Origin: a virus | Taxonomy: Duplodnaviria > Caudoviricetes | Length of the DNA stretch: 53,141 nucleotides | Virus record (IMG/VR): IMGVR_UViG_3300030389_000481 | Location: 1 to 53,141 of that record | Reading direction: 5' to 3' (one strand) | In this document: positions 1-53,141 of the stretch, in pieces | How the letters are laid out: the number at the start of each line of letters is the position of its first letter | Position numbering within the stretch: position 1 is the first letter of the stretch | Made by a program: the position numbers and the translations under genes | The notes under the pieces: generated by a model | The model's input: the letters and a program-made list of their open reading frames with translations, nothing else | The model's database searches: none | Told to the model about the DNA's origin: nothing

Positions 1-1
1 A

Positions 2-99
2 TTGCATTGCTTATAAGAAGCAGGACTTCCTTGTTGCTCTTTAGATAAAGAGTTTATATCAAATTTATCTGTCATAGTATCCTCCTTAAGAATTTACAG
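2..99. repeat. Terminal direct overlap with 53044-53141 (circular assembly)
   Basis: 98 bp identical to the last 98 bases; base 1 (A) differs from its counterpart 53043 (G). Confidence 0.95.
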
Positions 100-271
100 A
101 TTTAGTTAAAATTTCAAGATACTTTTGCACCTTGAAGTATTCCACATCAGAAGATGTGTGAATTTGGTAGTGTTTTTTCTGAGTGTCAAATTTCTTTAAA
201 ATATTTAATGCATCTTCTATGCACGAAAACTCTAGAGTATATTTGTCATCAGGTAAATTAACATGTATCAT
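86..271 (-). CDS. First early gene, hypothetical protein (61 aa)
   Basis: ORF with AGGAG RBS at 278-282; its stop abuts the RBS of the next gene. Confidence 0.75.
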   Translation of the reverse strand: MIHVNLPDDKYTLEFSCIEDALNILKKFDTQKKHYQIHTSSDVEYFKVQKYLEILTKSVNS

Positions 272-321
272 AATTTTCTCCTATTAAAAAGGACTATTAA
301 GGGCAAACAAGTTCGTTGAAG

Positions 322-358
322 TCAAGAGTAGAGTCCATCGTAGATGGAAAACTCTTGA
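322..358 (+). other. Hairpin apex TCAAGAGT..TCCATC-GTA-GATGGA..ACTCTTGA, centre of the long inverted repeat
   Basis: 334-339 pairs with 343-348 around a GTA triloop; 322-329 pairs with 351-358. Confidence 0.85.
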
Positions 359-887
359 TATGCTTTAGCATACTTGCTTCATAAGGAGTTGGTTGCACAA
401 TAGTTTTATACTTTGACAGGAGAAAATTAAGATACATTTGAGAAAACTTATACAAATATATGAAATTTTTCGTGCATAGATTGGAGTTAAATCTTGGTCT
501 ATATTTGTAAACCAGAAAAAACACTACCAAATTTGCACTTTAAAAACTTGGAATACTTCAAGGTGCAATAGCCATAGGAGGGTGTTTGTAGATTAGCATG
601 AGGATACTATGACAGATGTTAAGAACTATAAAGTCTATGAAGTTTAGAAACAAGGAAGTCCTACTATTATATGCAACGCATTAGCAATTTTAAAAAAGCA
701 TGGTCGATTGGATGCGACATTGAAATCTTTGACATCAAATAAAAGATGTAAAACTAGGAAAACTCTACAAGTTATGAAGTTTTAAATACAAGGATAAGAT
801 TACAGATAGATGGTTTCGACTGATAAATTGCTAATGCACTTCTTCGGAGGTTTTTAAAGTGCTAGGGTAGGCAGGTGACCATACCAC
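343..887 (+). repeat. Right arm of a long patchy inverted repeat (partner: 52751-53141 plus 1-339)
   Basis: About 12 colinear blocks of 14-21 bp complementary to the first operon, e.g. 513-533/161-181, 549-568/125-144, 784-803/52873-52892. Confidence 0.95.
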
Positions 888-1101
888 CACCCATATATAT
901 CTATGCTATGCTTACACAAAATTACCAAAATCAGGTATTAACCAGTTCTTACATCTAGTTAACGCCCGGACTATATAATTCTATAAATACTTCAAAGAAA
1001 TATGCAATTAAATATGGCTAGTGGGATTGGTTGTAACCCGGTCGGGCACAAATATATTTTACAGTTCAGATTGGGTTTTGTCAATACCCTTCATCAAATA
1101 C

Positions 1102-1130
1102 TTGACAATTTTAAAATCCGACTATATACT
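1102..1130 (+). promoter_or_regulatory. Sigma70-type promoter for the late arm
   Basis: TTGACA-17 bp-TATACT; predicted start site coincides with ATG 1137. Confidence 0.75.
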
Positions 1131-1136
1131 TATATT

Positions 1137-1565
1137 ATGGCTATACTTCCAAGCATAAATAATGATGGCAGAAAGAGAGAGTTGACTGAAAAACAACAGT
1201 CTTTCTTAGACCACCTTGTAGAAACACAAGGAGATGCTAAAAAGGCTGCTGAACTTGCAGGGTATTCCTCCCACTATCATCATGTTGTTAAGACTTTAAA
1301 GTCTGAGATACTTGAATTAACTCAAGAAGTATTAGCTAATTCTGCACCGAAAGCAGCGTTTAAGCTTGTAGAGATTATGGAATCAAACAAACCTATCGTA
1401 CAAGCTAACAATAAACTTGCTGCTGCACAGACTTTATTAGATAGAGTTGGTGTAGGAAAGATAGATAGAGTTGATGTAAATCATAATGTTAATACTGGTG
1501 GTATATTTTTAATGCCAGATAAAAAGCCTATTGAAGGTGAATATGAGGAAGTAGATAATGCCTAA
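1137..1565 (+). CDS. Putative terminase small subunit
   Basis: LTEKQQSFL...AAELAGYS HTH typical of TerS; upstream of TerL; start moved from 1002 to 1137. Confidence 0.7.
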   Translation: MAILPSINNDGRKRELTEKQQSFLDHLVETQGDAKKAAELAGYSSHYHHVVKTLKSEILELTQEVLANSAPKAAFKLVEIMESNKPIVQANNKLAAAQTLLDRVGVGKIDRVDVNHNVNTGGIFLMPDKKPIEGEYEEVDNA

Positions 1566-1740
1566 GAAAAAGAAAAGCACAGTTAATAAAGCTGGGAACT
1601 ATACTAAACCTACTATGAGAAAAAATCTATTTAATAGAATCAAAGCAGGTAGTAAGGGTGGAAAACCCGGACAATGGAGTGCTCGTAAAGCACAGATGTT
1701 AGCAAAACAATACAAAGCAAAAGGTGGTGGCTATAAATAA
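1558..1740 (+). CDS. Small basic protein, DUF5872-like N-terminal half
   Basis: YTKP...KGGKPGQWSARKAQ...GGGY motif. Confidence 0.6.
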   Translation: MPKKKKSTVNKAGNYTKPTMRKNLFNRIKAGSKGGKPGQWSARKAQMLAKQYKAKGGGYK

Positions 1741-1988
1741 TGGCTTTAAAGAAGTCTCAACGAAGTTTAAAAGCATGGACCAAACAAAAGTGGCGAACTA
1801 AGTCTGGTAAAAAATCTAGTGAAACTGGAGAACGCTATTTACCGGAAGCTGCTATTAAATCTTTAAGTCCTGCTGAATACGCTGCATCTACTCGTAAGAA
1901 AAGAAAAGATACTAAAAAAGGTAAGCAGCATTCTAAACAACCTAAAAAGATTGCTAGAAAGACTAGGAGCTATAGAAAATATGCCTAA
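1740..1988 (+). CDS. Small basic protein, DUF5872-like C-terminal half
   Basis: QRSL.AWTKQKW...RYLP...GKQ motif; TAATG overlap with previous gene. Confidence 0.6.
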   Translation: MALKKSQRSLKAWTKQKWRTKSGKKSSETGERYLPEAAIKSLSPAEYAASTRKKRKDTKKGKQHSKQPKKIARKTRSYRKYA

Positions 1989-2271
1989 GAAAAAAGATTC
2001 AAGACTAACAAGAGCAGGAGTGAGTGGATATAATAAACCGAAGCGTACTCCTAATCATCCAAAGAAGTCACACATTGTTGTTGCTAAAGTAGGCGATAAG
2101 ATTAAGACTATTAGATTTGGACAAAAAGGAGCTAAGACTGCAGGTAAACCAAAAGCTGGTGAGTCTGCAAGAATGAAAGCAAAGCGTAAAAGCTTCAAAG
2201 CTAGACACGCTAAGAATATTGCCAAAGGAAAAATGTCTGCAGCTTACTGGGCTGATAGAGTAAAATGGTAA
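1981..2271 (+). CDS. Small Lys/Arg-rich phage protein
   Basis: KTIRFGQKG...FKARH...SAAYWA..VKW motif; start likely MPKKK at 1981. Confidence 0.65.
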   Translation: MPKKKDSRLTRAGVSGYNKPKRTPNHPKKSHIVVAKVGDKIKTIRFGQKGAKTAGKPKAGESARMKAKRKSFKARHAKNIAKGKMSAAYWADRVKW

Positions 2272-2348
2272 GATTATTTAATAAGCTTCATAAATTTATG
2301 AAGTGTGGTCGTATAAATAAAGTTATACGCATGATAACAAAGGAGTAA
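2265..2348 (+). CDS. Putative 27-aa basic peptide
   Basis: MVRLFNKLHKFMKCGRINKVIRMITKE fills the gap, overlapping the upstream stop. Confidence 0.4.
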   Translation: MVRLFNKLHKFMKCGRINKVIRMITKE

Positions 2349-2350
2349 AT

Positions 2351-2458
2351 ATGGAATATGTAGTAGGAATAGTAATTGCTTTAGTCGTTGTAGGTGGTGT
2401 TGTTTATAAATACAAACCTGAATGGATTGAAGTAGTTAAATCATATATAGGTAGATAG
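2351..2458 (+). CDS. 35-aa single-TM membrane peptide
   Basis: AGGAG RBS; MEYVVGIVIALVVVGGVVYKYKPEW... Confidence 0.65.
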   Translation: MEYVVGIVIALVVVGGVVYKYKPEWIEVVKSYIGR

Positions 2459-2459
2459 T

Positions 2460-2636
2460 ATGCCACAAATAGGTTCAGAACAAAAACCAGTCCTTATGAC
2501 TAATAAGAAGAATGGTGGTCGGATTGGTAAAGGTTCTAGACAAAGACCAATAACTAATAAAGAACAATTTGAAAAGAATTGGGATTTAATTTTTAACAAG
2601 AAAGTTTCCGAAACCGATAAGGTTAAGGAGGCGTAA
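2460..2636 (+). CDS. Small hypothetical protein (58 aa)
   Basis: GKGSRQRP...FEKNWDLIF motif; tightly packed. Confidence 0.6.
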   Translation: MPQIGSEQKPVLMTNKKNGGRIGKGSRQRPITNKEQFEKNWDLIFNKKVSETDKVKEA

Positions 2637-2692
2637 GAGGCTTCCTAGAGCATTCTTCATTCACCTCTGTTTTAGGAAGTCCAGCTTTTATT

Positions 2693-2944
2693 ATGGATAT
2701 ACCAGTAAATTATATAAGAAGAACTTCATCGACTGTACCTTTTGGTTATAAAGAATCAGAAGATTATGTTGGTTATTTAGAACCTATTGAACATGAGTTA
2801 TCAATTCTAAAAGAAGTTGTAGAAGCTGTGTTTCATAAAGAAATTAGTTTAGGTATAGGAGTTGACTGGTTAGAAGCAGAAACAGGAAGAAAAATGTCAA
2901 GACCGGGCTTAAAAAAGATTGTAGATAAAAAGTATGGTAGATAA
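2693..2944 (+). CDS. Hypothetical protein, possible HTH DNA-binding
   Basis: VPFGY...ISL....WL...TGRKMS..GL pattern; overlaps TerL start. Confidence 0.6.
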   Translation: MDIPVNYIRRTSSTVPFGYKESEDYVGYLEPIEHELSILKEVVEAVFHKEISLGIGVDWLEAETGRKMSRPGLKKIVDKKYGR

Positions 2945-4577
2945 AGAAAAAAAAACTTCAAAATACTTGACAGATGCAAATGGCGACTATATACTAAATA
3001 AAGATGGTAGTCGTAGGAAAAAACCCGGCAGACCAAAAAATAAAGAATTATCTAATATTCAATTAGCATTAAGAGCTAAAAAACAATTAGATAAAAAGAA
3101 CAAGAAAGTTAAAAAGCTAACTAGAAGTTTAGCAAAAGTAAAAAAAGAAGTCAAACAAGAAGAAAAAGTTTTGACTTCAAATGTTTTAACAGAGTCAGAT
3201 ACTAAAGAGTTACCTGATGCAATACAAGAACATTTAGATACTACTGGGGATTATGTGGCGTTTATGCCCAATGATGGTCCTCAAACAGATTTTTTAGCTG
3301 CTTCCGAAAAGGATGTACTTTATGGAGGAGCAGCAGGTGGTGGTAAAAGTTTTGCAATGTTAATTGACCCATTGCGATATTGTCACTTACCAGAACATAG
3401 AGCTTTAATACTTAGGAGGTCTATGCCAGAACTACGAGAACTTATAGATAAGTCTCGTGAACTCTATCCAAGAGCATTTAAAGGTGCTAAGTTTAGAGAA
3501 GTAGAAAAGTTGTGGCAGTTTCCTAGTGGAGCCAAAATAGAATTTGGGTTCTTGGAACGAGATGCTGATGTTTATCGTTATCAAGGACAAGCGTACAGTT
3601 GGATAGGTTTTGATGAAATAACTCATTTACCTACAGAGTTTGGTTGGAATTACTTAGCATCACGACTAAGAACTACTAACCCAGAGATAAAAACATATCT
3701 AAGATGTACAGCTAACCCCGGTGGTGTAGGTGCACAATGGGTAAAAAAAAGATATGTTGATTCAGCAGAACCTAATACAACATTTAAAGGTTCAGATGGA
3801 TTAACAAGAAAGTTTATACCAGCGTTGTTACAGGATAATCCTTACCTCGCTGAAGATGGTGAATACGAAAGGATGTTAGAATCCTTACCAGCAGTACAGC
3901 GTAAGCAGTTGTTGGAAGGAAACTGGGATGTCGCAGAAGGTGCAGCGTTTGCTGAATTTGCTTTAGACACTCATGTTATATCTCCTTTTGAATTACCTTC
4001 TTGGTGGGAGAGGTTAAAAGGAATAGACTATGGTTACGCTGCAGAAAGTTGTTGTCTATGGGCTGCTGTAGACCCTGATGATAAGACCATCATTATATAT
4101 AGAGAATTATACAGGAAAGGTCTAACAGGGGAAGCACTCGCTGACACTATAACACAGATGGAAGAAAATGAAATTAAATCTATTCCGGGTGTTTTAGATA
4201 CTGCTGCATGGGCAAGAACTGGATATAGTGGTCCGACTATTGGTGAAACCCTAGTCAATAGAGGACATAAATTAAGAAGGGCAGATAAAAATAGAATAGC
4301 TGGTAAGACTCAAATACATGAGCATTTAAGGCAAAGAGATGGTGGCAGACCTAGATTGCAAATATTTAGTAGTTGTGTTAATCTAATTAAAGAATTACAA
4401 GGTATACCATTATCTTCTAAAAATCCGGAGGATGTAGATACACATGCTTCGGACCATGCTTATGATGCATTAAGGTATTTGTTAATGAGTAGACCAAGAA
4501 CAGACCATCCATATGATAGGATGATGCGAATAAAAACAGATTTATATCGACCTTCGGATGATGGATTTGGATACTAA
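2934..4577 (+). CDS. terL: Terminase large subunit
   Basis: Walker A GGAAGGGKS, Walker B FDE, coupling motif TANP, nuclease IDYG and DHAYDALRY. Confidence 0.95.
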   Translation: MVDKEKKTSKYLTDANGDYILNKDGSRRKKPGRPKNKELSNIQLALRAKKQLDKKNKKVKKLTRSLAKVKKEVKQEEKVLTSNVLTESDTKELPDAIQEHLDTTGDYVAFMPNDGPQTDFLAASEKDVLYGGAAGGGKSFAMLIDPLRYCHLPEHRALILRRSMPELRELIDKSRELYPRAFKGAKFREVEKLWQFPSGAKIEFGFLERDADVYRYQGQAYSWIGFDEITHLPTEFGWNYLASRLRTTNPEIKTYLRCTANPGGVGAQWVKKRYVDSAEPNTTFKGSDGLTRKFIPALLQDNPYLAEDGEYERMLESLPAVQRKQLLEGNWDVAEGAAFAEFALDTHVISPFELPSWWERLKGIDYGYAAESCCLWAAVDPDDKTIIIYRELYRKGLTGEALADTITQMEENEIKSIPGVLDTAAWARTGYSGPTIGETLVNRGHKLRRADKNRIAGKTQIHEHLRQRDGGRPRLQIFSSCVNLIKELQGIPLSSKNPEDVDTHASDHAYDALRYLLMSRPRTDHPYDRMMRIKTDLYRPSDDGFGY

Positions 4578-4579
4578 AT

Positions 4580-6793
4580 ATGGCAGAAGATAATACATTT
4601 TTAAATGCAAATAATCTATATGAAGATGTAGAAGGTGAAGCTGGTAAGCAATTAAAATTAGAAGATGACCAACTACAAAACCTTATCGGTATTATCAAGG
4701 GTAGATATGCTACAGCCGAAATGGCTAGAGATGTTGATGAAAGAAGGTGGATAAAAGCATATGAAAACTATCGTGGTTTGTATGCAAAAAATATAAAATT
4801 TAGAGAATCTGAAAAATCTAAAGTCTTTATAAAAATAACAAAAACAAAAGTACTAGCAGCATTTGGTCAGTTAGTAGATGTTATTTTTGGTACAGGTAAA
4901 TTTCCTATAGGTATAGCAGAAACAAAAGTACCAGAGGGAGAAGCTGATATAGCTCACCTTGATATTAATAATCCTAATCCTAACATTGAAACTTCTGAAC
5001 CTAATATGGAAGATATGGATGTTGATGGTAACTCTGTTGATTATGTAAGTCCATACGATGTAGGTTATGAAGGTGATGGTAATGTACTAAAGCCCGGAGC
5101 TACACAGTTTAATGGTATTTATGAAGAACCTGTAGATGTACAAGCAGATAAAGCAGGTATACTTTCAGATGGAGCTAGTGCTATTCCACAAGAGATAGAA
5201 ATATCTCCAGCACAAAAAGCTGCAAGAAGAATGGAAAAACTTATTCATGACCAAATAGATGAATCACATGGTTCGGCTGAAATAAGAAATGCTCTTTTAG
5301 AATCTGCTTTACTTGGTACAGGGATTGTAAAAGGACCATTTAATTTTAATAAAAAACTACATAAATGGGATAAAGATGAAGATGGTAATAGAACATATAA
5401 TCCATTAGAAGTCAGAGTTCCTAGAATAGAGTTTGTAAGTTGTTGGGATTTTTATCCAGACCCATCAGCTACAAGCATGGAAGAATGTGAGTATGTTATT
5501 CACAGACATAGATTAAATCGTAGTGAACTAAGACAACTACGAAATATGCCTTACTTTAATGAAGATGCTATTCGTGAAGCTATTCAAATGGGTGCAAACT
5601 ATGTTGAAAAAGATTATGAAGCACAGTTGCGTGATGATAGGAGAGCTGATGAAGATATAGGTAATGACTATGAGGTGCTTGAATACTGGGGTATTATGGA
5701 TGCCGAGTATGCTAGAGAAGTAGGTATTGAATTACCAAAGTCAGTAGATGATTTAGATGAAGTTCAAATAAATGCTTGGATATGTGGTAACACAGTATTA
5801 AGAGCAGTTGTTAATCCATTTGAACCTTATAGAATACCATACCATGCATTTCCATACGAAAGAAATCCATATAACTTCTTTGGTATAGGAATAGCAGAAA
5901 ACATGGATGACTCTCAACAAATTATGAATGGTCATGCAAGAATGGCTATTGATAACTTAGCAATGTCAGGTTCACTAGTATTTGATGTAGATGAATCTGC
6001 ATTAGTTGGTGGACAAAGTATGGATATATATCCCGGCAAAATATTTAGAAGACAAGCTGGGATGCCCGGACAAGCAATACATGGAGTTAAGTTTCCAAAT
6101 ACATCACATGAAAACATGATGATGTTTGACAAGTTTAGACAACTTGCAGATGAACAAACAGGATTACCTAGTTATTCACACGGACAAACTGGTGTGCAAA
6201 GTATGACAAGGACTGCTTCTGGTATGTCAATGTTATTAGGAGCAGCTAGTTTAAATATAAAAACTGTTGTCAAGAATCTTGATGACTTTTTATTAAGACC
6301 TTTAGGAGAAGCGTACTTTCAATGGAACATGCAGTTTCATGAAGGTGAGTTAGATGTTGAAGGTGATTTAGAAGTTAGAGCTACTGGTACAAATAGCTTA
6401 ATGCAAAAAGAAGTACGAAGTCAAAGATTGACTATGTTCTTACAAACTGCACAAAGTCCAGCTATCGCACCATTTGTTAAAATTTCTAAATTAATTAGTG
6501 AACTTGCCTACAGCTTAGATTTGGACCCTGATGAAATACTCAATGACCCAGAAGAAGCTGCAATGATGGCACAGATAATAGGAATGCAAAATGCTAGACA
6601 AGAAAATAGCGAGGAAGCTCAACCCCTTGGTCAACAACAGGGAGCAATGGGAGGTAATGCAGGAACACCTGTCGAACCTCAAGAACTTGGCGTTACAGGA
6701 ACTGGTGGTGGCAACATCGGAATCGGAAATGCTCCGGTTGCAGGGGAAGATTCGTTCTCTGGCAATGTTGGAATCCCTACCGGAACAGGTTAA
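4580..6793 (+). CDS. Portal protein
   Basis: 737 aa directly after TerL; DFYPDP, FFGIG and RTASGMSML motifs typical of podovirus portals. Confidence 0.85.
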   Translation: MAEDNTFLNANNLYEDVEGEAGKQLKLEDDQLQNLIGIIKGRYATAEMARDVDERRWIKAYENYRGLYAKNIKFRESEKSKVFIKITKTKVLAAFGQLVDVIFGTGKFPIGIAETKVPEGEADIAHLDINNPNPNIETSEPNMEDMDVDGNSVDYVSPYDVGYEGDGNVLKPGATQFNGIYEEPVDVQADKAGILSDGASAIPQEIEISPAQKAARRMEKLIHDQIDESHGSAEIRNALLESALLGTGIVKGPFNFNKKLHKWDKDEDGNRTYNPLEVRVPRIEFVSCWDFYPDPSATSMEECEYVIHRHRLNRSELRQLRNMPYFNEDAIREAIQMGANYVEKDYEAQLRDDRRADEDIGNDYEVLEYWGIMDAEYAREVGIELPKSVDDLDEVQINAWICGNTVLRAVVNPFEPYRIPYHAFPYERNPYNFFGIGIAENMDDSQQIMNGHARMAIDNLAMSGSLVFDVDESALVGGQSMDIYPGKIFRRQAGMPGQAIHGVKFPNTSHENMMMFDKFRQLADEQTGLPSYSHGQTGVQSMTRTASGMSMLLGAASLNIKTVVKNLDDFLLRPLGEAYFQWNMQFHEGELDVEGDLEVRATGTNSLMQKEVRSQRLTMFLQTAQSPAIAPFVKISKLISELAYSLDLDPDEILNDPEEAAMMAQIIGMQNARQENSEEAQPLGQQQGAMGGNAGTPVEPQELGVTGTGGGNIGIGNAPVAGEDSFSGNVGIPTGTG

Positions 6794-6821
6794 AGAAGCA
6801 CTTAATAGGATAGAAGAATGA
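6591..6821 (+). CDS. Helical protein overprinted on the portal C-terminal tail
   Basis: Amphipathic 76-aa ORF (RLQGKI..L) with AGGA upstream; stop overlaps next ATG. Confidence 0.65.
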   Translation: MLDKKIARKLNPLVNNREQWEVMQEHLSNLKNLALQELVVATSESEMLRLQGKIRSLAMLESLPEQVKEALNRIEE

Positions 6822-7534
6822 TGAATTTTTTAAAAGATATAGGTTTAAGATTACAAATGGAAGAAGGTGGTCTGCTTGGCGACCTTGATAAAGATGGTAA
6901 AATGTCTGGTTATGAACAAGCTAGACAAGATGCTATTGAAAAAAGCATGAGAGAACAAAAACAAGAAGGTGGTCCAATGGAAAAAGAAATGGATGAACTC
7001 ATGCCGACTGCTGACAAAGATATGGTTCCAGATGAAGAAATGGAAGACAACTATATGGATTTTATAATTAAGGAAGCATTAACAGAAGAAGAAGAAGATA
7101 TGCTACTTAATAAATTACAAGAAGACAATGAGCTAATGATGTTATTTGATAAAGTAATAGATGTAGCTCAAGAATTTGCTGGGTCTGGTCCTGTTGAAGG
7201 TCCGGGTTCAGGAGTCTCTGACAGTATACCTGCAAGGTTATCTGATGGAGAGTTTGTTATGACTGCCAAATCTGTTGATACATTAGGGTCTGATAATTTA
7301 CAGGCTATGATGGATAGAGCAGAAATGGTAGCTGACAGAAAAGCTATGCAGGAAGGTGGTCCTGTTGATGAAGAAGAAAATATGATGCAAGATAATGTAA
7401 AAGTTATTGAGCAAAATATTAATGTTAGTAGACCTCAAACACAGGATACTCCTCGTATGATAGAGGATAATGACTTGGTTAAAGAAGAACTAACAAAACT
7501 TTCTTTATACGACAGACCACATGTGCGTAGTTAG
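6818..7534 (+). CDS. Acidic virion-associated protein
   Basis: GPGSGVSDSIPARLSDGEFVM motif; repeated R-x-x-x-x-E-G-G. Confidence 0.6.
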   Translation: MMNFLKDIGLRLQMEEGGLLGDLDKDGKMSGYEQARQDAIEKSMREQKQEGGPMEKEMDELMPTADKDMVPDEEMEDNYMDFIIKEALTEEEEDMLLNKLQEDNELMMLFDKVIDVAQEFAGSGPVEGPGSGVSDSIPARLSDGEFVMTAKSVDTLGSDNLQAMMDRAEMVADRKAMQEGGPVDEEENMMQDNVKVIEQNINVSRPQTQDTPRMIEDNDLVKEELTKLSLYDRPHVRS

Positions 7535-7536
7535 GA

Positions 7537-7642
7537 ATAGAGCTACCCTATTAGCGTAGGCACTCTATATTATATAAACCGAAAGGCGACCTTTACAACA
7601 AGCCCTATAGTGCACATATAGCTACCTTGTGAATGAAGCCCT
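7537..7642 (+). promoter_or_regulatory. Structured leader upstream of the scaffold gene
   Basis: Two hairpins containing three copies of a CNAC/C(N) internal loop. Confidence 0.55.
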
Positions 7643-7659
7643 GATTAGGAGGATTGAAA

Positions 7660-8541
7660 ATGACTGATAAAGTCCAACAAGAGGAAAAGCCAAATCCTTA
7701 TAACGCTAAAAAAGATTGGCACACGAATGATGATAAACCTTTTAGTTCATCAGAAAGTCTTTACTTTGAAGAACCTTCTGAAAAAAATAAATTGTTTAAT
7801 ACTTCGGATATAACTGAAGCAGAAGACAATGTTAATACAGAAGAATTGGAAGCTACAAAGGATAAACCTTATAGCAAACCAGACTACAAAAAAAGATATG
7901 ATGATTTAAAAAGACATTATGATAGGAAACTCAACGAGTTTAAAACTAGAGAAACAGAGTTGAATAACCAACTAAAGGATGTAAGTCCTAGTTATACAGC
8001 TCCTAAAACTGTAGAAGAACTTGAAGAATTTAAAAAATCCTATCCAGAAGTCTTTGATGTTGTAGAAACTGTAGCACATCTACAAAGTGAGTCTAAAGCA
8101 AAAGTTCTAGAAGAACGCCTTAGTAAACTCCAAAAAAGAGAACTAGAGATGATACGACAAGATGCAGAAAAAAGGTTGAATGAAAGACATCCTGACTTTG
8201 ATGATATTAGAGATAGTGATGAATTTCATAACTGGGCAACTAATCAGCCAGAGTCCATAAAAACATGGATATACTCAAATGCTGATGATGCTGACCTAGC
8301 TTCTCGTGCTCTCGATTTATTTAAGCGAGATATGGGGATGGATTTACCAAAAGAGGAAAAGTCATCTTCAAGGACTAGAAAGACTGCTGCTGATATGGTG
8401 TCAACAAAAACTAAAACTGTTGAACCAAAGCAGGAGAAAGTTTGGTCCGAACAGGAGATTGCTGCAATGAGCATGGCAGAATTTGATAAGTACGAACAGG
8501 AAATATCAGATGCTATGCAAGAAGGCAGAATCATAAGATAA
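7660..8541 (+). CDS. Capsid scaffolding protein
   Basis: Acidic coiled coil, YKKRYDDL, C-terminal EGRI; directly before capsid; AGGAGG RBS before ATG 7660. Confidence 0.8.
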   Translation: MTDKVQQEEKPNPYNAKKDWHTNDDKPFSSSESLYFEEPSEKNKLFNTSDITEAEDNVNTEELEATKDKPYSKPDYKKRYDDLKRHYDRKLNEFKTRETELNNQLKDVSPSYTAPKTVEELEEFKKSYPEVFDVVETVAHLQSESKAKVLEERLSKLQKRELEMIRQDAEKRLNERHPDFDDIRDSDEFHNWATNQPESIKTWIYSNADDADLASRALDLFKRDMGMDLPKEEKSSSRTRKTAADMVSTKTKTVEPKQEKVWSEQEIAAMSMAEFDKYEQEISDAMQEGRIIR

Positions 8542-8568
8542 ACTATTTAATAACACAGGAGAAGTATC

Positions 8569-9543
8569 ATGGCTCAATATTTTGAACCAAGTACCGATAC
8601 TAATGCTAACTTTGCAAACTCTGTAAGTGGACAGGCTAATAGTTTCTTCCTACCTTCCGTTTATTCTAAAAAGGTTTTAAACTTCTTTAGGAAAGCCTCG
8701 GTAGCAGAAGCTATAACAAACACCGACTATGCTGGTGAAATATCTGCTTACGGAGACTCTGTAAAGATTATTAAAGAACCAGTTATCTCTGTGTCTGATT
8801 ACACAAGAGGTAGCGATACAACTGCAACTAAGTTGACTGACCAAGAATTAACATTGGTTGTTGATAGTGCAAAAGCTTTCAAATTCATCGTAGATGATAT
8901 TGAAACTAACATGTCACATGTAAACTTTAAAGAGGTAGCATCTTCAAGTGCTGCATATGCTCTTAAAGATTCATATGATGCTGCTATCATCGCTAATATG
9001 TTTTCTGGTTTATCTTCTAGTTCACCTGACCATGTCATAGGTTCTGATTCAGCTACTGCTGATGCAACTATGACACACGCAACAAATTCTGTTGACTTGT
9101 TAGGTTCAGATGGAACTGGAGTAGACCCATTAGACTTAATGGCAAGAATGGCAAGATTACTTGATGACCAAAATGTTCCAGAAGAAGGAAGATGGTTCCT
9201 AGCTGGACCAGATTTCTATGAGCAACTAGGAAAATCAGGTTCTAAATTATTGTCAGTAGACTTTAACGCAGGTCAAGGTTCTATTAGAAATGGCTTAGTA
9301 TCTAGTGGTAAACTAAGAGGATTTGATATGTACAAATCTAACAATATCGCTGCAGTATCAAATGCAAGTGGTAAAGTGTTAGCTGGACATATAAGTTCAA
9401 CTGCAACTGCAAACACTATCCTTTCAACAGAAGTTATCAGAGACCCAAGTTCTTTTGGTGACATCGTGAGAGGTCTTCATGTCTATGGCTCTAAAGTCTT
9501 AAGACCAGAAGCGTTAGTAGGTGCATTCTATGTTATCGACTAA
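8569..9543 (+). CDS. Major capsid protein
   Basis: P22/T7-type coat motifs (GDSVKI, LDDQNVP..GR, GLHVYGSKV); followed by a terminator. Confidence 0.9.
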   Translation: MAQYFEPSTDTNANFANSVSGQANSFFLPSVYSKKVLNFFRKASVAEAITNTDYAGEISAYGDSVKIIKEPVISVSDYTRGSDTTATKLTDQELTLVVDSAKAFKFIVDDIETNMSHVNFKEVASSSAAYALKDSYDAAIIANMFSGLSSSSPDHVIGSDSATADATMTHATNSVDLLGSDGTGVDPLDLMARMARLLDDQNVPEEGRWFLAGPDFYEQLGKSGSKLLSVDFNAGQGSIRNGLVSSGKLRGFDMYKSNNIAAVSNASGKVLAGHISSTATANTILSTEVIRDPSSFGDIVRGLHVYGSKVLRPEALVGAFYVID

Positions 9544-9553
9544 TATATAACTC

Positions 9554-9581
9554 GGAGGGGTCTTCGGACCCTTCCACTTTT
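9554..9581 (+). terminator. Rho-independent terminator after capsid
   Basis: GGAGGGGTC-TTCG-GACCCTTCC followed by ACTTTT. Confidence 0.8.
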
Positions 9582-9594
9582 AAAAGGAAAAAAA

Positions 9595-9756
9595 ATGTAT
9601 CACGGAAAAAAGAAAATGATGGGTGGTGGCATGGCTCGTAAAAAGAAAATGGGTGGTGGCATGATGGCTCGTAAAAAGAAAATGGGTGGAGGCAAAATGA
9701 AAAGAACTATGTATGGACATGGTGGAGAAGTAATGCCTAAAGCTAAACCTTGTTAA
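9595..9756 (+). CDS. 53-aa basic peptide with RKKKMGGG repeats
   Basis: MYHGKKKMMGGGMARKKKMGGGMMARKKKMGGGK...; AAGGA upstream; below ORF-track cutoff. Confidence 0.7.
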   Translation: MYHGKKKMMGGGMARKKKMGGGMMARKKKMGGGKMKRTMYGHGGEVMPKAKPC

Positions 9757-9757
9757 T

Positions 9758-9904
9758 ATGAAAGTAAAAGCACCCAAAGGCTACCATTGGATGAAACAAC
9801 CCAAAGGTGGTTTTAAATTAATGAAACATAAAGGCAAGTTTGTAAAGCACAAAGGTGCTAGTTTAACAGCAAACTTTGCTATACAAAAAGTACACAAAAA
9901 ATAA
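9758..9904 (+). CDS. 48-aa basic protein
   Basis: MKVKAPKGYHWMK...; stop overlaps next ATG. Confidence 0.65.
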   Translation: MKVKAPKGYHWMKQPKGGFKLMKHKGKFVKHKGASLTANFAIQKVHKK

Positions 9905-10677
9905 TGGCAACAACATATTTAGATTTAACAAACGAACTTCTAAGAGAGTTAAACGAAATACCTTTAACTACTGCAAACTTTAGTAATGCAATAGGATTTC
10001 AAGCATTTGTAAAAGATGCAATAAATAAATCTATATCTGATATAGCCAATGAAGAACCTCAATTACCTTTTTTTGCTGTTGCAGCTAGTGGAGGCACAGA
10101 CCCATTTTATGGTAATGTAACTGTTGCTACAGTAGCAGGTCAAAGATGGTATACTTTGAAAGATGGTAGCTCTAGTATAACTACAGACTATTCATCTATC
10201 GATTGGGATGATTTTTATTTAACAACAATAAATGTATCTGGAGAAACTACTCCATTTGTTTCTAAAGGTTTAAAATTTTTAACACTTGCAGATTGGAGAA
10301 GATATAACAGAGATAGTGAAAATGCAGATGATGCAGAAGGTTCTGATGCTTCGCATGGTGAACCTATATGTGTAATAAGAAGTCCAGATAATAGAAAGTT
10401 TGGATTAAGTCCAATACCAGATAAAGTTTATAATGTGCATTTTTATGCATATGAAAAACCTACAGCATTATCAGCTCATAGCGACACAATAGTTTTACCA
10501 GACCAATATGCTAATGTTATAACAGCAAGAACTAGATACTATGTATGGCAATTTAAAGAAAGTCCACAACAAGCAGCTTTTGCTTTAGAAGATTATAAAA
10601 AAGGTATGAGACAAATGAAATCTAATTTAATAAATCCTCAACCTAAATATATGTCAGATGACAGGACTTATTATTAA
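9904..10677 (+). CDS. Head-tail adaptor / tail tubular protein A-like
   Basis: TYLDLTNELLRELNE N-terminus; position after capsid. Confidence 0.7.
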   Translation: MATTYLDLTNELLRELNEIPLTTANFSNAIGFQAFVKDAINKSISDIANEEPQLPFFAVAASGGTDPFYGNVTVATVAGQRWYTLKDGSSSITTDYSSIDWDDFYLTTINVSGETTPFVSKGLKFLTLADWRRYNRDSENADDAEGSDASHGEPICVIRSPDNRKFGLSPIPDKVYNVHFYAYEKPTALSAHSDTIVLPDQYANVITARTRYYVWQFKESPQQAAFALEDYKKGMRQMKSNLINPQPKYMSDDRTYY

Positions 10678-12284
10678 TGGCAAGAGGTCAACCATATACA
10701 GTAGCTTGTGAAGGAGGTTTGGTTACAGCTTCAAACCAAATAGATTTACTAAGAAGTCCGGGAGTAGCTACAGCATTACAAAACTTTGAAGTATCTGTAG
10801 AAGGTGGATACAGAAGAATAAATGGATATACAAAGTTTGGTGGTTCTAGTGCTACAAGACCTACTGGAGGAGAAGCTAGAATATTAGGTGTTGTTCCTTA
10901 TGGTGATGGTGTAATAGCTTGTGCAGGTACAAGTATTTATTTTAGTCTTGATGGAATAACTTGGATAGAAATAAATAGAAGTTCTGTATCTAGTAGTGGT
11001 GATAACTTTTCTACTTTTACAGGTAGAAGTGTTTTAACAAGAACTAATCAAGGACAAGTACAGTTTACTTTATTTGAAGGTGCTGCATTCCAATATGGAC
11101 AAATAATTATAGCAGATGGTGCTAATAAACCTTATTTGTTTAGAATGGAAGGTTCAGGTTCTTTATCATCTAGAACATTTTTTGCAGAAGAAATAACTGT
11201 AAGTGGAACTAAAGGTGTAAGTTTTATTACTCACCATGATAGACATTTAGTAGCTGCAGGTGTAGAAGATAATTTAACTACTGTATTTTTTAGTGCATTA
11301 TTAGACCCTACAGACTTTAGTGGTTCAGGTTCAGGTGCTGTAACTATAACTGACCAAGTAGTAGGATTAGCTTCTTTTAGGGCTGACTTATTTATATTTT
11401 GTAAAAATAGTATTCATAAACTTACAAATATAAATACACCTAGTCAAACTGCAGTTGTTCCAGTAGCAGAAAGTGTAGGATGTTTAAGTGGACACAGTAT
11501 TCAAGAGATAGCTGGTGACTTAATATTTTTAGCACCAGATGGAATGAGAACTATCGCTGGTACAGCAAGAATTGGCGATATTGAATTAGGAACTGTTAGT
11601 AAAAAAGTACAACCATTATTTACAACACTAGCTAAAAATATAAATCAATTTGAAATATCTAGTGTAGTAATAAGAGAAAAGTCACAATACAGACTTTTTT
11701 ATACAAATTTAAGTTTAGGTGAAAATGCACAACGAGGCATTATAGGAACTTTAAGACCAAATGGATTTGAGTGGTCTGAAATAAAAGGCTTAGAAGTTAC
11801 AGCAGTAGGCTCTGACTTTGATGCGACAAAAGTAGAAAGATATTTTCATGGTTCAAAAACTGGTTTTATATATAATCATGATACAGGAGATACTTTTGAT
11901 GGTACAGCAATAGCTGCAAGATATAAAACACCAGATTATGATTATGGTGATTTAGGAACATTAAAAACTTTGCATTACTGTAAAGTATCTATTGGAGGAG
12001 AAGGGGAAGTTTCTCCAGAATTACAAGTTAAGTTTGAGTATTCAAATCAAAACATACCTCAACATACAAGTAATTTTAGTTTCGGAACAGTTAGCCCTGC
12101 TGCTATATTTGGAGAAGCAGTATTTGGTTCTAATGTTTTTGGAGCAGTTGTAAACCCCATGGTTAGAATACCATTACAAGGAAGTGGAACTAGTAATAGT
12201 TTTACAGTAGTTAGTAATGATACTAAACCACCTTATAAAATAAATGGATTGTATGTAGATTACATACCATCAGGCAGGAGATAA
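10677..12284 (+). CDS. Tail nozzle / tubular protein B-like
   Basis: Beta-rich 535 aa with GC.S..SIQE..GDLIFLAPDG motif; position. Confidence 0.7.
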   Translation: MARGQPYTVACEGGLVTASNQIDLLRSPGVATALQNFEVSVEGGYRRINGYTKFGGSSATRPTGGEARILGVVPYGDGVIACAGTSIYFSLDGITWIEINRSSVSSSGDNFSTFTGRSVLTRTNQGQVQFTLFEGAAFQYGQIIIADGANKPYLFRMEGSGSLSSRTFFAEEITVSGTKGVSFITHHDRHLVAAGVEDNLTTVFFSALLDPTDFSGSGSGAVTITDQVVGLASFRADLFIFCKNSIHKLTNINTPSQTAVVPVAESVGCLSGHSIQEIAGDLIFLAPDGMRTIAGTARIGDIELGTVSKKVQPLFTTLAKNINQFEISSVVIREKSQYRLFYTNLSLGENAQRGIIGTLRPNGFEWSEIKGLEVTAVGSDFDATKVERYFHGSKTGFIYNHDTGDTFDGTAIAARYKTPDYDYGDLGTLKTLHYCKVSIGGEGEVSPELQVKFEYSNQNIPQHTSNFSFGTVSPAAIFGEAVFGSNVFGAVVNPMVRIPLQGSGTSNSFTVVSNDTKPPYKINGLYVDYIPSGRR

Positions 12285-12290
12285 AAAGAA

Positions 12291-15200
12291 ATGGCAACAT
12301 ATACAAGACAAAGTTCATTTGTTGATGGTGACAGCATAACTGCTGCTATCTTTAATGATGAATTTAACCAATTAGTTAATGCTTTTAATGTAAGCACAGG
12401 GCATTCACATGATGGAACTACAGCAGGTGATGGTGGTCCTATCTCTGTATTATTTAGTAATACAATTACTATAGGTAAGAATGAAGATACAGATATTGCT
12501 TTAACATTTAATGCATCATCAAATGATGGTGTATTAACATGGATGGAGGATGAAGATTACTTTTTATTCTCTGATGATATATTAATTAATAGCACAGAAA
12601 AATTACAATTTAGAGACACAGCAATTTATTTAAACTCTAGTGCTGATGGGCAACTAGATATAGTAGCTGATACAGAAATACAACTAGCTGCAACTACAAT
12701 AGATATAAATGGTGCAGTAGATATTTCAGGAGCTTTAACATTAGCTGGTGTTTCATTAGCAGAAACCATTTCTGATACTGTAGGAGCTATGGTAAGTTCT
12801 AATACAGAAACAGGAATTACAGTTACTTATGATGATAATGATAATACATTAGACTTTGTAATCGGAACATTAAACCAAGATACTACAGGAAATGCTGCAA
12901 CTGCCACAGCATTAGAAACTGCTAGAACTATTCATGGTGTAAGTTTTGATGGTACTGCTAATATTGATTTATCAGAAGTTATTCAAGATACTGTAGGAGC
13001 TATGCTATCAAGTAATACTGAATCAGGTATTACAGTTACATATCAAGATGGTGATGGAACTATAGACTTTACTGTAGCTTCACAAACAGATGAAAACTTT
13101 ACAACTGCTGACCATGCAAAACTAGATGGTATAGAAGCTAATGCAACTGCCGACCAAACTGCAGCAGAGATAAGAACATTGGTAGATAGTGCTAGTGATT
13201 CAAATGTTTTCACAGATGCAGACCACACAAAACTAGATGGTATAGAAACTAGTGCTACTGCAGACCAGACTGCTGCTGAAATAAGAACATTAGTAGAATC
13301 AGCAAGTGATTCAAATGTATTTACAGATGCAGACCATACAAAATTAAATGCAATAGAAGCTGGAGCTACTGCAGACCAAACAGATGAAGAAATACAAGAT
13401 GTTGTTGGAGCTATGTTTAGTGGTAATACAGAAACAGGTATTACAGCAACATATCAAGATAGTGATGGAACTATAGACTTAGTAGTAGGAACTCTTAATC
13501 AAGATACTACAGGTAATGCAGCAACAGCTACAGCATTAGAAACTGCAAGAACAATTAATGGTGTAAGCTTTGATGGTACTGGAAATATTACAACACTTAC
13601 TGCAGGTACAGGAGTATCTGTATCAGGTACAGAAGTATCTATAGGACAATCAGTAGCAACAAATGCAGATGCTAATTTTGCTACAGTTACAACTACAGGT
13701 AATACAATAGTAGGTGGTAATCTTACAGTAAATGGAACTACAACAACTTTAAATACTGCAACACTAGATGTTGAAGATAAAAACATTACACTTAACAAAG
13801 GTTCAGGAGATACATCTGGTTCAGCAGATGGAGCTGGATTTACAATTCAAGATGCAGTAGATGCATCGAATGATGCAACATTAACATGGAGTGCAGCTAA
13901 TGATAACTTTGTGTTTTCACATGAAATAGTTGCTCCAAGTTTAGATATATCAGGTAATGTAGATATTGATGGTACATTAGAAACAGATGCATTAACTATT
14001 AATGGTACAGCATCAGTTCCTTTTGAAGCTGCAGACCATACTAAGTTAGATGGTATAGAAACAAATGCTACTGCAGACCAAACAGCAGCAGAGATTAGGA
14101 CATTAGTAGAATCAGCAAGTGACTCTAATGTCTTTACAGATGCTGACCACAGCAAACTAAATGCTATAGAAGCTAGTGCTGATGTAACAGATACAACAAA
14201 TGTTACTGCTGCAGGTGCATTAATGGATAGTGAACTTGCAAGTATTGCAGATGTAAAAGCATTAGACCAGTCAGTAGTAAGTGGAGCATCTCCAACATTT
14301 AGTACAACTAATTTTACTGATGCATCTAATAAAAGATTAATGACTGATGCTCAAGAAACAAAACTTGATTCAGTTGAGAGTGGTGCAACAGCAGACCAAA
14401 CTGCAGCAGAAATTAGAACATTAGTTGAAGCAGCAACAGACTCTAATGTGTTTACTGATGCAGACCACACTAAACTAAATGCAATAGAATCAAATGCTAC
14501 AGGAGACCAAACTGCTAGTGAAATAAAAAGTTTATATGAAGGTAATTCAGATACAAATGCATTTACTGATGCAGATGAAAGTAAGTTAGATGGTATAGAA
14601 GCAAGTGCTGATGTTACAGATTCAACAAATGTAGGAACTGCACTAACAGGATTTAGTACAGCTACAGATGCTGTAAGTTCAGACTTAGTTCCATTTTATG
14701 ATGTAACAGCAGGAGCATGGGAAAAATCTACAGTAGCTAATTTAGCTTTACAAGGACCAACAGGACCTACTGGACCAACTGGACCAACTGGACCGACAGG
14801 ACCTCAAGGTAATACTGGACCAACAGGACCAACAGGTTCTAAAGGACAAAAAGGTGAAGTAGGCTCAACTGGACCTACAGGACCTTCAGGTTCAGATGGA
14901 AATGATGGTTCTACAGGACCAACAGGACCTACAGGACCTACTGGACCTACTGGACCAACTGGGTCTAAAGGACAAAAAGGTGAAGTGGGAGCAGGAGGAC
15001 CTACAGGTGGAACAGGACCTACCGGACCTACCGGACCAACAGGACCTGCAGGTAATGCTTCAGATGGTACTAAAGGACAAAAAGGACAAAAAGGTGAAGT
15101 TGGTAGTACAGGACCTACAGGTGGCACAGGTCCAACAGGACCAGCAGGACCAACAGGTTCAACAGGTGGCACAGGACCAACAGGGTCTAAAGGACAAAAA

Positions 15201-16811
15201 GGTGAGGTTGGTTCAACAGGACCGACTGGACCTACTGGAGGCACCGGACCTACAGGACCTACAGGACCAACAGGTTCAACAGGTACAGGTATTACAATGG
15301 AAGGACAAGTTGCTACAACAGGTGACTTACCTTCAAGTGGTAATACAAAAGGTGATGCTTACATAGTACAAGCAGATGATAGTTTACATATCTTTGATGG
15401 TAGTAACTTTGTAAGTGGTGGTTCTATTCAAGGACCAACAGGACCTACAGGACCTACTGGTGGTACAGGACCTACCGGACCTACAGGTAATACAGGACCT
15501 ACTGGACCTACTGGTTCAAAAGGACAGAAAGGTGAAGTTGGTGGAACAGGACCTACAGGTAATACAGGACCTACAGGTGGAACAGGACCTACTGGACCTA
15601 CAGGACCTACTGGACCAGCAGGTGATGATGGTAGTAATGGTTCTAAAGGACAGAAAGGACAAAAAGGTGAAGTTGGTTCTACAGGACCCACAGGTGGAAC
15701 TGGACCAACAGGACCTACAGGACCCGGTGGTTCAACTGGTGGAACAGGACCTACTGGTCAGAAAGGACAAAAAGGTGAAGTTGGTGCTACAGGACCCGGA
15801 GGTTCTACTGGACCAGCAGGACCAGCAGGACCTGCAGGACCTAGTGGTGGTACAGGACCAACAGGTGGAACTGGACCTACTGGTTCAAAAGGACAGAAAG
15901 GTGAAGTTGGTGCTGGAGGACCTACTGGACCTACTGGACCCGGAGGAGGTACAGGACCTACAGGACCTACTGGACCTAGTGGTGGAACAGGACCGACTGG
16001 TTCTAAAGGACAAAAAGGTGAAGTAGGTGGTACAGGACCTACTGGACCAGCAGGTGGTACAGGACCTACAGGTAGTACTGGACCTACAGGACCCGGAGGT
16101 AGTACTGGTCAAAAAGGACAAAAGGGTCAAAAAGGTGCTACAGGTAGTACAGGACCTTCAGGACCTACTGGTTCAACAGGACCTACAGGTAGTACAGGAC
16201 CAAGTGGTGGTACAGGACCTACAGGTCAAAAAGGACAAAAAGGTCAAACTGGTTCAACAGGTGGTACAGGACCTTCAGGTGGTACAGGACCAACTGGACC
16301 AACTGGACCTACAGGACCAACTGGACCTACCGGACCTAGTGGTGGATTTACAACTGGTTCAAACGCAGAAGTAAATAGTTTAGGTGTTAATGTTACCAAT
16401 AGTGGATTTACAAATGGTGAGATTAGAGCATCTAATAATATTACAGCTTTCTACTCTGATGAAAGATTAAAAGACTTTGAAGGTACTATACCTAATGCTT
16501 TAGAAAAAGTAGTTCAGTTAGGTGGTTATTACTTTAGAGAAAATGAAGTAGCAAAAGGACTTGGTTATGAAAACGACAAACGACAAGTTGGTGTTTCAGC
16601 TCAAGAAGTACAAGCAGTATTACCAGAAGTAGTAACAGCAGCACCTATTGATGATAAATATTTAACAGTATGGTATGACAAGTTAGTACCATTATTAATA
16701 GAAGCTATAAAAGAATTAGCAGTAAACTCTCATGAACCTAAATGTTTAGAAGATATGGAAGGTTATGCTGATTTAATTGCAAGAATAGAGGAGCTAGAAA
16801 ACGATGGCTAA
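12291..16811 (+). CDS. Tail fibre with internal repeats, long collagen domain and C-terminal S74-like chaperone
   Basis: EFNQL..AF...GH.HDG attachment domain, G-X-Y repeats, YSDERLK...[12 protein letters not shown]...LIEAIKEL. Confidence 0.9.
14753..16343 (+). repeat. Collagen-coding GGACCWACW repeat tract
   Basis: GPT triplets punctuated by KGQKGE; interrupted once at about 15290-15430. Confidence 0.95.
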
Positions 16812-16983
16812 TATGCAAACAGTACATGTATTAAAAACTAATAGTGAAAGTGACCAACAACCAGTAGCTATTATAACTTATGATGATGATACACAAACTT
16901 TTTGGAATAAAGATAGTGATAGAAGTGTTTTAGATACTCATACAAAGTCTATATTAGATGCATTTTTTAATGGAATAAGTTAA
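16804..16983 (+). CDS. Hypothetical protein (59 aa)
   Basis: [11 protein letters not shown]...; overlaps both neighbours. Confidence 0.6.
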
Positions 16984-17720
16984 TGGCAATAAGTGGAGCA
17001 GGGCAACAAAAATCATTCTCAGATTTACAAACTGAGTTTGGTGGTTCGCATCCTATAACTATGGGTGAGTATGCTTCTTTTAGAGTATCAGGTTCTGGTA
17101 ATACTATTGACATGGATGACTTTGCAGGTGCAGTAGCATTTACTTGGGATAATCCAGCAGTAGATTTAGATTTACCTAACAATGCTTTAGTATCTACAGG
17201 AAGTTCATCAGGTACTGCTTTAGGTATAGCTGTTATAGGTGTAGCTTTTCAACCAGCAGATAATAGAGTTAGATTTAGATATGGTAAAGGAACTCAAAGT
17301 GCAGCAATAACTTATAATTATTTAAATTTAGATTATACTGGTACTGACCCTGACCAAGTAGAGATGCAATTAAACTGGACAGCATCTACATCAGGTACTG
17401 GTACTTTTAGTAATGCTACCGGTTTTACATCTGGTAATTGGAGTACTATACAAAAACAAACTACCAGTAGTGATTCTGGTTTATTTACAGCAGCAACTTG
17501 GTCAGCTCAAAAAAGTTCATCACAAGGATTTGGAACTGCTGCTTTAGATGCAGGAGCTTTTGCTGGTACTGCTTTAACATTTGCATTTAGAGCAAAAGAC
17601 TCAAGTGGTAATGTCATAGCCACCTCTAGTACTAGTAATAGTGAAACTGTTTATGTTTCTGCTTCAAGAAGTGGCTTCGGTGGTGGAGGTGGAGGTGGAG
17701 GTGGAGGCTTCGAGCCTTAA
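16983..17720 (+). CDS. Putative fibre tip / adhesin
   Basis: SFSDLQTEFGGSHPI.M.EY N-terminus seen after S74 fibres; S/T/G-rich; poly-Gly tail. Confidence 0.55.
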   Translation: MAISGAGQQKSFSDLQTEFGGSHPITMGEYASFRVSGSGNTIDMDDFAGAVAFTWDNPAVDLDLPNNALVSTGSSSGTALGIAVIGVAFQPADNRVRFRYGKGTQSAAITYNYLNLDYTGTDPDQVEMQLNWTASTSGTGTFSNATGFTSGNWSTIQKQTTSSDSGLFTAATWSAQKSSSQGFGTAALDAGAFAGTALTFAFRAKDSSGNVIATSSTSNSETVYVSASRSGFGGGGGGGGGGFEP

Positions 17721-17728
17721 ACCGAAAC

Positions 17729-17757
17729 TTGACAAGACTTATATAAAATATTATAAT
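17729..17757 (+). promoter_or_regulatory. Consensus sigma70 promoter
   Basis: TTGACA-17 bp-TATAAT. Confidence 0.85.
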
Positions 17758-17774
17758 ACTATTAGGGGTGAAGC

Positions 17775-19610
17775 ATGAAGAAATTAGTAATAAGTTTAAA
17801 AAGAAGACAAGATAGAAAAGTAGAATTTAAAAAAAATAATTTAAAAGATTTTAAATATTTAGAAGCTATAGATTATAAAACTTTAAATAATAAAAATTTT
17901 AAAGTTGATGAAAATTTTAAAGACCCTTTTCTAAATAGACAAACTTTAAAAAGTGAAGTAGCTTGTTTTTTATCTCATAAAAAAGCATGGGAAGAATGTC
18001 TAAGACTTTATGAACCTGTAATTATTTTAGAAGATGATGCAGTTATAAATGATACATGGGATGAAGAATACTATGAAAAGTTACTAGAAGATTATGAGTT
18101 TATTTATCTTCAAAGAAACGAAAATGAACCTGATAAGGTTGTAAGTATAGATGATAGAATAGAAAAACCATCTTACCCTTACAATTTAACAGGATATGTT
18201 ATAGAACCTACAACTGCTACAAAGTTATTACACAATTATAAAGAAATAATACCAGTTGATGAATACATACCTCGGTTAATTAAAAAAGGTCAAATAGATG
18301 CTGTAGCTTTGAAACATGATGCATGTAATCAGTTACCAAGAAGCATAAGCGAGAGTGATATAGAAAATAATAAAACAGCTAGAAACTTTACTGTACATCC
18401 AATTACAGTAGGTTCAGATAGGCTGAAATGTGTTAAGTTAAACACAAGTGCTAGAAAACATGGTATTGAAGTAAAAAACTTAGGTACTAATGTAGAATGG
18501 AAAGGAACAGATATGTCTGGTCCGGGTGGTGGAATGAAAGCCAACCTACTAAGAGATTATGTAAATACTCTACCAGACAATGATGTAGTTTTATTTACAG
18601 ATGCATACGATGTATTTTATGCAGATAATTTAGAAACTATAACTGAAAGATATTTAGACTTTAATACTAAAGCAGTTTTTTCAGCAGAGTTATATTGTTA
18701 TCCTGATGCTAGTATAGCAAATGAGTTTCCAGAATCTAATACACCTTATAGGTATTTGAATAGTGGAACATTTATAGCTCAAGTAGGAGAACTAAAAAAA
18801 ATGTTTGCTTCTTCTACTGTAGCTGATGATGGTGATGACCAACTGTATTATCAGAAGTTATTACTAAGTAATGAGTTTGATATGACTTTGGATTATGAAG
18901 GTTATATTTTTCAAACACATGAAGAAGCAACAGGTATAAATAGTTCAGGACAACTTTATAATCCTAGAACAAATTGTTGTGCTTGTATTTATCATGGTAA
19001 TGGTGGAGACAATACTAAAGATAAATTTAATGCTTTATACAATGTCTTTCATCCTAGAACTGATTATTATTTTAGTCCTAGTAATTCATATGACATTATA
19101 GAAGATGATATGTTAGTAGCTGACTTTATGACTCAAGAACAATGTGAAAGACTTATTGAGTTAGCTGATAAGAATGGAAACTGGGATAGTTTAAAATATG
19201 ATAAGTTTCCAGCACAAGAAATAAGAATAAAAGAATTAGGTTTGTGGACAGAGTTAGAAGCTAAGTGGAATGAATTTATAGTTCCAATACTAGAAAAATA
19301 TTGGAAGCCTACAGAGATGTATGGTTTAAGAGATGCATTCGTAATGCGATATAATTTAGATACACAAAAAGATTTACCTTTACATACTGATGCAAGTTTA
19401 GTAACAGGAAGTGTAAAGTTAAATGATGATTATGAAGGAGCTGATTTATTTTATCCTAGACAAAATATCAGCAACAAAGATATACCAGTAGGAAAAATAC
19501 TTTTATTTCCCGGTATGGTAACACACGGACATGAGTGCTTACCTTTAACAAAAGGAACAAAATATAGTTTTACTATCTGGTCTAATAGATTTCCCGGAGA
19601 TAACATATAA
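17775..19610 (+). CDS. GT25 glycosyltransferase + PLOD-type glycosyltransferase + 2OG-Fe(II) lysyl-hydroxylase-like fusion
   Basis: EVACFLSH/ILEDD (GT25); GGGMK, FTDAYD, YLNSG, DDQLYY, HGNG (PLOD GT); FVMRY, LPLHTDAS, THGHE (LH). Confidence 0.85.
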   Translation: MKKLVISLKRRQDRKVEFKKNNLKDFKYLEAIDYKTLNNKNFKVDENFKDPFLNRQTLKSEVACFLSHKKAWEECLRLYEPVIILEDDAVINDTWDEEYYEKLLEDYEFIYLQRNENEPDKVVSIDDRIEKPSYPYNLTGYVIEPTTATKLLHNYKEIIPVDEYIPRLIKKGQIDAVALKHDACNQLPRSISESDIENNKTARNFTVHPITVGSDRLKCVKLNTSARKHGIEVKNLGTNVEWKGTDMSGPGGGMKANLLRDYVNTLPDNDVVLFTDAYDVFYADNLETITERYLDFNTKAVFSAELYCYPDASIANEFPESNTPYRYLNSGTFIAQVGELKKMFASSTVADDGDDQLYYQKLLLSNEFDMTLDYEGYIFQTHEEATGINSSGQLYNPRTNCCACIYHGNGGDNTKDKFNALYNVFHPRTDYYFSPSNSYDIIEDDMLVADFMTQEQCERLIELADKNGNWDSLKYDKFPAQEIRIKELGLWTELEAKWNEFIVPILEKYWKPTEMYGLRDAFVMRYNLDTQKDLPLHTDASLVTGSVKLNDDYEGADLFYPRQNISNKDIPVGKILLFPGMVTHGHECLPLTKGTKYSFTIWSNRFPGDNI

Positions 19611-19852
19611 TGGAAATATCAACATATTTAATTTGGAATGCAATAATTACTTTGGTGTTAGCACCTTTGTTGTTTTCTATTCGTAAAAATGAAGCAGAAG
19701 CTAAAAGAATAGATATACTTCTAAATAAAACTAGAGAAGAAATTGCTAGAGAATATGTAACTAAACAAGAAGTTAAAGAAGATATGACAGCTTTAATGGA
19801 ACGATTAGAAAAATTACACGAGAAAGTAGATAAACTTTTTGAGGTTAAATAA
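19610..19852 (+). CDS. Small TM + coiled-coil protein
   Basis: N-terminal hydrophobic helix; YVTK.E motif. Confidence 0.6.
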   Translation: MEISTYLIWNAIITLVLAPLLFSIRKNEAEAKRIDILLNKTREEIAREYVTKQEVKEDMTALMERLEKLHEKVDKLFEVK

Positions 19853-22710
19853 TGGCTAAAAAACAAAGAAAGAAAAGAAATAAAAAATATAAACCTACTT
19901 ATAAATCTGATAGAAAAGATTATAGAAAAGGTGGTAGAGTAGCACTTAGAGAAGGCACTCCAATAGGTGGAGTTTTTATACCACCAGATAAAGGTAAAGT
20001 AGGAAACTATGGACCTACTGCTGATGGTACTCAAAGAGGAATAACTCCTGTAACTACAGGTACTGTTTTTGGTGAAGAAAATTTAGTTAAACCTCCAATA
20101 GGTGGTCAAGCTGCTGCTGCTGGTGATGATAGTACTGACATTGATGGTTTTGCAGGTTATACACCACCACCACCATCATATACAACAGGTGGAGAAGATG
20201 ACCCTAATAGAGAAGATAGAGTAGTTAGAACAGGATTTAGAGCCGAAGATATGGCTCAAGGTCTTTTACCAGAAGATGTACCTCAAATAGATGAACCTGA
20301 AAAAATAGGTAGAGAAGGAACAGAAATAACTCCTGATGACCCAAGATACTTTATGCAAGGTGTTGAAGATGCAAAAGCAGGTAGAGTTGCTACAGGTGAT
20401 GAAGATGTATCTACTGAAAGAAGTAGAGAAGCTGACATTCAAGGAATTGAAAGAGAAACTACTCGAATGGAACCCGTTGCTAGAACTAGCGATGTTATGG
20501 TTAGAGGGCAAGAAACTCGAGCAAGAGGTATTAATGAAAATTTAAGAGGTCAAGTTACAGATGTAAGAGACTCTGCAAGTATAGCTAGAGAACAAGCAGA
20601 ACTAGATAAAGCTACAACAATTTCAGGTGCTTTATCTGCAGGTGCTTTTGCTAACCAAGTTTCAAATAAATATTCTGCTGCAACTCTTGCACCTACACCT
20701 GATGCTGAAAGACAAAATCGTGAAGCTATAGTTGATAGGAATGCTGTGGGTAGAGATGCTGCTCAGATATTAGGAACTATTAATTATGATGCTGCTCAAA
20801 GAAGAACAGTAACAGGACAAGCTGCTATAGGTGCTGCTGCTACTATGATAGCCGAAGTAGCTGAAATACCAGAACCTCTTGCTGCTGCTATTGTAGAAAG
20901 TCCTGCAAGTGTAGAAGCTCAAATAGATAATCAACCTATTGAAGTACAAGCTGCTGTTGCTTCATTACCATTAGAAGCTACTATTAGTGGACAAATGGAA
21001 TTACTAATGGGTAGTTTAGAAGAAGGTGAAGTACCACAATGGGCTAGACCTGCTGTTGATGCAGTTGAAAGAAACTTAGCTAATAGAGGTTTAACAGTAT
21101 CTACTATTGGTAGAGATAGTTTGTTTAACGCTATTATTCAAAGTGCTATGCCTATTGCTCAAGCTGATGCTCAAGCATTACAACAAAGAGCAGCACAGAA
21201 CTTAAGTAATCAACAACAAGCTAACTTAGCAAGTTCACAAAACGCACAACAATTAAAGATGGCAAACTTGTCTAATAGACAAACTGCTGCAAGTCAGTCA
21301 GCACAATTTGCACAACAAATGGCTGGTATGCAAAGTCAGTTTAACCAACAAGCTGTAATGCAAACTGCAAATATGCAACAACAAACAGCTATGGCAAACT
21401 TACAAGCTAGACAACAAGCTGCTATGGTAAATGCAGCAAACCAACAAGCTATCAATATTCAAAATTTAAAGAATGAACAACAGATAGAAGTTGCTAATTT
21501 ACAAGTAGAAGCTCAAGCTGCTGGTGCTGACCAAAGTGCAGAGAACCAAGCTAGATTAGTTGAGATGCAAACTGCTGCAAACTTTATGGCACAAAACGCT
21601 GCATTCAAACAAGACATGGATAAAGCTAATTTAAGTGCTGACCAGCAAATTAGATTAGCAAACTTATCAGCTTTAAATCAAGCTGAATCAGAACAGTTAA
21701 GTGCTAATCAACAAACTGAACTTGCAAATCTTAATAAAAGAATGCAAGTTAATTTAAACAATGCTAACTTAGCTCAACAAATGGGATTAGCTCAATTAAA
21801 TGTTGACCAACAAAGAGCAATGCAACATGCACAAGTAGCAGCCGGTATGGATATGGCTAACTTTAGTAATGAGCAACAAGTAGAATTAGCAAATAGTAAG
21901 TTTATGCAAACAACTACAATGGCTAATTTAAATAATGAACAACAGTCTATAATTCAAGAAGCTACTGCATTAGCTTCAATGGACTTAGCAAACTTAAGTA
22001 CTGCTGCAAGTTTAAGAGTAGAAAGTGCTAAAAACTTTTTATCATATGATATGGCTAACTTAAATAATAAACAACAAGCTACTATACTAAAAGCACAACA
22101 ACAACAACAATCTATGTTGACAGATGTTGCTGCAGAAAATGCTCGTAAACAGTTTAATGCTACAAGTGAAAATCAAAGAGACCAATTTATGATGCAACTA
22201 GCATCTCAATTTGAATTATCAAATCAAGCACAAACAAATAATATGAGACAGTTTAACGCTACAGCAGAAAATGCTGCACAAGCTAGAGCTAGTGCAAATG
22301 AATTAGCAGCTAATAGTTTAATGGCTCAATTAAGTACTGATGTTTCTAAATTTAATGCAGAAAAAGAATTTCAAAAAAATCAGTTAAATACACAACAAGC
22401 TACAGTTATTGCACAAAGTAATGTAGAGTGGAGGCGTAAATCTAATACTGCTGATACTGCTGCTTTTAATGCAGTAAATCAACAAAATGCAATGAATGCT
22501 TTTAACCTTACAGCATCTGCTAATAATTTCTTATGGCAGGAGTTAAGAGATGAAGCAGCTTTTGATGTACAGAGATGGGATAATGACCAACAAAGAAAAG
22601 CATCAATGTTAATTGCTGCGTTAGGTAATGACCAAGGTGTAAATAAAAAAGACCATTGGGATAATAATATAACTACATTAGCAAATTTATTTGAAGGATG
22701 GCTAGAATAA
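19852..22710 (+). CDS. Putative internal virion / ejection protein, Q/A/N-rich
   Basis: Long ANL.N.QQ helical repeats; position. Confidence 0.6.
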   Translation: MAKKQRKKRNKKYKPTYKSDRKDYRKGGRVALREGTPIGGVFIPPDKGKVGNYGPTADGTQRGITPVTTGTVFGEENLVKPPIGGQAAAAGDDSTDIDGFAGYTPPPPSYTTGGEDDPNREDRVVRTGFRAEDMAQGLLPEDVPQIDEPEKIGREGTEITPDDPRYFMQGVEDAKAGRVATGDEDVSTERSREADIQGIERETTRMEPVARTSDVMVRGQETRARGINENLRGQVTDVRDSASIAREQAELDKATTISGALSAGAFANQVSNKYSAATLAPTPDAERQNREAIVDRNAVGRDAAQILGTINYDAAQRRTVTGQAAIGAAATMIAEVAEIPEPLAAAIVESPASVEAQIDNQPIEVQAAVASLPLEATISGQMELLMGSLEEGEVPQWARPAVDAVERNLANRGLTVSTIGRDSLFNAIIQSAMPIAQADAQALQQRAAQNLSNQQQANLASSQNAQQLKMANLSNRQTAASQSAQFAQQMAGMQSQFNQQAVMQTANMQQQTAMANLQARQQAAMVNAANQQAINIQNLKNEQQIEVANLQVEAQAAGADQSAENQARLVEMQTAANFMAQNAAFKQDMDKANLSADQQIRLANLSALNQAESEQLSANQQTELANLNKRMQVNLNNANLAQQMGLAQLNVDQQRAMQHAQVAAGMDMANFSNEQQVELANSKFMQTTTMANLNNEQQSIIQEATALASMDLANLSTAASLRVESAKNFLSYDMANLNNKQQATILKAQQQQQSMLTDVAAENARKQFNATSENQRDQFMMQLASQFELSNQAQTNNMRQFNATAENAAQARASANELAANSLMAQLSTDVSKFNAEKEFQKNQLNTQQATVIAQSNVEWRRKSNTADTAAFNAVNQQNAMNAFNLTASANNFLWQELRDEAAFDVQRWDNDQQRKASMLIAALGNDQGVNKKDHWDNNITTLANLFEGWLE

Positions 22711-22720
22711 GGAGATATAC

Positions 22721-23941
22721 ATGGGTAAGTTAAGAAAATTAGGAAAGAAAATAGGTAGAGGAATTAAAAAGATTGGTAAACGATTAAAGAAAGGTTTAGG
22801 TAGCATAGCTAAAGCTTTTGGTAAATTAGGTTTTGTAGGCAGTCTTGCTTTATCTTTTTTACTTCCGGGTATAGGTTCTGCCATAGGAGGATGGCTACAA
22901 GGTGTAGCAGGTGCCGGAGGATTTGGTTCTGGTATAGCTAAAGCTGCTTTACAAGTTGCAGATGGAATTAGTAAAGCTGGTAACTTTGTAAAAGATGGTG
23001 TTGGTAAAGTATTTAATAGAGTAACAGATGCTATTGAATATGGAATGAATGCTGTTAGTAGACCATTTATGGAAAAAGGTGCTAGAGGTGCAGGTAGTGC
23101 TTTTAGAGACTGGGCAAGTAATGCAACAGGTGGATTTATAGATAGGTCTAATGTTGGATTAGAAGTGGATGGTGTAAAAGTTACTGATATGACTAGAGCA
23201 CAAATTAATGATTTAAGAGATTCAGGTCAATTAGAAATATTACAAAATGATGCACAGTTTGCAAGAGAAACAGCTAGACTTGATAGAACAGAAACTTTAT
23301 CTGACATTAGATATGCTGCAGATGGAACAGAAATAGGTAGAGATTATACAGCAGGATTTGACCCCGGTAGTAAGCCTGTAGAAGTAACATTTGATAAAAA
23401 TACTTTAATGCCTAATCCAGCTCCAGAAGGTATAAACAATCCTACTATGGTATTTGATGAAGGTACTCAAACATATAATTGGTATGATGGTGATAAATAT
23501 GAAAAAGGTTTAGCAGCTTTAGGTGGAGACCAAGAAGTAGTTGCTTCAGTTGTAAATAAAAATTATATAGAAGGTGGACAATTATTTGAAGGACCACCAG
23601 TACCACCAGAACCACCTAAACCTAGTATCTTTGATAAAAATACATCTTATGATTCTTTCAAAGCTAGAGTAAAAGCTAGTAGAGAATTTGACCTATACAA
23701 AAAAGTAGCACCTATTCAAATGATGGGAGCAGAACTACAAGCTCAAGAAGATATGGAAGAAGCTCAAGCAGAAATGGCTAGAAAAGAACAAGCAGCTTAT
23801 TTTGCATCAATAGGTCAAGATACTTTAGGAGGTAACAGAGGAAGTGTGATTAATGAAACTAATGTAGATTTTTCAATGCCAATGAGTCAAGACACACAAT
23901 TTAGAGTTATGAATTTATATGGTGGTATATTAGGAGCATAA
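22721..23941 (+). CDS. Putative internal virion protein
   Basis: Basic amphipathic N-terminus followed by Gly-rich hydrophobic segment. Confidence 0.55.
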   Translation: MGKLRKLGKKIGRGIKKIGKRLKKGLGSIAKAFGKLGFVGSLALSFLLPGIGSAIGGWLQGVAGAGGFGSGIAKAALQVADGISKAGNFVKDGVGKVFNRVTDAIEYGMNAVSRPFMEKGARGAGSAFRDWASNATGGFIDRSNVGLEVDGVKVTDMTRAQINDLRDSGQLEILQNDAQFARETARLDRTETLSDIRYAADGTEIGRDYTAGFDPGSKPVEVTFDKNTLMPNPAPEGINNPTMVFDEGTQTYNWYDGDKYEKGLAALGGDQEVVASVVNKNYIEGGQLFEGPPVPPEPPKPSIFDKNTSYDSFKARVKASREFDLYKKVAPIQMMGAELQAQEDMEEAQAEMARKEQAAYFASIGQDTLGGNRGSVINETNVDFSMPMSQDTQFRVMNLYGGILGA

Positions 23942-23942
23942 T

Positions 23943-24530
23943 ATGAAGGATGATAAACAACAAAGAATAAACGAAAAAACTTATCTGTCTCCTCGTTTAC
24001 AAGAAGTATTATTTGAAGGTCCTACTCCCGGACAGTCTTTAACAAAAGACCCAGATGAAAGGTATCCTTGGGAAGGACCACCTAAATATGTTTCTTTAAA
24101 AGATGCAAGAGAACAAATATTTTTAAATATGATAGAACCTCAAAATCTTAAGAATATACAACAGTTAATGTTAAATGACTTACCAATTAATACTATTGCA
24201 CAGGTAATATTAAAAGATGGTTTTGAAAAAGGAGCTTGGAATCCTGACATGATGTTACAACTTTTAGAACCTACAATGTATATGTTATTAGCTGTAGCTG
24301 AAAGGTCTGGAATAGAACCTATAATAGAAAGTGATATAGAGCCAGAAGATGAAGATAGTACTGCAAGAGTTGCATCTATATCAAATGGATTTATAAAAGA
24401 AGGTGGTAGATTTCAAGATGCCAGAGTAAAAGAAGTTAGAGAAGAATCAGTAGGTAGAGAGATAGCTCAACAATTAAAAGAAGCACCTATACCTAGTTTA
24501 TTAGATAGGAGAGATAAAAATGTCAGATGA
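23943..24530 (+). CDS. Hypothetical virion protein
   Basis: PGQSLT..P...YPWE.PP and G.WNPD motifs. Confidence 0.55.
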   Translation: MKDDKQQRINEKTYLSPRLQEVLFEGPTPGQSLTKDPDERYPWEGPPKYVSLKDAREQIFLNMIEPQNLKNIQQLMLNDLPINTIAQVILKDGFEKGAWNPDMMLQLLEPTMYMLLAVAERSGIEPIIESDIEPEDEDSTARVASISNGFIKEGGRFQDARVKEVREESVGREIAQQLKEAPIPSLLDRRDKNVR

Positions 24531-26331
24531 TAATTTATTTGCACAATTAGATAGTGGCATGAGTATGGAAGAACTTGGTAGTTCTTTACTCGATAGAAAA
24601 GCTCAACAACAAAAAGCACAAAGAAAAGCAGACAAAAAAGCTCAAAGAGTTACAAACATACTTGCAGGATTAACTGCTGGACAAGCTGTATTTAAAAATG
24701 CTTTAAACAGAAGAATGAAAGAGTTAGATGAACAACAAACATTTTTATTATCTAATAATGCACAACAAGTAAAAGATATAAATAATCTTAGTAGAATTAT
24801 TCGTTATCTTCCAGAAGAAAGCTGGTTTGAAGGTAAAGAAAATATGGGAGAAGCAGAATTAGCAGAACTATATGCTAAAGAATATGGTGGTGGTTTTTCA
24901 GGAATGAAAGAAAGATTTAGACCTGCTGTTGATGAAATTTTAAAACAAAGTTTTGCAGATGAAGCAGGATTTGCTAAATTCAAAGCTGGTTCTCAATATA
25001 ATGCAGCCTTAGAAAGTGGTATAAATACTTTGTTACAAGATTATTTAAGTGTAGCTGCTAATGGTAAAAGAAAGTATATGAACTTTGAAAGTGATTTAAG
25101 AGAACTATTAAATGCTGGAGATTTAGATAAAATTGATTTATATAAAAGAGGCATCGGTATGACTGTAACAGATTTAGATGAAGCCGAAAAAAGAATGATA
25201 AATACTTATAGACAAGAATATAGAGATAAAGGTTTTATTGGTGGTTTTAAAGATTCACTTCGTAGAATAGGTATTCTCCAAGAAGAAAAAGGTGGAATGA
25301 ATTTATTTAAAAATATTGACCAAGTAATTATGGATGATGATTATCTTATGAATAAAAGTATTCAAGATATGCAATTAGGAGGACATTTAATAGGAGATTT
25401 AGACCAATATATGTCTAACTATCATACTTCTAATTTTAAGTATGAAGATGCAGCTACTTCTAATATGGATTTTCTAGCAAGAATAGATATTGATATGGAC
25501 CAGTTATATGATGCATCACAAATGTTTAATACTAAAAGAAATCCAGAGGATATTGAAGGAGAAGGCGAAGGAAGATACGATAAATTACATATCTTAAGAG
25601 TTGCCGGTGATGATGATTTTATGCAGCAATATTTTAAAGATATTAAAAAGAATAAAAATTCAGAAGTCTATATGGAATTTAGAGCCGATGTAGGTACTTT
25701 ATCTTTATTATTTGCAGATGACCCTGAGATGGCAGTTAGAGCTTATAAAGATAGTTTAACTACAAAGATAGAAGGTGGTGGTTGGTCTTTCTTTGATGGT
25801 GCAGCCGATGTTAATCCTTTTGAAGAAGTAAGTGAAGAAAAAATTCAAGAGTTTAGAGAAGCTATGAATAATGAATCATTTAGAAATAAATTTGCAGCAG
25901 CTTTATTAATAAGACATGGTGCTATGGATGGTGGTGCAAGATGGTTTGGACCGGCTGGAGGAGCAGAAACTTACAATTATGATACTGAAGGTTTAATTAT
26001 TGACATGTACGCTGATAAAGAACCAGAATCTTATAGAGAAAGTAACACACATAGAGCAGTAAAAGTAGGAACAGGTGTTGGTATAAATTTTGAAAATGGA
26101 AAGTATAGTATTACAGATGATTATGCAAGATATACTTTAAACGAACAAAGAGAAGTATTTGATAATCATATGTATGGTATATTTCATCAACCAGATGCAG
26201 ATGAAGCTACAAGACTATTTCATATGAATTTATTATTTTCTCAGCCATTCAATCCTTATCAAGGTGTATATGATGATTTAAATGATTACATGCAAGATTT
26301 ATCATCAATGTTTAGAACAGGTAAAAAGTAA
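24520..26331 (+). CDS. Putative internal virion protein
   Basis: 603-aa ORF in the ejection-protein cluster. Confidence 0.5.
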   Translation: MSDDNLFAQLDSGMSMEELGSSLLDRKAQQQKAQRKADKKAQRVTNILAGLTAGQAVFKNALNRRMKELDEQQTFLLSNNAQQVKDINNLSRIIRYLPEESWFEGKENMGEAELAELYAKEYGGGFSGMKERFRPAVDEILKQSFADEAGFAKFKAGSQYNAALESGINTLLQDYLSVAANGKRKYMNFESDLRELLNAGDLDKIDLYKRGIGMTVTDLDEAEKRMINTYRQEYRDKGFIGGFKDSLRRIGILQEEKGGMNLFKNIDQVIMDDDYLMNKSIQDMQLGGHLIGDLDQYMSNYHTSNFKYEDAATSNMDFLARIDIDMDQLYDASQMFNTKRNPEDIEGEGEGRYDKLHILRVAGDDDFMQQYFKDIKKNKNSEVYMEFRADVGTLSLLFADDPEMAVRAYKDSLTTKIEGGGWSFFDGAADVNPFEEVSEEKIQEFREAMNNESFRNKFAAALLIRHGAMDGGARWFGPAGGAETYNYDTEGLIIDMYADKEPESYRESNTHRAVKVGTGVGINFENGKYSITDDYARYTLNEQREVFDNHMYGIFHQPDADEATRLFHMNLLFSQPFNPYQGVYDDLNDYMQDLSSMFRTGKK

Positions 26332-29300
26332 ATGCAAAATTTTTTAACTTCATATAATCCCAATCAAGATTTAAATCAGTTAACTGCAGAAGAATTAGAA
26401 AAACTAAGATTAAAAAAACTTGAAGAATTTTATAAATCTAGAATGTCACAACCTGAACAAGTTTCTAGTTCAGAAGCAATGAATAACCAACTTGAATCAG
26501 TTTATTCAAAAGTAGATTCAAAATTAGGTAATCCTAATAGAAAAATGTCTATGACTGAACTACAACAAGACCCAGAGTTTCAAGCAAGAGCTGAAAGATT
26601 TATGGAGTCTATTGGTAGTGATGAAAATATTATTGAGTATTTAAGAGATGCTGATTATAGTTTAGCTGCTGCAGGTGTTAGAGCTGTTCAAAGTTCTAAA
26701 TGGAAAGACCAAACAAAAGAAGATTATTTTTATTTAAAAAATGCATTTGACAATGCTGACCTAAGTGGTTTTAAAGAATACATGGGGTTGGTAAAAGATG
26801 GATTTGTAGATTTAGTATTTGACCCTGTTAATTGGTTAGCTGCTCTTTTAACAATAAAAACTGGTGGTACTGCTGCCGGTGGTGCTATAGCTATTCAAAC
26901 AGCTTTAAAGGAAGGAGTAAAAGCAGCAGGTAAAGCTGCATTAAAACAAAGTGCACCTTACGCTAAGATAGGTGCTGCAGAAGGTGCTTTATATGGAGGT
27001 GTCCATGATATTCTTACACAAAATACTGAAATAAATATAGGTGCATTAGATGGATTTGATTATAGTAGAACTGCATTATCAACTGGCATAGGTACAGCAG
27101 CAGGAGGAGTTCTTGGAGGTGCTTTAGGTTCTGCTCATGCATTATACAATGGTAGTAAATTAGGTAGAGGTATAAATAATGAACATAAATATGTTAGTGA
27201 AATAAACGACCCAGAGCCTACTGCAGTTAATCCAAAAACAGTTAAAGAAAATTATGATGCTGATGAAGTTGTGCAGTTAGAATCTGAATATAATCCAACT
27301 GCAAGTGGAACTAAAAATTTTAACGACACTATACCTAGAGATAAAGATGGCAAAATAGATGTAACAGACAAAAACTTTACAGAAGAAATGGCTAATCATT
27401 TAATGGGTATAAAAACAGGAGCTAATAAGTTAGCAGCTTTTATAACAGGTAAATCTACTTCTATGTATACAGATTTAGTAGATGAATCCACTCCTCTACT
27501 TGCTACCTTTTTAAGAAAACTTAGATATGACTATGATGCTGGAGTAGTAAAAGATGGCGAACTTCAGATGGTAAAAGTTAAATTAGCAGATGGTACTGAA
27601 TCAGAATTTACATTAGGTGAATACTACGGAAGAAAAATGGGTAAGTATCTAAATGCTATGAACAAAATTTATAATCCTTTTGGATTAACAGGTTGGTATT
27701 CTCGTTTACCTAAAAGACAAGAACATGCTTTAAAACTCTTAATGAGAGATGAAAGGATGTCAGTAGCTAGAGTAAACAAAAGAGAAAGAATGGAGTTTTC
27801 ATTTGATTTACCAGATGGAAATGATATTAGAATTAGAAATGATGTTTTAGATTATAGTAATCCTAAAAAAGGATTTGTAGCAAAGGGTAGATTTGTTGTA
27901 GGTAAAGATGCAAAAGGTAATGATATTATTGAAGAAGTAGATATAGGTCAAAGAACTTTAGATGTTTACAAAAAAACTAGACTTTTAATGAATGAAGCTT
28001 TTGAAGAAGGTGTAGAACTAAAAATCTTTGCTCCGGGAACAAAACTAAAAAGAGGTTTTATGACTAGACATTACAGACATTCTGTTTTAGAAAAAGACCC
28101 CGGTGATATGTATAGAGCATTAGAAGAATATGGACACGCTACTCCAATGAATAAAATTGATAAAGCTGACCAAATTAAAGTAGTAATACAAGATGTTGAT
28201 GCAAATGGTAATCCTATTGAAAGAACAGTTGTTGGACACAGATTAGGACAACTAGGTACAGATGAAAAAGTATTTGGTAGAGACTTTATTAAAGAAGCAA
28301 GAGAAACACATCCACTTGGAAGCAAAGCTACAGAACAAGAAATTATGACTTTAGCTAAAAGAAAAAAAGCTGAAGCTATTGTTGAGGGTATGTTAGCAAC
28401 AAGAAACAATCCTTTTGAAACTAACTCTGGTATAGGTTCAAACTTTTTAGCACCAAGAAAGTTTAATAACATTCCTGATAATAGAATAGATAAATACTTA
28501 GATGATAATGTATATGATAACTTACAACAATACTTTTTAAATTATACTCAATATATAAGTCGTAAAAAATATTTTGGTTCAAGTGTAAAAGAATTTGAAG
28601 ACAAAGAACTTAAATTTATTCTTAGTGAGTTACAAGCTACAGGTAAATATTCAGGTAAAGAATTAGAAACTATAATTAATAATTTACGAAAAACTATGGA
28701 ACGAGCTACTGGCTTAGATACTTTTCAAGATAATTTCTTTATGAAAAATCCATGGGGTAGAGGTGGTAGAGATGTTATATTAGCATCTCAACAAGCTTCA
28801 CTATTACCATTAGCTACTTTGTCTAGTGTTACCGAACCACTTATCCTACTTTCTCGTGTGCCTTTAGGGAATGCACCAGAAGCAATAAAAGATATTGGCG
28901 TTGCTTTAGGTAAACAAACTTTTAGAAGTATGCAACAACTTTATAGAAACTTAGAAAGGTCAGGAAGAAAAATTTCAAAGCGTGATGATGGGAGAATTAC
29001 TAAGTCTTCTGATTTAATAGATGAAGAATGGCAAGAGTTATATGAAGCTGGACTAGCTATGGACCAAGCAGTTATGGAAAGAATTGAAGGTTTAACTGGA
29101 GAAGGTTTACAATCTAATTTTGCTAGAGGATTTCAAAAAGTATTTTTTGAATTAAACTTTTTAGCACCTTGGACAAAAGCAGTTCAGTTAGCTTCATTTA
29201 GAACTGGTAAAAAAATTATCATGAGAAATAGTGAAGCACTTGCAACTGGTAAAGGTGTATTCGGTAGAAAACTTTCTAAAACAGAATTATTACAAAAAGA

Positions 29301-30102
29301 AAAAGAATTAAATAGTTTAGGTATTAAAAAGGATGATGCTGTTAATTGGTACAAAGCATCTTTAGTCGAAGGTAAAGCTGACCCATTAAAAATGAAAGGG
29401 TTAGATATAGATAATAATATTGTTGATAGAAAACAAGCAGAATTTTATAGTCGAAATGTTGTTGGAGGAGCTACTAGATTTACAAAAGAAGTTATCTTAC
29501 AACCTAGAGCTATAGAAGCTAATAGACCAGAATGGTTTGGTAATCCTACTGCACAATTTTTTGTACAGTTCTTAGGTTATCCGACTGTATTTAACAATAC
29601 TATTTTAACTAGATTTATTAGAGATTTAAGTCCTACATCACAAAGAACATTCTTAACAGCTCCAAGAACATTAGGAACTGTAATGGCTATGACTGCTGTT
29701 GCAGGTATGGGTAATGAAATTAGAAGTGGTGGTAGGTCAATGGAAAATGCAGATGGTACTCCAAAATCTGGTGCTGAAATAGTAGGCAATGCTGTTAGAA
29801 GATGGGGTGGTTTTGGTCCATTTGACTTTGCTTCTAGGTATCGTTCTAATCAAGAAAATAATACTGGAGGAGTAGCTACAGTTTTAAAAACTGTTTCTGG
29901 TCCTTTTCCACAAGATGTTATAGATGCTATTTTATATAGAAAAGGTACTGCTGAATTTATGTCAACTGAATTACCTTTTTATGGTTCATATGATTTATTG
30001 TTTGGACCCGGAACAAAAAAAGAATTAAGAAGGAGAGCCAGAGCATTAGATGGTAAAAAAACTAAAGATACATCAGAAGAAATTATATATAGGAAATATT
30101 AA
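26332..30102 (+). CDS. Large internal virion / ejection protein
   Basis: 1256 aa; A/G-rich membrane-like stretch; C-terminal QF..YP..F motif. Confidence 0.6.
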   Translation: MQNFLTSYNPNQDLNQLTAEELEKLRLKKLEEFYKSRMSQPEQVSSSEAMNNQLESVYSKVDSKLGNPNRKMSMTELQQDPEFQARAERFMESIGSDENIIEYLRDADYSLAAAGVRAVQSSKWKDQTKEDYFYLKNAFDNADLSGFKEYMGLVKDGFVDLVFDPVNWLAALLTIKTGGTAAGGAIAIQTALKEGVKAAGKAALKQSAPYAKIGAAEGALYGGVHDILTQNTEINIGALDGFDYSRTALSTGIGTAAGGVLGGALGSAHALYNGSKLGRGINNEHKYVSEINDPEPTAVNPKTVKENYDADEVVQLESEYNPTASGTKNFNDTIPRDKDGKIDVTDKNFTEEMANHLMGIKTGANKLAAFITGKSTSMYTDLVDESTPLLATFLRKLRYDYDAGVVKDGELQMVKVKLADGTESEFTLGEYYGRKMGKYLNAMNKIYNPFGLTGWYSRLPKRQEHALKLLMRDERMSVARVNKRERMEFSFDLPDGNDIRIRNDVLDYSNPKKGFVAKGRFVVGKDAKGNDIIEEVDIGQRTLDVYKKTRLLMNEAFEEGVELKIFAPGTKLKRGFMTRHYRHSVLEKDPGDMYRALEEYGHATPMNKIDKADQIKVVIQDVDANGNPIERTVVGHRLGQLGTDEKVFGRDFIKEARETHPLGSKATEQEIMTLAKRKKAEAIVEGMLATRNNPFETNSGIGSNFLAPRKFNNIPDNRIDKYLDDNVYDNLQQYFLNYTQYISRKKYFGSSVKEFEDKELKFILSELQATGKYSGKELETIINNLRKTMERATGLDTFQDNFFMKNPWGRGGRDVILASQQASLLPLATLSSVTEPLILLSRVPLGNAPEAIKDIGVALGKQTFRSMQQLYRNLERSGRKISKRDDGRITKSSDLIDEEWQELYEAGLAMDQAVMERIEGLTGEGLQSNFARGFQKVFFELNFLAPWTKAVQLASFRTGKKIIMRNSEALATGKGVFGRKLSKTELLQKEKELNSLGIKKDDAVNWYKASLVEGKADPLKMKGLDIDNNIVDRKQAEFYSRNVVGGATRFTKEVILQPRAIEANRPEWFGNPTAQFFVQFLGYPTVFNNTILTRFIRDLSPTSQRTFLTAPRTLGTVMAMTAVAGMGNEIRSGGRSMENADGTPKSGAEIVGNAVRRWGGFGPFDFASRYRSNQENNTGGVATVLKTVSGPFPQDVIDAILYRKGTAEFMSTELPFYGSYDLLFGPGTKKELRRRARALDGKKTKDTSEEIIYRKY

Positions 30103-30104
30103 AA

Positions 30105-31148
30105 ATGAAAGGGATAAAAAAATTATTACAATATAAAATTAAAAAAGGTGATACATTACATTCAATAGCTAGAAAAAATAATGTAGATATACTTGAGTTA
30201 TTAGAAGCTAACGAACAAATAGAAAATCCTGATATTATTTTTGCAGATAGCACTATTAATATACCTGAAAGAAGAAGAAGAACTCCAATAGTAGGAATGG
30301 ATGTAGATGCACCTGCTGTTCCTAAACCTAAAATAGAAGAAGAAATGTCATCTTTGTTAGATAGACCAGAAAGTGTAAAATATACAATACAAAAAGGAGA
30401 TACTATTTCTGGTATTGCTAAAAGAAATAAATTAAATACAGAACAATTATTAAGAAGTAATTCTTTTATTAAAGATGCAAATCAAATTCAAGCAGGACAA
30501 GAAATAAATGTACCACAGTTTGGTTTATATGAATCACAAGATTTTAAAGAAAGAACTAACTTACCTGCTGAAAAACCTAGAGAAAGATTCTTACCTTCTA
30601 ATGTAAGACAATTACTATCGGATATTAATCCTATTAATCGTATAAGAAGAAATTTAAATATAGGTATGGAGGATTTTACAGAAGCAGATTTAACACCAAA
30701 AGAATTACAGGCAGCAAGAGAGATTGCTAGAAAAGTGATAACAGATGGAAGTTTAGGTTATGAAGATAGTAATGGTAATGTAATAAATAGAGGTAGGAAA
30801 GATATAATATCTTATAATGATTTTAGAACTTCTGAAGGTGCATATGATGATGTAGGTGGAGAAGCTATAGGTATAGAAAAAGCTATTTCAAAATTTAAAG
30901 ACCCTTCTTTTTCTTTAAAAACTTTAATAGGTCAAGCTACTATTACACAAAATGATAGAGGAGAAACTATAATTATTGACAGATATAACTTTAATGAAGA
31001 AGACCCTAATTCATTTAGAGACTACGCTAAAAAATTAGCAAGAGTTGTAAGTGACCCTATCTATGGTAGTTTTAGAGAAGCAGGTAGTATCTTTGGAAGT
31101 AATGAAGGTGAGGGAAGTTTTATTAGATTAAATTTAGGAAGATTATAA
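30105..31148 (+). CDS. LysM-domain protein (2 LysM)
   Basis: YKIKKGDTLHSIA and YTIQKGDTISGIA. Confidence 0.85.
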   Translation: MKGIKKLLQYKIKKGDTLHSIARKNNVDILELLEANEQIENPDIIFADSTINIPERRRRTPIVGMDVDAPAVPKPKIEEEMSSLLDRPESVKYTIQKGDTISGIAKRNKLNTEQLLRSNSFIKDANQIQAGQEINVPQFGLYESQDFKERTNLPAEKPRERFLPSNVRQLLSDINPINRIRRNLNIGMEDFTEADLTPKELQAAREIARKVITDGSLGYEDSNGNVINRGRKDIISYNDFRTSEGAYDDVGGEAIGIEKAISKFKDPSFSLKTLIGQATITQNDRGETIIIDRYNFNEEDPNSFRDYAKKLARVVSDPIYGSFREAGSIFGSNEGEGSFIRLNLGRL

Positions 31149-31612
31149 TGAACATAGAATTATGTAAAGCAGAGATAACTAGACATGAAGGTAAAGTATT
31201 AGAAATATACGAAGATAGTCTAGGATATAAAACTCTTGGTATAGGACATTTATGTCAACCAGAAGACCCAGAATATGATTGGGAAGTTGGTACTCCTGTA
31301 TCAGAAGAAATTGTTGACATGTATTTTGAAGATGATTTTAACAAACACTTATCAGAAACTATTCATGTGTTTGGTACAGAAGAAGCTTTTTATAATTTAC
31401 CTTCTGATATACAAAGAGTGTTGGTAAACATGTGTTTTAATTTAGGTGGTACTAGATTATCTAAATTTAAAAATATGTTAACAGCTTGTAGAGCACATGA
31501 CTGGAATGAGATGGCTAGACAAATGGAAGATAGTCGTTGGTTTGGTCAAGTGGGGAGGCGTAGTAAGGAGTTACAGGAGTTAGTCTTACAACAAAATGAT
31601 TCTGTATACTGA
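31148..31612 (+). CDS. Lysozyme/endolysin (GH24, T4-lysozyme-like)
   Basis: HEG...YEDSLGYKTLGIGHL; NMCFNLG; SRW..QV..R. Confidence 0.9.
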   Translation: MNIELCKAEITRHEGKVLEIYEDSLGYKTLGIGHLCQPEDPEYDWEVGTPVSEEIVDMYFEDDFNKHLSETIHVFGTEEAFYNLPSDIQRVLVNMCFNLGGTRLSKFKNMLTACRAHDWNEMARQMEDSRWFGQVGRRSKELQELVLQQNDSVY

Positions 31613-31745
31613 AAAGCAATTAGAAGATTCTTACAATATTTATCGAAGGATGCAAATAAAAAAAGATATGGCATTTGTATCTTTAGATGATTTTAGAATT
31701 ATGTTTGAAATAATAATGGAGATAGCATTTAAGGAAGAAAGATGA
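31596..31745 (+). CDS. Hypothetical protein (49 aa)
   Basis: MILYTEKQLE...; overlaps both neighbours. Confidence 0.55.
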   Translation: MILYTEKQLEDSYNIYRRMQIKKDMAFVSLDDFRIMFEIIMEIAFKEER

Positions 31746-32215
31746 AAAATTTATTAAAAAATATCGTAGGTGCAGTAGCTCCAACATTAGGCACAGCTTT
31801 AGGTGGTCCTATGGGTGGAATGGCTGCTAACATGATTTCAGAAGTTTTAGGAGTTCCTAATAATCCTAAAGCTATAGAGAAAGGTATAGCAGAAGCTACG
31901 CCTGAACAGATGTTAGAACTTAAAAAAGCTGAACAAGCTTTTGAAGTTCAGATGAAAGAACTAGATGTTGATGTCTACAAACTAGAAGTAGAAGATACTC
32001 AAGATGCAAGAAAGAATTTTAGTAAAGACTGGACTGCTCGTATCATGGGTATAGCAACAGTAGGTGGTTTTCTGGGATACATATTCTTAGTAACACTACA
32101 ACCACCAGAACAAAACTCTGAGGCTCTAATTAATTTAGTCTTAGGTTATCTTGGTGGTTTAGCATCAGCAGTAATTAGTTTTTATTTTGGAGCTTCTAAC
32201 TCCAGTAAAGATTAA
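31742..32215 (+). CDS. Putative holin-like membrane protein
   Basis: APTLGTALGGP N-terminus; two C-terminal TMs ending FYFGAS; next to endolysin. Confidence 0.6.
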   Translation: MKNLLKNIVGAVAPTLGTALGGPMGGMAANMISEVLGVPNNPKAIEKGIAEATPEQMLELKKAEQAFEVQMKELDVDVYKLEVEDTQDARKNFSKDWTARIMGIATVGGFLGYIFLVTLQPPEQNSEALINLVLGYLGGLASAVISFYFGASNSSKD

Positions 32216-32565
32216 TGCAAGAAGTAGTAACCATTATTCAACAAGTAGGCTTTCCTATTGCAGCAGCTTTAGGATTAGGTTGGTTTATATATAAACTTAT
32301 CATGCGTATTGTTGATGGTATGGAAACTAAGTTAGAAACTTTAGATGATAAAGTTCAAACATCTTTAGATACTATGGAAGAAAGAGTGACTACAAAACTT
32401 GATAGTCAGTATGGAATTATTGTTGCTTTAATTGATAGAGTAAGAGCTTTAGATAATCAAAGTATCAGACAAGATGTATTATTAAAAACATTATTAGGTG
32501 TACCTAACCTAATAGATATAGATAAAATAGCAAAGGCAGATAGAGATGACCAAAGAAAAGATTGA
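32215..32565 (+). CDS. Membrane protein with coiled coil
   Basis: QVGFPIA...TM helix. Confidence 0.55.
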   Translation: MQEVVTIIQQVGFPIAAALGLGWFIYKLIMRIVDGMETKLETLDDKVQTSLDTMEERVTTKLDSQYGIIVALIDRVRALDNQSIRQDVLLKTLLGVPNLIDIDKIAKADRDDQRKD

Positions 32566-33061
32566 TATAGAAAACATGCACCCAATGAAGCAAATTACTA
32601 TTGCTTCTTTTATACAAATAAGTATGTTTGGATTTATGTTACTAAGTTTTTTAGTAATAAATCAATTAACTGCAGATGAAATAGTATTTAAATTTAAGAG
32701 CCCTAGTTTTAGTGGAGAAGGAACCTCTGCTCATTACCTTACAATAGAAAATCAAGAGTATACTCGTAAGATGACTATTAAAGAAGAACTAAAAGCTTTA
32801 CAAGACCAAATAGAAAGAGACAAAGAAAATACAACACTAGCAAGATTTATAAGAAACTTAGAATCTAGAATATATGCACAATTATCAAGGCAACTTGTAG
32901 AAAATTTATTTGGTGAGAATCCTAGTACAAGTGGCATACTAGAATTAGAAGGTAATACTATTGAATATAGTATTGAAGATGGAATTATAACTTTAACAAT
33001 TACAGATAGCGATGGGAATCAAACAGTTATTCAGTTGCCTATTGGTGATTTTTCTTTCTAG
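32546..33061 (+). CDS. csgF: CsgF-like curli assembly protein
   Basis: Signal peptide, EIVFKFKSPSFSG, F..NLESRIYAQLS. Confidence 0.75.
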   Translation: MTKEKIDIENMHPMKQITIASFIQISMFGFMLLSFLVINQLTADEIVFKFKSPSFSGEGTSAHYLTIENQEYTRKMTIKEELKALQDQIERDKENTTLARFIRNLESRIYAQLSRQLVENLFGENPSTSGILELEGNTIEYSIEDGIITLTITDSDGNQTVIQLPIGDFSF

Positions 33062-33866
33062 TTGTGCAGTATTATCTAAGAACACAGACTTAGTATTATC
33101 ACAAGATATAGAAACACCAAAGGTACTAAACTTACAGTCAGAAGAATTATTAAACTTACCACCGGCAGAACACAGACCTGTCATTGCAGTATATGCTAAT
33201 AGTTTTCAAGACTTAACAGGACAAAGAAAAAGCAATAGCAGTTTTGCTATGTTTAGTACAGCAGTTACTCAAGCTCCAGAAGCATTACTTATAAGAGCTT
33301 TGAAACATGCTGCAAATGGTAAATTTTTTAGAGTTGTTGAGAGGGTGGGTTTAGAAAACCTTACCAAAGAAAGACAGCTCATTCGTTCAACCAGAGAAAA
33401 TTTTGAAGAAGACCAAAAACTTCAACCATTATTATTCGCAGGAATAATAGTACAGGGTGGAGTAATAGGGTACGACACAAATATAGAATCTGGTGGTATA
33501 GGTGCTAGGTACTTAGGAATAGGTAATAGTACTGTATACCGAGAAGACATAGTAACTATATCATTAAGATTAGTTTCTGTGGCAACTGGTGAGATATTAT
33601 TAGAGACTACTGTTTCTAAAAATATTTTATCAACAAGCATTTCTCAAGACATCTTTCGTTATATAGAAGCTGGTACTGAACTAGTGGAAATAGAGGGTGG
33701 TGTTGCAGAGAATGAAGCCGGTTCTATAGCTTTGCAAAAGGCAATAGAAGCCGGTGTTTTAGACTTAATAAAACTAGGAATAGAGAGAGGATATTGGAAA
33801 TATGAAAACATTAAAATTGATGAGCCTTGTGATGTTGATGCTGAGTGTATCGATATACGGGGATGA
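33012..33866 (+). CDS. csgG: CsgG-like outer-membrane secretion lipoprotein
   Basis: Lipobox LSSC; F.DLTGQRK, STAVTQ, VERVGL..L.KERQLIR, GGIGARYLGIG. Confidence 0.9.
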   Translation: MGIKQLFSCLLVIFLSSCAVLSKNTDLVLSQDIETPKVLNLQSEELLNLPPAEHRPVIAVYANSFQDLTGQRKSNSSFAMFSTAVTQAPEALLIRALKHAANGKFFRVVERVGLENLTKERQLIRSTRENFEEDQKLQPLLFAGIIVQGGVIGYDTNIESGGIGARYLGIGNSTVYREDIVTISLRLVSVATGEILLETTVSKNILSTSISQDIFRYIEAGTELVEIEGGVAENEAGSIALQKAIEAGVLDLIKLGIERGYWKYENIKIDEPCDVDAECIDIRG

Positions 33867-34518
33867 CAACGAAATTTATATTGACCAGTCAGGAGATACA
33901 GCTAATATAGATATGGAACAATTAGGTTCCGGAAATATTATTGGTGGTCTCGATTCTACTGCAGGTAGTTTAACTGCATTTGATTTAGATGGAGATAATT
34001 TAACTCTAACATTAAATCAAATTGGAGATAGTAATACTTTTCTTGGTGACATACTAGGAGATAATATTACTGGATACTTTAACTTTGATGGTAATTCAAA
34101 TGCGTTCACTATTCAAGTTGACCCTACTAATACATATGGAGCAGATAGTTCAAACTTTAATGTTCAAGCTACAGGCGATAGTAATACATTTAGTTTAGAT
34201 GTAGCTACTAATGCTATGGCTAGTAATACAGACTTAGATTGGATTATCAATGGTAGTAGTAACACATTAACATTTGATATAGATGTTGATGGTGCTACTT
34301 CATATCTAGATATAGATGGGGATAGTAATACTGTAACTTATGATGGTGATGGATATGCTAATGGTTATTTTTATTTAGACCAAACAGGCAACTCTAGAAC
34401 TTTCAATATTCAACAACAAAGTACATTAGCAAGTGACTGGCTCAAGATTATTTCAAATGGCAATTCTGGTACTCTGTGTATTATCCAAGATGATAATGGC
34501 ACAGCAGTCGGATGTTAG
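33802..34518 (+). CDS. Secreted curlin-like repeat protein
   Basis: Signal peptide; Q-x-G-x-x-N and G.SN repeats; D/N/G/S/T-rich. Confidence 0.65.
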   Translation: MKTLKLMSLVMLMLSVSIYGDDNEIYIDQSGDTANIDMEQLGSGNIIGGLDSTAGSLTAFDLDGDNLTLTLNQIGDSNTFLGDILGDNITGYFNFDGNSNAFTIQVDPTNTYGADSSNFNVQATGDSNTFSLDVATNAMASNTDLDWIINGSSNTLTFDIDVDGATSYLDIDGDSNTVTYDGDGYANGYFYLDQTGNSRTFNIQQQSTLASDWLKIISNGNSGTLCIIQDDNGTAVGC

Positions 34519-35542
34519 TATTGGTAACATAACAGAATTAAAAGGACAGGGCAGGATTGTAAGGGATAAACCTTATGATGCTGCCTTATCTTTTGATATA
34601 GAAAGTTTTGATAATGTTGAAACTTCCAATGGAAGACTAGGTATAACCTTTTTAAATAATAGTCAGGTAAGGTTAACCGAACATTCTAAACTTGTCATAG
34701 ATGAATTTATCTACGACCCTAATCCTTCTAAGTCTAAAATGACTTTACAGTTTGCAAGTGGTACTGCAAGATTTATTACTGGTAAACTAAATAATATAAA
34801 TAAAGAGAACATTGCTATAACTACGCCAAGTGCCAATGTTTCAATTAGAGGCACGGACTTTACTTTAACAGTAAATGAGTTAGGAGAATCTCTTATAATA
34901 TTATTACCTAAAGCAGATGGAACTCCTAGTGGAGAGATATTAGTTGCGACTGCTGCAGGTGAAGTAATATTAAATCAACCATATCAGGCTACAACAGTTT
35001 CTATGTTTGAAGTAGAACCTACTAAGCCGGTCATATTAGACATTACCTTAGAGTTAATTGATAATATGTTAATTGTAAATCCACCAGAGGAGAATATAAA
35101 TGTTAGTGAGCAGGGAGTGTCCTCCAGTAGTAGTAATATACTTGATGTTGATTATCTTGAATTTGAAGACCTCGACATCGATTACTTATCAGGAGATGAA
35201 TTAGAATTTACAGAACTAGATATTAATTATTTAGATGTAAACTTTTTGGAAGACTTGTTAGATATTATTCAAGATGTTAATGAGTTAGACCAAACAGAAA
35301 CTTTATTAAGTGCAGAGCTAGATTTAAAAGGAACTACATTTGGATTTGACCAAGACACTCAAGTAAATACTTTTACTACAGATAGTGTCTTAACTTTTGT
35401 AAGAGCTTTAGAAAATACAGTTAGACTTGATTTAGATAAGTCAGGAGCTTACACAGTTATTCTTATACAGAATGGAAAGAGCACACAGATAGTAGTGAAT
35501 GGTGGAGGTTCATCTACAATAACAATTAAACAAGGTGGTTAA
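34433..35542 (+). CDS. FecR-domain periplasmic protein
   Basis: Signal peptide; VET.NG...I.F...S.V.L.E.S.L.ID; TP.A...IRGTDF; acidic repeat tail. Confidence 0.75.
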   Translation: MTGSRLFQMAILVLCVLSKMIMAQQSDVSIGNITELKGQGRIVRDKPYDAALSFDIESFDNVETSNGRLGITFLNNSQVRLTEHSKLVIDEFIYDPNPSKSKMTLQFASGTARFITGKLNNINKENIAITTPSANVSIRGTDFTLTVNELGESLIILLPKADGTPSGEILVATAAGEVILNQPYQATTVSMFEVEPTKPVILDITLELIDNMLIVNPPEENINVSEQGVSSSSSNILDVDYLEFEDLDIDYLSGDELEFTELDINYLDVNFLEDLLDIIQDVNELDQTETLLSAELDLKGTTFGFDQDTQVNTFTTDSVLTFVRALENTVRLDLDKSGAYTVILIQNGKSTQIVVNGGGSSTITIKQGG

Positions 35543-37292
35543 TATGAAATGGGCTAGTATATTATTAGGATTACTTACATTACCTCTTATCTTTAACTTC
35601 GCACCTCTTGAAGTTATGAGATTAAAAACTTTTGATGCTTTGGTGACAACACCAGAACCATCTGGATATTTTACAATTCTTAATATTACAGAAGAAGATG
35701 TACAACTTAGAGGTGGCTATCCTTTTCCTAGACAAGACTTAGCTAGTATTCATATTGATTTACTAAACGAAGGAGCAATGGGTGTAGGCTGGGTAATATT
35801 ATTTCCACAAGAAGATAGATTTGGTGGCGATAAAATATTCTCTGATGTATTAGGATATGCTCCCAGCGTATTAGCTATGCCAGAGTTTGACAATGGTATG
35901 TATCCAGAAACTCATGGTACTGTAATACTTGGACCGGATATAGAGTTACCAAAAGCAAAAGGATTTTTACAAAACATACCTGAACTAAGAAAGTCTGCTT
36001 CTCAAGGTGCTGTATCTGCTCCTGTAGATATAGATAATCTTGTAAGAAGATTACCATTATTACAACAAACTCCTGATGGTTGGGTTGCTGCTTTCGGTAC
36101 AGAAGTTTTAAAAACTTTAGCCGATGCTAATACTTATCAGATAAAAACAAATGAGAATGGTATTGAGATGATAAGAGTAAGAGGTCTTGAACCAATATCA
36201 ACAGATAGTCTTGGTCGTAAATGGATTAGTTGGGTAGACACACCACAGACTACATTAGAAGAAATGAATGTTGCAGGTAAGTTTGTATTTGTAGGTGTTA
36301 CTGCAGAGGGGGTAATGCCAACTTTAGCCACACCAAATGGGCTATTAGAGCCTCACAAGATACAGGCTGCCCTTGCAGAAAGTATTTTGATTGACTCTCC
36401 TTTCATACCTGACTATAGATTATTTGTAGAACTATTATTATTATGCGTATCAGGATTGCTCGTAGCATTCATTATAAATTACTTTGGTATAACATGGGGA
36501 TTATCATTAACAGGTATCTCGATATTATCGATGGGTGGACTCGGTTATTATTTTATATCGCTAGGTTATTTAATTGATGTAACATGGAGTATGACATGTA
36601 TGACACTTATGTCATTACAACAATTCTACTTACGCTTTAGACAACAATACAAACTAAGACAACTAATCAAAAAACAATTTGAGCATTACCTAGACCCAAG
36701 ACAAGTAAAACAATTACAAGAAAATCCTGAACTGTTAAAGTTAGGTGGTGAAAGAAAAGAATGCACCATCCTCTTTACTGATGTTAGAGGTTTCACTTCT
36801 TTATCAGAACGACTTCCACCAGAACAAGTAACAGACTTAATGAATAAAACATTAACCATACAAGCAAATGCAGTTAAGAAGTATGGAGGTATGGTTGATA
36901 AATATATTGGTGATGCAATGATGGCAATATTTAATGCACCTATAGATATTGATATGCATGAAGACAGAGCAATACTTGCAGCAATAGAAATAAAGAAAGA
37001 AATGGAAGAAGCAAACTTAGGTATTCAAATTGGTATAGGAATCAATTCGGGAATCGTGATGTTAGGTAACTGTGGTTCAGAAGATAGGTTTGATTATACT
37101 GCTATAGGTGATGCAGTTAATCTTGCAGCAAGACTTGAAAGCTCTACTAAGGAAGTAGGTGAAGATATTGTGATAGGATATAACACTATGAAGAACAGCG
37201 ACATGCAATTAAAACTACTAAAACCTATCAAAGTTAAGGGAAAAGAACATAAAGTAGCAATATACACAGTAAATCCAGCAGAATATTCGTAA
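35535..37292 (+). CDS. CHASE2-domain class III adenylate cyclase
   Basis: CHASE2 (YPFPR, D.D..VRR.PL), TM helices, FTDVRGFT, DKYIGDA, YTAIGDAVNLAARLE. Confidence 0.9.
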   Translation: MVNMKWASILLGLLTLPLIFNFAPLEVMRLKTFDALVTTPEPSGYFTILNITEEDVQLRGGYPFPRQDLASIHIDLLNEGAMGVGWVILFPQEDRFGGDKIFSDVLGYAPSVLAMPEFDNGMYPETHGTVILGPDIELPKAKGFLQNIPELRKSASQGAVSAPVDIDNLVRRLPLLQQTPDGWVAAFGTEVLKTLADANTYQIKTNENGIEMIRVRGLEPISTDSLGRKWISWVDTPQTTLEEMNVAGKFVFVGVTAEGVMPTLATPNGLLEPHKIQAALAESILIDSPFIPDYRLFVELLLLCVSGLLVAFIINYFGITWGLSLTGISILSMGGLGYYFISLGYLIDVTWSMTCMTLMSLQQFYLRFRQQYKLRQLIKKQFEHYLDPRQVKQLQENPELLKLGGERKECTILFTDVRGFTSLSERLPPEQVTDLMNKTLTIQANAVKKYGGMVDKYIGDAMMAIFNAPIDIDMHEDRAILAAIEIKKEMEEANLGIQIGIGINSGIVMLGNCGSEDRFDYTAIGDAVNLAARLESSTKEVGEDIVIGYNTMKNSDMQLKLLKPIKVKGKEHKVAIYTVNPAEYS

Positions 37293-37294
37293 AT

Positions 37295-37395
37295 CCTCTC
37301 AGAGGCACGGAGAAGGCGTGTAAGCAATTTTATGTGGTTTTGGACTTATGGTATTACTTACAGCCTTTCCGTTGAATACAGAGCATTCTGTGAGG
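37295..37395. terminator. Long imperfect hairpin at the convergence of the two arms
   Basis: CCTCTCAGA/TCTGTGAGG and ACGGA-GAAGGC-TGTAAG/CTTACA-GCCTT-TCCGT. Confidence 0.55.
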
Positions 37396-37403
37396 TCAAT
37401 TTT

Positions 37404-37631
37404 TTAATTTTCCCCCATTTTTCTAGCATTTAGGTGAGATTCTATTTTATTGTGTATATTATCTAATTCTGCCTTACCTTCTCGCACAATAGTCTTTAAT
37501 ATTTCGTATTCTTCTTGTTTCAAAAACTTTTTTAAGTGTTTAATATCTGTTGTTATTCTTTCAGTTATTAATTGTCCTGCCCTATTGTATAGAAATCTGT
37601 AACCAAGAAGTGTTGCTTCCTCTCTTTTCAT
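37404..37631 (-). CDS. Hypothetical protein
   Basis: 75-aa ORF after nrdB. Confidence 0.6.
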   Translation of the reverse strand: MKREEATLLGYRFLYNRAGQLITERITTDIKHLKKFLKQEEYEILKTIVREGKAELDNIHNKIESHLNARKMGEN

Positions 37632-37633
37632 AA

Positions 37634-38611
37634 TTATCCTTCATTAAAGTTTGTAAATGTTATCTTGTCTTGTGCACCTCGAAGTCCTGCTTTCATATAA
37701 GTAGTAGCACGACCTTCAAAAAAGTTCTGATGTTCTACTCCCATGACTTCATCTATCCAACCAAGAGGATTTTCTTTCTGGTCATAATTAGTTTTAAGAC
37801 CAAGCTGTAATAATCTTCTATCAGCTATGTATCTATTGTAAGCATACATATCTTTTTTAGTTAAACCTTTTAAGTCTCCCATTTCAAACACTAAGTCTAA
37901 GAACTTATCTTCTAATGTAACCATCTCTCTGCATATCTCATATATTTCTTTTTTGAAATCATCTGTCCATATGTCTATGTTTTCTTTTATAAACTCTCTG
38001 AATAGTTTTGTCATTGCTTCTACATGCATTGATTCATCACGAATAGAATATGTAACTATCTGACCCATACCTTTCATCTTTCCAAATCTAGGAAAGTTTA
38101 ACAAAATTGCAAAGCTACTAAATAATTGTAGTCCTTCTGTAAAAGCAGAGTAAACTGCTAGGGTTTTAGCTATAGTTCTTTTATCAGACTTTGTAGGTTT
38201 AAAGTTAGAAACATAATCATGCTTGTCTGCCATCTCCTCATACTTTGCAAAAGCTTTATATTCTATATCTGGCATACCAACAGTATCAAGTAGCAAACTG
38301 TATGCATGTTGATGTATTGATTCCATGTTAGCAAAAGAAGACATCATCATTCTTGCTTCTGGTTTTGTAAATGTACGCATATACTTATCAATGTACCCAC
38401 TAGCTACATCTACATCTGACTGAGTAAATAATCTAAATATTTGTGTAAGTAGATTTTTTTCTACATCAGTTAAATCTTGCCAGTCTTTTACATCTGTATG
38501 TAAAGCTACTGACTCTGGCATCCAATGCATTTGATTCTGTAATACATAGTAATCAAACATCCATGGATACTCAAAAGGTTTGTAGTAATCTCTATTGCCC
38601 AGTAAACTCAT
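37634..38611 (-). CDS. nrdB: Ribonucleotide reductase class I beta subunit
   Basis: ESIHQHAYS, EGLQLFSSF, RDESMH, NFFE. Confidence 0.95.
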   Translation of the reverse strand: MSLLGNRDYYKPFEYPWMFDYYVLQNQMHWMPESVALHTDVKDWQDLTDVEKNLLTQIFRLFTQSDVDVASGYIDKYMRTFTKPEARMMMSSFANMESIHQHAYSLLLDTVGMPDIEYKAFAKYEEMADKHDYVSNFKPTKSDKRTIAKTLAVYSAFTEGLQLFSSFAILLNFPRFGKMKGMGQIVTYSIRDESMHVEAMTKLFREFIKENIDIWTDDFKKEIYEICREMVTLEDKFLDLVFEMGDLKGLTKKDMYAYNRYIADRRLLQLGLKTNYDQKENPLGWIDEVMGVEHQNFFEGRATTYMKAGLRGAQDKITFTNFNEG

Positions 38612-38810
38612 ATCTGTTCTCCTCTAATAGTTTTAAATTTTCTGTTGCCTCTGCGTAGTCTTCAAATAGTTTGTCTACAGTATCAACCATATTAGGATGG
38701 TCAGCTACTCCAACACCTTCTCTAAAATACATTTGAATATTACACAAAGCTTCTGATTGCCTTGCTTTATATCTATCATACAAAGCGTTATATAATCTTT
38801 GTTTAGTCAT
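38592..38810 (-). CDS. Hypothetical protein
   Basis: GVGVADHP motif; between nrdA and nrdB. Confidence 0.65.
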   Translation of the reverse strand: MTKQRLYNALYDRYKARQSEALCNIQMYFREGVGVADHPNMVDTVDKLFEDYAEATENLKLLEENRYEFTGQ

Positions 38811-38812
38811 AA

Positions 38813-40708
38813 TTACCCCTCACAGGCTATACATTCCACATCATCCAACTTTATTCGTGGAACTTTAATATTTACATTCTCTACATTTCTAGCAGCGTTG
38901 GACCTAAAATAGTAAAGTGATTTAAGTTTATTCATACCATACCAATGAACATCATTTACATACTGCATGTATTCATCATGAGTATCTTGCCCTTCTGTTG
39001 CTTTTGGTAAAGTAAAAAAGAGATTAACAGATTGTGCTTGACAAATATATTGTTGTCTTTGATAGGCATGTTCAACTACCCATATCTGATTTATCTCATT
39101 TGCTGTTTTAAATACTTCTTTTTCTTCATCAGTAAGAATATCTAAGTGTTGAACTGAACCATCCTTCCCAGATATATCTTTCCAAAGCTCCTCTAATTCT
39201 TTACCCTTGAGTCCTTTGTCTTTGAAAATCTTTTCAAGGAATTTGTTCTTAACTTGATAACTGCCTGATAAAGTTTTGTGAGTATATGCGTTGGCACGAT
39301 AAGGCTCAATAGAAGGACTAGTACCGGAACAGATAATCCCAGAACTAGCGTTAGGAGCAATAGCAAGAAGATTAGCATTGCGACTGTCATGACCATGTAA
39401 ATCAGGGCATTCACCACGCAACTCAGCAAGTCTTTTAGAAGCTTTAGAAGCTTTGTCTTTGATGTGTTTAAAAGCTTTATGGTTGAAACTCGTAGCGAAT
39501 AATCCCTCGAATGGAATATTTCTAGACTGGAGGTAAGCATGGAATCCCATAGAGCCAAGACCCAACGACCTTTCTCTATAAGCAGAGTATGCAGATTTTG
39601 CAAACCCTTCTTTACCTTCCTTGACATACTTACTAAACCTTGTGTAATTTGCACTATAGCCTCCTAGCTGTGATGTATCTACAGCATTTTCAATATAATG
39701 TTCTATAACATTATCTAACATTGTTATTAAGTCTTCGATAAACTGTGGGTCTTTGGACCAAGTATCAAAGTGTTCTAAGTTAACAGATGATAAACAACAT
39801 ACTGCTGTTCTTTCTTCATCTGTTGGTAAAGTAATCTCTGAACATAAATTACTTTGTTTAATTGATAACCCTAATTTCTTTTGAGGTTCTGGTAAAGCAT
39901 CATTACAAGTATCAATATTAACCATGTAAGGTTCACCAGTCTCTGCTCTAGCATTTATAATTTGGAACCATAAGTCTCTAGCATTGATAGTCTTAACAGC
40001 TTCATTAGTCTTAGGGTCAATAAGTCTCCAGTCTTCATCATTCTTAACAGCATCTAAGAATGCATTAGTAATGTTTACTCCATTGTGTAAGTTCAAACAT
40101 TTTCTATTTATATCACCACCAGATTCTTTTCTCATGTTGATAAATTCTTCTATCTCTGGATGACTAACATCCATGTAAGCAGCATAAGAGCCTCTCCTTG
40201 TGGTGCCTTGATTAAAGGCTAACATCTGAGAGTCTACTACATGCATGAATGGAATAGAGCCAGTTGAACGAGAGCCATGAGTAGTAGATATACCATTGCT
40301 CCTAACATCACCCCAGTATCCACCGATACCTCCACCTGAACTAGCCAACCATATATTTTCATCGAAGTGAGCAGATAGACCAGTCCTAGAGTCAGGTACA
40401 TAATTAAGAAAACAAGAGATAGGTAACCCACGAGTGGTACCCCCGTTGCTAAGTATAGGAGTGCTAAACATGAACCACCTCCGGGAACTGTAGTTATAAA
40501 TTCTTTGAGCCATTTCATAATCTGTATCTCCTTTAAATGTAGATGCATAAACAGAAGCTCTGGCAAGTGCTTCCTGTGCGTGAGTTTCATCCCCCCAGAA
40601 ATACCTATCTCTAAGAGTGTCTATACTAAACTTGTCAAAGTCTTTTTCTCTGTCATAGTCTATTTGTATACCAAGGTATTCTTTAATACCTACTTTGTCT
40701 GTTATCAT
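38813..40708 (-). CDS. nrdA: Ribonucleotide reductase class I alpha subunit (no ATP cone)
   Basis: STPILSNG, ISCFL, SNLCSEI, APNASS, KSLYY, C-terminal CIACEG. Confidence 0.95.
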   Translation of the reverse strand: MITDKVGIKEYLGIQIDYDREKDFDKFSIDTLRDRYFWGDETHAQEALARASVYASTFKGDTDYEMAQRIYNYSSRRWFMFSTPILSNGGTTRGLPISCFLNYVPDSRTGLSAHFDENIWLASSGGGIGGYWGDVRSNGISTTHGSRSTGSIPFMHVVDSQMLAFNQGTTRRGSYAAYMDVSHPEIEEFINMRKESGGDINRKCLNLHNGVNITNAFLDAVKNDEDWRLIDPKTNEAVKTINARDLWFQIINARAETGEPYMVNIDTCNDALPEPQKKLGLSIKQSNLCSEITLPTDEERTAVCCLSSVNLEHFDTWSKDPQFIEDLITMLDNVIEHYIENAVDTSQLGGYSANYTRFSKYVKEGKEGFAKSAYSAYRERSLGLGSMGFHAYLQSRNIPFEGLFATSFNHKAFKHIKDKASKASKRLAELRGECPDLHGHDSRNANLLAIAPNASSGIICSGTSPSIEPYRANAYTHKTLSGSYQVKNKFLEKIFKDKGLKGKELEELWKDISGKDGSVQHLDILTDEEKEVFKTANEINQIWVVEHAYQRQQYICQAQSVNLFFTLPKATEGQDTHDEYMQYVNDVHWYGMNKLKSLYYFRSNAARNVENVNIKVPRIKLDDVECIACEG

Positions 40709-41295
40709 TATTTAAACCTTTTTCCTTCAAACCAAGCTACTAAAGTTCTTCTAGTTCCTGATGTAACTGGTGTTACTCTATGTAATAAAAAAGAAGGAAA
40801 TACTAAAACACTTCCTCTATCATATATATTGTTTGGTAAGTCTTGTCCTGAACCATCTCTTAAATGGAACTCTCCCCCTTCATATTCATCACCATCACTT
40901 AATTGAACAGTCACACTTAACTTTCTATGAAAGGCATTAGGTGTATCTAAAAAAGTATCTATATGCCAATCATAGTGGTCACCACCATCATGATAAACAG
41001 TATACTGAACACTATCTAAATAACTAATATCAAATCCAAAATTAGTTCTGTTAGCATCATTAACTACATTCCATAATTTATTTGATACTACATTCCATAA
41101 CTCATTATGGTTAGAATTATTATACTGAATAAATCCTGTTTTGCTTTTTCTGTATAAAGATTCTTTATCTCCTTCCTCTCCAATAACAGCATTGTTTATA
41201 TCTAAAACTTTTTCAGACTCTTGTATAATCCAGTCGCACTCTGCATCACTAAATTCATTCCCATATATTTTATTACTTTTCATAATCCCACTCAT
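40708..41295 (-). CDS. 2OG-Fe(II) oxygenase (prolyl-4-hydroxylase-like)
   Basis: HYDWHID, RKLS, YEGGE, FPSF..HRVTPVTSGTR. Confidence 0.9.
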   Translation of the reverse strand: MSGIMKSNKIYGNEFSDAECDWIIQESEKVLDINNAVIGEEGDKESLYRKSKTGFIQYNNSNHNELWNVVSNKLWNVVNDANRTNFGFDISYLDSVQYTVYHDGGDHYDWHIDTFLDTPNAFHRKLSVTVQLSDGDEYEGGEFHLRDGSGQDLPNNIYDRGSVLVFPSFLLHRVTPVTSGTRRTLVAWFEGKRFK

Positions 41296-42070
41296 AATTT
41301 TTTACTAGTTGCCAGTATCTTAATATACTGTTAAACATTTCTTTATGTTTCTCATGTGACTCTGTATCCCATACATGAAACAACACAATGCTTGTATCTG
41401 CTCTATCTACAAATATAGATATTCTTTCAGGCATATCTACTCCCATGCCTTGAGCATAAGCAGATAGTTGCATACCATGTTCATCATACACTAAGCGAGA
41501 AGGGTCTTTACCTTCTAAGTTATCTTTGGTCTTAAAGTCTACAAAGACATTGTCGCAATATAAATCTATCTTGCCACCATATCCTTGAGGTGCACAGAAA
41601 GACCCCTCTGCTATCCATTCAGGATAGGAAGGATAATTTTCATCCAACCATTCCTTTATAATCTTGTATGGTTTGTATTTTCTTTTACCTTGAAATCCAC
41701 TTTCTATTTGAGCATGGATTTTAGTTCCTTGTCTGGCAGCACTAAGCCCAACCTCTTTAGCTTGTGATTTACATCTTGAAGCATAAGAATGAAACGACTC
41801 GTTCTTCCCTTGTTCAAGAGCAACAGAAGCTTCTAGAGCTTGATTAATCTTCCAATTTTCTAATGCAGGTTTTCCAATCATACCAATGATGGTAGTAACT
41901 GATGGAACAAGACCTAATGATTTAGCATCTCTTAGTGTGGTATTTCTTTCTTTACCATTTGCACCAATGATAGTATAAGCAGGTTCTCCCTCTTTATCAT
42001 ACCAATGCCCTGACTCGGATGTAAACTTATTATAGTTATCTAATTTAGTTTTGTCAATATCACTACTCAT
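41273..42070 (-). CDS. PD-(D/E)XK Cas4-like exonuclease
   Basis: PSVTTI, GTKIH, GKID...DFKT, QLSAY. Confidence 0.8.
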   Translation of the reverse strand: MSSDIDKTKLDNYNKFTSESGHWYDKEGEPAYTIIGANGKERNTTLRDAKSLGLVPSVTTIIGMIGKPALENWKINQALEASVALEQGKNESFHSYASRCKSQAKEVGLSAARQGTKIHAQIESGFQGKRKYKPYKIIKEWLDENYPSYPEWIAEGSFCAPQGYGGKIDLYCDNVFVDFKTKDNLEGKDPSRLVYDEHGMQLSAYAQGMGVDMPERISIFVDRADTSIVLFHVWDTESHEKHKEMFNSILRYWQLVKNYEWDYEK

Positions 42071-42504
42071 TTTAACCCCTTGAATATTTTAAATACATCT
42101 TGTTTAAATAATTTATTTATTTCTAATAGATATAATCTACTAGCATTATGGTCTCCACCTTTTACTGACTTTTTAAAATCAAGTTTTTTAATTAACTGTT
42201 TTAGTTTAGGAACTTCAAATACTAATATACAAAATATATCATCCTCTATACACAAACAATGGAACCAGTAGTCAGCTTCTGTAGCTGCAATACCGGAAGG
42301 TTTACCATATGATTGATACTCAATACATATGTTTCCTGTTTTCATCCACATTCCTCTTTCAGATTTAACTTCAATCTTTTTGTTTTGGAACATGTCTGCA
42401 ATTTTATCTTCTCTAATTTGACCATACTCTAAATCTAGGTCAAACTTTTTTCTGTCTTCTTTAGTGGGTTTCACTCCAATCACCTCCGACTTTATATTCG
42501 CCAT
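42067..42504 (-). CDS. PD-(D/E)XK-type putative endonuclease
   Basis: IEVKS...TGNI.IE...GKPSGI..T.ADYW. Confidence 0.65.
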   Translation of the reverse strand: MANIKSEVIGVKPTKEDRKKFDLDLEYGQIREDKIADMFQNKKIEVKSERGMWMKTGNICIEYQSYGKPSGIAATEADYWFHCLCIEDDIFCILVFEVPKLKQLIKKLDFKKSVKGGDHNASRLYLLEINKLFKQDVFKIFKGLK

Positions 42505-44185
42505 CTAATTCGCAACGCAACTTATAAAATTCACCGGCTTGTTTTATCGCATCACACCCTAAACTACCAACTCTATCTGCTTCACTTGATAATACTTCTA
42601 ACTGCCATTCATCATGTATGTTAGCTACAAACTTAGCATCAATGTTACTAGCTTTAATTGATTCATTTAAAATACACATAGCTTTCTTCATTACTATAGC
42701 ACCACTACCTTGTAGTAGAGTGTTCAAAGCAGAGTGAGGACTTCTGACATATATTTTTCTTCTGTCAATTCCTAGTAAAAACCCTCTACTTGCAGCCATC
42801 TGCACCTTATCTCTTAATTTTCTTAATGCAGGTAAGTTCTTAAAAAATCTTTCTTTCAGTTCTTTACCTTTCTTAATATTACCTTTAGCTATCTTACCTA
42901 TCTTAGCATCACCTGCTCCATAAACCAAAGCATATATAAATGTTTTAGCTTGGTCTCTAGTTTGTAATCCTGCTAACTCTTGATTGGTTGTATGTATATC
43001 TCCATGTAAAACTTCATTAATATAATTATCATCAGCCATGTAGTGAGCTAACATTCTTAACTCTAATCCACTAGCATCTATACCTACTAACTTATAGTTT
43101 TCTGGCACAGTAAAACATGCCCTACATTCCTTACCAAAAGGACTTCCTAAGTTTGGAACTTGAGCCATGTTAGGATTTCTATGAGTCATTCTGCCTGTTA
43201 TAGTTCCATTGGGAATAACTCTACCATGAACTCTATTATCTTTTAGTTCATCTATCCATGATGATATTTGTGCTATTCTTTTTTGGAATAGTAAATAGTC
43301 TGCTATTAGTTTAGCTTCTTCAATATGTTCAATCTTTTTAAGTGTGCCTTCATCTACAATAGGTTGACCAGTAGGAGTAAACCTTTCAGGTTTCCAACCA
43401 AAGTCAATAAGATATTCTCCTATTTGTTTGCGACTTCCTAAATTAAACTCAACTAACTTCTGTCTCATAAAAGGTTCAACACTTTGATTTTTAATACAGT
43501 TTTCATATTCTTCATCTGTTAATCCTCTCTTACTTAACTGACCATCTTTCTTGATGTATGGTGTAACTAACTTATCATCTACAAGCTTGGGTTTAAATGT
43601 AGCTTGAACTAATAGTTCTGTTTGTGCCATTCTGTCTTGTAAGTCTGCAAGTAATTCCATTGCTTGTCTTTCATTAAAATGAAATCCTGTTTGTTCTTGC
43701 TCTGTAATAATCCCTGCTACTGCATGTTCTAGCTCTAGTGAGTGCTTACTAAAACCTTTACTTTCATTCAACAAATGCAAATATACTTTTTCATTTAACA
43801 ATACATCACCTGCACAATACTCTAACATGGTAGGAGAATAAGAGGTGAAATCTTCTGGCTGTTCTTGCTTAAACATTCCAACTCTATATCCCCATGTCTT
43901 TAGACTATGTCCATTTTCCCTTACAGGATTGTAAAGTCTGGACATCACTAAAGTATCCACTACTTCCCCATGATAATCAAAGTCATGCAGTTCCTTTAAT
44001 ACTCTTAAATCAAAACCAATTATATTGTGACCAATTAAAGTGTCAGCTTTACTAAGTAAATCTAAACCATCTTGTATTTCATTTGGACCAAACTTATATA
44101 ACTTGCCTTCTAAATCTTTTGCAACTAAACACCAAACTCTTGTAGCAAGTAAATCATCTGTCTCTATATCAAAAATCAATTTCAT
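42461..44185 (-). CDS. DNA polymerase family A (T7-like, with 3'-5' exonuclease)
   Basis: DIETD exo, DASGLELR, R..AKTFIY...YG, HDE; start likely MKLIF at 44185. Confidence 0.95.
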   Translation of the reverse strand: MKLIFDIETDDLLATRVWCLVAKDLEGKLYKFGPNEIQDGLDLLSKADTLIGHNIIGFDLRVLKELHDFDYHGEVVDTLVMSRLYNPVRENGHSLKTWGYRVGMFKQEQPEDFTSYSPTMLEYCAGDVLLNEKVYLHLLNESKGFSKHSLELEHAVAGIITEQEQTGFHFNERQAMELLADLQDRMAQTELLVQATFKPKLVDDKLVTPYIKKDGQLSKRGLTDEEYENCIKNQSVEPFMRQKLVEFNLGSRKQIGEYLIDFGWKPERFTPTGQPIVDEGTLKKIEHIEEAKLIADYLLFQKRIAQISSWIDELKDNRVHGRVIPNGTITGRMTHRNPNMAQVPNLGSPFGKECRACFTVPENYKLVGIDASGLELRMLAHYMADDNYINEVLHGDIHTTNQELAGLQTRDQAKTFIYALVYGAGDAKIGKIAKGNIKKGKELKERFFKNLPALRKLRDKVQMAASRGFLLGIDRRKIYVRSPHSALNTLLQGSGAIVMKKAMCILNESIKASNIDAKFVANIHDEWQLEVLSSEADRVGSLGCDAIKQAGEFYKLRCELDGEYKVGGDWSETH

Positions 44186-45812
44186 TATCGAATGTCTCCT
44201 CCTCTGTAAGTTCATGTAGTCTACCAGTATCAACATCATATGTAAGACTACAAGCCATACCTGTGTCGCCTGTATATCTTGATTTCAATACACGAACTTT
44301 TGTTATATTAGCTTCTTCTGGATTTTCTGCTTGTTGATTTCTCTCCAATGCAATCACACAATCGGACAACTGTGCTATTCCTTGTGAACCTTTAAGATGT
44401 GAGAGAGATACTTCTATGCCTTTCTCATGTCCTCTGTCTCCAGAAGCTCTACGCAAGTGAGAAACAAGTATCATCCCAACACCTGTCTCCTCTACCAAAC
44501 TACGAAGTCTGTTCATGAGCATATCAATACCTCTCCTTTCATCACCCTCTGTCAACACATTTACCAACATGTGTAAGTGGTCAACAACTACCCAGTCACA
44601 CTCACATCCTACAATAATATATCTGAGCTTAGAAAAGATTTCATCAATATCAGTAGCTCCTAAATGTGCATGGATAAATACTCTACCCTTTTGAATTGCC
44701 TTATCAAAGAAGGCATTTAGTTCTTCATCAGAATAATTCTTTCGTTTCTCTGTAAGATACAGTCTGTCATTAGCTTCAATAGATACAATACCATCTGCAG
44801 TTCTCACCCAGTTTTCTTCTAATGCCACAATACCTACATTATCTTTTGTGTTCTTAATTAAATGGTGTTCAAGTTCTCTAGTCACACTAGACTTACCTAG
44901 TCCTGTTCCACCAGTTAAAGTTACCAGCTCACCTTTTCTCATACCATAGAGTTTCTTGTTCAGTCCTTCCCAAGGATAAGCAATACTTTCTTTAACTTCT
45001 CTATGTAACCAGTCACTCTTTTTATCATGTAGTTCTATAATGCCAGAGGGAGTGTAAGTCTTAGCTTCCCACCAAGAATTAGTAAACTCTTTGAACTTTT
45101 TCTTGACAAGCATTTCGTTTGCATCCTTGTATCCATTTGGTAAGTTTACTATCTTAGCTTTGCCCGGCTTAAGAATACGAGCCACCTGTCTGGCAGCTTC
45201 TCTACCTGCCTTGTCATTATCAAAACAAAGAACAACATTGTCGAAGCTTTCAACAAACTCAATGCTCTCTCTAATATCTTTTACAGCAGAAGATGCTCCT
45301 CGTTTGATAGATACAACTGCCCACTTGTCTTGAAACAATTCATTGACTGCCATTGCATCACATTCACCCTCAGTAATTGTTAGATACTTACCACCAGTAT
45401 TACGATACAACTGCTCACCAAACAAACCTGTTCCTTGAAAACTTCCATTGCAAGTAAAGTTTTTATTGTCAACATATCTAGTTTTAGTTCCAACTATTTC
45501 ACTTCCATTGTAGTAAGGATATATATGTTGTTTGATTTTATTATTATTATCTCTTACTGTCCTTACTCCAAACTTCCTTGCAGTATTTTCAGATATGCCT
45601 CTATCCTCTAAAGAACTATAGCTCCCTGTATATGAAGTAAGAAAAGTAGTTTCGCTTTTTATAGGTGTAATGTTTGCTTCACCAGTCTCATAATCATAGT
45701 AAGCATTACAACTGAAACATTTTGCATAGCCATTACTATTCAATGACACAGCATCTGAACTGTCACACTTCTTGCATGGCAGTTTATGTTTAACAAATTT
45801 AGAATTTTCCAT
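44169..45812 (-). CDS. T7 gp4-like primase-helicase
   Basis: Cys4 zinc finger, TOPRIM EGE.D/FDND, GTGLGKS, DHL, LKGS. Confidence 0.95.
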   Translation of the reverse strand: MENSKFVKHKLPCKKCDSSDAVSLNSNGYAKCFSCNAYYDYETGEANITPIKSETTFLTSYTGSYSSLEDRGISENTARKFGVRTVRDNNNKIKQHIYPYYNGSEIVGTKTRYVDNKNFTCNGSFQGTGLFGEQLYRNTGGKYLTITEGECDAMAVNELFQDKWAVVSIKRGASSAVKDIRESIEFVESFDNVVLCFDNDKAGREAARQVARILKPGKAKIVNLPNGYKDANEMLVKKKFKEFTNSWWEAKTYTPSGIIELHDKKSDWLHREVKESIAYPWEGLNKKLYGMRKGELVTLTGGTGLGKSSVTRELEHHLIKNTKDNVGIVALEENWVRTADGIVSIEANDRLYLTEKRKNYSDEELNAFFDKAIQKGRVFIHAHLGATDIDEIFSKLRYIIVGCECDWVVVDHLHMLVNVLTEGDERRGIDMLMNRLRSLVEETGVGMILVSHLRRASGDRGHEKGIEVSLSHLKGSQGIAQLSDCVIALERNQQAENPEEANITKVRVLKSRYTGDTGMACSLTYDVDTGRLHELTEEETFDNEIDF

Positions 45813-45844
45813 AAGTCACTATCTCCAATAATAGAATTAAAAAG

Positions 45845-45918
45845 TGTGGCGTTGTTCATATGGCGTGAGCCAAACTGGATTTATACTTTAATGGTTATCC
45901 ACTTTTCCACCAACCACA
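45845..45918 (-). ncRNA. Structured RNA motif, copy 1
   Basis: Shares core sequence with 48526-48639; stems covary between copies. Confidence 0.7.
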
Positions 45919-45926
45919 GGGGGATA

Positions 45927-46157
45927 CTAAGACTCGGGTTGATAAATTACATCATTCGTTAAGAATGGTTGTAATTGATTATTCAACTCGGTAATCGCAG
46001 CCTTTAAGACTATCGACCTTTTGCCCAAAGTATTGAGTTCACTCTGCGTTGCTAACAATGCATAGTAAATACCTTGTGCTTCCTCACTTAGTTTGAGGAC
46101 ATCATATTCCATATCATCTACACGATATGTAATCTTTGGTTGTTTTTCATCTGCCAT
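45927..46157 (-). CDS. Hypothetical protein
   Basis: 76 aa; DD.EYDV..LSEEA then coiled coil. Confidence 0.65.
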   Translation of the reverse strand: MADEKQPKITYRVDDMEYDVLKLSEEAQGIYYALLATQSELNTLGKRSIVLKAAITELNNQLQPFLTNDVIYQPES

Positions 46158-46159
46158 GA

Positions 46160-46573
46160 TTAAAACTCCTCGCCTTCATCGAAGAACTCAGAGCCATCTT
46201 CAGCTTTATACTCAACCAAGTCAATGATTTGAACAGCTTGTAGGTCAAGACTTTTACCTTCTTTACCTGCATATTCCCATTCATATTCATTGCATTGAAC
46301 TCTAACTTTAGAGCCATTACCAACAGCTAGATTTACATCTTGCTTATTTTGGTCAAGTAGTCTTGGTGCATTCCTAACCATTCCGTTAGGACCATTCACC
46401 TTCCTCTTGATAATTAAAGCAGGACCTTCATCCATCTGCTTTACTGTATGACCTTTACTAGCAAAGTCATCAGCAACATCCTGTTCAACAACCAAGTTGA
46501 CTGTATAAACAGGTTCAAAAGTCGTATTAGGTGTCTTAATTGATGCCCAATACGCAGTTCCATCTATTATCAT
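46160..46573 (-). CDS. ssDNA-binding protein (T7 gp2.5-like)
   Basis: G.AYWA, VGNGSKV, LQAVQIIDLVEY; acidic tail ending in F. Confidence 0.85.
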   Translation of the reverse strand: MIIDGTAYWASIKTPNTTFEPVYTVNLVVEQDVADDFASKGHTVKQMDEGPALIIKRKVNGPNGMVRNAPRLLDQNKQDVNLAVGNGSKVRVQCNEYEWEYAGKEGKSLDLQAVQIIDLVEYKAEDGSEFFDEGEEF

Positions 46574-46604
46574 AATTACCCTCCATAGGTTAAAATAGAA
46601 TTAG

Positions 46605-46638
46605 CGAGAGTTTTCGAGCCACCTACTCTCAGAGGTGA
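46605..46638 (-). promoter_or_regulatory. H-type pseudoknot in the SSB leader
   Basis: UCACCU-C-UGAGAG-U-AGGUGG-CUCGAAAA-CUCUCG. Confidence 0.7.
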
Positions 46639-46702
46639 GGTTTCCCAACCTACTATAATGGAGATAGAGGTTTCGGTTGCTCGTAATTCTATCATCCATG
46701 CC

Positions 46703-46731
46703 ATATTACTCAACATCATTTATCTTGTCAA
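46703..46731 (-). promoter_or_regulatory. Sigma70 promoter for SSB/replication genes
   Basis: TTGACA-17 bp-TAATAT. Confidence 0.65.
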
Positions 46732-46933
46732 GCATACAGTCTAGTTCTTTCATAAACTGTTCATCAGTTTTATCTGTCTTGTTTAAAAGTTCTATCTCAA
46801 ACTTCCTTTCATTTGTTCCCATGTTATTAATACATGTGACTAAGTGTGGTATATCTACATCCATAAACTTTTTTAGTTTATCAATGCTTTGGGTAAACTC
46901 CCGATATTCTTCTTCTGTTAGTATTGCTTTCAT
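46706..46933 (-). CDS. Hypothetical protein
   Basis: ORF with GGA RBS. Confidence 0.6.
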   Translation of the reverse strand: MKAILTEEEYREFTQSIDKLKKFMDVDIPHLVTCINNMGTNERKFEIELLNKTDKTDEQFMKELDCMLDKINDVE

Positions 46934-47153
46934 TTCTTTTCCTTCTCTCCCTCCACCATAGATACATAAATAATAATATCAATGCAGGTTGTATTATAAC
47001 AAATATTAATATATTTGCTAACATGTATCCCAGTCCAGTCACATCACCTATCCAAACTAATACATCAACACACCAGTAAAAAAATTGTTCTACCCATGTG
47101 CCAACAGTAAATATTAAATCTGAACAGTATCCAGTTAAATTATCTTTAGTCAT
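46881..47153 (-). CDS. Hypothetical membrane protein
   Basis: Hydrophobic helices; CV..L......G..Y...NI.IF. Confidence 0.6.
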   Translation of the reverse strand: MTKDNLTGYCSDLIFTVGTWVEQFFYWCVDVLVWIGDVTGLGYMLANILIFVIIQPALILLFMYLWWRERRKRNESNTNRRRISGVYPKH

Positions 47154-47308
47154 CTACCTTGCCCTCTATATTTTTTGTAACTTCTTTTTTTACTTTTATT
47201 CATAGTAGACATTGCTATTTTAATACGCCTACCACGCCCTCCAATGCCCTGTGAGCTACTCTTTTTAACATGGTCTATGGATTGTATTGTTTTAGTTCTT
47301 ACTGCCAT
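47150..47308 (-). CDS. 52-aa basic peptide ending KKYRGQGR
   Basis: GGAGG RBS; overlaps both neighbours; below ORF-track cutoff. Confidence 0.7.
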   Translation of the reverse strand: MAVRTKTIQSIDHVKKSSSQGIGGRGRRIKIAMSTMNKSKKRSYKKYRGQGR

Positions 47309-47574
47309 TTAAGGTCATCCTCCCTATTGTTTAAAATTGTCTCTAAGTCTCCCTTTATATCATCTCTTATGGTCATCAACTGTTGAAAATCTCCAGTAAA
47401 ATCTAACCACTCCTTGCCCTCTACATCCTTTATCCAAATAATATCTTGAATACTCCCTCCATTCATAGCAAGAAGAACTATATTATCAATCGCATACGCT
47501 ACATCACTTGCATAGGTCTGCAAAGTCTCTACTGTGTTCCCCTCCATAACACATTTAATCTCGTATTTTCTCAT
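47299..47574 (-). CDS. Hypothetical protein
   Basis: 91-aa ORF in operon. Confidence 0.6.
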   Translation of the reverse strand: MRKYEIKCVMEGNTVETLQTYASDVAYAIDNIVLLAMNGGSIQDIIWIKDVEGKEWLDFTGDFQQLMTIRDDIKGDLETILNNREDDLKWQ

Positions 47575-47837
47575 TAACTATTTTCCTTATCGTGAACATA
47601 CAACATAATTATCGCATAGTGTATTAGTTTAAGTATGTCTTTCCGATTGTATCCTTGTTTCCTTCCATACCTTTTAATGTATTTAATAATATTACCCATG
47701 CAAAATCCTTCTCCCAATCCTGCATCAATAATAATATCTGTTGCTTGATATTTATTATCAGCGTAATGACTTTTGTAAGTGTCATCAATATAGTCTTGTA
47801 TTTCTTCCAGTAGTTGTGTCTCATTAAACTTATTCAT
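47574..47837 (-). CDS. DUF3310 / T7 gp1.7-like nucleotide kinase
   Basis: HY...Q..D.I......GFC.GNIIKY..RYG.K...D..K..HY. Confidence 0.75.
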   Translation of the reverse strand: MNKFNETQLLEEIQDYIDDTYKSHYADNKYQATDIIIDAGLGEGFCMGNIIKYIKRYGRKQGYNRKDILKLIHYAIIMLYVHDKENS

Positions 47838-48088
47838 TTATACTCCATTAGTTCTTTATATGTTTTAATATGTGGATACTTCTTTAATCTTTTCATTATC
47901 CATTTATCAGTCATATAAGATAACTGCATACGCCCTTCACCGAACACATGAGTTTGGTCTGGCAATAATTCCCATACATTATCTGGTGTTATCTTACTTG
48001 CTTGTTCTTCTGGCAATAGTTCCCTCAACCATTCGACTTGAATAGTTTTAACTCTACGCCTAAGTTCTTTTAGTTTTTTAGTATTCAT
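47834..48088 (-). CDS. Hypothetical protein
   Basis: AGGAG RBS; 84 aa. Confidence 0.65.
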   Translation of the reverse strand: MNTKKLKELRRRVKTIQVEWLRELLPEEQASKITPDNVWELLPDQTHVFGEGRMQLSYMTDKWIMKRLKKYPHIKTYKELMEYK

Positions 48089-48237
48089 ATACTCCTTAAA
48101 AAGTTTATCACAATTAATCCGAATATGATTATACCTGCAAGAAAAGGTAGCATCAATTCACTTTCCTTCTTGAAAGAACGCCACCATCTACGCATTTTAA
48201 TTCTATTCATTCTTTGTGCTCTTGTTAATCTTCTCAT
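48085..48237 (-). CDS. 50-aa Arg-rich protein with C-terminal TM
   Basis: MRRLTRAQRMNR...LPFLAGIIIFGLIVINF; ATGA overlaps at both ends. Confidence 0.55.
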   Translation of the reverse strand: MRRLTRAQRMNRIKMRRWWRSFKKESELMLPFLAGIIIFGLIVINFLRSI

Positions 48238-48395
48238 ATTACCCTCAATACTAATTCTTCTATGTGAATTTTTCCTAATTTAACATCATCATAACCTTCA
48301 TCAATCCAGTTATCATAATGTTCTTTTGCTTTTTTGTATGTAGTAAAGTAGTCATCACAACCACCAACCCAAACAACATATTTATAATTATTCAT
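48234..48395 (-). CDS. Hypothetical protein
   Basis: GGAGGGT RBS; VWVGG...W...GYDDV. Confidence 0.65.
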   Translation of the reverse strand: MNNYKYVVWVGGCDDYFTTYKKAKEHYDNWIDEGYDDVKLGKIHIEELVLRVI

Positions 48396-48525
48396 ATACC
48401 CTCCATAAATAGGTGCTAGTTTTTTATTAGAGACTTTGAAACTAGCAAAACAGTTGCCTCGCAATGCTGTGTTTTGTTATTTATCGACATTGAAACACCC
48501 TCGCAAATGAGAAAAAATCAGTCTA

Positions 48526-48639
48526 GTATAAGGCGTTGTTCATATGCTTTCTAATCTACTGACTAATCCTAGTGTCTTCAATCTCAAGCAAACTGGATTT
48601 ATACTTTAATATCTATCCACTTTTCCGATAACCTTATAC
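48526..48639 (-). ncRNA. Structured RNA motif, copy 2
   Basis: Same core as 45845-45918 with different paired stems and a longer variable loop. Confidence 0.7.
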
Positions 48640-49341
48640 ATGAATGACAAAACCCGACATATCATGTCGTGCCTTGCCCTTCGCTTTTAGACCTACGACT
48701 ACATTGCGTTTGTCTAAAAACCTTAAGTCGCTTTCATCACCATTGACAACCTCTCTACCTTTGAAGTAGATAGGGAAAGCACCATTGAATACTACTGCTA
48801 TGTTGTATGCTATCTTGTCATACCACTTAGCATACTTATCACTTGCTTCTGAATAAGACCAAGTCAAATGATAGTTGTCTATATCTGATACTTTTCTTGT
48901 TGGGATTTTAGTGTAATCATAAAATTGTATATTTGGATAGTGTTCAAATACATTCTTATCTTTATACTTAATAAGTTCCCATTGTATATCACTCGTGCCA
49001 TTCAACCTGATTGCTGGTTCTTTGTCTTTCTTGTAGCAGTAATTACTAAACCTTTGTATTTCATCTAACAATATTTCCATAAATGTCTCATTGTCTGTAA
49101 GAAATAATTCAGTTCTACGCTGTCGTGCATCTTGTATTCTATTGCTAGTCTCACCTTTCTTGAATATACCACCACGCCCAGCAGTATTTAAACACGCTGT
49201 CTTACAACCAGCGATGTCTTGATATGGACATATCCTTGTAGAGATAGGTCGTAAGTGCATGATAGCACTAATGTAAGTATCATTAACTTTTTCACCTTTT
49301 AATATCTTTGGATTGTTAAAGGTCAGTAGTTGGTATGCCAT
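48634..49341 (-). CDS. Gp88-like Cys-cluster protein
   Basis: CP.....GC...CL...GRG, RLNGTSD, FYDYTK, GD..DLRFLD. Confidence 0.7.
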   Translation of the reverse strand: MAYQLLTFNNPKILKGEKVNDTYISAIMHLRPISTRICPYQDIAGCKTACLNTAGRGGIFKKGETSNRIQDARQRRTELFLTDNETFMEILLDEIQRFSNYCYKKDKEPAIRLNGTSDIQWELIKYKDKNVFEHYPNIQFYDYTKIPTRKVSDIDNYHLTWSYSEASDKYAKWYDKIAYNIAVVFNGAFPIYFKGREVVNGDESDLRFLDKRNVVVGLKAKGKARHDMSGFVIHV

Positions 49342-49543
49342 AGTTCACCCCTCTAAATATATACTGTGATAATAATTCACCTGCTACCTGATAGATAAAT
49401 TGCTCTGTGCATTGTTCGTTCTCATATCCTGCAAGTTCTTCCATAATATCAGCAACAATTTTATCTAGTGTATTACTGGATAAACTTCTTGTGATTTCGT
49501 AATCTCTTATCAAGACTTCTTCTACTGTTTTATAAATACTCAT
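49316..49543 (-). CDS. Hypothetical early protein
   Basis: ORF in packed operon. Confidence 0.6.
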   Translation of the reverse strand: MSIYKTVEEVLIRDYEITRSLSSNTLDKIVADIMEELAGYENEQCTEQFIYQVAGELLSQYIFRGVNYGIPTTDL

Positions 49544-49734
49544 ACTGCTCTTTCCTCCATAATTTCTTCGGCAAGTAGTTCCAATATCTTTTCTCTATCA
49601 TCATCTTCATGTAATCCATGTTCGATAGCAAGATTGGAAACTCTATCAAGATGTTTTTCATCTAATGTAAATTCATCTAAATTGATTTGTTCCCATATCT
49701 GTTCCCAAACCATATCATTAATACAATTACTCAT
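49540..49734 (-). CDS. Hypothetical acidic early protein
   Basis: GGAGG RBS. Confidence 0.6.
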   Translation of the reverse strand: MSNCINDMVWEQIWEQINLDEFTLDEKHLDRVSNLAIEHGLHEDDDREKILELLAEEIMEERAV

Positions 49735-49934
49735 AAATCCTCCATTAATTTATTAATCATTGCTTTTCTATATTCCTTTTGTTGTAAGAAAGGAACATCA
49801 TTATCAAAGGATATATCAACAATCTGCTCTAGTGTAGAGTTATCAATATATACAGTCATATCACCAACCTCAACATATAATGAATGTGGTGTTCTTCTAT
49901 CGACCACTAGTTCGCTTTCACATTTCTTACTCAT
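49731..49934 (-). CDS. Hypothetical early protein
   Basis: Start likely MSKK at 49934; VYIDNST motif. Confidence 0.6.
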   Translation of the reverse strand: MSKKCESELVVDRRTPHSLYVEVGDMTVYIDNSTLEQIVDISFDNDVPFLQQKEYRKAMINKLMEDL

Positions 49935-50079
49935 TCTTCTCACCCCCTTCAAACATTTTCATTATCTTCTGCATATTGTTATATGCCCATTCATCATACT
50001 CTCTTTGTTTGATGAAGTCTTTATACTCTTGACTGTCTTTATCGACAGTCTCATACCAGTCTCTAAATAATTTAGACAT
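49927..50079 (-). CDS. Hypothetical protein (50 aa)
   Basis: GGAGG RBS; MSKLFRDWYETVDK...; fills the gap. Confidence 0.6.
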   Translation of the reverse strand: MSKLFRDWYETVDKDSQEYKDFIKQREYDEWAYNNMQKIMKMFEGGEKNE

Positions 50080-50371
50080 TGTCTTTCGCCTCCCTTTTTA
50101 AATCATACATATACTCATGTAAACTTGCGAATATATCATCAATAGTTTCTTCATAAGACTTAGATATCTCTAAACTTGTATCGATAACTTTATCTTTTGA
50201 AGATTGTATCTTGTTGAATGCTCTTATCAAATGAATTAAATCCATATCAAGAACACTTATCTCTGTATCCCTGCTTTCGGAATAATACATAGGAGCATCA
50301 CCGACATTCATATCAATAGGTGTTTTATATCCTAACACCTCAAGGAGTTCAAAAATTTGCTTTACTTTCAT
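50072..50371 (-). CDS. Hypothetical early protein
   Basis: GGAGGGT RBS; YYSES.....I..LDMDL.HL.RA. Confidence 0.65.
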   Translation of the reverse strand: MKVKQIFELLEVLGYKTPIDMNVGDAPMYYSESRDTEISVLDMDLIHLIRAFNKIQSSKDKVIDTSLEISKSYEETIDDIFASLHEYMYDLKREAKDNV

Positions 50372-50402
50372 AATACCCTCCATTGGTATAAATTAATTTA
50401 AG

Positions 50403-50432
50403 TGAACAGTTTCACTACTTGTTCAGGTAGTA
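50403..50432 (-). promoter_or_regulatory. H-type pseudoknot in leader
   Basis: UACUAC-C-UGAACA-A-GUAGUG-AAAC-UGUUCA. Confidence 0.7.
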
Positions 50433-50529
50433 TAGCATATTGTGTGTCATATAGCGTGATGATAGGAGAAATAAAAACATCACTTTGCGAGGTAAAACTT
50501 ATAAACCCTCTCACACATTGCTATAGTAA

Positions 50530-50994
50530 TTAGTCAACAAACATCTCAATAAGTCTTGCGACTAGGTCTTTTGCATTAAAGTCTCCACCCATAGTCAGCA
50601 TTCCTAATTCATCTGCTACACCATGTCTAATCCTATTAGGAACATTAGTGTCATATTCCCAATCACCTTTGGAATGTCCATAGTGTCCGAGATTTGTTTT
50701 GATATAAGTTCCTAGATAATCATGCGTATAACTGCTGTCATCTTTTTGGGAATATCTCAAATTAAAACCCTTCACATTGTCCTTAATTTCCTCTTTAAGG
50801 TCTTTGAGTTTCTTTTCAAGTGCATCAATTTCATCACACAATCCAGAGTGTTGGTGCATTAAGTCATTTAACATGACATCAAAACCCTCACTCTCAACCT
50901 CACGAATGAAATTCGCTTCACTCTTTTCCTTCCAAGCATTCACTACTTGTCTTTCGATAATTTCTCTATCGACTATTCTCATTGCTTTACTCAT
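50530..50994 (-). CDS. Hypothetical early protein (coiled coil)
   Basis: GGAGGGT RBS before ATG 50994. Confidence 0.65.
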   Translation of the reverse strand: MSKAMRIVDREIIERQVVNAWKEKSEANFIREVESEGFDVMLNDLMHQHSGLCDEIDALEKKLKDLKEEIKDNVKGFNLRYSQKDDSSYTHDYLGTYIKTNLGHYGHSKGDWEYDTNVPNRIRHGVADELGMLTMGGDFNAKDLVARLIEMFVD

Positions 50995-51040
50995 ATAAAT
51001 ACCCTCCATTGGTTTGTAAGTAAAATTAATAAAAAAAAAT

Positions 51041-51070
51041 TGAGTAGTTTAATGTGATACTCAGCACATT
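51041..51070 (-). promoter_or_regulatory. H-type pseudoknot in leader
   Basis: AAUGUG-C-UGAGUA-U-CACAUU-AAAC-UACUCA. Confidence 0.7.
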
Positions 51071-51073
51071 GCA

Positions 51074-51295
51074 TCAACTAACGCAGATAACTTTATTGCC
51101 ATCTACACCATGACAAGATACTTCAATCTTCTTCTCATAGTAGTCCTGCCCAGTTGCTTCAATAACCTTTCTATCAAAGATAGGTTCTCTAACTGTAATA
51201 AATATCTGTCTATAATGACTGACATTATCATCTTTTCCGATTGAGCAATTTTCTTCTAACTCAATCTTCTCTACTCTGTGCAAACTAATATCCAT
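51074..51295 (-). CDS. Hypothetical early protein
   Basis: TAGGAGGACTTATG start context. Confidence 0.65.
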   Translation of the reverse strand: MDISLHRVEKIELEENCSIGKDDNVSHYRQIFITVREPIFDRKVIEATGQDYYEKKIEVSCHGVDGNKVICVS

Positions 51296-51310
51296 AAGTC
51301 CTCCTATTAA

Positions 51311-51658
51311 TTAGTTCATTACTTTAAAATCCCAGAATGGAAACTCTGTGTGTCCAACTGGCAACCACTCAACAGCATCTTCAACATCTTTCATAGTCAA
51401 AGTTGTTGCAATGCTATCACCTTCTTCATTGTGTCCAAGCAGTAATCCTATACCAGCATATACCTGCTTTTTCCACATGAAATATCTATTCGGTTGAATT
51501 AGTAAACCTTCATCATCTAAATACAAATCATTTACCTCATCAACACGACTAACAGTAAAAGTATCGCACTCAATTAAGAGTGCAATATCTCGCCAATCAC
51601 CTGTATATTCTACAGGTTTGATTGTTTCGTTATACGGATTTATTAAGATGCCTTTCAT
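51311..51658 (-). CDS. DUF3846-like protein
   Basis: ILINP...LYLDDEGLL...YAG.GL..G. Confidence 0.65.
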   Translation of the reverse strand: MKGILINPYNETIKPVEYTGDWRDIALLIECDTFTVSRVDEVNDLYLDDEGLLIQPNRYFMWKKQVYAGIGLLLGHNEEGDSIATTLTMKDVEDAVEWLPVGHTEFPFWDFKVMN

Positions 51659-51987
51659 TAATTACTCCTGAAAGTTAGTTCTGCTTCATACTTTTCATTG
51701 ACTAAATCAAGTATCTCGGACTTAGCATCTTGAATTGCTCTTTCTGCTTCATCTCTGATATTGTCAATCGTTTCGTATTCAAAGTTATCAACCTTGCTTT
51801 CCATGTCATCAACTTTGCATTCAAAGTCCTGCACTTGGTATTCAATGTCATCAACTTTAGACACAGCATCATTAACACCTGCCATATCGATTTGCTGATA
51901 TATTTCATTATCAACATAATCTGATATCAACCATTTAACGAACCTTTGTTTAAGAGTTGTTCTTCTCTTTTTGTTTGCATTTACCAT
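51658..51987 (-). CDS. Hypothetical coiled-coil protein
   Basis: KVDD.E heptads; TAGGAGGACTTATG start context. Confidence 0.65.
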   Translation of the reverse strand: MVNANKKRRTTLKQRFVKWLISDYVDNEIYQQIDMAGVNDAVSKVDDIEYQVQDFECKVDDMESKVDNFEYETIDNIRDEAERAIQDAKSEILDLVNEKYEAELTFRSN

Positions 51988-52045
51988 AAGTCCTCCTATT
52001 TAAATGCGTTAGTATTAAGCAAGTCATTTCCCGACCTGCCGAAAC

Positions 52046-52074
52046 AGTATGGCGTGAATTGCCGACCATGTCAA
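52046..52074 (-). promoter_or_regulatory. Early sigma70 promoter
   Basis: TTGACA-17 bp-CATACT. Confidence 0.7.
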
Positions 52075-52093
52075 GCGACTAATCCTTTAAGTA

Positions 52094-52300
52094 TTAATGA
52101 ACCAATTTAATATCTGGTGGTTCTTTTTCAGTAAGTCTGCCATGTAGTTCAGCAGTATAATTTAATAGTTCAATCATTATTCCAATCAACTGCTCTTTTT
52201 CAATACTGTTAATAAATTCACTTACTTTAGGAATACCAGTCTCTATGTCATTGCCCATAACAATCTCACCCATTTCTAACATAAAATCATCTAGTGTCAT
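52094..52300 (-). CDS. Hypothetical early protein
   Basis: TAGGAGGACTTATG start context at 52300. Confidence 0.6.
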   Translation of the reverse strand: MTLDDFMLEMGEIVMGNDIETGIPKVSEFINSIEKEQLIGIMIELLNYTAELHGRLTEKEPPDIKLVH

Positions 52301-52529
52301 AAGTCCTCCTAAATACATTGATGTTCCATACTTCACCCTTGTCTATAGATACAAAGTTTTGATAGTCAAAATCATTCTTCAAATGTATCCATAGATTTTT
52401 ATTCCTGTGCTTCCACAATTCAGACTTGTCCTCTTTGAAAGAGTGTCTTGATTGAAAAGAGAAACCCAGTTCCCTCAAATAATCTCTTGCTAAAAGATAA
52501 TTATTAAACTTTCTTTTCTTAATAAACAT
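52287..52529 (-). CDS. Hypothetical early protein
   Basis: AAGGAG RBS before MFIKK. Confidence 0.6.
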   Translation of the reverse strand: MFIKKRKFNNYLLARDYLRELGFSFQSRHSFKEDKSELWKHRNKNLWIHLKNDFDYQNFVSIDKGEVWNINVFRRTYDTR

Positions 52530-52629
52530 ATAAACTCCTTGTCGGTTGATGTCTGCGACCACCTTACCACCCATGTCAACTGACTAATACTTTAAGTTTG
52601 TTAAGTTTTAAAGTTGTTTTAAAGTTCTG

Positions 52630-52750
52630 CCCTCTATAATTATGCCAAGTCTTAAAAACAAATCGCCCTCAATTACTCTGCCGACACTCCCTCTATTACT
52701 CTGCCCTGCCCACTAAACCTTAAATCTAAATCTAAACTTAAATTTAAATT
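52630..52750. repeat. Three 17-bp direct repeats plus a TAAAYY hexamer array
   Basis: Near-identical CCCTC..TGCC 17-mers at 52630, 52666 and 52689; about 6 hexamers at 52714-52750. Confidence 0.75.
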
Positions 52751-52808
52751 GTGGTTTGGACACCTGCCAATATAAAAAGTCTTCCATCCTTATTCAAAAC
52801 CCTAGCAG

Positions 52809-52835
52809 AAAAAAAAGCACCTCCGAAGAAGTGCT
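52809..52835 (-). terminator. Rho-independent terminator of the first operon
   Basis: AGCACTTC-TTCG-GAGGTGCT followed by a T-run. Confidence 0.85.
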
Positions 52836-52844
52836 TTAAAAGGA

Positions 52845-53117
52845 TTAGCAGTCGTGTTCTGCTAAATATTTAGTAATCTTATCCTTGTATTTTTTAGGTA
52901 AAGATTTCTTTGAAAATAAATCAGATGCTTGTTTGCAAGTTAGTTTTCCTTGTTTTACATCTGAATAAAGGCAACCAAAGATTTGCCCTTTTAATTTCCA
53001 ATCGACCATGCTACCTTTTTTCGCAAAGCGTATTGCTAATGCGTTGCATTGCTTATAAGAAGCAGGACTTCCTTGTTGCTCTTTAGATAAAGAGTTTATA
53101 TCAAATTTATCTGTCAT
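52845..53117 (-). CDS. Second early gene, basic hypothetical protein (90 aa)
   Basis: AGGAGG RBS; continues from gene 86-271 across the circular junction. Confidence 0.75.
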   Translation of the reverse strand: MTDKFDINSLSKEQQGSPASYKQCNALAIRFAKKGSMVDWKLKGQIFGCLYSDVKQGKLTCKQASDLFSKKSLPKKYKDKITKYLAEHDC

Positions 53118-53141
53118 AGTATCCTCCTTAAGAATTTACAG

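Follow-up and report, generated by a model that had tools for sequence, protein, structure and literature searches.

What does a hairpin with a GNA triloop do at the head of the early operon of a marine phage? The question arises from an uncultured, circularly assembled podophage of the HMO-2011 type, a group that is among the most abundant of all marine viruses. The window, by which we mean the whole analysed stretch of 53,141 nucleotides, ends with 98 nt that equal its positions 2-99, and its early and late gene blocks diverge from a single intergenic region in an N4-like layout. Genes for TerS, TerL (with relatives among many podophages) and portal are present, from which packaging and entry of dsDNA can be deduced; the phage also encodes a T7-type primase-helicase at 44169-45812, and its largest ORF is a tail fibre of 1506 amino acids. 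Genes 1 to 3 have no match in PHROG or Pfam, and a blastn search with positions 1-1200 returned no match among GenBank phages. An earlier note on this DNA had proposed that the hairpin belongs to a promoter that may work only in the folded state, with the first operon active on folded incoming DNA and silent on the duplex. We found no paper on such an element, or on the start of early transcription or replication, in HMO-2011-type phages: the accessible portion of the 2022 ISME J survey (PMC9038755) has no mention of a promoter, terminal repeat, inverted repeat, palindrome or origin of replication, annotations possibly being held in its supplements, and the transcriptome paper PMC12753301 deals with other pelagiphages, HTVC022P and HTVC027P. 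The features of the locus are as follows, with conservation given for four sequences (the window and its relatives L157, L010 and L117).

334-348, plus strand: apex hairpin, TCCATC (334-339), GTA (340-342) and GATGGA (343-348), a 6-bp stem with a GNA triloop closed by C:G (direct reading and perfect-stem scan).
322-358, plus strand: two-tier hairpin with an 8-bp lower stem, an AGAG/AA internal loop and a 6-bp upper stem (fold predictions); the lower, outer stem is TCAAGAGT (322-329) paired with ACTCTTGA (351-358).
293-404, plus strand: extended covarying fold at the tip of a palindrome, with a basal helix of 293-321 with 377-404 (MFE structure of 280-420).
359-372, plus strand: side hairpin TATGC-TTTA-GCATA, on the right flank only (fold and covariation).
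361-370 and 377-388, plus strand: small hairpins TGC-TTTA-GCA and CTTC-ATAA-GGAG (direct reading).
296-325, minus strand: leftward promoter-like site, TTGACT (325 to 320), 18 nt, CTTAAT (301 to 296), the same in all four sequences.
355-412, plus strand: right-flank hexamers TTGATA (355-360), CACAAT (396-401) and TATACT (407-412; direct reading).
1056-1084, minus strand: P_far, a leftward near-consensus promoter, TTGACA-17-TAAAAT (1084 to 1056; promoter scan, 11 of 12 matches).
1-288, minus strand: left arm of the palindrome, inner part, with gene 1 (86-271, 61 aa) and its ribosome-binding site, and the start of gene 2.
52799-53141, minus strand: left arm, outer part, with gene 2 (52845-53117, 90 aa) and the terminator (52837 to 52814).
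412-868, plus strand: right arm, a mirror copy of genes 1 and 2 that is decayed and non-coding, with a terminator-like copy at 838-862.

The elements that the earlier note had described could all be read in the sequence. The apex lies at 334-348 on the plus strand, the template from which the leftward genes 86-271 and 52845-53117 are transcribed; TTGATA, CACAAT and both small hairpins are present as claimed, and so is the leftward TTGACT-18-CTTAAT, the second hexamer of which lacks the A at position 2, at coordinates one base off those implied. CACAAT is invariant, and TATACT reads TATAAT in L010 and L117.

The fold is stable and has been maintained. Positions 318-362 have a predicted energy of -9.4 kcal/mol as DNA (z -5.2, 0/200 shuffles) and of -18.2 kcal/mol as RNA (z -5.5), the two-tier hairpin has z -5.2 to -5.9 as DNA (0/200 shuffles), and the plus strand of 280-420 (-22.7, z -5.0, 0/200 shuffles) pairs exactly 293-404, with the side hairpin at 359-372. 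The 42 pairs of the 293-404 fold are 98.2% paired in the four sequences (3 of 168 cells are unpaired) and nine of them are compensated on both sides, against none or one with slid partners; the covariation score is 0.270, compared with 0.124 in shuffles (0/500). The compensated pairs include two of the six apex-stem pairs in L010 and L117, four of the 14 pairs of the two-tier hairpin (none broken, the internal loop invariant) and one of the five pairs of the side hairpin, helix 4, where T:A became G:C. One compensated pair, 306/393, even distinguishes the window from a strain that is 97.8% identical. The triloop itself varies, being GTA in the window, TTT in L010 and TAT in L117. Thus, the tip hairpin is genuine and evolutionarily conserved, and it is structure rather than sequence that is maintained in 293-404.

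An assembly artefact is ruled out by the circular contig with its 98-nt end repeat and by an independent contig: a 933-nt metagenome contig from another study (run X5) covers 219-1150 with three substitutions, one insertion and an unchanged hairpin, and since it bridges this region, the arrangement is not a chimera. As for close DNA relatives, an exact search of IMG/VR with the 37-nt hairpin gave no match, a search with a 23-nt conserved box matched the L010 contig only, and a 17-mer scan of metagenome contigs returned at least 119 stretches, with three true relatives among the matches listed. On neither strand is 322-358 called as terminator-like (the downstream bases are TATGCTT on the plus and CTTCAAC on the minus strand), and the sole Rfam 15 match over positions 1-1300 at E<=1 is one of 13 bits at 1077-1136 to a family with a gathering score of 60.

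The 293-404 fold is the tip of an imperfect palindrome of about 0.9-1 kb. Its left arm (288 to 52942) aligns with the right arm (412 to 764) with 67.8% identity over 394 columns (E 9e-22), so that pairing at the tip (98%) is well above that of the arms (about 68%). The right arm has decayed, with ATG changed to AAG at the start of gene 1 and an early stop in the copy of gene 2, and the palindrome ends where the early operon terminator lies. It is unique in the genome: only one of 47 sliding 2.2-kb segments has a self-inverted match at E<1e-6. Palindromes of 0.55-1.2 kb were found in 40 of 63 TerS-linked sequences (62 relatives and the window), with the centre 800-1015 nt upstream of TerS, arms that are 65-73% alike and E-values down to 1e-160; among 35 distinct palindromes, the right arm is non-coding in 32. 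The cultured relatives HTVC115P, HTVC103P and HTVC104P have no long palindrome (0/3).

The two arms evolve in concert. When 22 left and 22 right arms are placed in one tree, the right arms group with the left arms of their own subclade (the starred branches require at least eight label changes) and have longer branches (0.2-0.5, compared with 0.01-0.1 for left arms). In eight comparisons within subclades, 230 arm pairs had changed on both sides and were still paired and 69 were broken, against 29 compensated and 40 broken in slid controls. The centres of different subclades can no longer be aligned, yet the palindrome is kept across them. In 7/7 examined sequences with a hairpin of the apex type, it lies 67-71 nt away from the start codon of gene 1, even though the centres of these subclades cannot be aligned. 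Complementarity between the arms is best kept over ribosome-binding sites and start codons (18/18 for 67-84 with 600-617, 88% for 263-288 with 412-437), and covariation of these stretches is seen within each genome. Many lineages keep a non-coding DNA arm that can pair with two protein-coding genes. Further out, the conserved element at 850-1052 gave six invariant pairs and no covariation when 15 sequences were analysed as a structured RNA with RNAalifold.

The mismatches bear on the question of which strand folds. Across the clade, arm mismatches that are G·T on the plus strand outnumber those that are G·T on the minus strand (968 vs 281), and recent one-sided changes show the same direction (286 vs 141). 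A mutation bias from replication or transcription probably does not explain the excess: four-fold sites have no enrichment of G or T on the plus strand, and leftward transcription would predict the opposite sign. The mismatch spectrum of the palindrome favours folding of the plus strand. Within 100 nt of the palindrome centres there are 24 perfect triloop hairpins, of which 16 are GNA on the plus strand, none GNA on the minus strand and eight other; away from the centres, the same loci have 20 GNA on plus, 20 GNA on minus and 383 other (20/423). The middle base of the GNA triloops can be T, C or A, and the 16 hairpins represent perhaps four to six homologous families, the relatives not being independent. 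The emphasis that the earlier note had placed on the GNA triloop on the template strand holds in part: the triloop recurs at the corresponding position in distant relatives, and there on the plus strand only, but it is absent from the closest diverged relatives with their TTT and TAT loops. As the wobble bias is nearly absent from the window's own arms (33 vs 27), both strand-specific signals come mainly from other subclades. The 201-nt centres are more stable on the plus strand in 34 of 35 cases; this is no independent evidence, because sense strands fold better genome-wide.

Our tentative reading, with a confidence that stays below even, is that the tip acts as a fold-back signal in DNA, specific to one strand, where the early operon begins. 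The first early transcription unit (genes 1 and 2 with their terminator) makes up the left arm, to which the right arm is kept complementary. The stable apex hairpin may nucleate extrusion or fold-back whenever the plus strand is unwound, be it by negative supercoiling from flanking divergent promoters, by replication or by resection, and the folded state could then provide a landmark at which transcription or primer synthesis is initiated. The DNA nature of the folded molecule, as opposed to RNA, the cause of its unwinding and the enzyme that reads it are what we infer here. Several points weigh against this reading: G·T pairs are almost lacking from the central fold, which either strand can adopt and which RNA can form as well, the strand signals lie mostly outside the window's own subclade, and short-patch gene conversion or template switching within a palindrome also yields compensated pairs in the absence of selection.

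Such a signal would act like the DNA mini-hairpins of N4 and of primase-dependent ssi sites while being a member of neither family. According to the accessible part of PMC13037366, only GNA triloops give the extra-stable DNA mini-hairpin, the RNA form being much weaker, and the GNA motif marks the primase origins of G4/St-1/alpha3, ssiA of RSF1010 and the early promoters of N4. In the ssi signals, GNA or GNNA mini-hairpins of ssDNA mark primer starts and exclude SSB (same source); the phage studied here has its own T7-type primase-helicase, but its hairpin sequence differs from known ssi signals. Action on DNA would mean that initiation dependent on a hairpin, as in N4, plasmids and ssDNA phages, also occurs in a phage that depends on the polymerase of its host. 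Action on RNA would instead make the fold a cis-antisense regulator of early genes of unusual length. In both cases the early operon begins with a concrete element that lends itself to testing.

An action at the RNA level is unlikely in our estimate. Here, a transcript that starts at P_far and runs through the right arm would fold back on genes 1 and 2, and 293-404 would be the tip of an RNA hairpin with a role in processing or translational control just upstream of the ribosome-binding site of gene 1. P_far lies about 780 nt upstream of gene 1, has an equivalent in 35/35 distinct relatives and, judged from its near-consensus sequence, can drive the early operon from duplex DNA, while strong central promoters are found in a minority of relatives only. 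This universal P_far makes it very likely that a minus-strand RNA with both arms is produced, which favours an RNA-level role. The central fold is stable as minus-strand RNA (-34.4 kcal/mol, z -4.0; the plus strand has an RNA energy of -41.6 kcal/mol), the palindrome stops at the operon terminator, and complementarity between the arms is at its best over ribosome-binding sites and start codons. There are precedents: in P1/P7, inverted repeats of a single operon give cis-encoded antisense control (c4 RNA), and RNase III sites occur in the early leaders of T7. Two features are shared with these, namely ribosome-binding sites that can pair with a more upstream part of the same transcript, and a hairpin of two tiers, interrupted by an internal loop, before an early gene; in the window, unlike in these systems, complementarity extends over about 0.5 kb and includes coding sequence. 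An RNA from P_far, however, predicts mismatches that are G·U-compatible on the minus strand, and the opposite is seen: the wobble bias sits on the wrong strand, with a strong minus-strand bias in no lineage. Moreover, the loops on the minus strand are UNC, for which no stability is known, and no Rfam family was matched. Metatranscriptome contigs from three runs, which cannot show absence, strand or starts, cover only 1-145 (X19) and 1157-1341 (X18 and X20).

It is quite improbable that the locus is a conventional control region of duplex DNA, with back-to-back divergent sigma70 promoters whose -35 boxes (TTGACT leftward, TTGATA rightward) lie in the halves of the outer stem, and with a dimeric regulator on the palindrome, so that symmetric changes of the half-sites mimic compensation. 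The TTGA of both -35-like boxes is indeed invariant, with only the four bases upstream varying, and these symmetrically; the flanks TTATTAAGGGCA, AAGTTCGTTGAAGTCAA, CTTGCTTCATAAG and TGCACAATA are invariant in sequence in 4/4 sequences, and the centre of L017 carries a rightward TTGATA-17-TATAAT. The promoter scan, however, calls no sigma70 duplex promoter inside 289-411, the CTTAAT site being passed over because its second hexamer has no A at position 2. Covariation over 112 nt, which takes in the basal helix, the side hairpin of one flank and an internal loop of unequal sides, far exceeds a dimer operator; a regulator could not be recognised either, genes 1-3 being devoid of PHROG and Pfam matches; and the 0.5-kb arms would have no explanation.

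We also doubt, and rather strongly, that the palindrome has no function of its own, as a self-maintaining by-product of an old inverted duplication that template switching or gene conversion keeps homogeneous and of which the tip hairpin is merely the centre. The fast decay of right arms, which appear to be re-copied episodically, and the three cultured relatives that lack a long palindrome are consistent with this. Retention in 40/63 sequences, across subclades with non-alignable centres, speaks against it, as does tip pairing far above that of the arms, and conversion alone is not expected to produce strand-asymmetric mismatches and a 16:0 bias of GNA.

The folded-only sigma70 promoter of the earlier note is very unlikely, even if its geometry is self-consistent. 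By this account, the right flank provides TTGATA and CACAAT as the non-template strand, and genes 1 and 2 are on when the DNA is folded and off when it is duplex. The two hexamers are 35 nt apart on the right flank, compared with 18 nt on the template, and the 17 additional non-template bases include the covarying side hairpin at 359-372; the pairing that is required is exactly the covarying fold, CACAAT is invariant, the wobble bias for the plus strand fits, and the mirror arm would offer the template a pseudo-duplex partner from promoter to terminator. Against this stand the genes for terminase and portal, which imply that dsDNA is packaged and enters the cell, a three-way junction required between -35 and -10, the strong duplex promoter upstream and, in most relatives, a centre with no sigma70-like -10 hexamer on either strand. 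The principle is that of Frpo/ssi elements, in which the imperfect fold of one DNA strand places -35- and -10-like hexamers opposite the template of the first-expressed genes (PMC11541004, accessible part), and the window fold would offer both hexamers likewise. Frpo/ssi elements enter the cell as ssDNA, unlike the genome studied here, that of a tailed dsDNA phage as deduced from its genes; they do not require 17 nt to be looped out between the hexamers, and they are 50-350 nt long, whereas the mirror arm in the window spans about 0.5 kb and a whole transcription unit. A broader idea, to which we assign a low probability, is that the mirror arm lets the unwound or resected template of the early operon self-pair into a pseudo-duplex capped by the mini-hairpin, and that this pseudo-duplex could serve for transcription or priming ahead of the normal duplex or without regard to it. 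If true, it would place an Frpo/ssi-type device outside plasmids and ssDNA phages, in one of the most abundant phage groups of the ocean.

That the hairpin is a genuine N4-type early promoter, used by an RNA polymerase injected from the virion, is largely refuted. The likeness is a template-strand DNA hairpin that precedes the first early gene, where the early region begins, in an N4-like gene layout: at 334-348, a stem within the N4-type range of 5-7 bp carries a 3-nt 5'-G.N.A-3' loop with C:G closing, and the TerL has its relatives among many podophages. N4 hairpins extrude at physiological supercoiling and resist SSB, and the contact bases of the N4 virion polymerase are a purine at -11, G at -10, G at -8 and C at +1 (accessible part of PMC4496689); in the window, only -10 agrees (G340), with T341 at -11, T338 at -8 and A330 at +1. 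N4 has three copies of its hairpin and the window one, with no second GNA hairpin in its early intergenic regions; the loop is not conserved in the nearest relatives, and the window hairpin, unlike those of N4, tips a 112-nt covarying fold and a kilobase palindrome. PHROGs recognised no virion or T7-like RNA polymerase among 18 large proteins, a six-frame search with PF00940 had no match (nor had it in the control genomes), and the ORFs of 952 and 1256 aa gave no RNA polymerase leads in Pfam, a PDB sequence search or Atlas; a very divergent RNA polymerase may have escaped these searches.

Three further candidates were rejected. An inverton, with a promoter that flips between the arms, is contradicted by contigs devoid of joints and by the same orientation in 4/4 sequences; a scan of the 18 large proteins revealed no recombinase. 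A protelomerase target or hairpin telomere does not agree with a GTA centre that is not self-complementary, with arms only about 68% alike and with the lack of a protelomerase among the same 18 proteins. Nor do the assemblies point to a fixed genome end at the palindrome, as complete relatives are broken at arbitrary places; G001 has a 98-nt end overlap and G002 and G003 have none, which is uninformative on virion ends. The GC skew, which does not separate an origin from a coding-strand effect, switches with gene orientation at ~37 kb and at ~0 kb.

The window is one complete virus record in IMG/VR (53,141 bases); because its terminal 98 bases are a repeat of window 2-99, the assembly is circular, with a length of about 53,043 bp. 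This 98-nt end overlap (1-99 / 53044-53141) is offset by one mismatched first base, which is why IMG/VR classes the record as linear; the complete relative G001 has a 98-nt end overlap of the same kind, and the contig ends of the window cut gene 2. TerL (2934-4577) shares 69.8% identity with its counterpart in Pelagibacter phage HTVC115P, and those in HMO-2011 and the roseophage CRP phages are more distant relatives. The late block, oriented rightward, begins with TerS (1137) and ends at about 37.3 kb, and a leftward block from 53117 and 271 contains a T7-like replication module (primase-helicase, family A DNA polymerase, gp2.5-like SSB, exonuclease, ribonucleotide reductase) and many small early genes. 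The fold at 293-404 sits in the 865-bp gap between TerS and the first leftward gene (86..271).

All sequence elements that the earlier note had described in this gap were found by direct reading, the two small hairpins included, and the region has the following features:

334-348, + strand: apex TCCATC-GTA-GATGGA
325->296, minus strand: TTGACT-18-CTTAAT
355-360: TTGATA
396-401: CACAAT
left arm: gene 1 (61 aa), gene 2 (90 aa) and a terminator at 52837->52814
right arm: decayed copy of the left arm, with AAG at the gene 1 start codon and a gene 2 copy that stops after 12 codons
1084->1056, leftward: far promoter, TTGACA-17-TAnAAT
1102-1139, rightward: promoter TTGACA-17-TATACT, end 7 nt before the TerS ATG (1137)

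The apex tops a two-tier hairpin (322-358) whose 8-bp and 6-bp stems are separated by an AGAG/AA internal loop. On the + strand the minimum-energy fold reaches exactly 293-404 and includes a side hairpin (359-372); DNA folding z-scores are -5.2 (318-362) and -5.0 (280-420), none of 200 shuffles folded equally well, and RNA parameters gave the same result.

An inverted duplication that the earlier note had overlooked has this fold at its centre. The left arm from 288->1, continued to 52942, aligns with right 412->764 (67.8%, 394 columns, E 9e-22), and left 52892->52799 aligns with right 784->868 (71%, E 1e-7). The palindrome is unbroken in an independent metagenome contig and unique in the genome (self-inverted match with E<1e-6 in 1/47 sliding windows). 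No ORF of at least 30 aa is present on the + strand of the right arm. Within this arm, the copy of the gene 2 start is duplicated in tandem at a distance of about 137 nt (624-656 and 761-794; families D4 and D6, 77-86% alike). The right-arm terminator copy (838-862, + strand: ACTTC-TTCG-GAGGT, then TTTT) could, from its sequence, halt transcription running rightward through the mirror arm; the matching copy of the L047 subclade has neither stem nor T run. A GGCAGGTG..CCA.ACCA box lies in inverted orientation just beyond each arm (868-895 and 52747-52770), thus the symmetry reaches past the terminators.

The best 80 of 219 TerS relatives in IMG/VR were used, and 63 sequences (62 loci and the window) had at least 1400 nt upstream of TerS. 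A self-inverted alignment of at least 600 columns was found in 40 of these, centred 800-1015 nt upstream of TerS and with arms 65-73% identical (E down to 1e-160); seven had none and the remainder had shorter ones. The palindrome is absent from all three cultured HTVC phages. Among 35 distinct palindromes the left-arm genes are always kept, and the longest right-arm ORF is at most 41 aa in 32 (61-88 aa in L015, L018 and L024). The centres of other subclades do not align with that of the window; the arms still match within each genome. A tree built from 22 arms of each side places the right arms, which have long branches, with the left arms of their own subclade, and its starred branches force at least eight label changes. 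Across eight subclade comparisons, 230 pairs had changed on both sides and still paired and 69 were broken; slid controls kept 29 and broke 40, with about half the paired cells (2687 versus 5681). Arm complementarity is therefore actively maintained, by selection or by short-patch conversion.

Few close relatives share the window's centre: L010/L012 (a single IMG/VR contig, gene 2 87% identical), L117 (of L010 type), L157 (97.8% DNA identity to the window) and the identical copy L178. In four distinct sequences from two lineages, a sample that makes for thin statistics, 98.2% of pairing is retained over 42 pairs, nine pairs have changed on both sides (0-1 with partners slid by 1-3 columns) and the covariation score exceeds all 500 shuffles. 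All four helices hold compensated pairs, including the one-sided side hairpin, and the compensated pair 306/393 distinguishes the window from its 97.8%-identical strain; the flanks do not vary in sequence. The loop is GTA in the window, L157 and the strain of the independent metagenome run, TTT in L010 and TAT in L117. The pattern is nevertheless clear: structure is kept in the window's lineage and the GNA loop is dispensable there; the structural observation of the earlier note stands, with covariation now added to it.

Across the clade, G·T mismatches between the arms fall mostly on the + strand (574+394, against 168+113 on the - strand). The bias is strong in most subclades (95:10 in L030) and absent in the window (33:27) and in some others; recent one-sided changes go in the same direction in both arms (286:141). 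Four-fold degenerate sites are not enriched in G or T on the + strand, and deamination of the non-template strand under leftward transcription would predict the opposite sign. Independently of this, of 24 perfect triloop hairpins within 100 nt of the centres (a handful of homologous families), 16 carry GNA on the + strand and 8 have other loops, while GNA is never seen there on the - strand; away from the centres the same loci have 20 (GNA, +), 20 (GNA, -) and 383 (other). The middle base is T, C or A, the apex-type hairpin is 67-71 nt away from the start of gene 1 in 7/7 sequences examined of this type, and GNA is missing from the window's sister lineage. According to passages of a review on mini-hairpins (PMC13037366), GNA is the only triloop that gives an extra-stable DNA mini-hairpin, the RNA form is much weaker, and the motif marks G4-type phage primase origins, RSF1010 ssiA and N4 early promoters. 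The + strand also folds with better energy in 34/35 centres, which adds nothing because a genome-wide sense-strand effect equals it.

Our tentative reading, held at rather less than even confidence, is that the + strand folds as DNA, the mini-hairpin tip nucleating extrusion or fold-back, and that the folded strand would mark initiation at the head of the early operon.

A somewhat unlikely alternative is that the palindrome acts as an RNA leader. Back-to-back near-consensus promoters adjoin TerS in 35/35 distinct relatives, strong central promoters (at least 10/12 matches) occur only in L013/14, L015/18, L017 and L030, and a promoter scan made no call inside window 289-411. At least part of the transcription of the early genes therefore probably starts at the far promoter and crosses the right arm, and the transcript would be a - strand RNA containing both arms. 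The case for a leader rests mainly on this; the wobble bias, which falls on the opposite strand, speaks against it. A duplex operator is improbable, and that the palindrome is a by-product is distinctly improbable.

We consider it very improbable that the centre is a Frpo-like sigma70 promoter active only when folded, as the earlier note had proposed. The geometry is coherent, since 18 nt and the 17 looped-out nt add up to the 35-nt spacing on the non-template strand, and a mirror arm covering the whole transcription unit would be accounted for; however, the phage packages dsDNA and the -10 is missing at the centre in most relatives. An N4-type promoter can practically be dismissed: the contact bases at -11, -8 and +1 are not matched, the loop is not conserved and the polymerase was not found. 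A PHROGs comparison of 18 large proteins gave no RNA polymerase, recombinase or protelomerase; a six-frame search of the window with PF00940 had no match, and neither had its control genomes; and Pfam, PDB sequence search and Atlas gave no lead for the unexplained 952-aa and 1256-aa ORFs. Having weighed these two narrower readings, we therefore prefer the broader statement of a + strand DNA fold. The full text of the ISME J 2022 survey of HMO-2011-type phages (PMC9038755) never mentions a promoter, terminal or inverted repeat, palindrome or replication origin, and searches for papers on HMO-2011-type phages/pelagiphages, N4 and Frpo listed none on such an element.

No Shine-Dalgarno sequence lies between the rightward promoter and the TerS ATG, an arrangement that is the same in 35/35 distinct relatives; with a gap of 7 nt, the TerS mRNA is therefore probably leaderless. 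Directly after the predicted start of the far promoter, a short G+C-rich hairpin (1025-1049, minus strand, CCCG-ACC-GGG type), found in varied form among relatives, may stabilise the 5' end as a stem. Among non-coding stretches of the clade, 865-1000 is the most conserved; in its core (938-963), TTAACCAG (938-945) and CTAGTTAA (955-962) form an invariant inverted repeat whose spacer varies in length and which shows no covariation. It resembles a binding site for a protein, possibly one of packaging or replication. In the HTVC115P intergenic region, too, CTAGTTAAC is present, in three copies (L002, about 4240-4640). Two genes are 2OG-Fe(II) oxygenase-like, one in the structural block (17775-19610, 611 aa) and one in the replication block (40708-41295, 195 aa).

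What the first reader, a model, noticed from the sequence alone, without database searches (positions are those of the whole stretch)
343..887. About 1.2-kb patchwork fold-back: the non-coding junction is a block-wise inverted copy of the whole first early operon
Seen: moving outward from a centre at 341, + strand blocks are reverse complements of the other side in strict order. The pairs are 418-437/263-282 (19 of 20), 452-460/238-246, 467-480/216-229, 513-533/161-181 (21 bp), 549-568/125-144 (20), 600-617/67-84 (18), 649-662/22-35 (14), 671-688/53032-53049 (18), 697-712/52997-53012 (16), 723-731/52976-52984, 744-764/52942-52962 (20 of 21), 784-803/52873-52892 (20), 836-851/52819-52834 (16), 860-868/52799-52807 and 870-887/52751-52768 (16 of 18). 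The spacers align poorly, and no block exceeds about 21 bp. The partner arm covers the first transcription unit (promoter region, both RBS/starts, both genes, terminator) plus about 60 bp. Inference: neutral decay would scatter mismatches, so near-perfect clamps every 25-50 nt suggest selection for intrastrand pairing, with short blocks that might limit recombination or cruciform cleavage. Model A: the virion DNA end is a folded-back single strand that caps the end against exonucleases and serves as a mismatched surrogate non-template strand for the first-injected genes. Model B: a minus-strand RNA from this region is a multi-site antisense silencer of the operon. Model C: it is a terminal-repeat or packaging intermediate. 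I know of no described phage element like this.
Basis: partly seen in the sequence, partly recalled or inferred. Interest (0 to 1): 0.95.

Follow-up and report, generated by a model that had tools for sequence, protein, structure and literature searches.

The report
Co-evolving fold-back mirroring phage operon
A marine phage carries a 550-base non-coding stretch that is a scrambled mirror image of its first two leftward genes, and related phages each keep their own mirror copy matched to their own genes, which points to a folded single strand whose role is still unknown.

Summary
All 15 inverted blocks sit where stated (239 of 243 bases pair). Their collinear chain scores 173, against 18 in shuffles and 20 for the next best chain in the genome. 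Either strand folds into one 1.2-kb hairpin (z about -27). Contigs from two other studies bridge it, so it is not an assembly artefact.

The window is a complete uncultured HMO-2011-type marine phage; the nearest isolates are pelagiphages. Region 343-887 is the non-coding arm of an imperfect palindrome. The other arm is the first leftward transcription unit: genes A and B, a terminator and about 60 nt beyond.

An inverted alignment far above shuffles occurs in 37 of 48 non-redundant relatives. Each phage's arm matches its own genes: 63-89 compensated against 1-4 crossed double changes. In relatives with point mismatches, wobble-compatible changes favour the + strand, 435 to 59. No exact run exceeds 23 bp.

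Best reading, at 0.4: selection keeps a + strand intrastrand fold-back while limiting exact DNA identity. Whether the folding molecule is RNA or ssDNA, and what it does, is not shown. I found no described equivalent.

The parts
418..887 (+). Non-coding right arm. It is a degenerate, sense-like inverted copy of genes A and B, the terminator and about 60 nt beyond. It holds 15 near-perfect blocks of 9-21 nt separated by indel-rich spacers. The stretch 343-417 joins it to the centre.
   Evidence: No ORF of 35 aa or more lies on the + strand. There is no Rfam match.
283..417 (.). Centre or apical region of the palindrome, with the axis near 341-348. It holds a small local hairpin and a weak promoter-like site for the operon on the minus strand: TTGACT at 325..320, a 19-nt spacer, then TTAATA at 300..295. 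The promoter is my inference.
   Evidence: innermost long-range pairs 298/399 and 285/415. The promoter reading comes from my own look at the sequence; the scan did not list it.
86..271 (-). Gene A, 61 aa. It is the first gene of the leftward module and the inner half of the coding arm.
   Evidence: No Pfam or PHROG family matches. There is an 81%-identical homologue in L008, and small proteins of like size and a shared ...ETxEF... stretch occupy the same place in other relatives, as judged by my reading of the translations, not by a search.
52845..53117 (-). Gene B, 90 aa, a helical protein. It is the outer half of the coding arm. Its first 25 codons are also present at window 1-75 because of the end overlap.
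   Evidence: Homologues of 32-87% identity occur in most fold-back relatives. The AlphaFold model has pLDDT 80.9 and no PDB relative at E<=0.001.
52814..52837 (-). Intrinsic terminator of the A-B unit, with a 10-bp stem, a TTCG loop and a T run. Its apical 16 nt are mirrored at 836-851, where the T run is lost.
52751..52807 (-). Outermost part of the left arm beyond the terminator. It holds blocks 52799-52807 and 52751-52768. The 18-mer GGCAGGTGTCCAAACCAC occurs only here and, inverted, at 870-887.
   Evidence: and (2 matches in the genome against 0.05 expected).
888..1048 (-). Conserved 5' leader between the minus-strand promoter and the right arm. It includes a conserved hairpin-like palindrome at about 937-964.
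   Evidence: It is 100% identical to the relative L007/L008 over window 836-1000. A family consensus is conserved in 56 sequences.
1056..1084 (-). P1, a near-consensus sigma-70-type promoter (TTGACA-17-TAAAAT) pointing leftward into the right arm and the operon.
   Evidence: A TTGACA-17-TAnnnT site at 49-91 nt from terS is present in all 56 non-redundant loci listed. This is a consensus match only.
1102..1130 (+). P(+), a near-consensus promoter (TTGACA-17-TATACT) whose -10 element ends 6 nt before the terS ATG at 1137.
   Evidence: terS is placed by PHROG and Pfam hits.

Best explanation
Positions 343-887 are the non-coding arm of a 1.2-kb imperfect palindrome. It arose as an inverted duplicate of the phage's first leftward transcription unit: a weak promoter, genes A and B, the terminator and about 60 nt beyond. 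It has since been kept complementary to the coding arm by concerted evolution throughout a clade of uncultured HMO-2011-type marine phages.

I think the arms are kept complementary because one strand has to fold back on itself. That strand is the + strand. In it, the template strand of genes A/B pairs with the degenerate sense-like arm. At the same time exact DNA identity is held below about 23 bp, probably to avoid recombination between the arms or cleavage of a perfect palindrome.

This window solves the problem with 15 perfect helices split by unequal loops. Sister lineages solve it with G.U (or G.T) wobbles and isolated mismatches.

Shown here: the structure, its conservation, the co-variation of the arms, the strand bias in sister lineages, and the cap on exact runs. 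Inferred: that selection on a folded + strand is the cause. Not shown: which molecule folds, and what it does. The molecule could be a + strand transcript. It could also be + strand single-stranded DNA on which host polymerase could transcribe A and B, as at plasmid ssDNA promoters.
For: (1) Conservation. 46 of 70 relatives with at least 800 nt upstream of terS have inverted block chains of 40 or more; the largest value in any of the 5 shuffles per locus was 23. 37 of 48 non-redundant loci have inverted alignment scores of 111-404, against a shuffle maximum of 67 or less.

(2) Co-variation. Where the coding arms of two phages differ, each non-coding arm follows its own partner. Compensated v crossed counts are 20 v 0 (window v L008), 63 v 1 and 76 v 2, and 72 v 2 and 89 v 4. 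Examples are visible among close relatives with shared spacers, such as ACGAGACTTTAGAATT v ACGAGACAATAGAATT on both arms. RNAalifold finds 34 of 254 pairs with both sides changed.

(3) Strand. In 11 point-mismatch relatives, A>G plus C>T (wobble on the + strand) total 435, against 59 for G>A plus T>C. For mismatches flanked by 3+3 matches the counts are 55 v 7, with p 4e-7 against the composition expectation of 0.59. 33 of 38 loci have more + type than minus type.

(4) Source of the changes. The changes sit in the non-coding arm, with no codon periodicity (0.157/0.187/0.180). They add G against the genome's AT pressure: third codon positions are 75-88% A+T.

(5) Helix content. Counting + strand wobbles gives those lineages 5-9 helices of 15 bp or more (longest 20-37). 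Watson-Crick pairs alone give 0-3. That makes them comparable with 6 helices in the window.

(6) Cap on identity. The longest exact run is 23 in 35 non-redundant loci.

(7) Extent. The arms end just past the operon terminator. Its apical part is mirrored by 13 nt or more in 17 of 20 loci with a strong terminator, while the T run is changed in every one of the 10 mirror copies printed.
Against: No sigma-70-like + strand promoter is predicted to the left of the left arm. No RNA or ssDNA data exist for it.

The window's own block-type lineage shows no strand bias: 5 v 8 isolated transitions and 95 v 58 overall.

The bias can equally be read as selection against pairing in the minus-strand P1 transcript. 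The two readings are mirror images.

The non-coding arm evolves at about the rate of third codon positions, 11-21% against 9-29%. That is faster than simple purifying selection on pairing predicts.

Block positions are not conserved between distant lineages, so turnover or re-copying occurs.

11 of 48 relatives lack the fold-back. So do 2 of 2 isolates tested: HTVC115P and HTVC103P score 82 and 88, against shuffle maxima of 79 and 77.
Confidence: 0.4

Rival explanations
1. Non-adaptive concerted evolution. An old inverted pseudo-copy of the operon sits in the long 5' leader of the P1 transcript. Arm-to-arm gene conversion or template switching keeps refreshing it. Selection only limits the harm by breaking long perfect runs and by disrupting pairing between the leader and its own mRNA. 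The arm itself has no function.
For: P1 is a universal near-consensus promoter reading into the arm, so a minus-strand RNA holding both arms is expected. The favoured mismatches are exactly those that break minus-strand RNA pairing: A.C, A.A and C.C. In block-type loci, isolated mismatches are mostly transversions that break both strands, 36 of 49. The non-coding arm evolves at about the neutral rate. Block positions turn over. Two sister groups with about 90%-identical coding arms have very different non-coding arms, which suggests a whole-arm re-copy. The non-coding spacers are usually shorter: left longer than right in 74% of 180.
Against: A useless, harmful 470-630-nt arm should be lost by deletion in streamlined, capsid-limited genomes. 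Instead it persists in 37 of 48 lineages whose B proteins have diverged to 32-54% identity. Conversion tracts should also homogenise spacers, yet only 4.4% of 180 spacer pairs even have equal length. Pairing over ribosome-binding sites and start codons is not preferentially destroyed: 0.78-0.80 identity against 0.71-0.75 overall. Block-type genomes such as this window keep a minus-strand fold of -426 kcal/mol.
Confidence: 0.25
2. Cis-antisense leader, close to the reader's Model B. The P1 transcript carries the reverse complement of the arm as a roughly 700-nt leader. The leader pairs with the downstream A-B message. That masks ribosome-binding sites, recruits RNase III or competes with the terminator. 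As a result, A and B are expressed only from a proximal promoter or only briefly.
For: P1 is universal. In this window, blocks 418-437 and 600-617 cover the ribosome-binding site and start of A and of B. Block 836-851 is complementary to the 5' arm and loop of the terminator. The minus-strand fold has z -26.9. Coverage of the first B codons by blocks is 40-50%, against a mean of 29%.
Against: In 11 relatives the mismatches are those that destroy minus-strand pairing (435 v 59), leaving 0-4 helices of 15 bp or more. The outermost blocks lie beyond the operon terminator, so they could pair only after read-through. The mirrored terminator pieces are themselves hairpins, which would fold locally first. 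Enrichment over ribosome-binding sites is weak.
Confidence: 0.2
3. Double-stranded-DNA function. The palindrome could be a cruciform or protein-bound structure for replication start, packaging or concatemer processing. Or it could be an invertible segment bounded by the inverted 18-mers.
For: It lies next to terS and next to iteron-like repeats plus an AT-rich tract at 52630-52750. An 18-mer occurs only at its two outer ends, inverted. The whole cassette is a divergence hot spot between two otherwise 98-100%-identical phages.
Against: A cruciform or duplex site has no strand preference, yet relatives show a 7-fold strand bias. A 1.2-kb palindrome riddled with unequal loops should extrude poorly (my knowledge). 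No serine recombinase, tyrosine recombinase or protelomerase domain is found in a genome rated 100% complete. The inverted partner of the 18-mer is found in only 11 of 58 non-redundant loci.
Confidence: 0.1
4. Assembly or amplification artefact, such as an inverted chimera.
For: None beyond the general risk in metagenome assemblies.
Against: Contigs of runs from two other studies bridge it. 37 of 48 relatives from many samples have their own versions. An artefact would give a perfect copy, not a patchy one.
Confidence: 0.01

Closest known systems
Single-stranded DNA promoters (Frpo / ssi) in the leading regions of conjugative plasmids, and the RNA-polymerase-primed minus origins of filamentous phages
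   Same: An imperfect intrastrand fold-back of one defined DNA strand rebuilds a duplex with mismatches. In those systems this lets host polymerase act on entering single-stranded DNA ahead of the first expressed genes. The polarity inferred here puts the operon's template strand in the fold-back.
   Different: Those elements are a few hundred nt and cover only a promoter or primer site on DNA known to enter single-stranded. This one spans a whole two-gene transcription unit of 1.2 kb in a tailed dsDNA phage with a T7-like replisome. No ssDNA stage is shown.
Large palindromes kept alike by arm-to-arm gene conversion, such as human Y-chromosome palindromes and plastid inverted repeats (recalled). 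Also C. elegans long inverted repeats, PMC1803023 (search listing and abstract start only)
   Same: Two inverted arms evolve in concert. Differences between lineages appear on both arms.
   Different: In those cases both arms are near-identical and usually both functional. Here one arm is non-coding, about 65-72% identical, never exactly identical for more than 23 bp, and shows a strand-specific wobble pattern.
Fold-back inhibition of IS10 transposase and other cis-antisense leaders; the P1/P7 c4 and P4 CI RNAs (recalled)
   Same: An upstream segment of a read-through transcript is complementary to the ribosome-binding site of the gene it precedes.
   Different: Those use one or two short patches. 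Here 10-17 patches run collinearly over two genes and the terminator, and the mismatch spectrum in relatives disfavours the minus-strand RNA.
Quasipalindrome template-switch correction (recalled)
   Same: It could explain how mismatches inside paired blocks are copied from one arm to the other while loops stay different.
   Different: The described cases are short hairpins with short loops, not arms up to 1.1 kb apart. It is a mutational mechanism, not a function.
Hairpin model for T7 concatemer-junction processing (recalled)
   Same: In a phage with a T7-like replisome, an imperfect palindrome near the packaging genes is proposed to let one displaced strand fold back and prime synthesis.
   Different: The T7 palindrome is tens of bp and is not a copy of genes. 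The ends of this phage are unknown.
Diversity-generating retroelements (template repeat / variable repeat)
   Same: A non-coding near-copy of part of a gene lies close by.
   Different: No reverse transcriptase is present. The mismatches are not adenine-specific: only 132 of 949 lie at adenines of the non-coding copy. The copy is inverted, full of indels, and covers whole genes.

Membership tests
Frpo/ssi-type single-stranded DNA promoter | The DNA enters or exists as a single strand of the folding polarity | not testable with these tools
   Only Logan contigs were available, with no raw reads or termini.
Frpo/ssi-type single-stranded DNA promoter | The fold-back strand is the template of the downstream genes, and pairing is strand-specific | tested here: inconclusive
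   The + strand is the template of A/B. It is favoured in relatives, 435 v 59 and 55 v 7. It is not resolvable in the window's own lineage, 5 v 8.
Frpo/ssi-type single-stranded DNA promoter | -35 and -10 elements are rebuilt in the stem | tested here: inconclusive
   The window has only a weak proximal promoter-like site with partial pairing. Paired divergent sites of 10/12 near the centre occur in some relatives such as L009, L011 and L014, but not in most.
Cis-antisense leader / fold-back inhibition | A promoter upstream produces one RNA that holds both complementary segments | tested here: inconclusive
   P1 is predicted in all 56 loci listed. No intrinsic terminator was found between it and gene A. 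These are consensus matches only, with no RNA data.
Cis-antisense leader / fold-back inhibition | Pairing is kept in that RNA strand across relatives | tested here: not met
   In the point-mismatch relatives the mismatches are mostly A.C on the minus strand. Helices of 15 bp or more number 0-4 when minus-strand wobbles are counted, against 5-9 with + strand wobbles.
Diversity-generating retroelement | Reverse transcriptase gene nearby | tested here: not met
   PF00078 gives 0 matches in a genome rated 100% complete.
Diversity-generating retroelement | Differences confined to adenines of the template repeat | tested here: not met
   132 of 949 mismatches lie at adenines of the non-coding copy. 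There are also many indels.
Invertible segment (Hin/Gin/Cin type, or tyrosine-recombinase switch) | Site-specific recombinase encoded by the element or genome | tested here: not met
   PF00239 and PF00589 each give 0 matches.
Hairpin-telomere phage (N15 type) | Protelomerase gene and a perfect telomere-resolution palindrome | tested here: not met
   PF16684 gives 0 matches. The palindrome is imperfect, with a central region of about 135 nt.
Silent-cassette donor for segmental gene conversion (antigenic-variation type) | Variable segments between conserved anchors keep the reading frame | tested here: not met
   Spacer length differences are a multiple of 3 in only 30% of 180 spacer pairs. The copy also has stops.
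Any Rfam RNA family | Match to a curated covariance model | tested here: not met
   The only hit in 1-1400 is a chance-level one at 1077-1136, E 0.58.
Inverted repeat under concerted evolution | Lineage-specific changes are shared by both arms | tested here: met

The most novel reading that the evidence does not exclude
At some stage the + strand of this region is single-stranded, for example at an entering, resected or incompletely replicated genome end. It snaps back on itself, and host RNA polymerase transcribes genes A and B from the fold-back. The degenerate arm serves as a surrogate non-template strand from the promoter to just past the terminator. That would be an operon-length single-stranded-DNA transcription unit in a tailed dsDNA phage, built to express the first, possibly anti-defence, genes before or without duplex DNA.
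Probability: 0.12. Interest if true: 0.95.

Novelty: categorically new. Interest (0 to 1): 0.8.

Why it matters
HMO-2011-type phages are among the most abundant viruses of the surface ocean, according to the abstract of PMC9038755. Here a whole clade of them keeps about 1% of a tightly packed genome as a non-coding mirror of its first two genes, and keeps it matched to those genes through deep divergence. That implies either an undescribed way of using a folded single strand at the start of infection or replication, or an unusually strong and precise concerted-evolution process in phage DNA. Either would be new. The comparative signal makes the question directly testable: the strand-specific wobbles, the 23-bp cap on exact identity, and the two alternative 'designs' of the arm all give concrete predictions. 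The work also supplies a simple screen for other phage groups, namely an inverted collinear chain between a leader and the genes next to it.

Tried and rejected
DNA search of 1-1200 against 50,697 phage records found no match.

An Rfam scan gave nothing real.

Genes A and B have no Pfam or PHROG family. The ESM Atlas gave no usable hit for B. The B model (pLDDT 80.9) has no PDB match at E<=0.001. So the gene functions give no clue.

Of the RNA libraries laid, X18 covered only 1157-1300 and X19 only 1-145. Contigs cannot show strand, so nothing is learned about transcription of the arm.

Wobble counts at block flanks and at isolated mismatches in mostly block-type loci were uninformative: 5 v 7 and 42 v 71, the latter confounded by composition.

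The anti-terminator idea is weakened. The mirrored pieces are the self-complementary apical parts of the terminators.

Preferential conservation of ribosome-binding sites is weak.

The 18-mer boundary motif occurs in the leader of 31 of 58 loci, but its inverted partner occurs in only 11.

Rejected after testing: a DGR, an invertible segment, a hairpin telomere and a silent-cassette donor.

The search for T7 endonuclease I was uninformative because the control rang nowhere.

The nearest isolates show no convincing fold-back: HTVC115P chain 41 v 31 and SW 82 v 79; HTVC103P SW 88 v 77. HMO-2011 has a different gene order at terS.

Contig ends of the 80 loci do not pile up near the element. This rests on my reading of the table, not on a computed test.

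Literature searches found no description of such an element, and neither did passages of PMC9038755 and PMC12753301. Supplementary files were not opened. The supplement of PMC9038755, which lists its 207 metagenomic genomes, might include this genome.

Earlier notes of this scan held nothing related.
Full report
WHAT THE WINDOW IS. The window is a complete IMG/VR virus record (CheckV completeness 100). Positions 2-99 repeat 53044-53141, so it is one circular or terminally redundant unit of 53042 bases. Genes on the + strand run from terS (1137-1565) and terL (2934-4577) to about 37.3 kb. Genes on the minus strand run from 271 leftward, across the junction, down to 37.6 kb. They include a T7-like primase-helicase, a family A DNA polymerase and ribonucleotide reductase. 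The closest cultured phages are Pelagibacter phages HTVC115P, HTVC103P and HTVC104P (terL 68-70% and terS 56-58% amino-acid identity) and, further away, other HMO-2011-type phages.

THE OBSERVATION. 12 are exact and 239 of 243 positions are complementary. A global alignment of the two arms shows perfect blocks separated by spacers that differ mostly by insertions and deletions. The non-coding arm is about 100 nt shorter. The collinear chain of exact inverted blocks scores 173, against at most 18 in 20 shuffles. It is unique in the genome: the next best chain scores 20, and whole-genome shuffles give 20-22. Either strand of 52745..900 folds into one giant hairpin, at -448 kcal/mol (z -27.5) for the + strand and -426 kcal/mol (z -26.9) for the minus strand.

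The partner arm is the first leftward transcription unit. It comprises gene A (86..271, 61 aa), gene B (52845..53117, 90 aa), a strong intrinsic terminator (52837..52814) and about 60 nt more. Runs from at least four studies besides the possible source hold most of the stretch. Contigs of two of them bridge the fold-back: X3 covers 1-1068 and X4 covers 219-1150. So it is real DNA in nature.

SURROUNDINGS. Two near-consensus sigma-70-type promoters stand back to back just upstream of terS. P(+) lies at 1102-1130, and its -10 element ends 6 nt before the terS ATG. P1 lies at 1084..1056 and points leftward into the non-coding arm. Both are present in every one of the 56 non-redundant relatives listed. 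The 160 nt between P1 and the arm are conserved across the family. An 18-mer occurs only at the two outer ends of the palindrome, in inverted orientation. These are consensus matches and inferences, not transcript data.

RELATIVES. Genes A and B found one close relative, IMGVR_UViG_3300037991_001476. Its flanks are 98-100% identical to the window, but both arms of the palindrome have diverged. Even so, it has its own perfect inverted blocks, with the same changes on both arms; an example is GTAATCTTATCC here against GTAATCGCATCC there.

terS then brought in 80 loci of 78-100% identity. Of the 70 with at least 800 nt upstream, 46 have inverted block chains of 40 or more; the largest value in any of the 5 shuffles per locus was 23. 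With a gapped local alignment, 37 of 48 non-redundant loci score 111-404, against shuffle maxima of 67 or less, and 11 do not. Most fold-back loci carry B homologues of only 32-54% identity. A few carry other genes, yet each mirrors its own genes. The nearest isolates tested, HTVC115P and HTVC103P, have no convincing fold-back. HMO-2011 has a different gene order.

THE ARMS CO-EVOLVE. In four-way alignments I looked at sites where the coding arms of two phages differ. These sites are very often matched by each phage's own non-coding arm and almost never by the other's. The compensated v crossed counts are 20 v 0, 63 v 1 and 76 v 2, and 72 v 2 and 89 v 4. Among close relatives that share the same spacers, blocks differ by the same substitutions on both arms. 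RNAalifold on eight loci predicts the long-range helices, with both sides changed in 34 of 254 pairs.

Block positions are only partly shared between distant lineages. Two sister groups with about 90%-identical coding arms have very different non-coding arms. So blocks turn over, and whole or partial re-copying must have happened.

TWO DESIGNS AND A STRAND SIGNAL. Relatives fall into two styles. Block-type loci, including this window, have perfect runs of 10-23 nt and 40-77 gap openings. Point-mismatch loci have mostly 30-60 gap openings, many single mismatches and few long exact runs.

In 11 point-mismatch loci the differences between the sense of the operon (S) and the non-coding arm (R, + strand) are strongly skewed. 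A>G is 245 and C>T is 190, against 32 for G>A and 27 for T>C. The commonest transversions are A>T (136) and C>G (82). For mismatches flanked by three matches on each side the counts are 55 against 7, with p 4e-7 against the composition expectation. 33 of 38 loci have the same sign.

The favoured changes give G.U (or G.T), U.U and G.G on the + strand. On the minus strand they give A.C, A.A and C.C. They show no codon periodicity (0.157/0.187/0.180), so they sit in the non-coding arm. They raise G from 16-20% to 20-23%, although third codon positions of this genome are 75-88% A+T. A simple mutational bias therefore does not explain them.

If + strand wobbles count as pairs, these loci have 5-9 helices of 15 bp or more (longest 20-37), against 0-3 with Watson-Crick pairs alone. 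That is comparable with the window's 6. In no locus does an exact run exceed 23 bp. In block-type loci the isolated mismatches are mainly transversions (36 of 49), and the strand cannot be called (5 v 8).

WHAT I CONCLUDE. Three things are shown: a conserved, operon-length imperfect palindrome; concerted evolution of its arms; and, in part of the clade, a strong strand asymmetry.

The feature common to both designs is that + strand pairing is kept while exact DNA identity stays short. My best explanation (0.4) is therefore selection for an intrastrand fold-back of the + strand, with the identity cap protecting against recombination or palindrome cleavage. In that strand the template of genes A/B pairs with a degenerate sense-like arm from the promoter region to just past the terminator.

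Two candidate molecules remain. One is a + strand transcript. No promoter is predicted for it, though there is also no intrinsic terminator at the convergent junction near 37.3-37.6 kb that would stop late read-through. The other is + strand ssDNA, on which the fold-back would rebuild a transcribable operon, as at plasmid ssDNA promoters (recalled).

RIVALS. The mirror-image reading says that selection acts against pairing in the P1 transcript, while conversion keeps restoring the copy (0.25). It explains the same spectrum and uses a predicted transcript. It also fits the near-neutral rate of the arm. Against it stand the long persistence of the arm, the never-homogenised spacers (equal length in 4.4% of 180) and the strong minus-strand fold in block-type genomes.

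A regulatory cis-antisense leader (0.2) fits this window, where blocks cover both ribosome-binding sites and the terminator. The point-mismatch relatives contradict it.

Duplex-DNA functions (0.1) do not predict a strand bias. The genome has no recombinase, protelomerase or reverse transcriptase.

An artefact is excluded.

KNOWN SYSTEMS. Nothing in Rfam, in four literature searches, in passages of two pelagiphage papers or in the scan's earlier notes describes such an element. The nearest analogues are ssDNA promoters, arm-to-arm converted palindromes, fold-back inhibition in IS10, quasipalindrome correction and the T7 junction hairpin. Each shares one feature and differs in scale, in gene content of the arm, or in the strand signal. 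These comparisons rest on recall, apart from the listing of PMC1803023.

LIMITS. Promoters and terminators are pattern matches. 'Early' is inferred from position. Alignments of indel-rich arms are uncertain outside blocks. Relatives are not phylogenetically independent. No transcript, terminus or ssDNA evidence could be obtained.

Noticed in passing
window 1102-1139, and loci L008-L087 just upstream of terS: The -10 element of the near-consensus + strand promoter ends 6-7 nt before the terS ATG in all 56 non-redundant loci listed. The terS message may therefore be leaderless.
   Followed up: partly
window 52630-52750: Three 17-nt direct repeats (CCCTCnATnAnTnTGCC at 52630, 52666 and 52689) are followed by an AT-rich tract of short AAATCT/AAATTT repeats, directly outside the left end of the palindrome. 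They look like iterons plus an unwinding element, or operator sites. They are conserved in the close relative.
   Followed up: no
window 52059-52092 and 52564-52597: A 34-nt direct repeat (82% identity) contains TTGACA on the minus strand ahead of the next two leftward gene groups. It may be a shared early-promoter module.
   Followed up: no
window 1 / 53043 and 677: The two copies of the end overlap differ at their first base (A at 1, G at 53043). This is exactly the base that pairs with 677 in the right arm. Position 677 is itself polymorphic in other samples: C>A in X3 and C>T in X4. This may be population-level co-variation, but the left-arm base of X4 was not covered.
   Followed up: partly
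window about 835 leftward to about 52880, compared with L007: The whole palindrome is a divergence hot spot. Both arms differ by 15-30% from a phage whose flanks are 98-100% identical, so the cassette may be exchanged as a unit by recombination.
   Followed up: partly
window 937-964: A hairpin-like palindrome, ATTAACCAG...CTAGTTAAC, lies in the leader. It is conserved at 90% or more in the alignment of 56 sequences. It could be a protein site, such as a packaging or regulator site, or an RNA hairpin.
   Followed up: no
window 37292-37634: The pattern scan finds no intrinsic terminator on either strand at the convergent junction of the two gene modules.
   Followed up: no
L007 3975-4190, against window 52310/52311: The close relative carries about 215 extra bases here. 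They begin and end with the same AGGAGGACTTATG ribosome-site/start module, as if small early genes are gained or lost by recombination between these modules.
   Followed up: no
genes A and B (window 86-271, 52845-53117) and their homologues: The coding strand of the mirrored genes has C>=G (GC skew -0.10 to +0.09). Other genes of the genome have G>C (+0.17 to +0.28). So the + strand is G-enriched on both arms.
   Followed up: partly

Follow-up and report, generated by a model that had tools for sequence, protein, structure and literature searches.

A marine tailed phage probably sugar-coats its own collagen-like tail fibre, a reading based on homology and gene context. The window, a 53 141 nt stretch representing a 53 kb podovirus-type genome related to Pelagibacter phages, encodes a fibre with lysine-bearing Gly-X-Y repeats and, two genes on, a 611 aa protein. 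There are good grounds to regard this protein as a cytoplasmic, self-contained enzyme that would hydroxylate the Y-position lysines of the fibre and then add a hexose or dihexose via two glycosyltransferase (GT) domains. The original prediction had proposed a fibre-decorating enzyme in one polypeptide, and domain content, invariant residues and co-occurrence all lend support to that reading, the chemistry being predicted from sequence.

The tail-fibre gene (12291-16811, + strand; 1506 aa) matched PHROG tail-fibre families (best 8.5e-78) and is preceded by an SU10-type adaptor gene (9904-10677) and a gene (10677-12284) matching PHROG virion and connector families. From N to C terminus, its product comprises a repeat-rich shaft, a collagen region and an S74 chaperone domain. 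The approximately 500 aa of Gly-X-Y repeats first noticed in the sequence were counted as 161 uninterrupted triplets (483 aa) in three runs, all on the + strand: 34 triplets at aa 822-923 (14754-15059), 25 at aa 926-1000 (15066-15290) and 102 at aa 1048-1353 (15432-16349). The Pfam Collagen family (PF01391) scored 146 bits against a cut-off of 27 (2.4e-43). Proline was the commonest residue in X (79 positions), Y was chiefly occupied by threonine (99 of 161) or lysine (25), and all 25 collagen lysines fell in Y with none in X. The recurring GSKGQKGE motif with lysine in Y, also part of the original prediction, was found in six copies alongside three of GQKGQKGE, and KGQKGE clusters recurred through the third run with a period of approximately 108-126 nt. 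The Peptidase_S74 intramolecular chaperone domain (PF13884; aa 1389-1448, 16455-16634, + strand; 2.4e-11, 44 bits against a cut-off of 22) is likely, going by the known role of such domains, to be the trimerisation nucleus of the fibre. The fibre thus has the long unbroken Gly-X-Y runs and C-terminal S74 chaperone of a collagen protein, and a triple helix is predicted.

The enzyme gene (17775-19610, + strand) matched phrog_61 over its full length (1.3e-111), and Pfam, profile and fold matches agreed on the three domains initially proposed for its product. The N-terminal domain (aa 2-165, 17778-18269) is a Glyco_transf_25 (GT25) domain (PF01755; 9.4e-21, 75 bits against a cut-off of 24) resembling the GT2 domain of COLGALT1; the middle domain (aa 210-424, 18402-19046) is a PLOD-type GT (GT_PLOD, PF25342; 7.2e-48, 163.4 bits against a cut-off of 27); and the C-terminal domain (aa ~440-604, 19092-19586) is a lysyl-hydroxylase (LH)-type 2-oxoglutarate/Fe(II) oxygenase assigned through matches to LH3 and L230, all three on the + strand. 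As single sequences, the GT25 domain matched COLGALT1 (1.5e-11), the middle domain matched mimivirus R699 (8e-26), and the C-terminal ~170 aa matched the LH domain of human LH3 (1e-9) and mimivirus L230 (4e-8). A profile of 44 enzyme relatives, sharing 26-83 % identity with the window's protein, identified among solved structures LH3 (3e-83, with LH3 domain 2 at 2e-26), R699 (3e-50), COLGALT1 (2e-44), the L230 LH domain (1e-24) and R655 (8e-19); the next oxygenase after the LH types was PiuC, at only 5e-5. The comparison with LH3 and COLGALT1 suggested as a structural check gave a concordant result, with Foldseek ranking LH3 first (8e-29) for the AlphaFold (AF2) model of the enzyme (pLDDT 92.5, pTM 0.85). 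The PLOD-type GT domain of the model aligned to the LH3 GT domain 6wfv (TM 0.85, rmsd 2.2 Å) and to R699 (rmsd 2.5 Å), the GT25 domain to COLGALT1 (rmsd 2.8 Å over 231 columns), and the LH domain, a double-stranded beta-helix fold nearest to solved LH domains, to L230-LH 6ax6_B (TM 0.76, rmsd 2.1 Å over 170 columns). By sequence and by modelled fold, the best solved relative of each of the three domains is a collagen lysine-modifying enzyme. Only ~15 residues separate the end of GT_PLOD (aa 424) from the start of the LH match (~aa 440), and the LH3-type accessory (AC) domain between GT and LH is absent from the 611 aa enzyme, which is a compact variant without the full GT-AC-LH architecture of LH3 or L230. 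Since no signal peptide is evident and the first strand of the model starts at residue 2, the enzyme is likely to reside in the cytoplasm and not in an endoplasmic reticulum (ER).

Catalytic residues were mapped through alignments to LH3, COLGALT1 and L230, with residue roles taken from the available portions of PMC6082870 and PMC12003778. In the GT25 domain, E86 and D88 were present in all 44 relatives and D87 in 43; these align to the F-E-D-D of COLGALT1, whose EDD is described as Mn-binding in the accessible text of PMC12003778. In the PLOD-type domain (D276-x-Y278-D279), D276, D279 and H407 (44/44) correspond to LH3 D112, D115 and H253, which form a non-canonical DxxD plus His Mn site, whilst W242 (43/44) and Y278 (Y in 39, F in four and H in one of 44) correspond to the UDP clamp residues W75 and Y114, and D354 and D355 (44/44) to D190/D191. 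Y309 lies at the position of the LH3 gating residue W145, which is W in 36 and Y in eight of the 44 relatives. The oxygenase domain carries H537-x-D539 and H586 (44/44) at the positions of LH3 H667, D669 and H719, the HxD...H Fe(II) triad, and K596 at the position of R729, the residue that salt-bridges 2-oxoglutarate in LH3; this position was always basic (K in 38, R in six). The lysine at 596 and the tyrosine at 309 are departures from LH3 that count against the proposed activity. The roles given for LH3 residues are those in the available extract of PMC6082870.

The same three catalytic modules occur in the human pair LH3/PLOD3 and COLGALT1/GLT25D1 (PDB 6fxk, 8zgc, 9evj), namely an LH with HxD...H, a PLOD GT with DxxD plus His, a Trp/Tyr clamp and a DD pair, and a GT25 with EDD, and human and phage collagens alike carry lysine in Y of Gly-X-Y. 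The human modules are divided between two proteins, which form a complex in animals according to the available part of PMC11897130, whereas the phage fuses them into a single protein that runs GT25, PLOD-GT, LH, lacks both the accessory domain of LH3 and the structural GT1 domain of COLGALT1, and has K596 for R729 and Y309 for W145. L230 of Acanthamoeba polyphaga mimivirus (895 aa; LH PDB 6ax6/9nev) is, as described in the accessible portions of PMC9614988 and PMC9546862, likewise a viral single polypeptide with a GT25/GLT25D1-like N-terminal GT bearing E-D-D and a C-terminal collagen LH; its substrates are collagen-like proteins of mimivirus itself, and expression in E. coli yields active enzyme. 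The phage enzyme differs from L230 in its shorter length (611 aa), presumably in the PLOD-GT running into the LH without an LH3-type accessory domain, in its bacterial host and in its proposed substrate, a tail fibre. R699 (PDB 9dyt), which glucosylates Gal-Hyl (PMC9546862, available text), and the GT25-like R655 (PDB 9crz) are matched with the profile by the middle and N-terminal phage domains, respectively, but are separate mimivirus genes, whereas their phage counterparts are fused.

From these parallels we infer the substrate, order of steps, pre-folding timing and sugars of the following scheme. The C-terminal Fe(II)/2-oxoglutarate domain would hydroxylate Y-position lysines of the G-x-K-G-Q-K-G-E clusters, probably on unfolded chains ahead of triple-helix zipping by the C-terminal S74 domain. 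The two Mn-dependent GT-A domains would then place sugar on the new hydroxyl, with the first hexose coming from the GT25/COLGALT-like domain and the second from the PLOD/R699-like domain, leaving a hexose or dihexose on hydroxylysine (Hyl). The likely benefit would be a hydrated fibre with greater stability or resistance to proteases, or else a fibre that binds differently. By analogy with the animal pathway, the product may be Glc-Gal-Hyl. However, the available text of PMC9614988 reports that L230 adds Glc to Hyl and that its GT25-like domain performs the transfer; as this domain transfers Glc and not Gal, homology is no guide to the sugars used by the phage. L230 is also the closest characterised multi-domain relative, and its Glc-Hyl product favours a reading that we consider unlikely, albeit the strongest competitor, in which the fibre lysines are hydroxylated and receive one sugar only (e.g. 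Glc-Hyl), the other GT domain being structural, redundant or aimed elsewhere. The N-terminal GT domain of COLGALT1 is now purely structural (PMC12003778, available portion), and two-domain forms exist within the family, comprising either GT_PLOD and LH (~417 aa) or GT25 and GT_PLOD (~430-460 aa). Nevertheless, both GT domains keep their metal and donor residues in 44/44 or 43/44 relatives, down to 26 % identity, which would be unexpected for a decayed domain.

The enzyme had been placed just downstream of the fibre, and it does lie two genes on, but the next gene is a 245 aa ORF (16983-17720, + strand) for which Pfam and PHROG searches returned no family match. The N-terminal ~50 aa of this ORF are kept among relatives, the C-termini of which differ, and it terminates in a Gly10 run; it may encode another fibre or receptor-binding protein of modular build. 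A sigma-70-type consensus, TTGACA-17-TATAAT (17729-17757, + strand; 12/12 matches), constitutes a candidate promoter ending 18 nt 5' of the enzyme start codon; the consensus was matched at 12/12 positions in loci L001, L002 and L010 and at 11/12 in L003 and L020, with differing spacers.

The co-occurrence check suggested in the original prediction gave a positive result, the enzyme going together with lysine-in-Y collagen both in phage lineages unrelated to one another and in an unselected control. Among 79 IMG/VR loci retained out of 112 relatives, 36 of the 38 whose upstream sequence exceeded 3.5 kb had a collagen ORF (at least 12 triplets) on the same strand upstream of the enzyme, although many of these loci are near-duplicates and the co-occurrence counts here and below are not phylogenetically independent. 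Exceptions were L058, in which 4.5 kb of upstream sequence held no collagen ORF, and L052, with a run of 10 triplets only. Lysine made up 15-77 % of Y in collagens upstream of the enzyme and was never in X; the 46 distinct ORFs held 7488 triplets with 2237 lysines in Y, none in X and no arginine. In Roseobacter phage CRP-6 the order is fibre gp60 (26 Y-lysines in 99 triplets), gp59 and enzyme gp58, the T4-like cyanomyophages S-PRM1 and S-CAM9 pair the enzyme with collagens carrying 23 and 22 Y-lysines in 59 triplets, and two contigs from metagenome-assembled genomes (MAGs) show the same pairing. The intervening gene varies by lineage (the 245 aa ORF here, gp59 in CRP-6, two oxygenases in the cyanophages), and in three lineages the enzyme lies within the structural module beside fibre genes. 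Relatives found via the upstream gene, with 8-10 kb downstream known, comprised four with collagen and enzyme, which were the closest (79-83 % identity in the upstream gene), and four with neither, which were more distant (36-67 %). The cultured relative HTVC115P has a 753 aa fibre homologue without collagen and has no enzyme.

The unselected control consisted of 65 phage contigs from a scan for (GPT)4-type collagen, 39 of which were without any collagen lysine. Parts of the enzyme were present in three of five lysine-rich contigs vs none of 60 lysine-poor contigs (Fisher p = 2.3e-4). In the lysine-poor contigs lysine occurred in X (27) as well as Y (63). One phage record (198 kb, rated 97 % complete), with 26 lysines and 21 arginines in Y of 198 triplets, had no match to the enzyme, the LH domain or PF25342, and the enzyme was also absent from a second (279 kb, 66 % complete).

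The 97 %-complete phage, with its Lys/Arg-in-Y collagen and no enzyme, is what would be expected if Y-lysines served K-G-E salt bridges in a Hyp-free helix and the enzyme rode in a mobile structural cassette, acting on another protein such as the 245 aa ORF or a host protein. Lysine in Y followed by Glu (K-G-E) stabilises Hyp-free triple helices, therefore the Y bias of lysine needs no enzyme as explanation, and nine of the 25 collagen lysines of the fibre occur in GQKGE. We nonetheless judge this improbable: the gene between fibre and enzyme changes with lineage whilst the constant partner is a lysine-in-Y collagen, and the lysine share of Y beside the enzyme contrasts with just 0.85 % in the 60 lysine-poor control contigs. 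Moreover, C5 hydroxylation leaves the amino group free, so that salt-bridge and modification roles can coexist.

The collagen pairing, seen in 36/38 loci, in other lineages and in the control (3/5 vs 0/60), argues against threonine, lipopolysaccharide (LPS) or DNA as the target. O-glycosylation of the threonines of GPT repeats, offered as the alternative acceptor in the original prediction, has a precedent in Bacillus BclA and would suit the abundance of threonine in Y of this fibre. It is disfavoured, and we give it very little credence, because none of the 60 lysine-poor (GPT)4 collagen contigs had GT25 or GT_PLOD matches, the collagens beside the enzyme in L077/L078 have 54 lysines and one threonine in 70 Y positions, and the fused hydroxylase would be left without a role. 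Least credible of all is a host- or DNA-directed auxiliary gene, for LPS remodelling or for base hydroxylation and glycosylation in the manner of JBP/TET plus a GT: GT25 is named for LPS biosynthesis, relatives bear the database label 'GR25 family glycosyltransferase involved in LPS biosynthesis' and PHROG 61 is categorized as 'moron, auxiliary metabolic gene', but the gene sits in the structural module, the best sequence and fold matches of the oxygenase domain are LH3 and L230 and not nucleic-acid oxygenases, the GT25 domain is far nearer to COLGALT1 (2e-44) than to the solved bacterial GT25 8xlz (only 2e-15) with the same profile, and L230 and R655 were formerly mis-annotated likewise (PMC9546862, available text).

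One library contained 706 members of the enzyme family at E ≤ 1e-3 and another 199 clusters at 50 % identity (E ≤ 1e-30), and the family is essentially viral; only four MAG contigs matched the enzyme among the species genomes scanned, the scan using two peptide patterns. Library proteins of ~900 aa combine GT25 with a complete LH3-like GT-AC-LH, for example the 907 aa P0171, which aligns to LH3 residues covering AC plus LH. The preprint on the closest cultured pelagiphages (10.1101/2019.12.14.876532) places phage groups containing the family with the most abundant ones of marine viromes and never mentions collagen, and full-text literature searches found no report of collagen lysine hydroxylation or glycosylation in bacteriophages. 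This chemistry is documented in animals and mimivirus (L230, R699).

If the predicted chemistry of fibre-lysine hydroxylation and glycosylation is real, models of the host-recognition fibres of major marine phages would change, a post-translational layer would be added to phage-host specificity and virion stability, and producers of modified recombinant collagen would gain a compact enzyme that bacteria express naturally. More tentatively, SAR11-type podoviruses, roseophages and cyanomyophages may make animal-style glycosylated hydroxylysine, possibly Glc-Gal-Hyl, on their collagen tail fibres while these are still in the cytoplasm of the bacterium, by means of a minimal 611 aa three-activity enzyme without ER, accessory domain or partner. 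Were this three-activity reading true, the enzyme would provide a one-gene tool for glycosylated recombinant collagen in bacteria, and collagen lysine glycosylation would be widespread among the virions of the ocean.

The tail-fibre gene (12291-16811, + strand; 1506 aa) matched many PHROG tail-fibre families (best E-value 8.5e-78) and is preceded by an adaptor gene (9904-10677) and, between the two, a gene with matches to PHROG virion and connector families (10677-12284). The fibre contains 161 uninterrupted Gly-X-Y triplets in three runs at aa 822-923, 926-1000 and 1048-1353, in which X is mainly Pro (79) and Y mainly Thr (99) or Lys (25). All 25 Lys residues within these runs occupy Y and none occupies X, with GSKGQKGE present six times and GQKGQKGE three times, and the Lys clusters display a higher-order period of approximately 108-126 nt. 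The original prediction of about 500 aa of G-X-Y repeats carrying GSKGQKGE, with Lys in Y, was therefore accurate. A Peptidase_S74 intramolecular-chaperone domain is located at fibre aa 1389-1448; this family is typical of trimeric fibres. The N-terminal shaft of the fibre displayed a separate repeat structure, consisting of 37-aa (111-nt) units of the type [13 protein letters not shown]...[12 protein letters not shown] at 13098-13394 (+), with further copies within aa 270-800.

The three-domain enzyme had been described as lying just downstream of the fibre; its domains were upheld, but its gene (17775-19610, + strand; 611 aa) is the second downstream rather than the first. The protein matched PHROG 61 over its full length (1.3e-111), and Pfam identified Glyco_transf_25 (enzyme aa 2-165) and GT_PLOD (aa 210-424), each exceeding its cut-off by a wide margin. 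As a single sequence searched against solved structures, it matched human LH3 in two stretches (GT, 4e-22; lysyl hydroxylase [LH], 1e-8), mimivirus R699 (8e-26), COLGALT1 (1e-10) and the LH domain of mimivirus L230 (2e-7). A profile of 44 relatives matched LH3 (3e-83), R699 (3e-50), COLGALT1 (2e-44), L230 LH (1e-24) and mimivirus R655 (8e-19); solved bacterial GT25 enzymes reached no better than 2e-15, and the next oxygenase, PiuC, merely 5e-5. An AlphaFold2 model (mean pLDDT 92.5, pTM 0.85) was compared to known folds with Foldseek, and the best matches of each domain were collagen lysine-modifying enzymes: the LH3 GT domain (6wfv; TM 0.85, rmsd 2.2 Å), R699 (rmsd 2.5 Å), COLGALT1 (rmsd 2.8 Å over 231 columns) and the L230 LH domain (TM 0.76, rmsd 2.1 Å). 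The predicted kinship with LH3 and COLGALT1 thus held at the level of fold for all three domains. With its first beta-strand beginning at residue 2, the model gives no sign of a signal peptide. Public records label members of this family 'hypothetical', '2OG-Fe(II) oxygenase' or 'GR25 ... LPS biosynthesis'.

Catalytic residues were mapped by HMMER alignments and their conservation assessed over 44 relatives with 26-83 % identity, utilizing residue roles given in PMC6082870 for LH3 and in PMC12003778 for the COLGALT1 EDD motif. In the GT25 domain, E86-D87-D88 corresponds to the Mn-binding EDD of COLGALT1 (E86 and D88 in 44/44, D87 in 43/44). The PLOD-type GT domain retains D276, D279 and H407, equivalent to the Mn ligands D112, D115 and H253 of LH3 (44/44 each), as well as D354-D355, equivalent to D190-D191 (44/44). 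The LH3 UDP-clamp residues W75 and Y114 are represented by W242 (43/44) and Y278 (Y in 39 of 44), and the gating residue W145 by Y309, a position occupied by W in 36 and Y in eight of the 44. In the LH domain, H537, D539 and H586 align with the Fe ligands H667, D669 and H719 (44/44 each), whilst K596 aligns with the 2OG-binding R729 (K in 38, R in six of 44). Given this conservation, all three modules look active.

The wider family comprised 706 proteins in one library and 199 clusters at E <= 1e-30 in another. Its forms included GT_PLOD plus oxygenase (LH; 417 aa), GT25 plus GT_PLOD (464 aa), double GT25 (two GT25 stretches with GT_PLOD and oxygenase; 942 aa), methyltransferase-added (methyltransferase, GT25 and GT_PLOD; 875 aa) and proteins of ~900-1190 aa with an LH3-like middle, a modularity illustrated by library proteins P0124, P0134, P0146, P0152, P0171 and P0185. 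Unlike LH3, the phage enzyme lacks the accessory (AC) domain, with just ~15 residues between the PLOD-GT and LH matches, whereas library proteins of ~900 aa, such as P0171, comprise GT25 followed by a complete LH3-like GT-AC-LH arrangement.

The gene between fibre and enzyme (16983-17720, + strand) encodes 245 aa with no family match. Its N-terminal module of ~50 aa is common to many proteins of 160-410 aa (66-94 % identity) that differ in their C-termini, and its own C-terminal end is a run of ten Gly; by these features it looks like a swappable receptor-binding protein. A perfect sigma-70-type promoter consensus (TTGACA-17-TATAAT; 17729-17757, + strand) was present 18 nt upstream of the enzyme start codon. 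Both hexamers were conserved ahead of the enzyme at 12/12 positions in loci L001, L002 and L010 and at 11/12 in L003 and L020, with diverging spacers. The promoter suggests a transcription start dedicated to the enzyme, which could thus be present before the fibre is made.

A scan of IMG/VR yielded 112 enzyme relatives, from which 79 loci were retained. Of the 38 loci in which more than 3.5 kb of sequence preceded the enzyme, 36 contained an upstream, same-strand ORF with 12 or more collagen triplets, at a distance of 0.6-4.7 kb. The exceptions among the 38 were L052, with a 1409-aa upstream ORF containing just a 10-triplet GDKGQKGAT run, and L058, with no collagen. In loci with shorter upstream DNA, the available stretch was mostly taken up by two to five ORFs of ~190-240 aa and so could not reach a fibre gene. 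Across 46 distinct collagen ORFs (7488 triplets), Lys occurred 2237 times in Y and never in X, and Arg was absent. The prevailing context was G-[S/A/D/Q]-K-G-Q-K-G-E-V, and Lys accounted for 15-77 % of Y positions per locus. Thr and Pro content varied widely, for example L077 and L078 contained 54 Lys, one Thr and no Pro in 70 triplets.

The pairing extended to other lineages. A tblastn search of 50 697 phage records identified the enzyme in 11: nine records of Synechococcus myophages, one of Roseobacter phage CRP-6 and one of a single-cell marine virus. In CRP-6, the small gp59 separates the 'tail fiber' gp60 (99 triplets, 26 Lys in Y) from the enzyme gp58. In S-PRM1 and S-CAM9, the enzyme is preceded, in this order, by a fibre of ~1830 aa with 59 triplets (23 and 22 Lys in Y, respectively), a small ORF and a pair of ~200-aa genes bearing 2OG-Fe(II) oxygenase annotations. 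Four MAG contigs carrying the enzyme were found with a 12-sequence alignment, and the same pairing was present in both of those with enough upstream DNA; a scan of genome contigs with the single enzyme protein returned no relative. In cyanomyophage loci L118 and L119, the two oxygenase-annotated genes between collagen fibre and enzyme occupy 8839-10004, and in many IMG/VR loci, L015, L039, L040 and L049 among them, the two to five ORFs of 190-240 aa lie 5' of the enzyme. Either set may encode further fibre-modifying enzymes.

Two controls were used. For the first, 37 loci were collected via the gene upstream of the fibre, and those with 8-10 kb of downstream sequence were compared. A Lys-in-Y collagen fibre and the enzyme occurred together in four (L082, L083, L084, L093), whereas in four others (L095, L104, L109, L115) the fibre homologue had no collagen and the enzyme was missing. 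The two sets of four also correspond to separate clades (upstream-gene identity of 79-83 % versus 36-67 %), so one gain or loss event may account for the contrast. In the cultured relative HTVC115P, the fibre homologue (753 aa) shares the N-terminus but contains no Gly-X-Y run, and the enzyme is absent. The second control was unselected, scanning IMG/VR for an IUPAC DNA pattern of (GPT)4G, and yielded 78 loci on 70 contigs, 65 of which had a collagen ORF. Lys was absent altogether from the collagen of 39 of these 65. Five contigs counted as Lys-rich, with 10 % or more of Y positions occupied by Lys; in the 60 Lys-poor contigs Lys made up 0.85 % of Y positions (63 in Y, 27 in X). Three of the five Lys-rich contigs carried the enzyme or GT portions of it (complete in L125, cut by contig ends in L143 and L127), compared with none of the 60 Lys-poor contigs (Fisher p = 2.3e-4). 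The remaining two Lys-rich contigs derive from large phages. One of them is locus L134, on a 198-kb record (G001) that is rated 97 % complete and had no match to the enzyme, its LH domain or PF25342; with its collagen (26 Lys and 21 Arg in Y over 198 triplets), it is an exception to the pairing. The other record is just 66 % complete. The association of enzyme and Lys-in-Y collagen is strong, but not absolute, and the co-occurrence that the original prediction proposed to check was borne out, with exceptions, in IMG/VR loci, CRP-6, cyanophages and the second control.

Salt bridges of the K-G-E type can account for the placement of Lys in Y, yet they leave unexplained why the enzyme accompanies collagens of this kind; one role does not preclude the other. 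The enzyme combines its domain identities and intact active sites with tight pairing to Lys-in-Y fibres across lineages, and the best explanation, which we consider probable, is that it modifies the collagen lysines of its own phage's fibre, in support of the earlier reading. The LH domain would act in the cytoplasm, on fibre chains not yet folded, and hydroxylate Y-position Lys at C5; the GT25 domain would add a first hexose and the PLOD/R699-type domain a second. The S74 domain would then nucleate trimerization, after which the helix would no longer be modifiable, as in animal collagen. The sugars cannot be named from homology: PMC9614988 describes transfer of Glc, not Gal, by the GT25-like domain of L230, and PMC9546862 glucosylation of Gal-Hyl by R699. 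The enzyme could instead attach just one sugar, leaving one of its GT domains idle, but this accords poorly with two GT sites that are both fully conserved. Thr of the GPT repeats, previously offered as an alternative acceptor, is contradicted by the control sample, in which no Lys-poor (GPT)4G contig carried the enzyme, and, like LPS and DNA as targets, which the same sample also contradicts, by gene position and domain affinities.

The window comprises an entire virus record of 53,141 bases. It carries its packaging and structural arm on the + strand and its replication arm on the - strand, with a portal and adaptor of the SU10 podovirus type. The portal gene shares 73-79 % DNA identity with Pelagibacter phages HTVC115P, HTVC104P, HTVC103P and HTVC033P, and DNA-level comparison of the window returned no other match at this level. 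Three of these isolates are placed in an 'HTVC103P-type' group of abundant marine podoviruses in 10.1101/2019.12.14.876532. Elsewhere, genes for a FecR-like protein and, after it, a fusion of a CHASE2 sensor with an adenylate/guanylate cyclase domain (34433-37292, +; 9e-24, 3e-20) have the look of a signalling pair carried by the phage. At 32546-33866 (+), the phage encodes homologues of CsgF (PF10614, 4e-19) and CsgG (PF03783, 1e-49), which are curli secretion proteins; curli genes have been reported in pelagiphages. A separate 195-aa 2OG-FeII_Oxy_3 oxygenase of prolyl-hydroxylase type (40708-41295, -) adjoins ribonucleotide reductase genes in the replication arm; the fibre is not an obvious prolyl-4-hydroxylase substrate because it has no Pro in Y positions.

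Hydroxylation and glycosylation of collagen lysines are already established for animals and mimivirus. Full-text literature searches returned no paper describing them in phages; the phage literature found dealt with prolyl hydroxylase as an auxiliary gene or with collagen repeats in fibres, and nothing further on the theme. The distinguishing features of the present case are the fusion of all three modules in a small podovirus-type genome and the control data.

Follow-up and report, generated by a model that had tools for sequence, protein, structure and literature searches.

Two stretches on the minus strand of a 53,141-nt viral sequence (the window) share conserved blocks of sequence, along with stems whose strands differ between the two by compensating changes. 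The locus raises the question of what these elements are and what they do in the DNA-replication region of a marine SAR11-type phage, where both are located. With covariance model R1, copy A (45845-45918) scores 90.3 bits (E-value: 7e-17) and copy B (48526-48639) scores 115.4 bits (E-value: 2e-22); both are type 1 elements, copy A with a short and copy B with a long P3 hairpin. The three invariant blocks described in an earlier, sequence-only reading are all present in both copies on the minus strand. The 22-nt block is found at exactly two places in the window as compared to 0.01 expected occurrences (two or more were found in 0 of 100 shuffles), and the 13-nt block also has two exact matches in the window. 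As set out below, the motif is a real RNA structure that has not been catalogued previously, in which the stems covary and a pseudoknot is formed.

Fold of the two copies and their relatives

The stems predicted by the sequence-only reading are each found where it had placed them. The outer stem, P1, pairs UGUGG (45914-45918) with CCACA (45845-45849) in copy A and GUAUAAGG (48632-48639) with CCUUAUAC (48526-48533) in copy B. Within it, P2 pairs UGGU (45909-45912) with ACCA (45892-45895) in copy A and UAUC (48627-48630) with GAUA (48610-48613) in copy B. The distal hairpin, P3, is UGGC-UCAC-GCCA in copy A (45861-45872); in copy B (48545-48590) it pairs UGCUU with AAGCA and includes a 36-nt insert module that recurs in P3 of loci L010, L012, L018, L041 and L042 and is found also within another element, "motif X", of L037 and L056. 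The pseudoknot had been proposed on the grounds that a UGGAU loop could pair with a downstream AUCCA. These strands are able to pair in both copies (45897-45901, in the P2 loop, with 45876-45880 in copy A; 48615-48619 with 48594-48598 in copy B), and two of the five pairs covary in relatives. The conserved junction J3/1 is located at 45850-45860 in copy A and 48534-48544 in copy B; in copy A it reads UAUGAACAACG, which is invariant in alignment A1, and its final CAACG is common to type 2 elements.

Covariation cannot be proven from copies A and B alone, but it is proven by relatives, of which approximately 65 distinct ones were collected, all from uncultured marine viral contigs. Double changes among 63 aligned distinct sequences confirm the covarying stems: pairing cells amount to 93.5% as compared to 74.3% in shuffles, double changes occur at 16 of 20 pairs, and the observed values were reached in 0 of 500 shuffles. 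In slid-alignment controls, pairing was at most 42%. P1, P2, P3 and the pseudoknot are supported by covariation on three alignments. P1 covaries across the family and is 4-12 bp in length among the variants, with only 4 bp in many of the copies that precede a primase gene. P2 is 100% paired, with double changes at all four of its pairs. The pseudoknot core consists of GGAU in the P2 loop and the downstream AUCC, and for its outermost pair 50 relatives have U-A, 10 have A-U and two have another combination. P3 is optional and highly variable; its basal pairs covary, and it is entirely absent from all 26 distinct sequences of type 2, a minimal form of approximately 60 nt. Approximately 30 invariant unpaired or junction bases are kept across the two size classes and several phage lineages.

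The strand of the RNA is indicated by approximately 19 G-U cells that would become A-C mismatches if the alignment were read on the opposite strand. In energy folding, copy A is not more stable than its own shuffles (z = -0.68), and the structure is accepted on the basis of covariation rather than folding energy. A local GGA/UCC hairpin in the type 2 junction, predicted from energy, was rejected since it is not conserved. A DNA-level reading of GTGGATA as a DnaA box was rejected because the window has no excess of DnaA boxes and because type 2 copies lose the resemblance while keeping the pairing. A coding reading was also rejected: read-through of the stop codon preceding copy A adds only 12 residues, and the AUG in J3/1 is missing from type 2.

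The family had not been recognised from sequence, and no Rfam 15 family matches it. No match was found in the whole window at the gathering score, and at E ≤ 10 no same-strand match in the region 45700-48800 overlaps either copy; the only overlap is with ceN47 (14.7 bits), on the opposite strand. Rfam searches with 101 nt around copy A and with one type 2 copy gave no matches, and nothing was matched in either the L010 noncoding region or "motif X". Likewise, blastn of copy B and a type 2 copy against 50,697 GenBank phage records found no match, covariance model searches of 19-23 kb of Pelagibacter phages HTVC115P and HTVC103P found nothing, and in the literature searched we found neither a description of the motif nor its conserved strings. 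In bacterial and archaeal genomes the core pattern was identified at 24 places (L179: E-value 0.077 with R1; L180: 23.3 bits with R2). These matches are taken to be due to chance, as none is convincing with the covariance models and L180 and L169 lack P1 and P2 pairing.

Genomic position and RNA contig ends

Copy A ends 32 nt before the ATG (45812) of the primase-helicase gene (44169-45812, minus strand), in agreement with the sequence-only reading that one copy precedes this gene. The encoded protein is 46% identical to the primase of HTVC115P and HTVC103P. Upstream of copy A are a 76-aa ORF with no family match (45927-46157, minus strand) and a gene for a Gp2.5-like single-stranded DNA-binding protein (SSB) (46160-46573, minus strand; phrog_112, E-value: 1e-9). 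Copy B follows a GP88-family gene (48634-49341, minus strand; PF17338, E-value: 7e-38; phrog_1617). Both copies had been described as lying immediately after a stop codon, and both are indeed at the end of an ORF: copy A starts 8 nt past the stop of the 76-aa ORF, and the stop codon of the GP88-family gene is inside the 5' strand of P1 of copy B.

The same placement is seen throughout the family. Motifs are intergenic and co-oriented with their genes, and the neighbouring genes that could be identified are all related to replication (primase-helicase, Gp2.5-like SSB, O-like initiator and MazG); several small genes with no known function are also found downstream. All 28 matches with E ≤ 0.0005 from 81 sources are on the strand of the primase gene: 26 are in oriented loci, all of them just upstream of primase, and the other two are copies A and B. 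When the 72 primase loci that have 260 nt or more of sequence upstream were considered, the motif was found between the upstream stop codon and the primase ribosome-binding site in 29. In the remaining 43, this slot contains a GC-rich hairpin (U-run present or absent), a hairpin resembling P1 fused to P2, another structured RNA (in which a closing stem is followed by a U-run) or other sequence. HTVC103P, a cultured relative, carries a canonical terminator between its SSB and primase genes. In occupying the slot, the motif is equivalent to terminator-like hairpins and to a second structured RNA.

In the primase slot, P1 closes 8-18 nt before the ribosome-binding site, and most copies of the family are within operons, 8-30 nt from the next ribosome-binding site and without a promoter or terminator of their own. 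One base past P1 of copy A is a run of five U (45839-45843, minus strand). Counted by eye, a TTTT run starts no more than 3 nt beyond P1 in 37 of the 63 variants parsed, the longest such run being eight U in L095, and a run is absent from the other 26, including copy B. At some loci the motif is predicted to be the last part of a unit or the first part of a transcript lacking an ORF. In L158, for example, the motif is followed by a promoter (TTGAAC-17-TATAAT) and accordingly falls at the end of the unit before it.

Evidence from RNA consists of assembled contigs from four runs, a type of data that carries no strand, true ends or DNA control; uncovered stretches (such as the primase gene in runs X3 and X8) and contig depths were left out of the evidence. 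Contigs from two studies (X3 record 14 and X8 record 22) stop at 45846 and 45849, both within the 3' strand of the P1 stem in copy A, and have no loose ends. At the other side, X1 record 3 ends at 46697, 6 nt past the second hexamer of a promoter-like site (TTGACA-17-TAATAT; 46703-46731, minus strand). Together, these ends outline an SSB unit of approximately 850 nt that is headed by this site and ends at copy A. Other contigs cross the motifs: X1 record 2 (45822-45977) covers all of copy A and extends 23 nt beyond its P1, X1 record 6 (48432-48604) bridges the 3' edge of copy B, and contig 48547-48697 spans its 5' boundary.

A proposed conditional element at transcript boundaries

The motif is most likely a control point at the ends of transcription units. 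We tentatively favour, as the leading though far from settled explanation, a cis-acting attenuator or 3'-end element in which the pseudoknot domain makes closure of P1 conditional. During transcription, the P2 hairpin would form first, its loop would then pair with the downstream AUCC to give a compact H-type pseudoknot, and the 3' strand of P1 would close the domain last, in the primase slot directly ahead of the U-run. Because P1 alone is short (4-8 bp), its closure may depend on the pseudoknot domain. Once folded, the motif would act like the terminator-type hairpins that related phages have in the same slot, ending or stabilising the upstream SSB transcript and limiting read-through into the primase-helicase and polymerase genes. 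The invariant unpaired bases (UUAAAG, CAACG and the G-C pairs adjacent to the junction) could provide a binding pocket or surface, and an effector bound there, whether small molecule or protein, would determine what proportion of the molecules fold.

The genomic context leans more towards this transcript-boundary or attenuator role than towards self-cleavage: terminator-like hairpins can occupy the slot as well, the 3' edge of copy A is where RNA contigs stop, and at copy B one contig continues across the corresponding edge. The resemblance to a Rho-independent terminator is that in the primase slot a stem closes directly before a U-run, in the position of the HTVC103P terminator and the hairpins of relatives. 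In contrast to a canonical terminator, P1 encloses at least 45 nt (a structured domain of 45-170 nt in all), and a consensus terminator scan listed neither copy. As 26 of the 63 variants have no U-run, termination is not a universal action of the motif. Furthermore, a plain hairpin is sufficient in related phages, which means that the basic function of the slot does not require the elaborate domain. A conserved expression platform was not found, with nothing general in the primase slot, and the idea that the 3' strand of P1 sequesters the ribosome-binding site was rejected because there is no consistent complementarity. In the L010 group, the P1 3' strand with its flank (CCUUUCC) is complementary to GGAAAGG within the 5' arm of the downstream terminator, a possible antiterminator pairing; in L123 the complementarity is down to 5 bp.

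Twin structured RNAs that act in cis in early operons are familiar from lambda (nut/boxB with tR1) and HK022 (putL/putR), where they act on the transcribing polymerase at terminators and control read-through into replication genes. The put RNAs lie downstream of early promoters and consist of two neighbouring stem-loops with no pseudoknot, while nut is a short hairpin bound by N. The present motif similarly occurs as two related structured RNAs, in a replication region, but it has P1 enclosing a hairpin and pseudoknot in place of the put arrangement, has no Rfam match and itself abuts a U-run, and no N-like protein was identified. We know of no sequence similarity between the motif and nut or put. 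The autoregulatory pseudoknot of T4 gene 32 is similar in being a pseudoknot in the leader of a phage replication gene, followed by an unstructured A/U-rich stretch and a ribosome-binding site, and in L117, L153 and L158 the motif is upstream of the Gp2.5-like SSB gene. However, most copies are downstream of the SSB gene, ahead of primase-helicase or other genes, and in L158 a promoter stands between the motif and the SSB gene. Fremin et al. (2023; PMC10690425) describe 12 candidate RNAs upstream of GP32 genes.

Alternative roles

The pseudoknot domain could instead be the aptamer of a new class of riboswitch in SAR11-type phages, sensing a nucleotide-related metabolite or alarmone of the host, with closure of P1 before a U-run or ribosome-binding site gating replication genes (primase-helicase, SSB, initiator and MazG). 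We consider this unlikely, even though the family does have the conserved, covarying, aptamer-like fold with invariant junction bases that is looked for in a riboswitch. PreQ1-II, SAM-II/SAM-V and fluoride riboswitches have small H-type pseudoknot aptamers in 5' leaders near the ribosome-binding site. Shared with these are a pseudoknotted domain of approximately 55-60 nt, invariant junction bases, an optional embedded hairpin and a strand rich in A that might occupy the groove of a helix. A leader position near the ribosome-binding site may be a further similarity, with some copies placed instead at a unit end or at the start of an ORF-less transcript. The differences are that the pseudoknot of the motif excludes the ribosome-binding site, that the motif is next to phage replication genes rather than metabolic genes, and that neither an Rfam match nor an expression platform was found.

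A constitutive stability module, in which a pseudoknot closed by P1 blocks entry of exonucleases or RNase E with no switching or effector, is also improbable. Such a module would protect the upstream message, or the downstream RNA when at a 5' end. It would account for the interchangeability of the motif with plain stable hairpins in the primase slot and for RNA contigs whose ends at copy A fall at the base of P1 and not within or beyond the U-run, and the variety of positions (at a predicted 5' end in L010 and L123, at a unit end in L158 and inside operons) would suit an element that works independently of context. However, the module would not need approximately 30 invariant unpaired or junction bases over two size classes and several lineages, and the hairpins of relatives indicate that a much simpler structure is enough.

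Less likely again is a trans-acting or replication-origin RNA (for instance the transcript of an origin, a primer or a decoy to which a replication protein binds) that does not regulate the adjacent gene. In five loci (L010, L123, L132, L137 and L154), the motif begins at the start site predicted for a TTGCAA-17-TATATT promoter that directly follows a group of TGTGGATAA (DnaA-box) repeats, two or three in number. Approximately 70 nt later, with no ORF intervening, is a separate canonical terminator, and the whole arrangement is in a noncoding region of approximately 600 nt. For the L010/L123 group, an attenuator and the 5' domain of an sRNA would fit equally well. In L149, the motif is between two identical 24-nt direct repeats just upstream of the O-like initiator gene, and the replication genes identified as neighbours would also be expected for an origin RNA. 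Against this, the promoter and origin assignments are consensus matches only, most copies are inside operons without their own promoter or terminator, and the window has no DnaA-box cluster (17 one-mismatch sites as compared to 18.7 expected).

That the motif is a new class of self-cleaving ribozyme, cutting polycistronic phage transcripts between genes, is doubtful. Small ribozymes are typically rich in invariant unpaired nucleotides and combine a pseudoknot with an optional stem that varies greatly in length, as this motif does, and the presence of at least two copies per genome or locus, the intergenic location whatever the neighbour and the contig ends near the 3' edge are compatible with cleavage. 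The topology had been called loosely pistol-like. In the pistol ribozyme, a hairpin loop pairs with a downstream segment, an A-rich linker follows the hairpin, a variable hairpin follows the pseudoknot strand, and an obligatory P3 helix carries the cleavage site. The motif shares the pairing of loop and downstream strand and the A-rich linker, and in type 1 only the variable hairpin after the pseudoknot; it differs in having an outer stem around the whole element. The pistol-like topology is not supported, because the widespread minimal form lacks any P3, which excludes a pistol-like active site, and because the Pistol model (RF02679) found no match at E ≤ 10 in the region 45700-48800, in 101 nt around copy A or in a type 2 copy. 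Nor did any other Rfam 15 ribozyme family match, even at E ≤ 10. Three further observations argue against cleavage. First, the two contig ends at copy A are 3 nt apart within P1 and not at one defined junction. Second, contigs bridge the 3' boundary of copy B, span its 5' boundary and cover all of copy A, although this is not decisive. Third, relatives have plain hairpins in place of the motif.

Finally, it is most improbable that the motif is a recombination linker or mobile cassette conserved for module exchange between phages and lacking a function as RNA. In its favour, otherwise related contigs differ in their flanks on both sides, with the change falling precisely where P1 ends (loose ends at 48525 and 48528), P3 inserts have been exchanged between backbones and 24-nt direct repeats flank the motif in L149. 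However, a linker acting at the DNA level would not be expected to show compensating substitutions in four helices, G-U pairs specific to one strand or an orientation that always follows that of the genes.

What is well supported is a pseudoknotted RNA family with approximately thirty invariant bases that is absent from Rfam and marks the boundary before replication genes in several lineages of marine phages. At 60-115 nt, the motif is small enough for immediate biochemical testing, and the occurrence of the full motif, the minimal motif and a plain hairpin in one genomic slot constitutes a natural, ready-made mutational series. Were the motif a ribozyme or an exonuclease-blocking fold, it would found a new class of that kind; as a conditional attenuator or riboswitch, it would offer direct access to the way in which these phages tie replication to the state of their host.

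Two copies of one fold

As the sequence-only reading had claimed, two minus-strand copies of the motif are present in the window, at 45845-45918 (copy A) and 48526-48639 (copy B), and the three blocks that it named are common to both. A 22-nt invariant block occurs exactly twice in 53 kb (expected: 0.01), and each of the named stems is present and differs between the copies by compensating changes. The minus strand is the transcribed strand, because the helices contain G-U pairs (approximately 19 cells in the model-fitted alignment, A2) and the motif is constantly co-oriented with its flanking genes. The positions described relative to genes also held. Copy A lies 8 nt past the stop codon of a 76-aa ORF and ends 32 nt before the start codon of the primase-helicase gene; in copy B, the 5' strand of the outer stem (P1) contains the stop codon of the GP88-family gene that lies upstream.

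The motif occurs in two size classes. Type 1, to which both window copies belong, is a three-way junction of P1, a 4-bp hairpin (P2) and a hairpin (P3) whose length ranges from approximately 12 to over 120 nt. Type 2 (26 distinct sequences of approximately 55-60 nt) has no P3. In both types, the inner end of P1 has two invariant G-C pairs followed by a single U, the P2 loop has (U)GGAU and then a purine at its end, UUAAAG is immediately 3' of P2, five variable bases precede the AUCC that pairs with the loop GGAU as a pseudoknot, and CAACG is immediately 5' of the P1 3' strand. The share of invariant bases is unusually high. One relative, L024, carries a tandem pair of copies approximately 150 nt apart (10549-10787, minus strand), in the second of which, uniquely, the innermost pseudoknot pair is switched (U-A to A-U, GGAA with UUCC); that copy also has a shorter J2/3 junction strand and CAAAG in place of CAACG.

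Covariation was assessed in three alignments of related sequences, so that the cells counted are not independent events: in type 1 (A1, 23 sequences), 95.0% of cells were paired versus 79.8% after shuffling, with double changes at 15 of 20 pairs; in type 2 (A3, 26 sequences), 89.1% versus 79.3%, with double changes at 9 of 17 pairs; and in A2 (63 sequences), whose fitting favours the modelled structure, 93.5% versus 74.3%, with double changes at 16 of 20 pairs. None of 500 shuffles reached the values for A1 or A2. For A3, no shuffle of 500 equalled the alignment in percentage paired, in double-change cells or in covariation score; two other counts, of pairs with double changes (reached in 86/500) and of further pair types (411/500), were unexceptional. 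P2 was 100% paired in A3, and sliding the 3' partner by 1-3 columns in A2 left at most 42% paired. Of the helices, the pseudoknot varies least: three of its five pairs are constant, and the outermost pair reads U-A in 50 sequences and A-U in 10, with no pairing in two. Minimum-energy folding alone did not single out copy A (z = -0.68).

Known families and distribution

The motif is a real, well-supported RNA family with a pseudoknot, and it is absent from Rfam. The search of Rfam 15 proposed earlier matched no known family: there were no matches at gathering scores in the whole window, none in the 101 nt around copy A and, at E ≤ 10, none overlapping either copy on its own strand. The suggested pistol-like topology did not hold up. 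The motif is a member of no known family: it matches no Rfam model, and its type 2 lacks the P3 that pistol ribozymes require. No description of it was found in the literature. It may be among the 10,006 unnamed candidates predicted from IMG/VR by Fremin et al. 2023 (PMC10690425), an article that does not mention primase in the part of its text available to us.

With a pattern of the conserved core, 31 stretches were detected in viral contigs of IMG/VR, 30 of them with the whole element; a looser pattern gave 68. Searching 80 loci gathered via the primase-helicase protein with a covariance model (R1) added 28 solid matches, and 65 distinct sequence variants were parsed in all. No motif match was obtained by blastn against 50,697 GenBank phage records, or with covariance models on 19-23 kb of Pelagibacter phages HTVC115P and HTVC103P, whose primases are the closest cultured relatives of the window primase (46% identity). 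The core pattern also gave 24 matches in 185,579 prokaryote genomes; these were rejected as chance, as none was convincing by model and the two inspected had no stems. The motif is specific to replication modules of uncultured marine phages, and appears to be confined to such phages.

The primase slot and other contexts

The most informative result is what relatives carry in the primase slot, the interval between the upstream stop codon and the primase-helicase ribosome-binding site. Among 72 primase loci with enough upstream sequence, the motif occupies this slot in 29 and something else does so in the other 43: a hairpin that is rich in GC, has a UGUAAAA loop and often precedes a U-run; a hairpin that resembles a fusion of P1 with P2 once the pseudoknot part has been lost; hairpins of the P3-type insert module only; or a large conserved structured RNA (motif X) closed by a stem and followed by a U-run. 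In HTVC103P, a canonical terminator separates the SSB gene from the primase gene. Among the motif variants themselves, a TTTT run begins within 3 nt after P1 in 37 of 63, nearly all in the primase slot (counted by eye); the type-2 form of L074, for example, combines a P1 of 7 bp with six to eight U. The slot thus calls for a stem and then a U-rich sequence before the ribosome-binding site. Such a layout is the hallmark of terminators, attenuators and 3'-end hairpins, and the motif is one elaborate way to supply it.

Motif X (L052:~7860-7980, plus strand; also upstream of primase in L037, L045, L047, L048, L051, L056, L060, L065 and L068) had no match in Rfam. It is approximately 115-150 nt in length and is closed by a stem of 8 bp. 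It has two inner helices that show compensatory changes, an inserted hairpin that varies, and long stretches of invariant, unpaired bases; a U-run comes afterwards. The UGUAAAA loop, found in plain slot hairpins of the L076-L111 group (for example, L104:~3380-3420), also occurs inside motif X and in two identical 24-nt direct repeats that flank the motif in L149 (4935-4958 and 5022-5045). With a closing U-A pair it would leave a GUAAA pentaloop, which calls to mind the protein-binding hairpins of boxB type. As modules, the P3 inserts are portable and occur in different RNA backbones (window 48545-48590, minus strand; motif X of L037 and L056; L038, L040, L043, L057 and L072). That of copy B, with GAA opposite AGUA beside a GAC/GUC stem, resembles a loop-E (sarcin-ricin-type) motif. 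A second module, AGUAGUCCAUACAUAGUAUCGGCU, is found as a P3 insert, as a stand-alone primase-slot hairpin (L043) and downstream of the motif (L057).

Elsewhere, the gene that follows the motif encodes a Gp2.5-like SSB, an O-like replication initiator, a MazG-like pyrophosphatase or one of several small unknown proteins. In L158 a good predicted promoter lies 3' of the motif, which therefore stands at the end of the preceding unit; in L125 a predicted TTGACA-17-TATAAT promoter lies 125 nt upstream. L136 carries an insert of approximately 190 nt (~3997-4204, minus strand) between the motif and the ribosome-binding site that comes next in L127 and L122, with which it was compared; TACAG stands at both boundaries of the insert, which may be a small element, either mobile or structured. 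L010 (6150-6800), L123, L132, L137 and L154 share an origin-like noncoding region of approximately 600 nt without an ORF. In it, a terminator and then a G-rich run precede two or three DnaA-box repeats (TGTGGATAA), which are directly followed by a TTGCAA-17-TATATT promoter; the motif comes next, and after it a small hairpin, a stretch containing CCUCC and, last, a canonical terminator. The motif begins at the predicted start site of this promoter and the canonical terminator follows it by 70 nt with no ORF between, an arrangement that may represent either an attenuator or a small RNA. The 5' arm of this terminator has, in L010, 7 bp of complementarity to the P1 3' strand plus its flank.

A proposed conditional boundary and its alternatives

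The early and replication genes of the window run leftwards on the minus strand from its right end, and no recognisable phage-own RNA polymerase was found among annotated ORFs of at least 120 aa. A candidate promoter (TTGACA-17-TAATAT, 46731-46703) precedes the SSB gene, and an RNA-library contig ends at 46697, 6 nt past its second hexamer; the SSB gene, the 76-aa ORF, copy A, five U, the primase-helicase gene and the DNA polymerase gene follow in order. The SSB gene would have a leader of approximately 120 nt (46576-46697, minus strand; ATG at 46573), and the 47-aa ORF listed at 46576-46719, which begins upstream of the predicted start site, is probably not a gene. RNA-library contigs from two different studies stop at 45846 and 45849, in the copy A P1 3' strand, neither with a loose end there; both edges of copy B are bridged. 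The stops are a weak hint at the RNA level, because all of the RNA runs are contigs and so show neither strand nor true ends, there is no DNA-run control, and a third contig extends 23 nt past copy A P1. The 130 nt after copy B (48396-48525, minus strand) hold hairpins, a possible TTGCGA-17-TAAATA promoter and only a 24-codon mini-ORF; this stretch is conserved in L008, L014, L022 and L115 and immediately precedes the primase gene in L069 and L070.

We tentatively read the motif as a cis-acting boundary element whose closure is made conditional by an effector, and give this somewhat less than an even chance. The pseudoknot domain would fold first and P1 would close last, immediately before the U-run and ribosome-binding site; closure would end or stabilise the upstream transcript and reduce read-through and ribosome access to the replication genes. 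The fold, its strand, its position and its exchange with other structures in the slot are demonstrated; we infer both termination by the motif and a putative effector, which the invariant junction bases would serve. Three points count against this reading. First, the U-run is not adjacent in 26 of 63 variants, copy B included. Second, P1 is short. Third, no general expression platform was found for the motif. A module that stabilises RNA constitutively is unlikely. An origin-associated or trans-acting RNA module, as the origin-like regions might suggest, is improbable, and a new self-cleaving ribozyme quite improbable. A linker for recombination at the DNA level, even with the direct repeats of L149, is disfavoured by the covariation and very improbable.

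By kind, the motif is a cis-acting structured phage RNA. As a conditional boundary element, it would resemble in action the terminator plus cis-acting RNA by which lambdoid phages gate their replication genes, or a pseudoknot riboswitch in which P1 is at the same time the switching helix.
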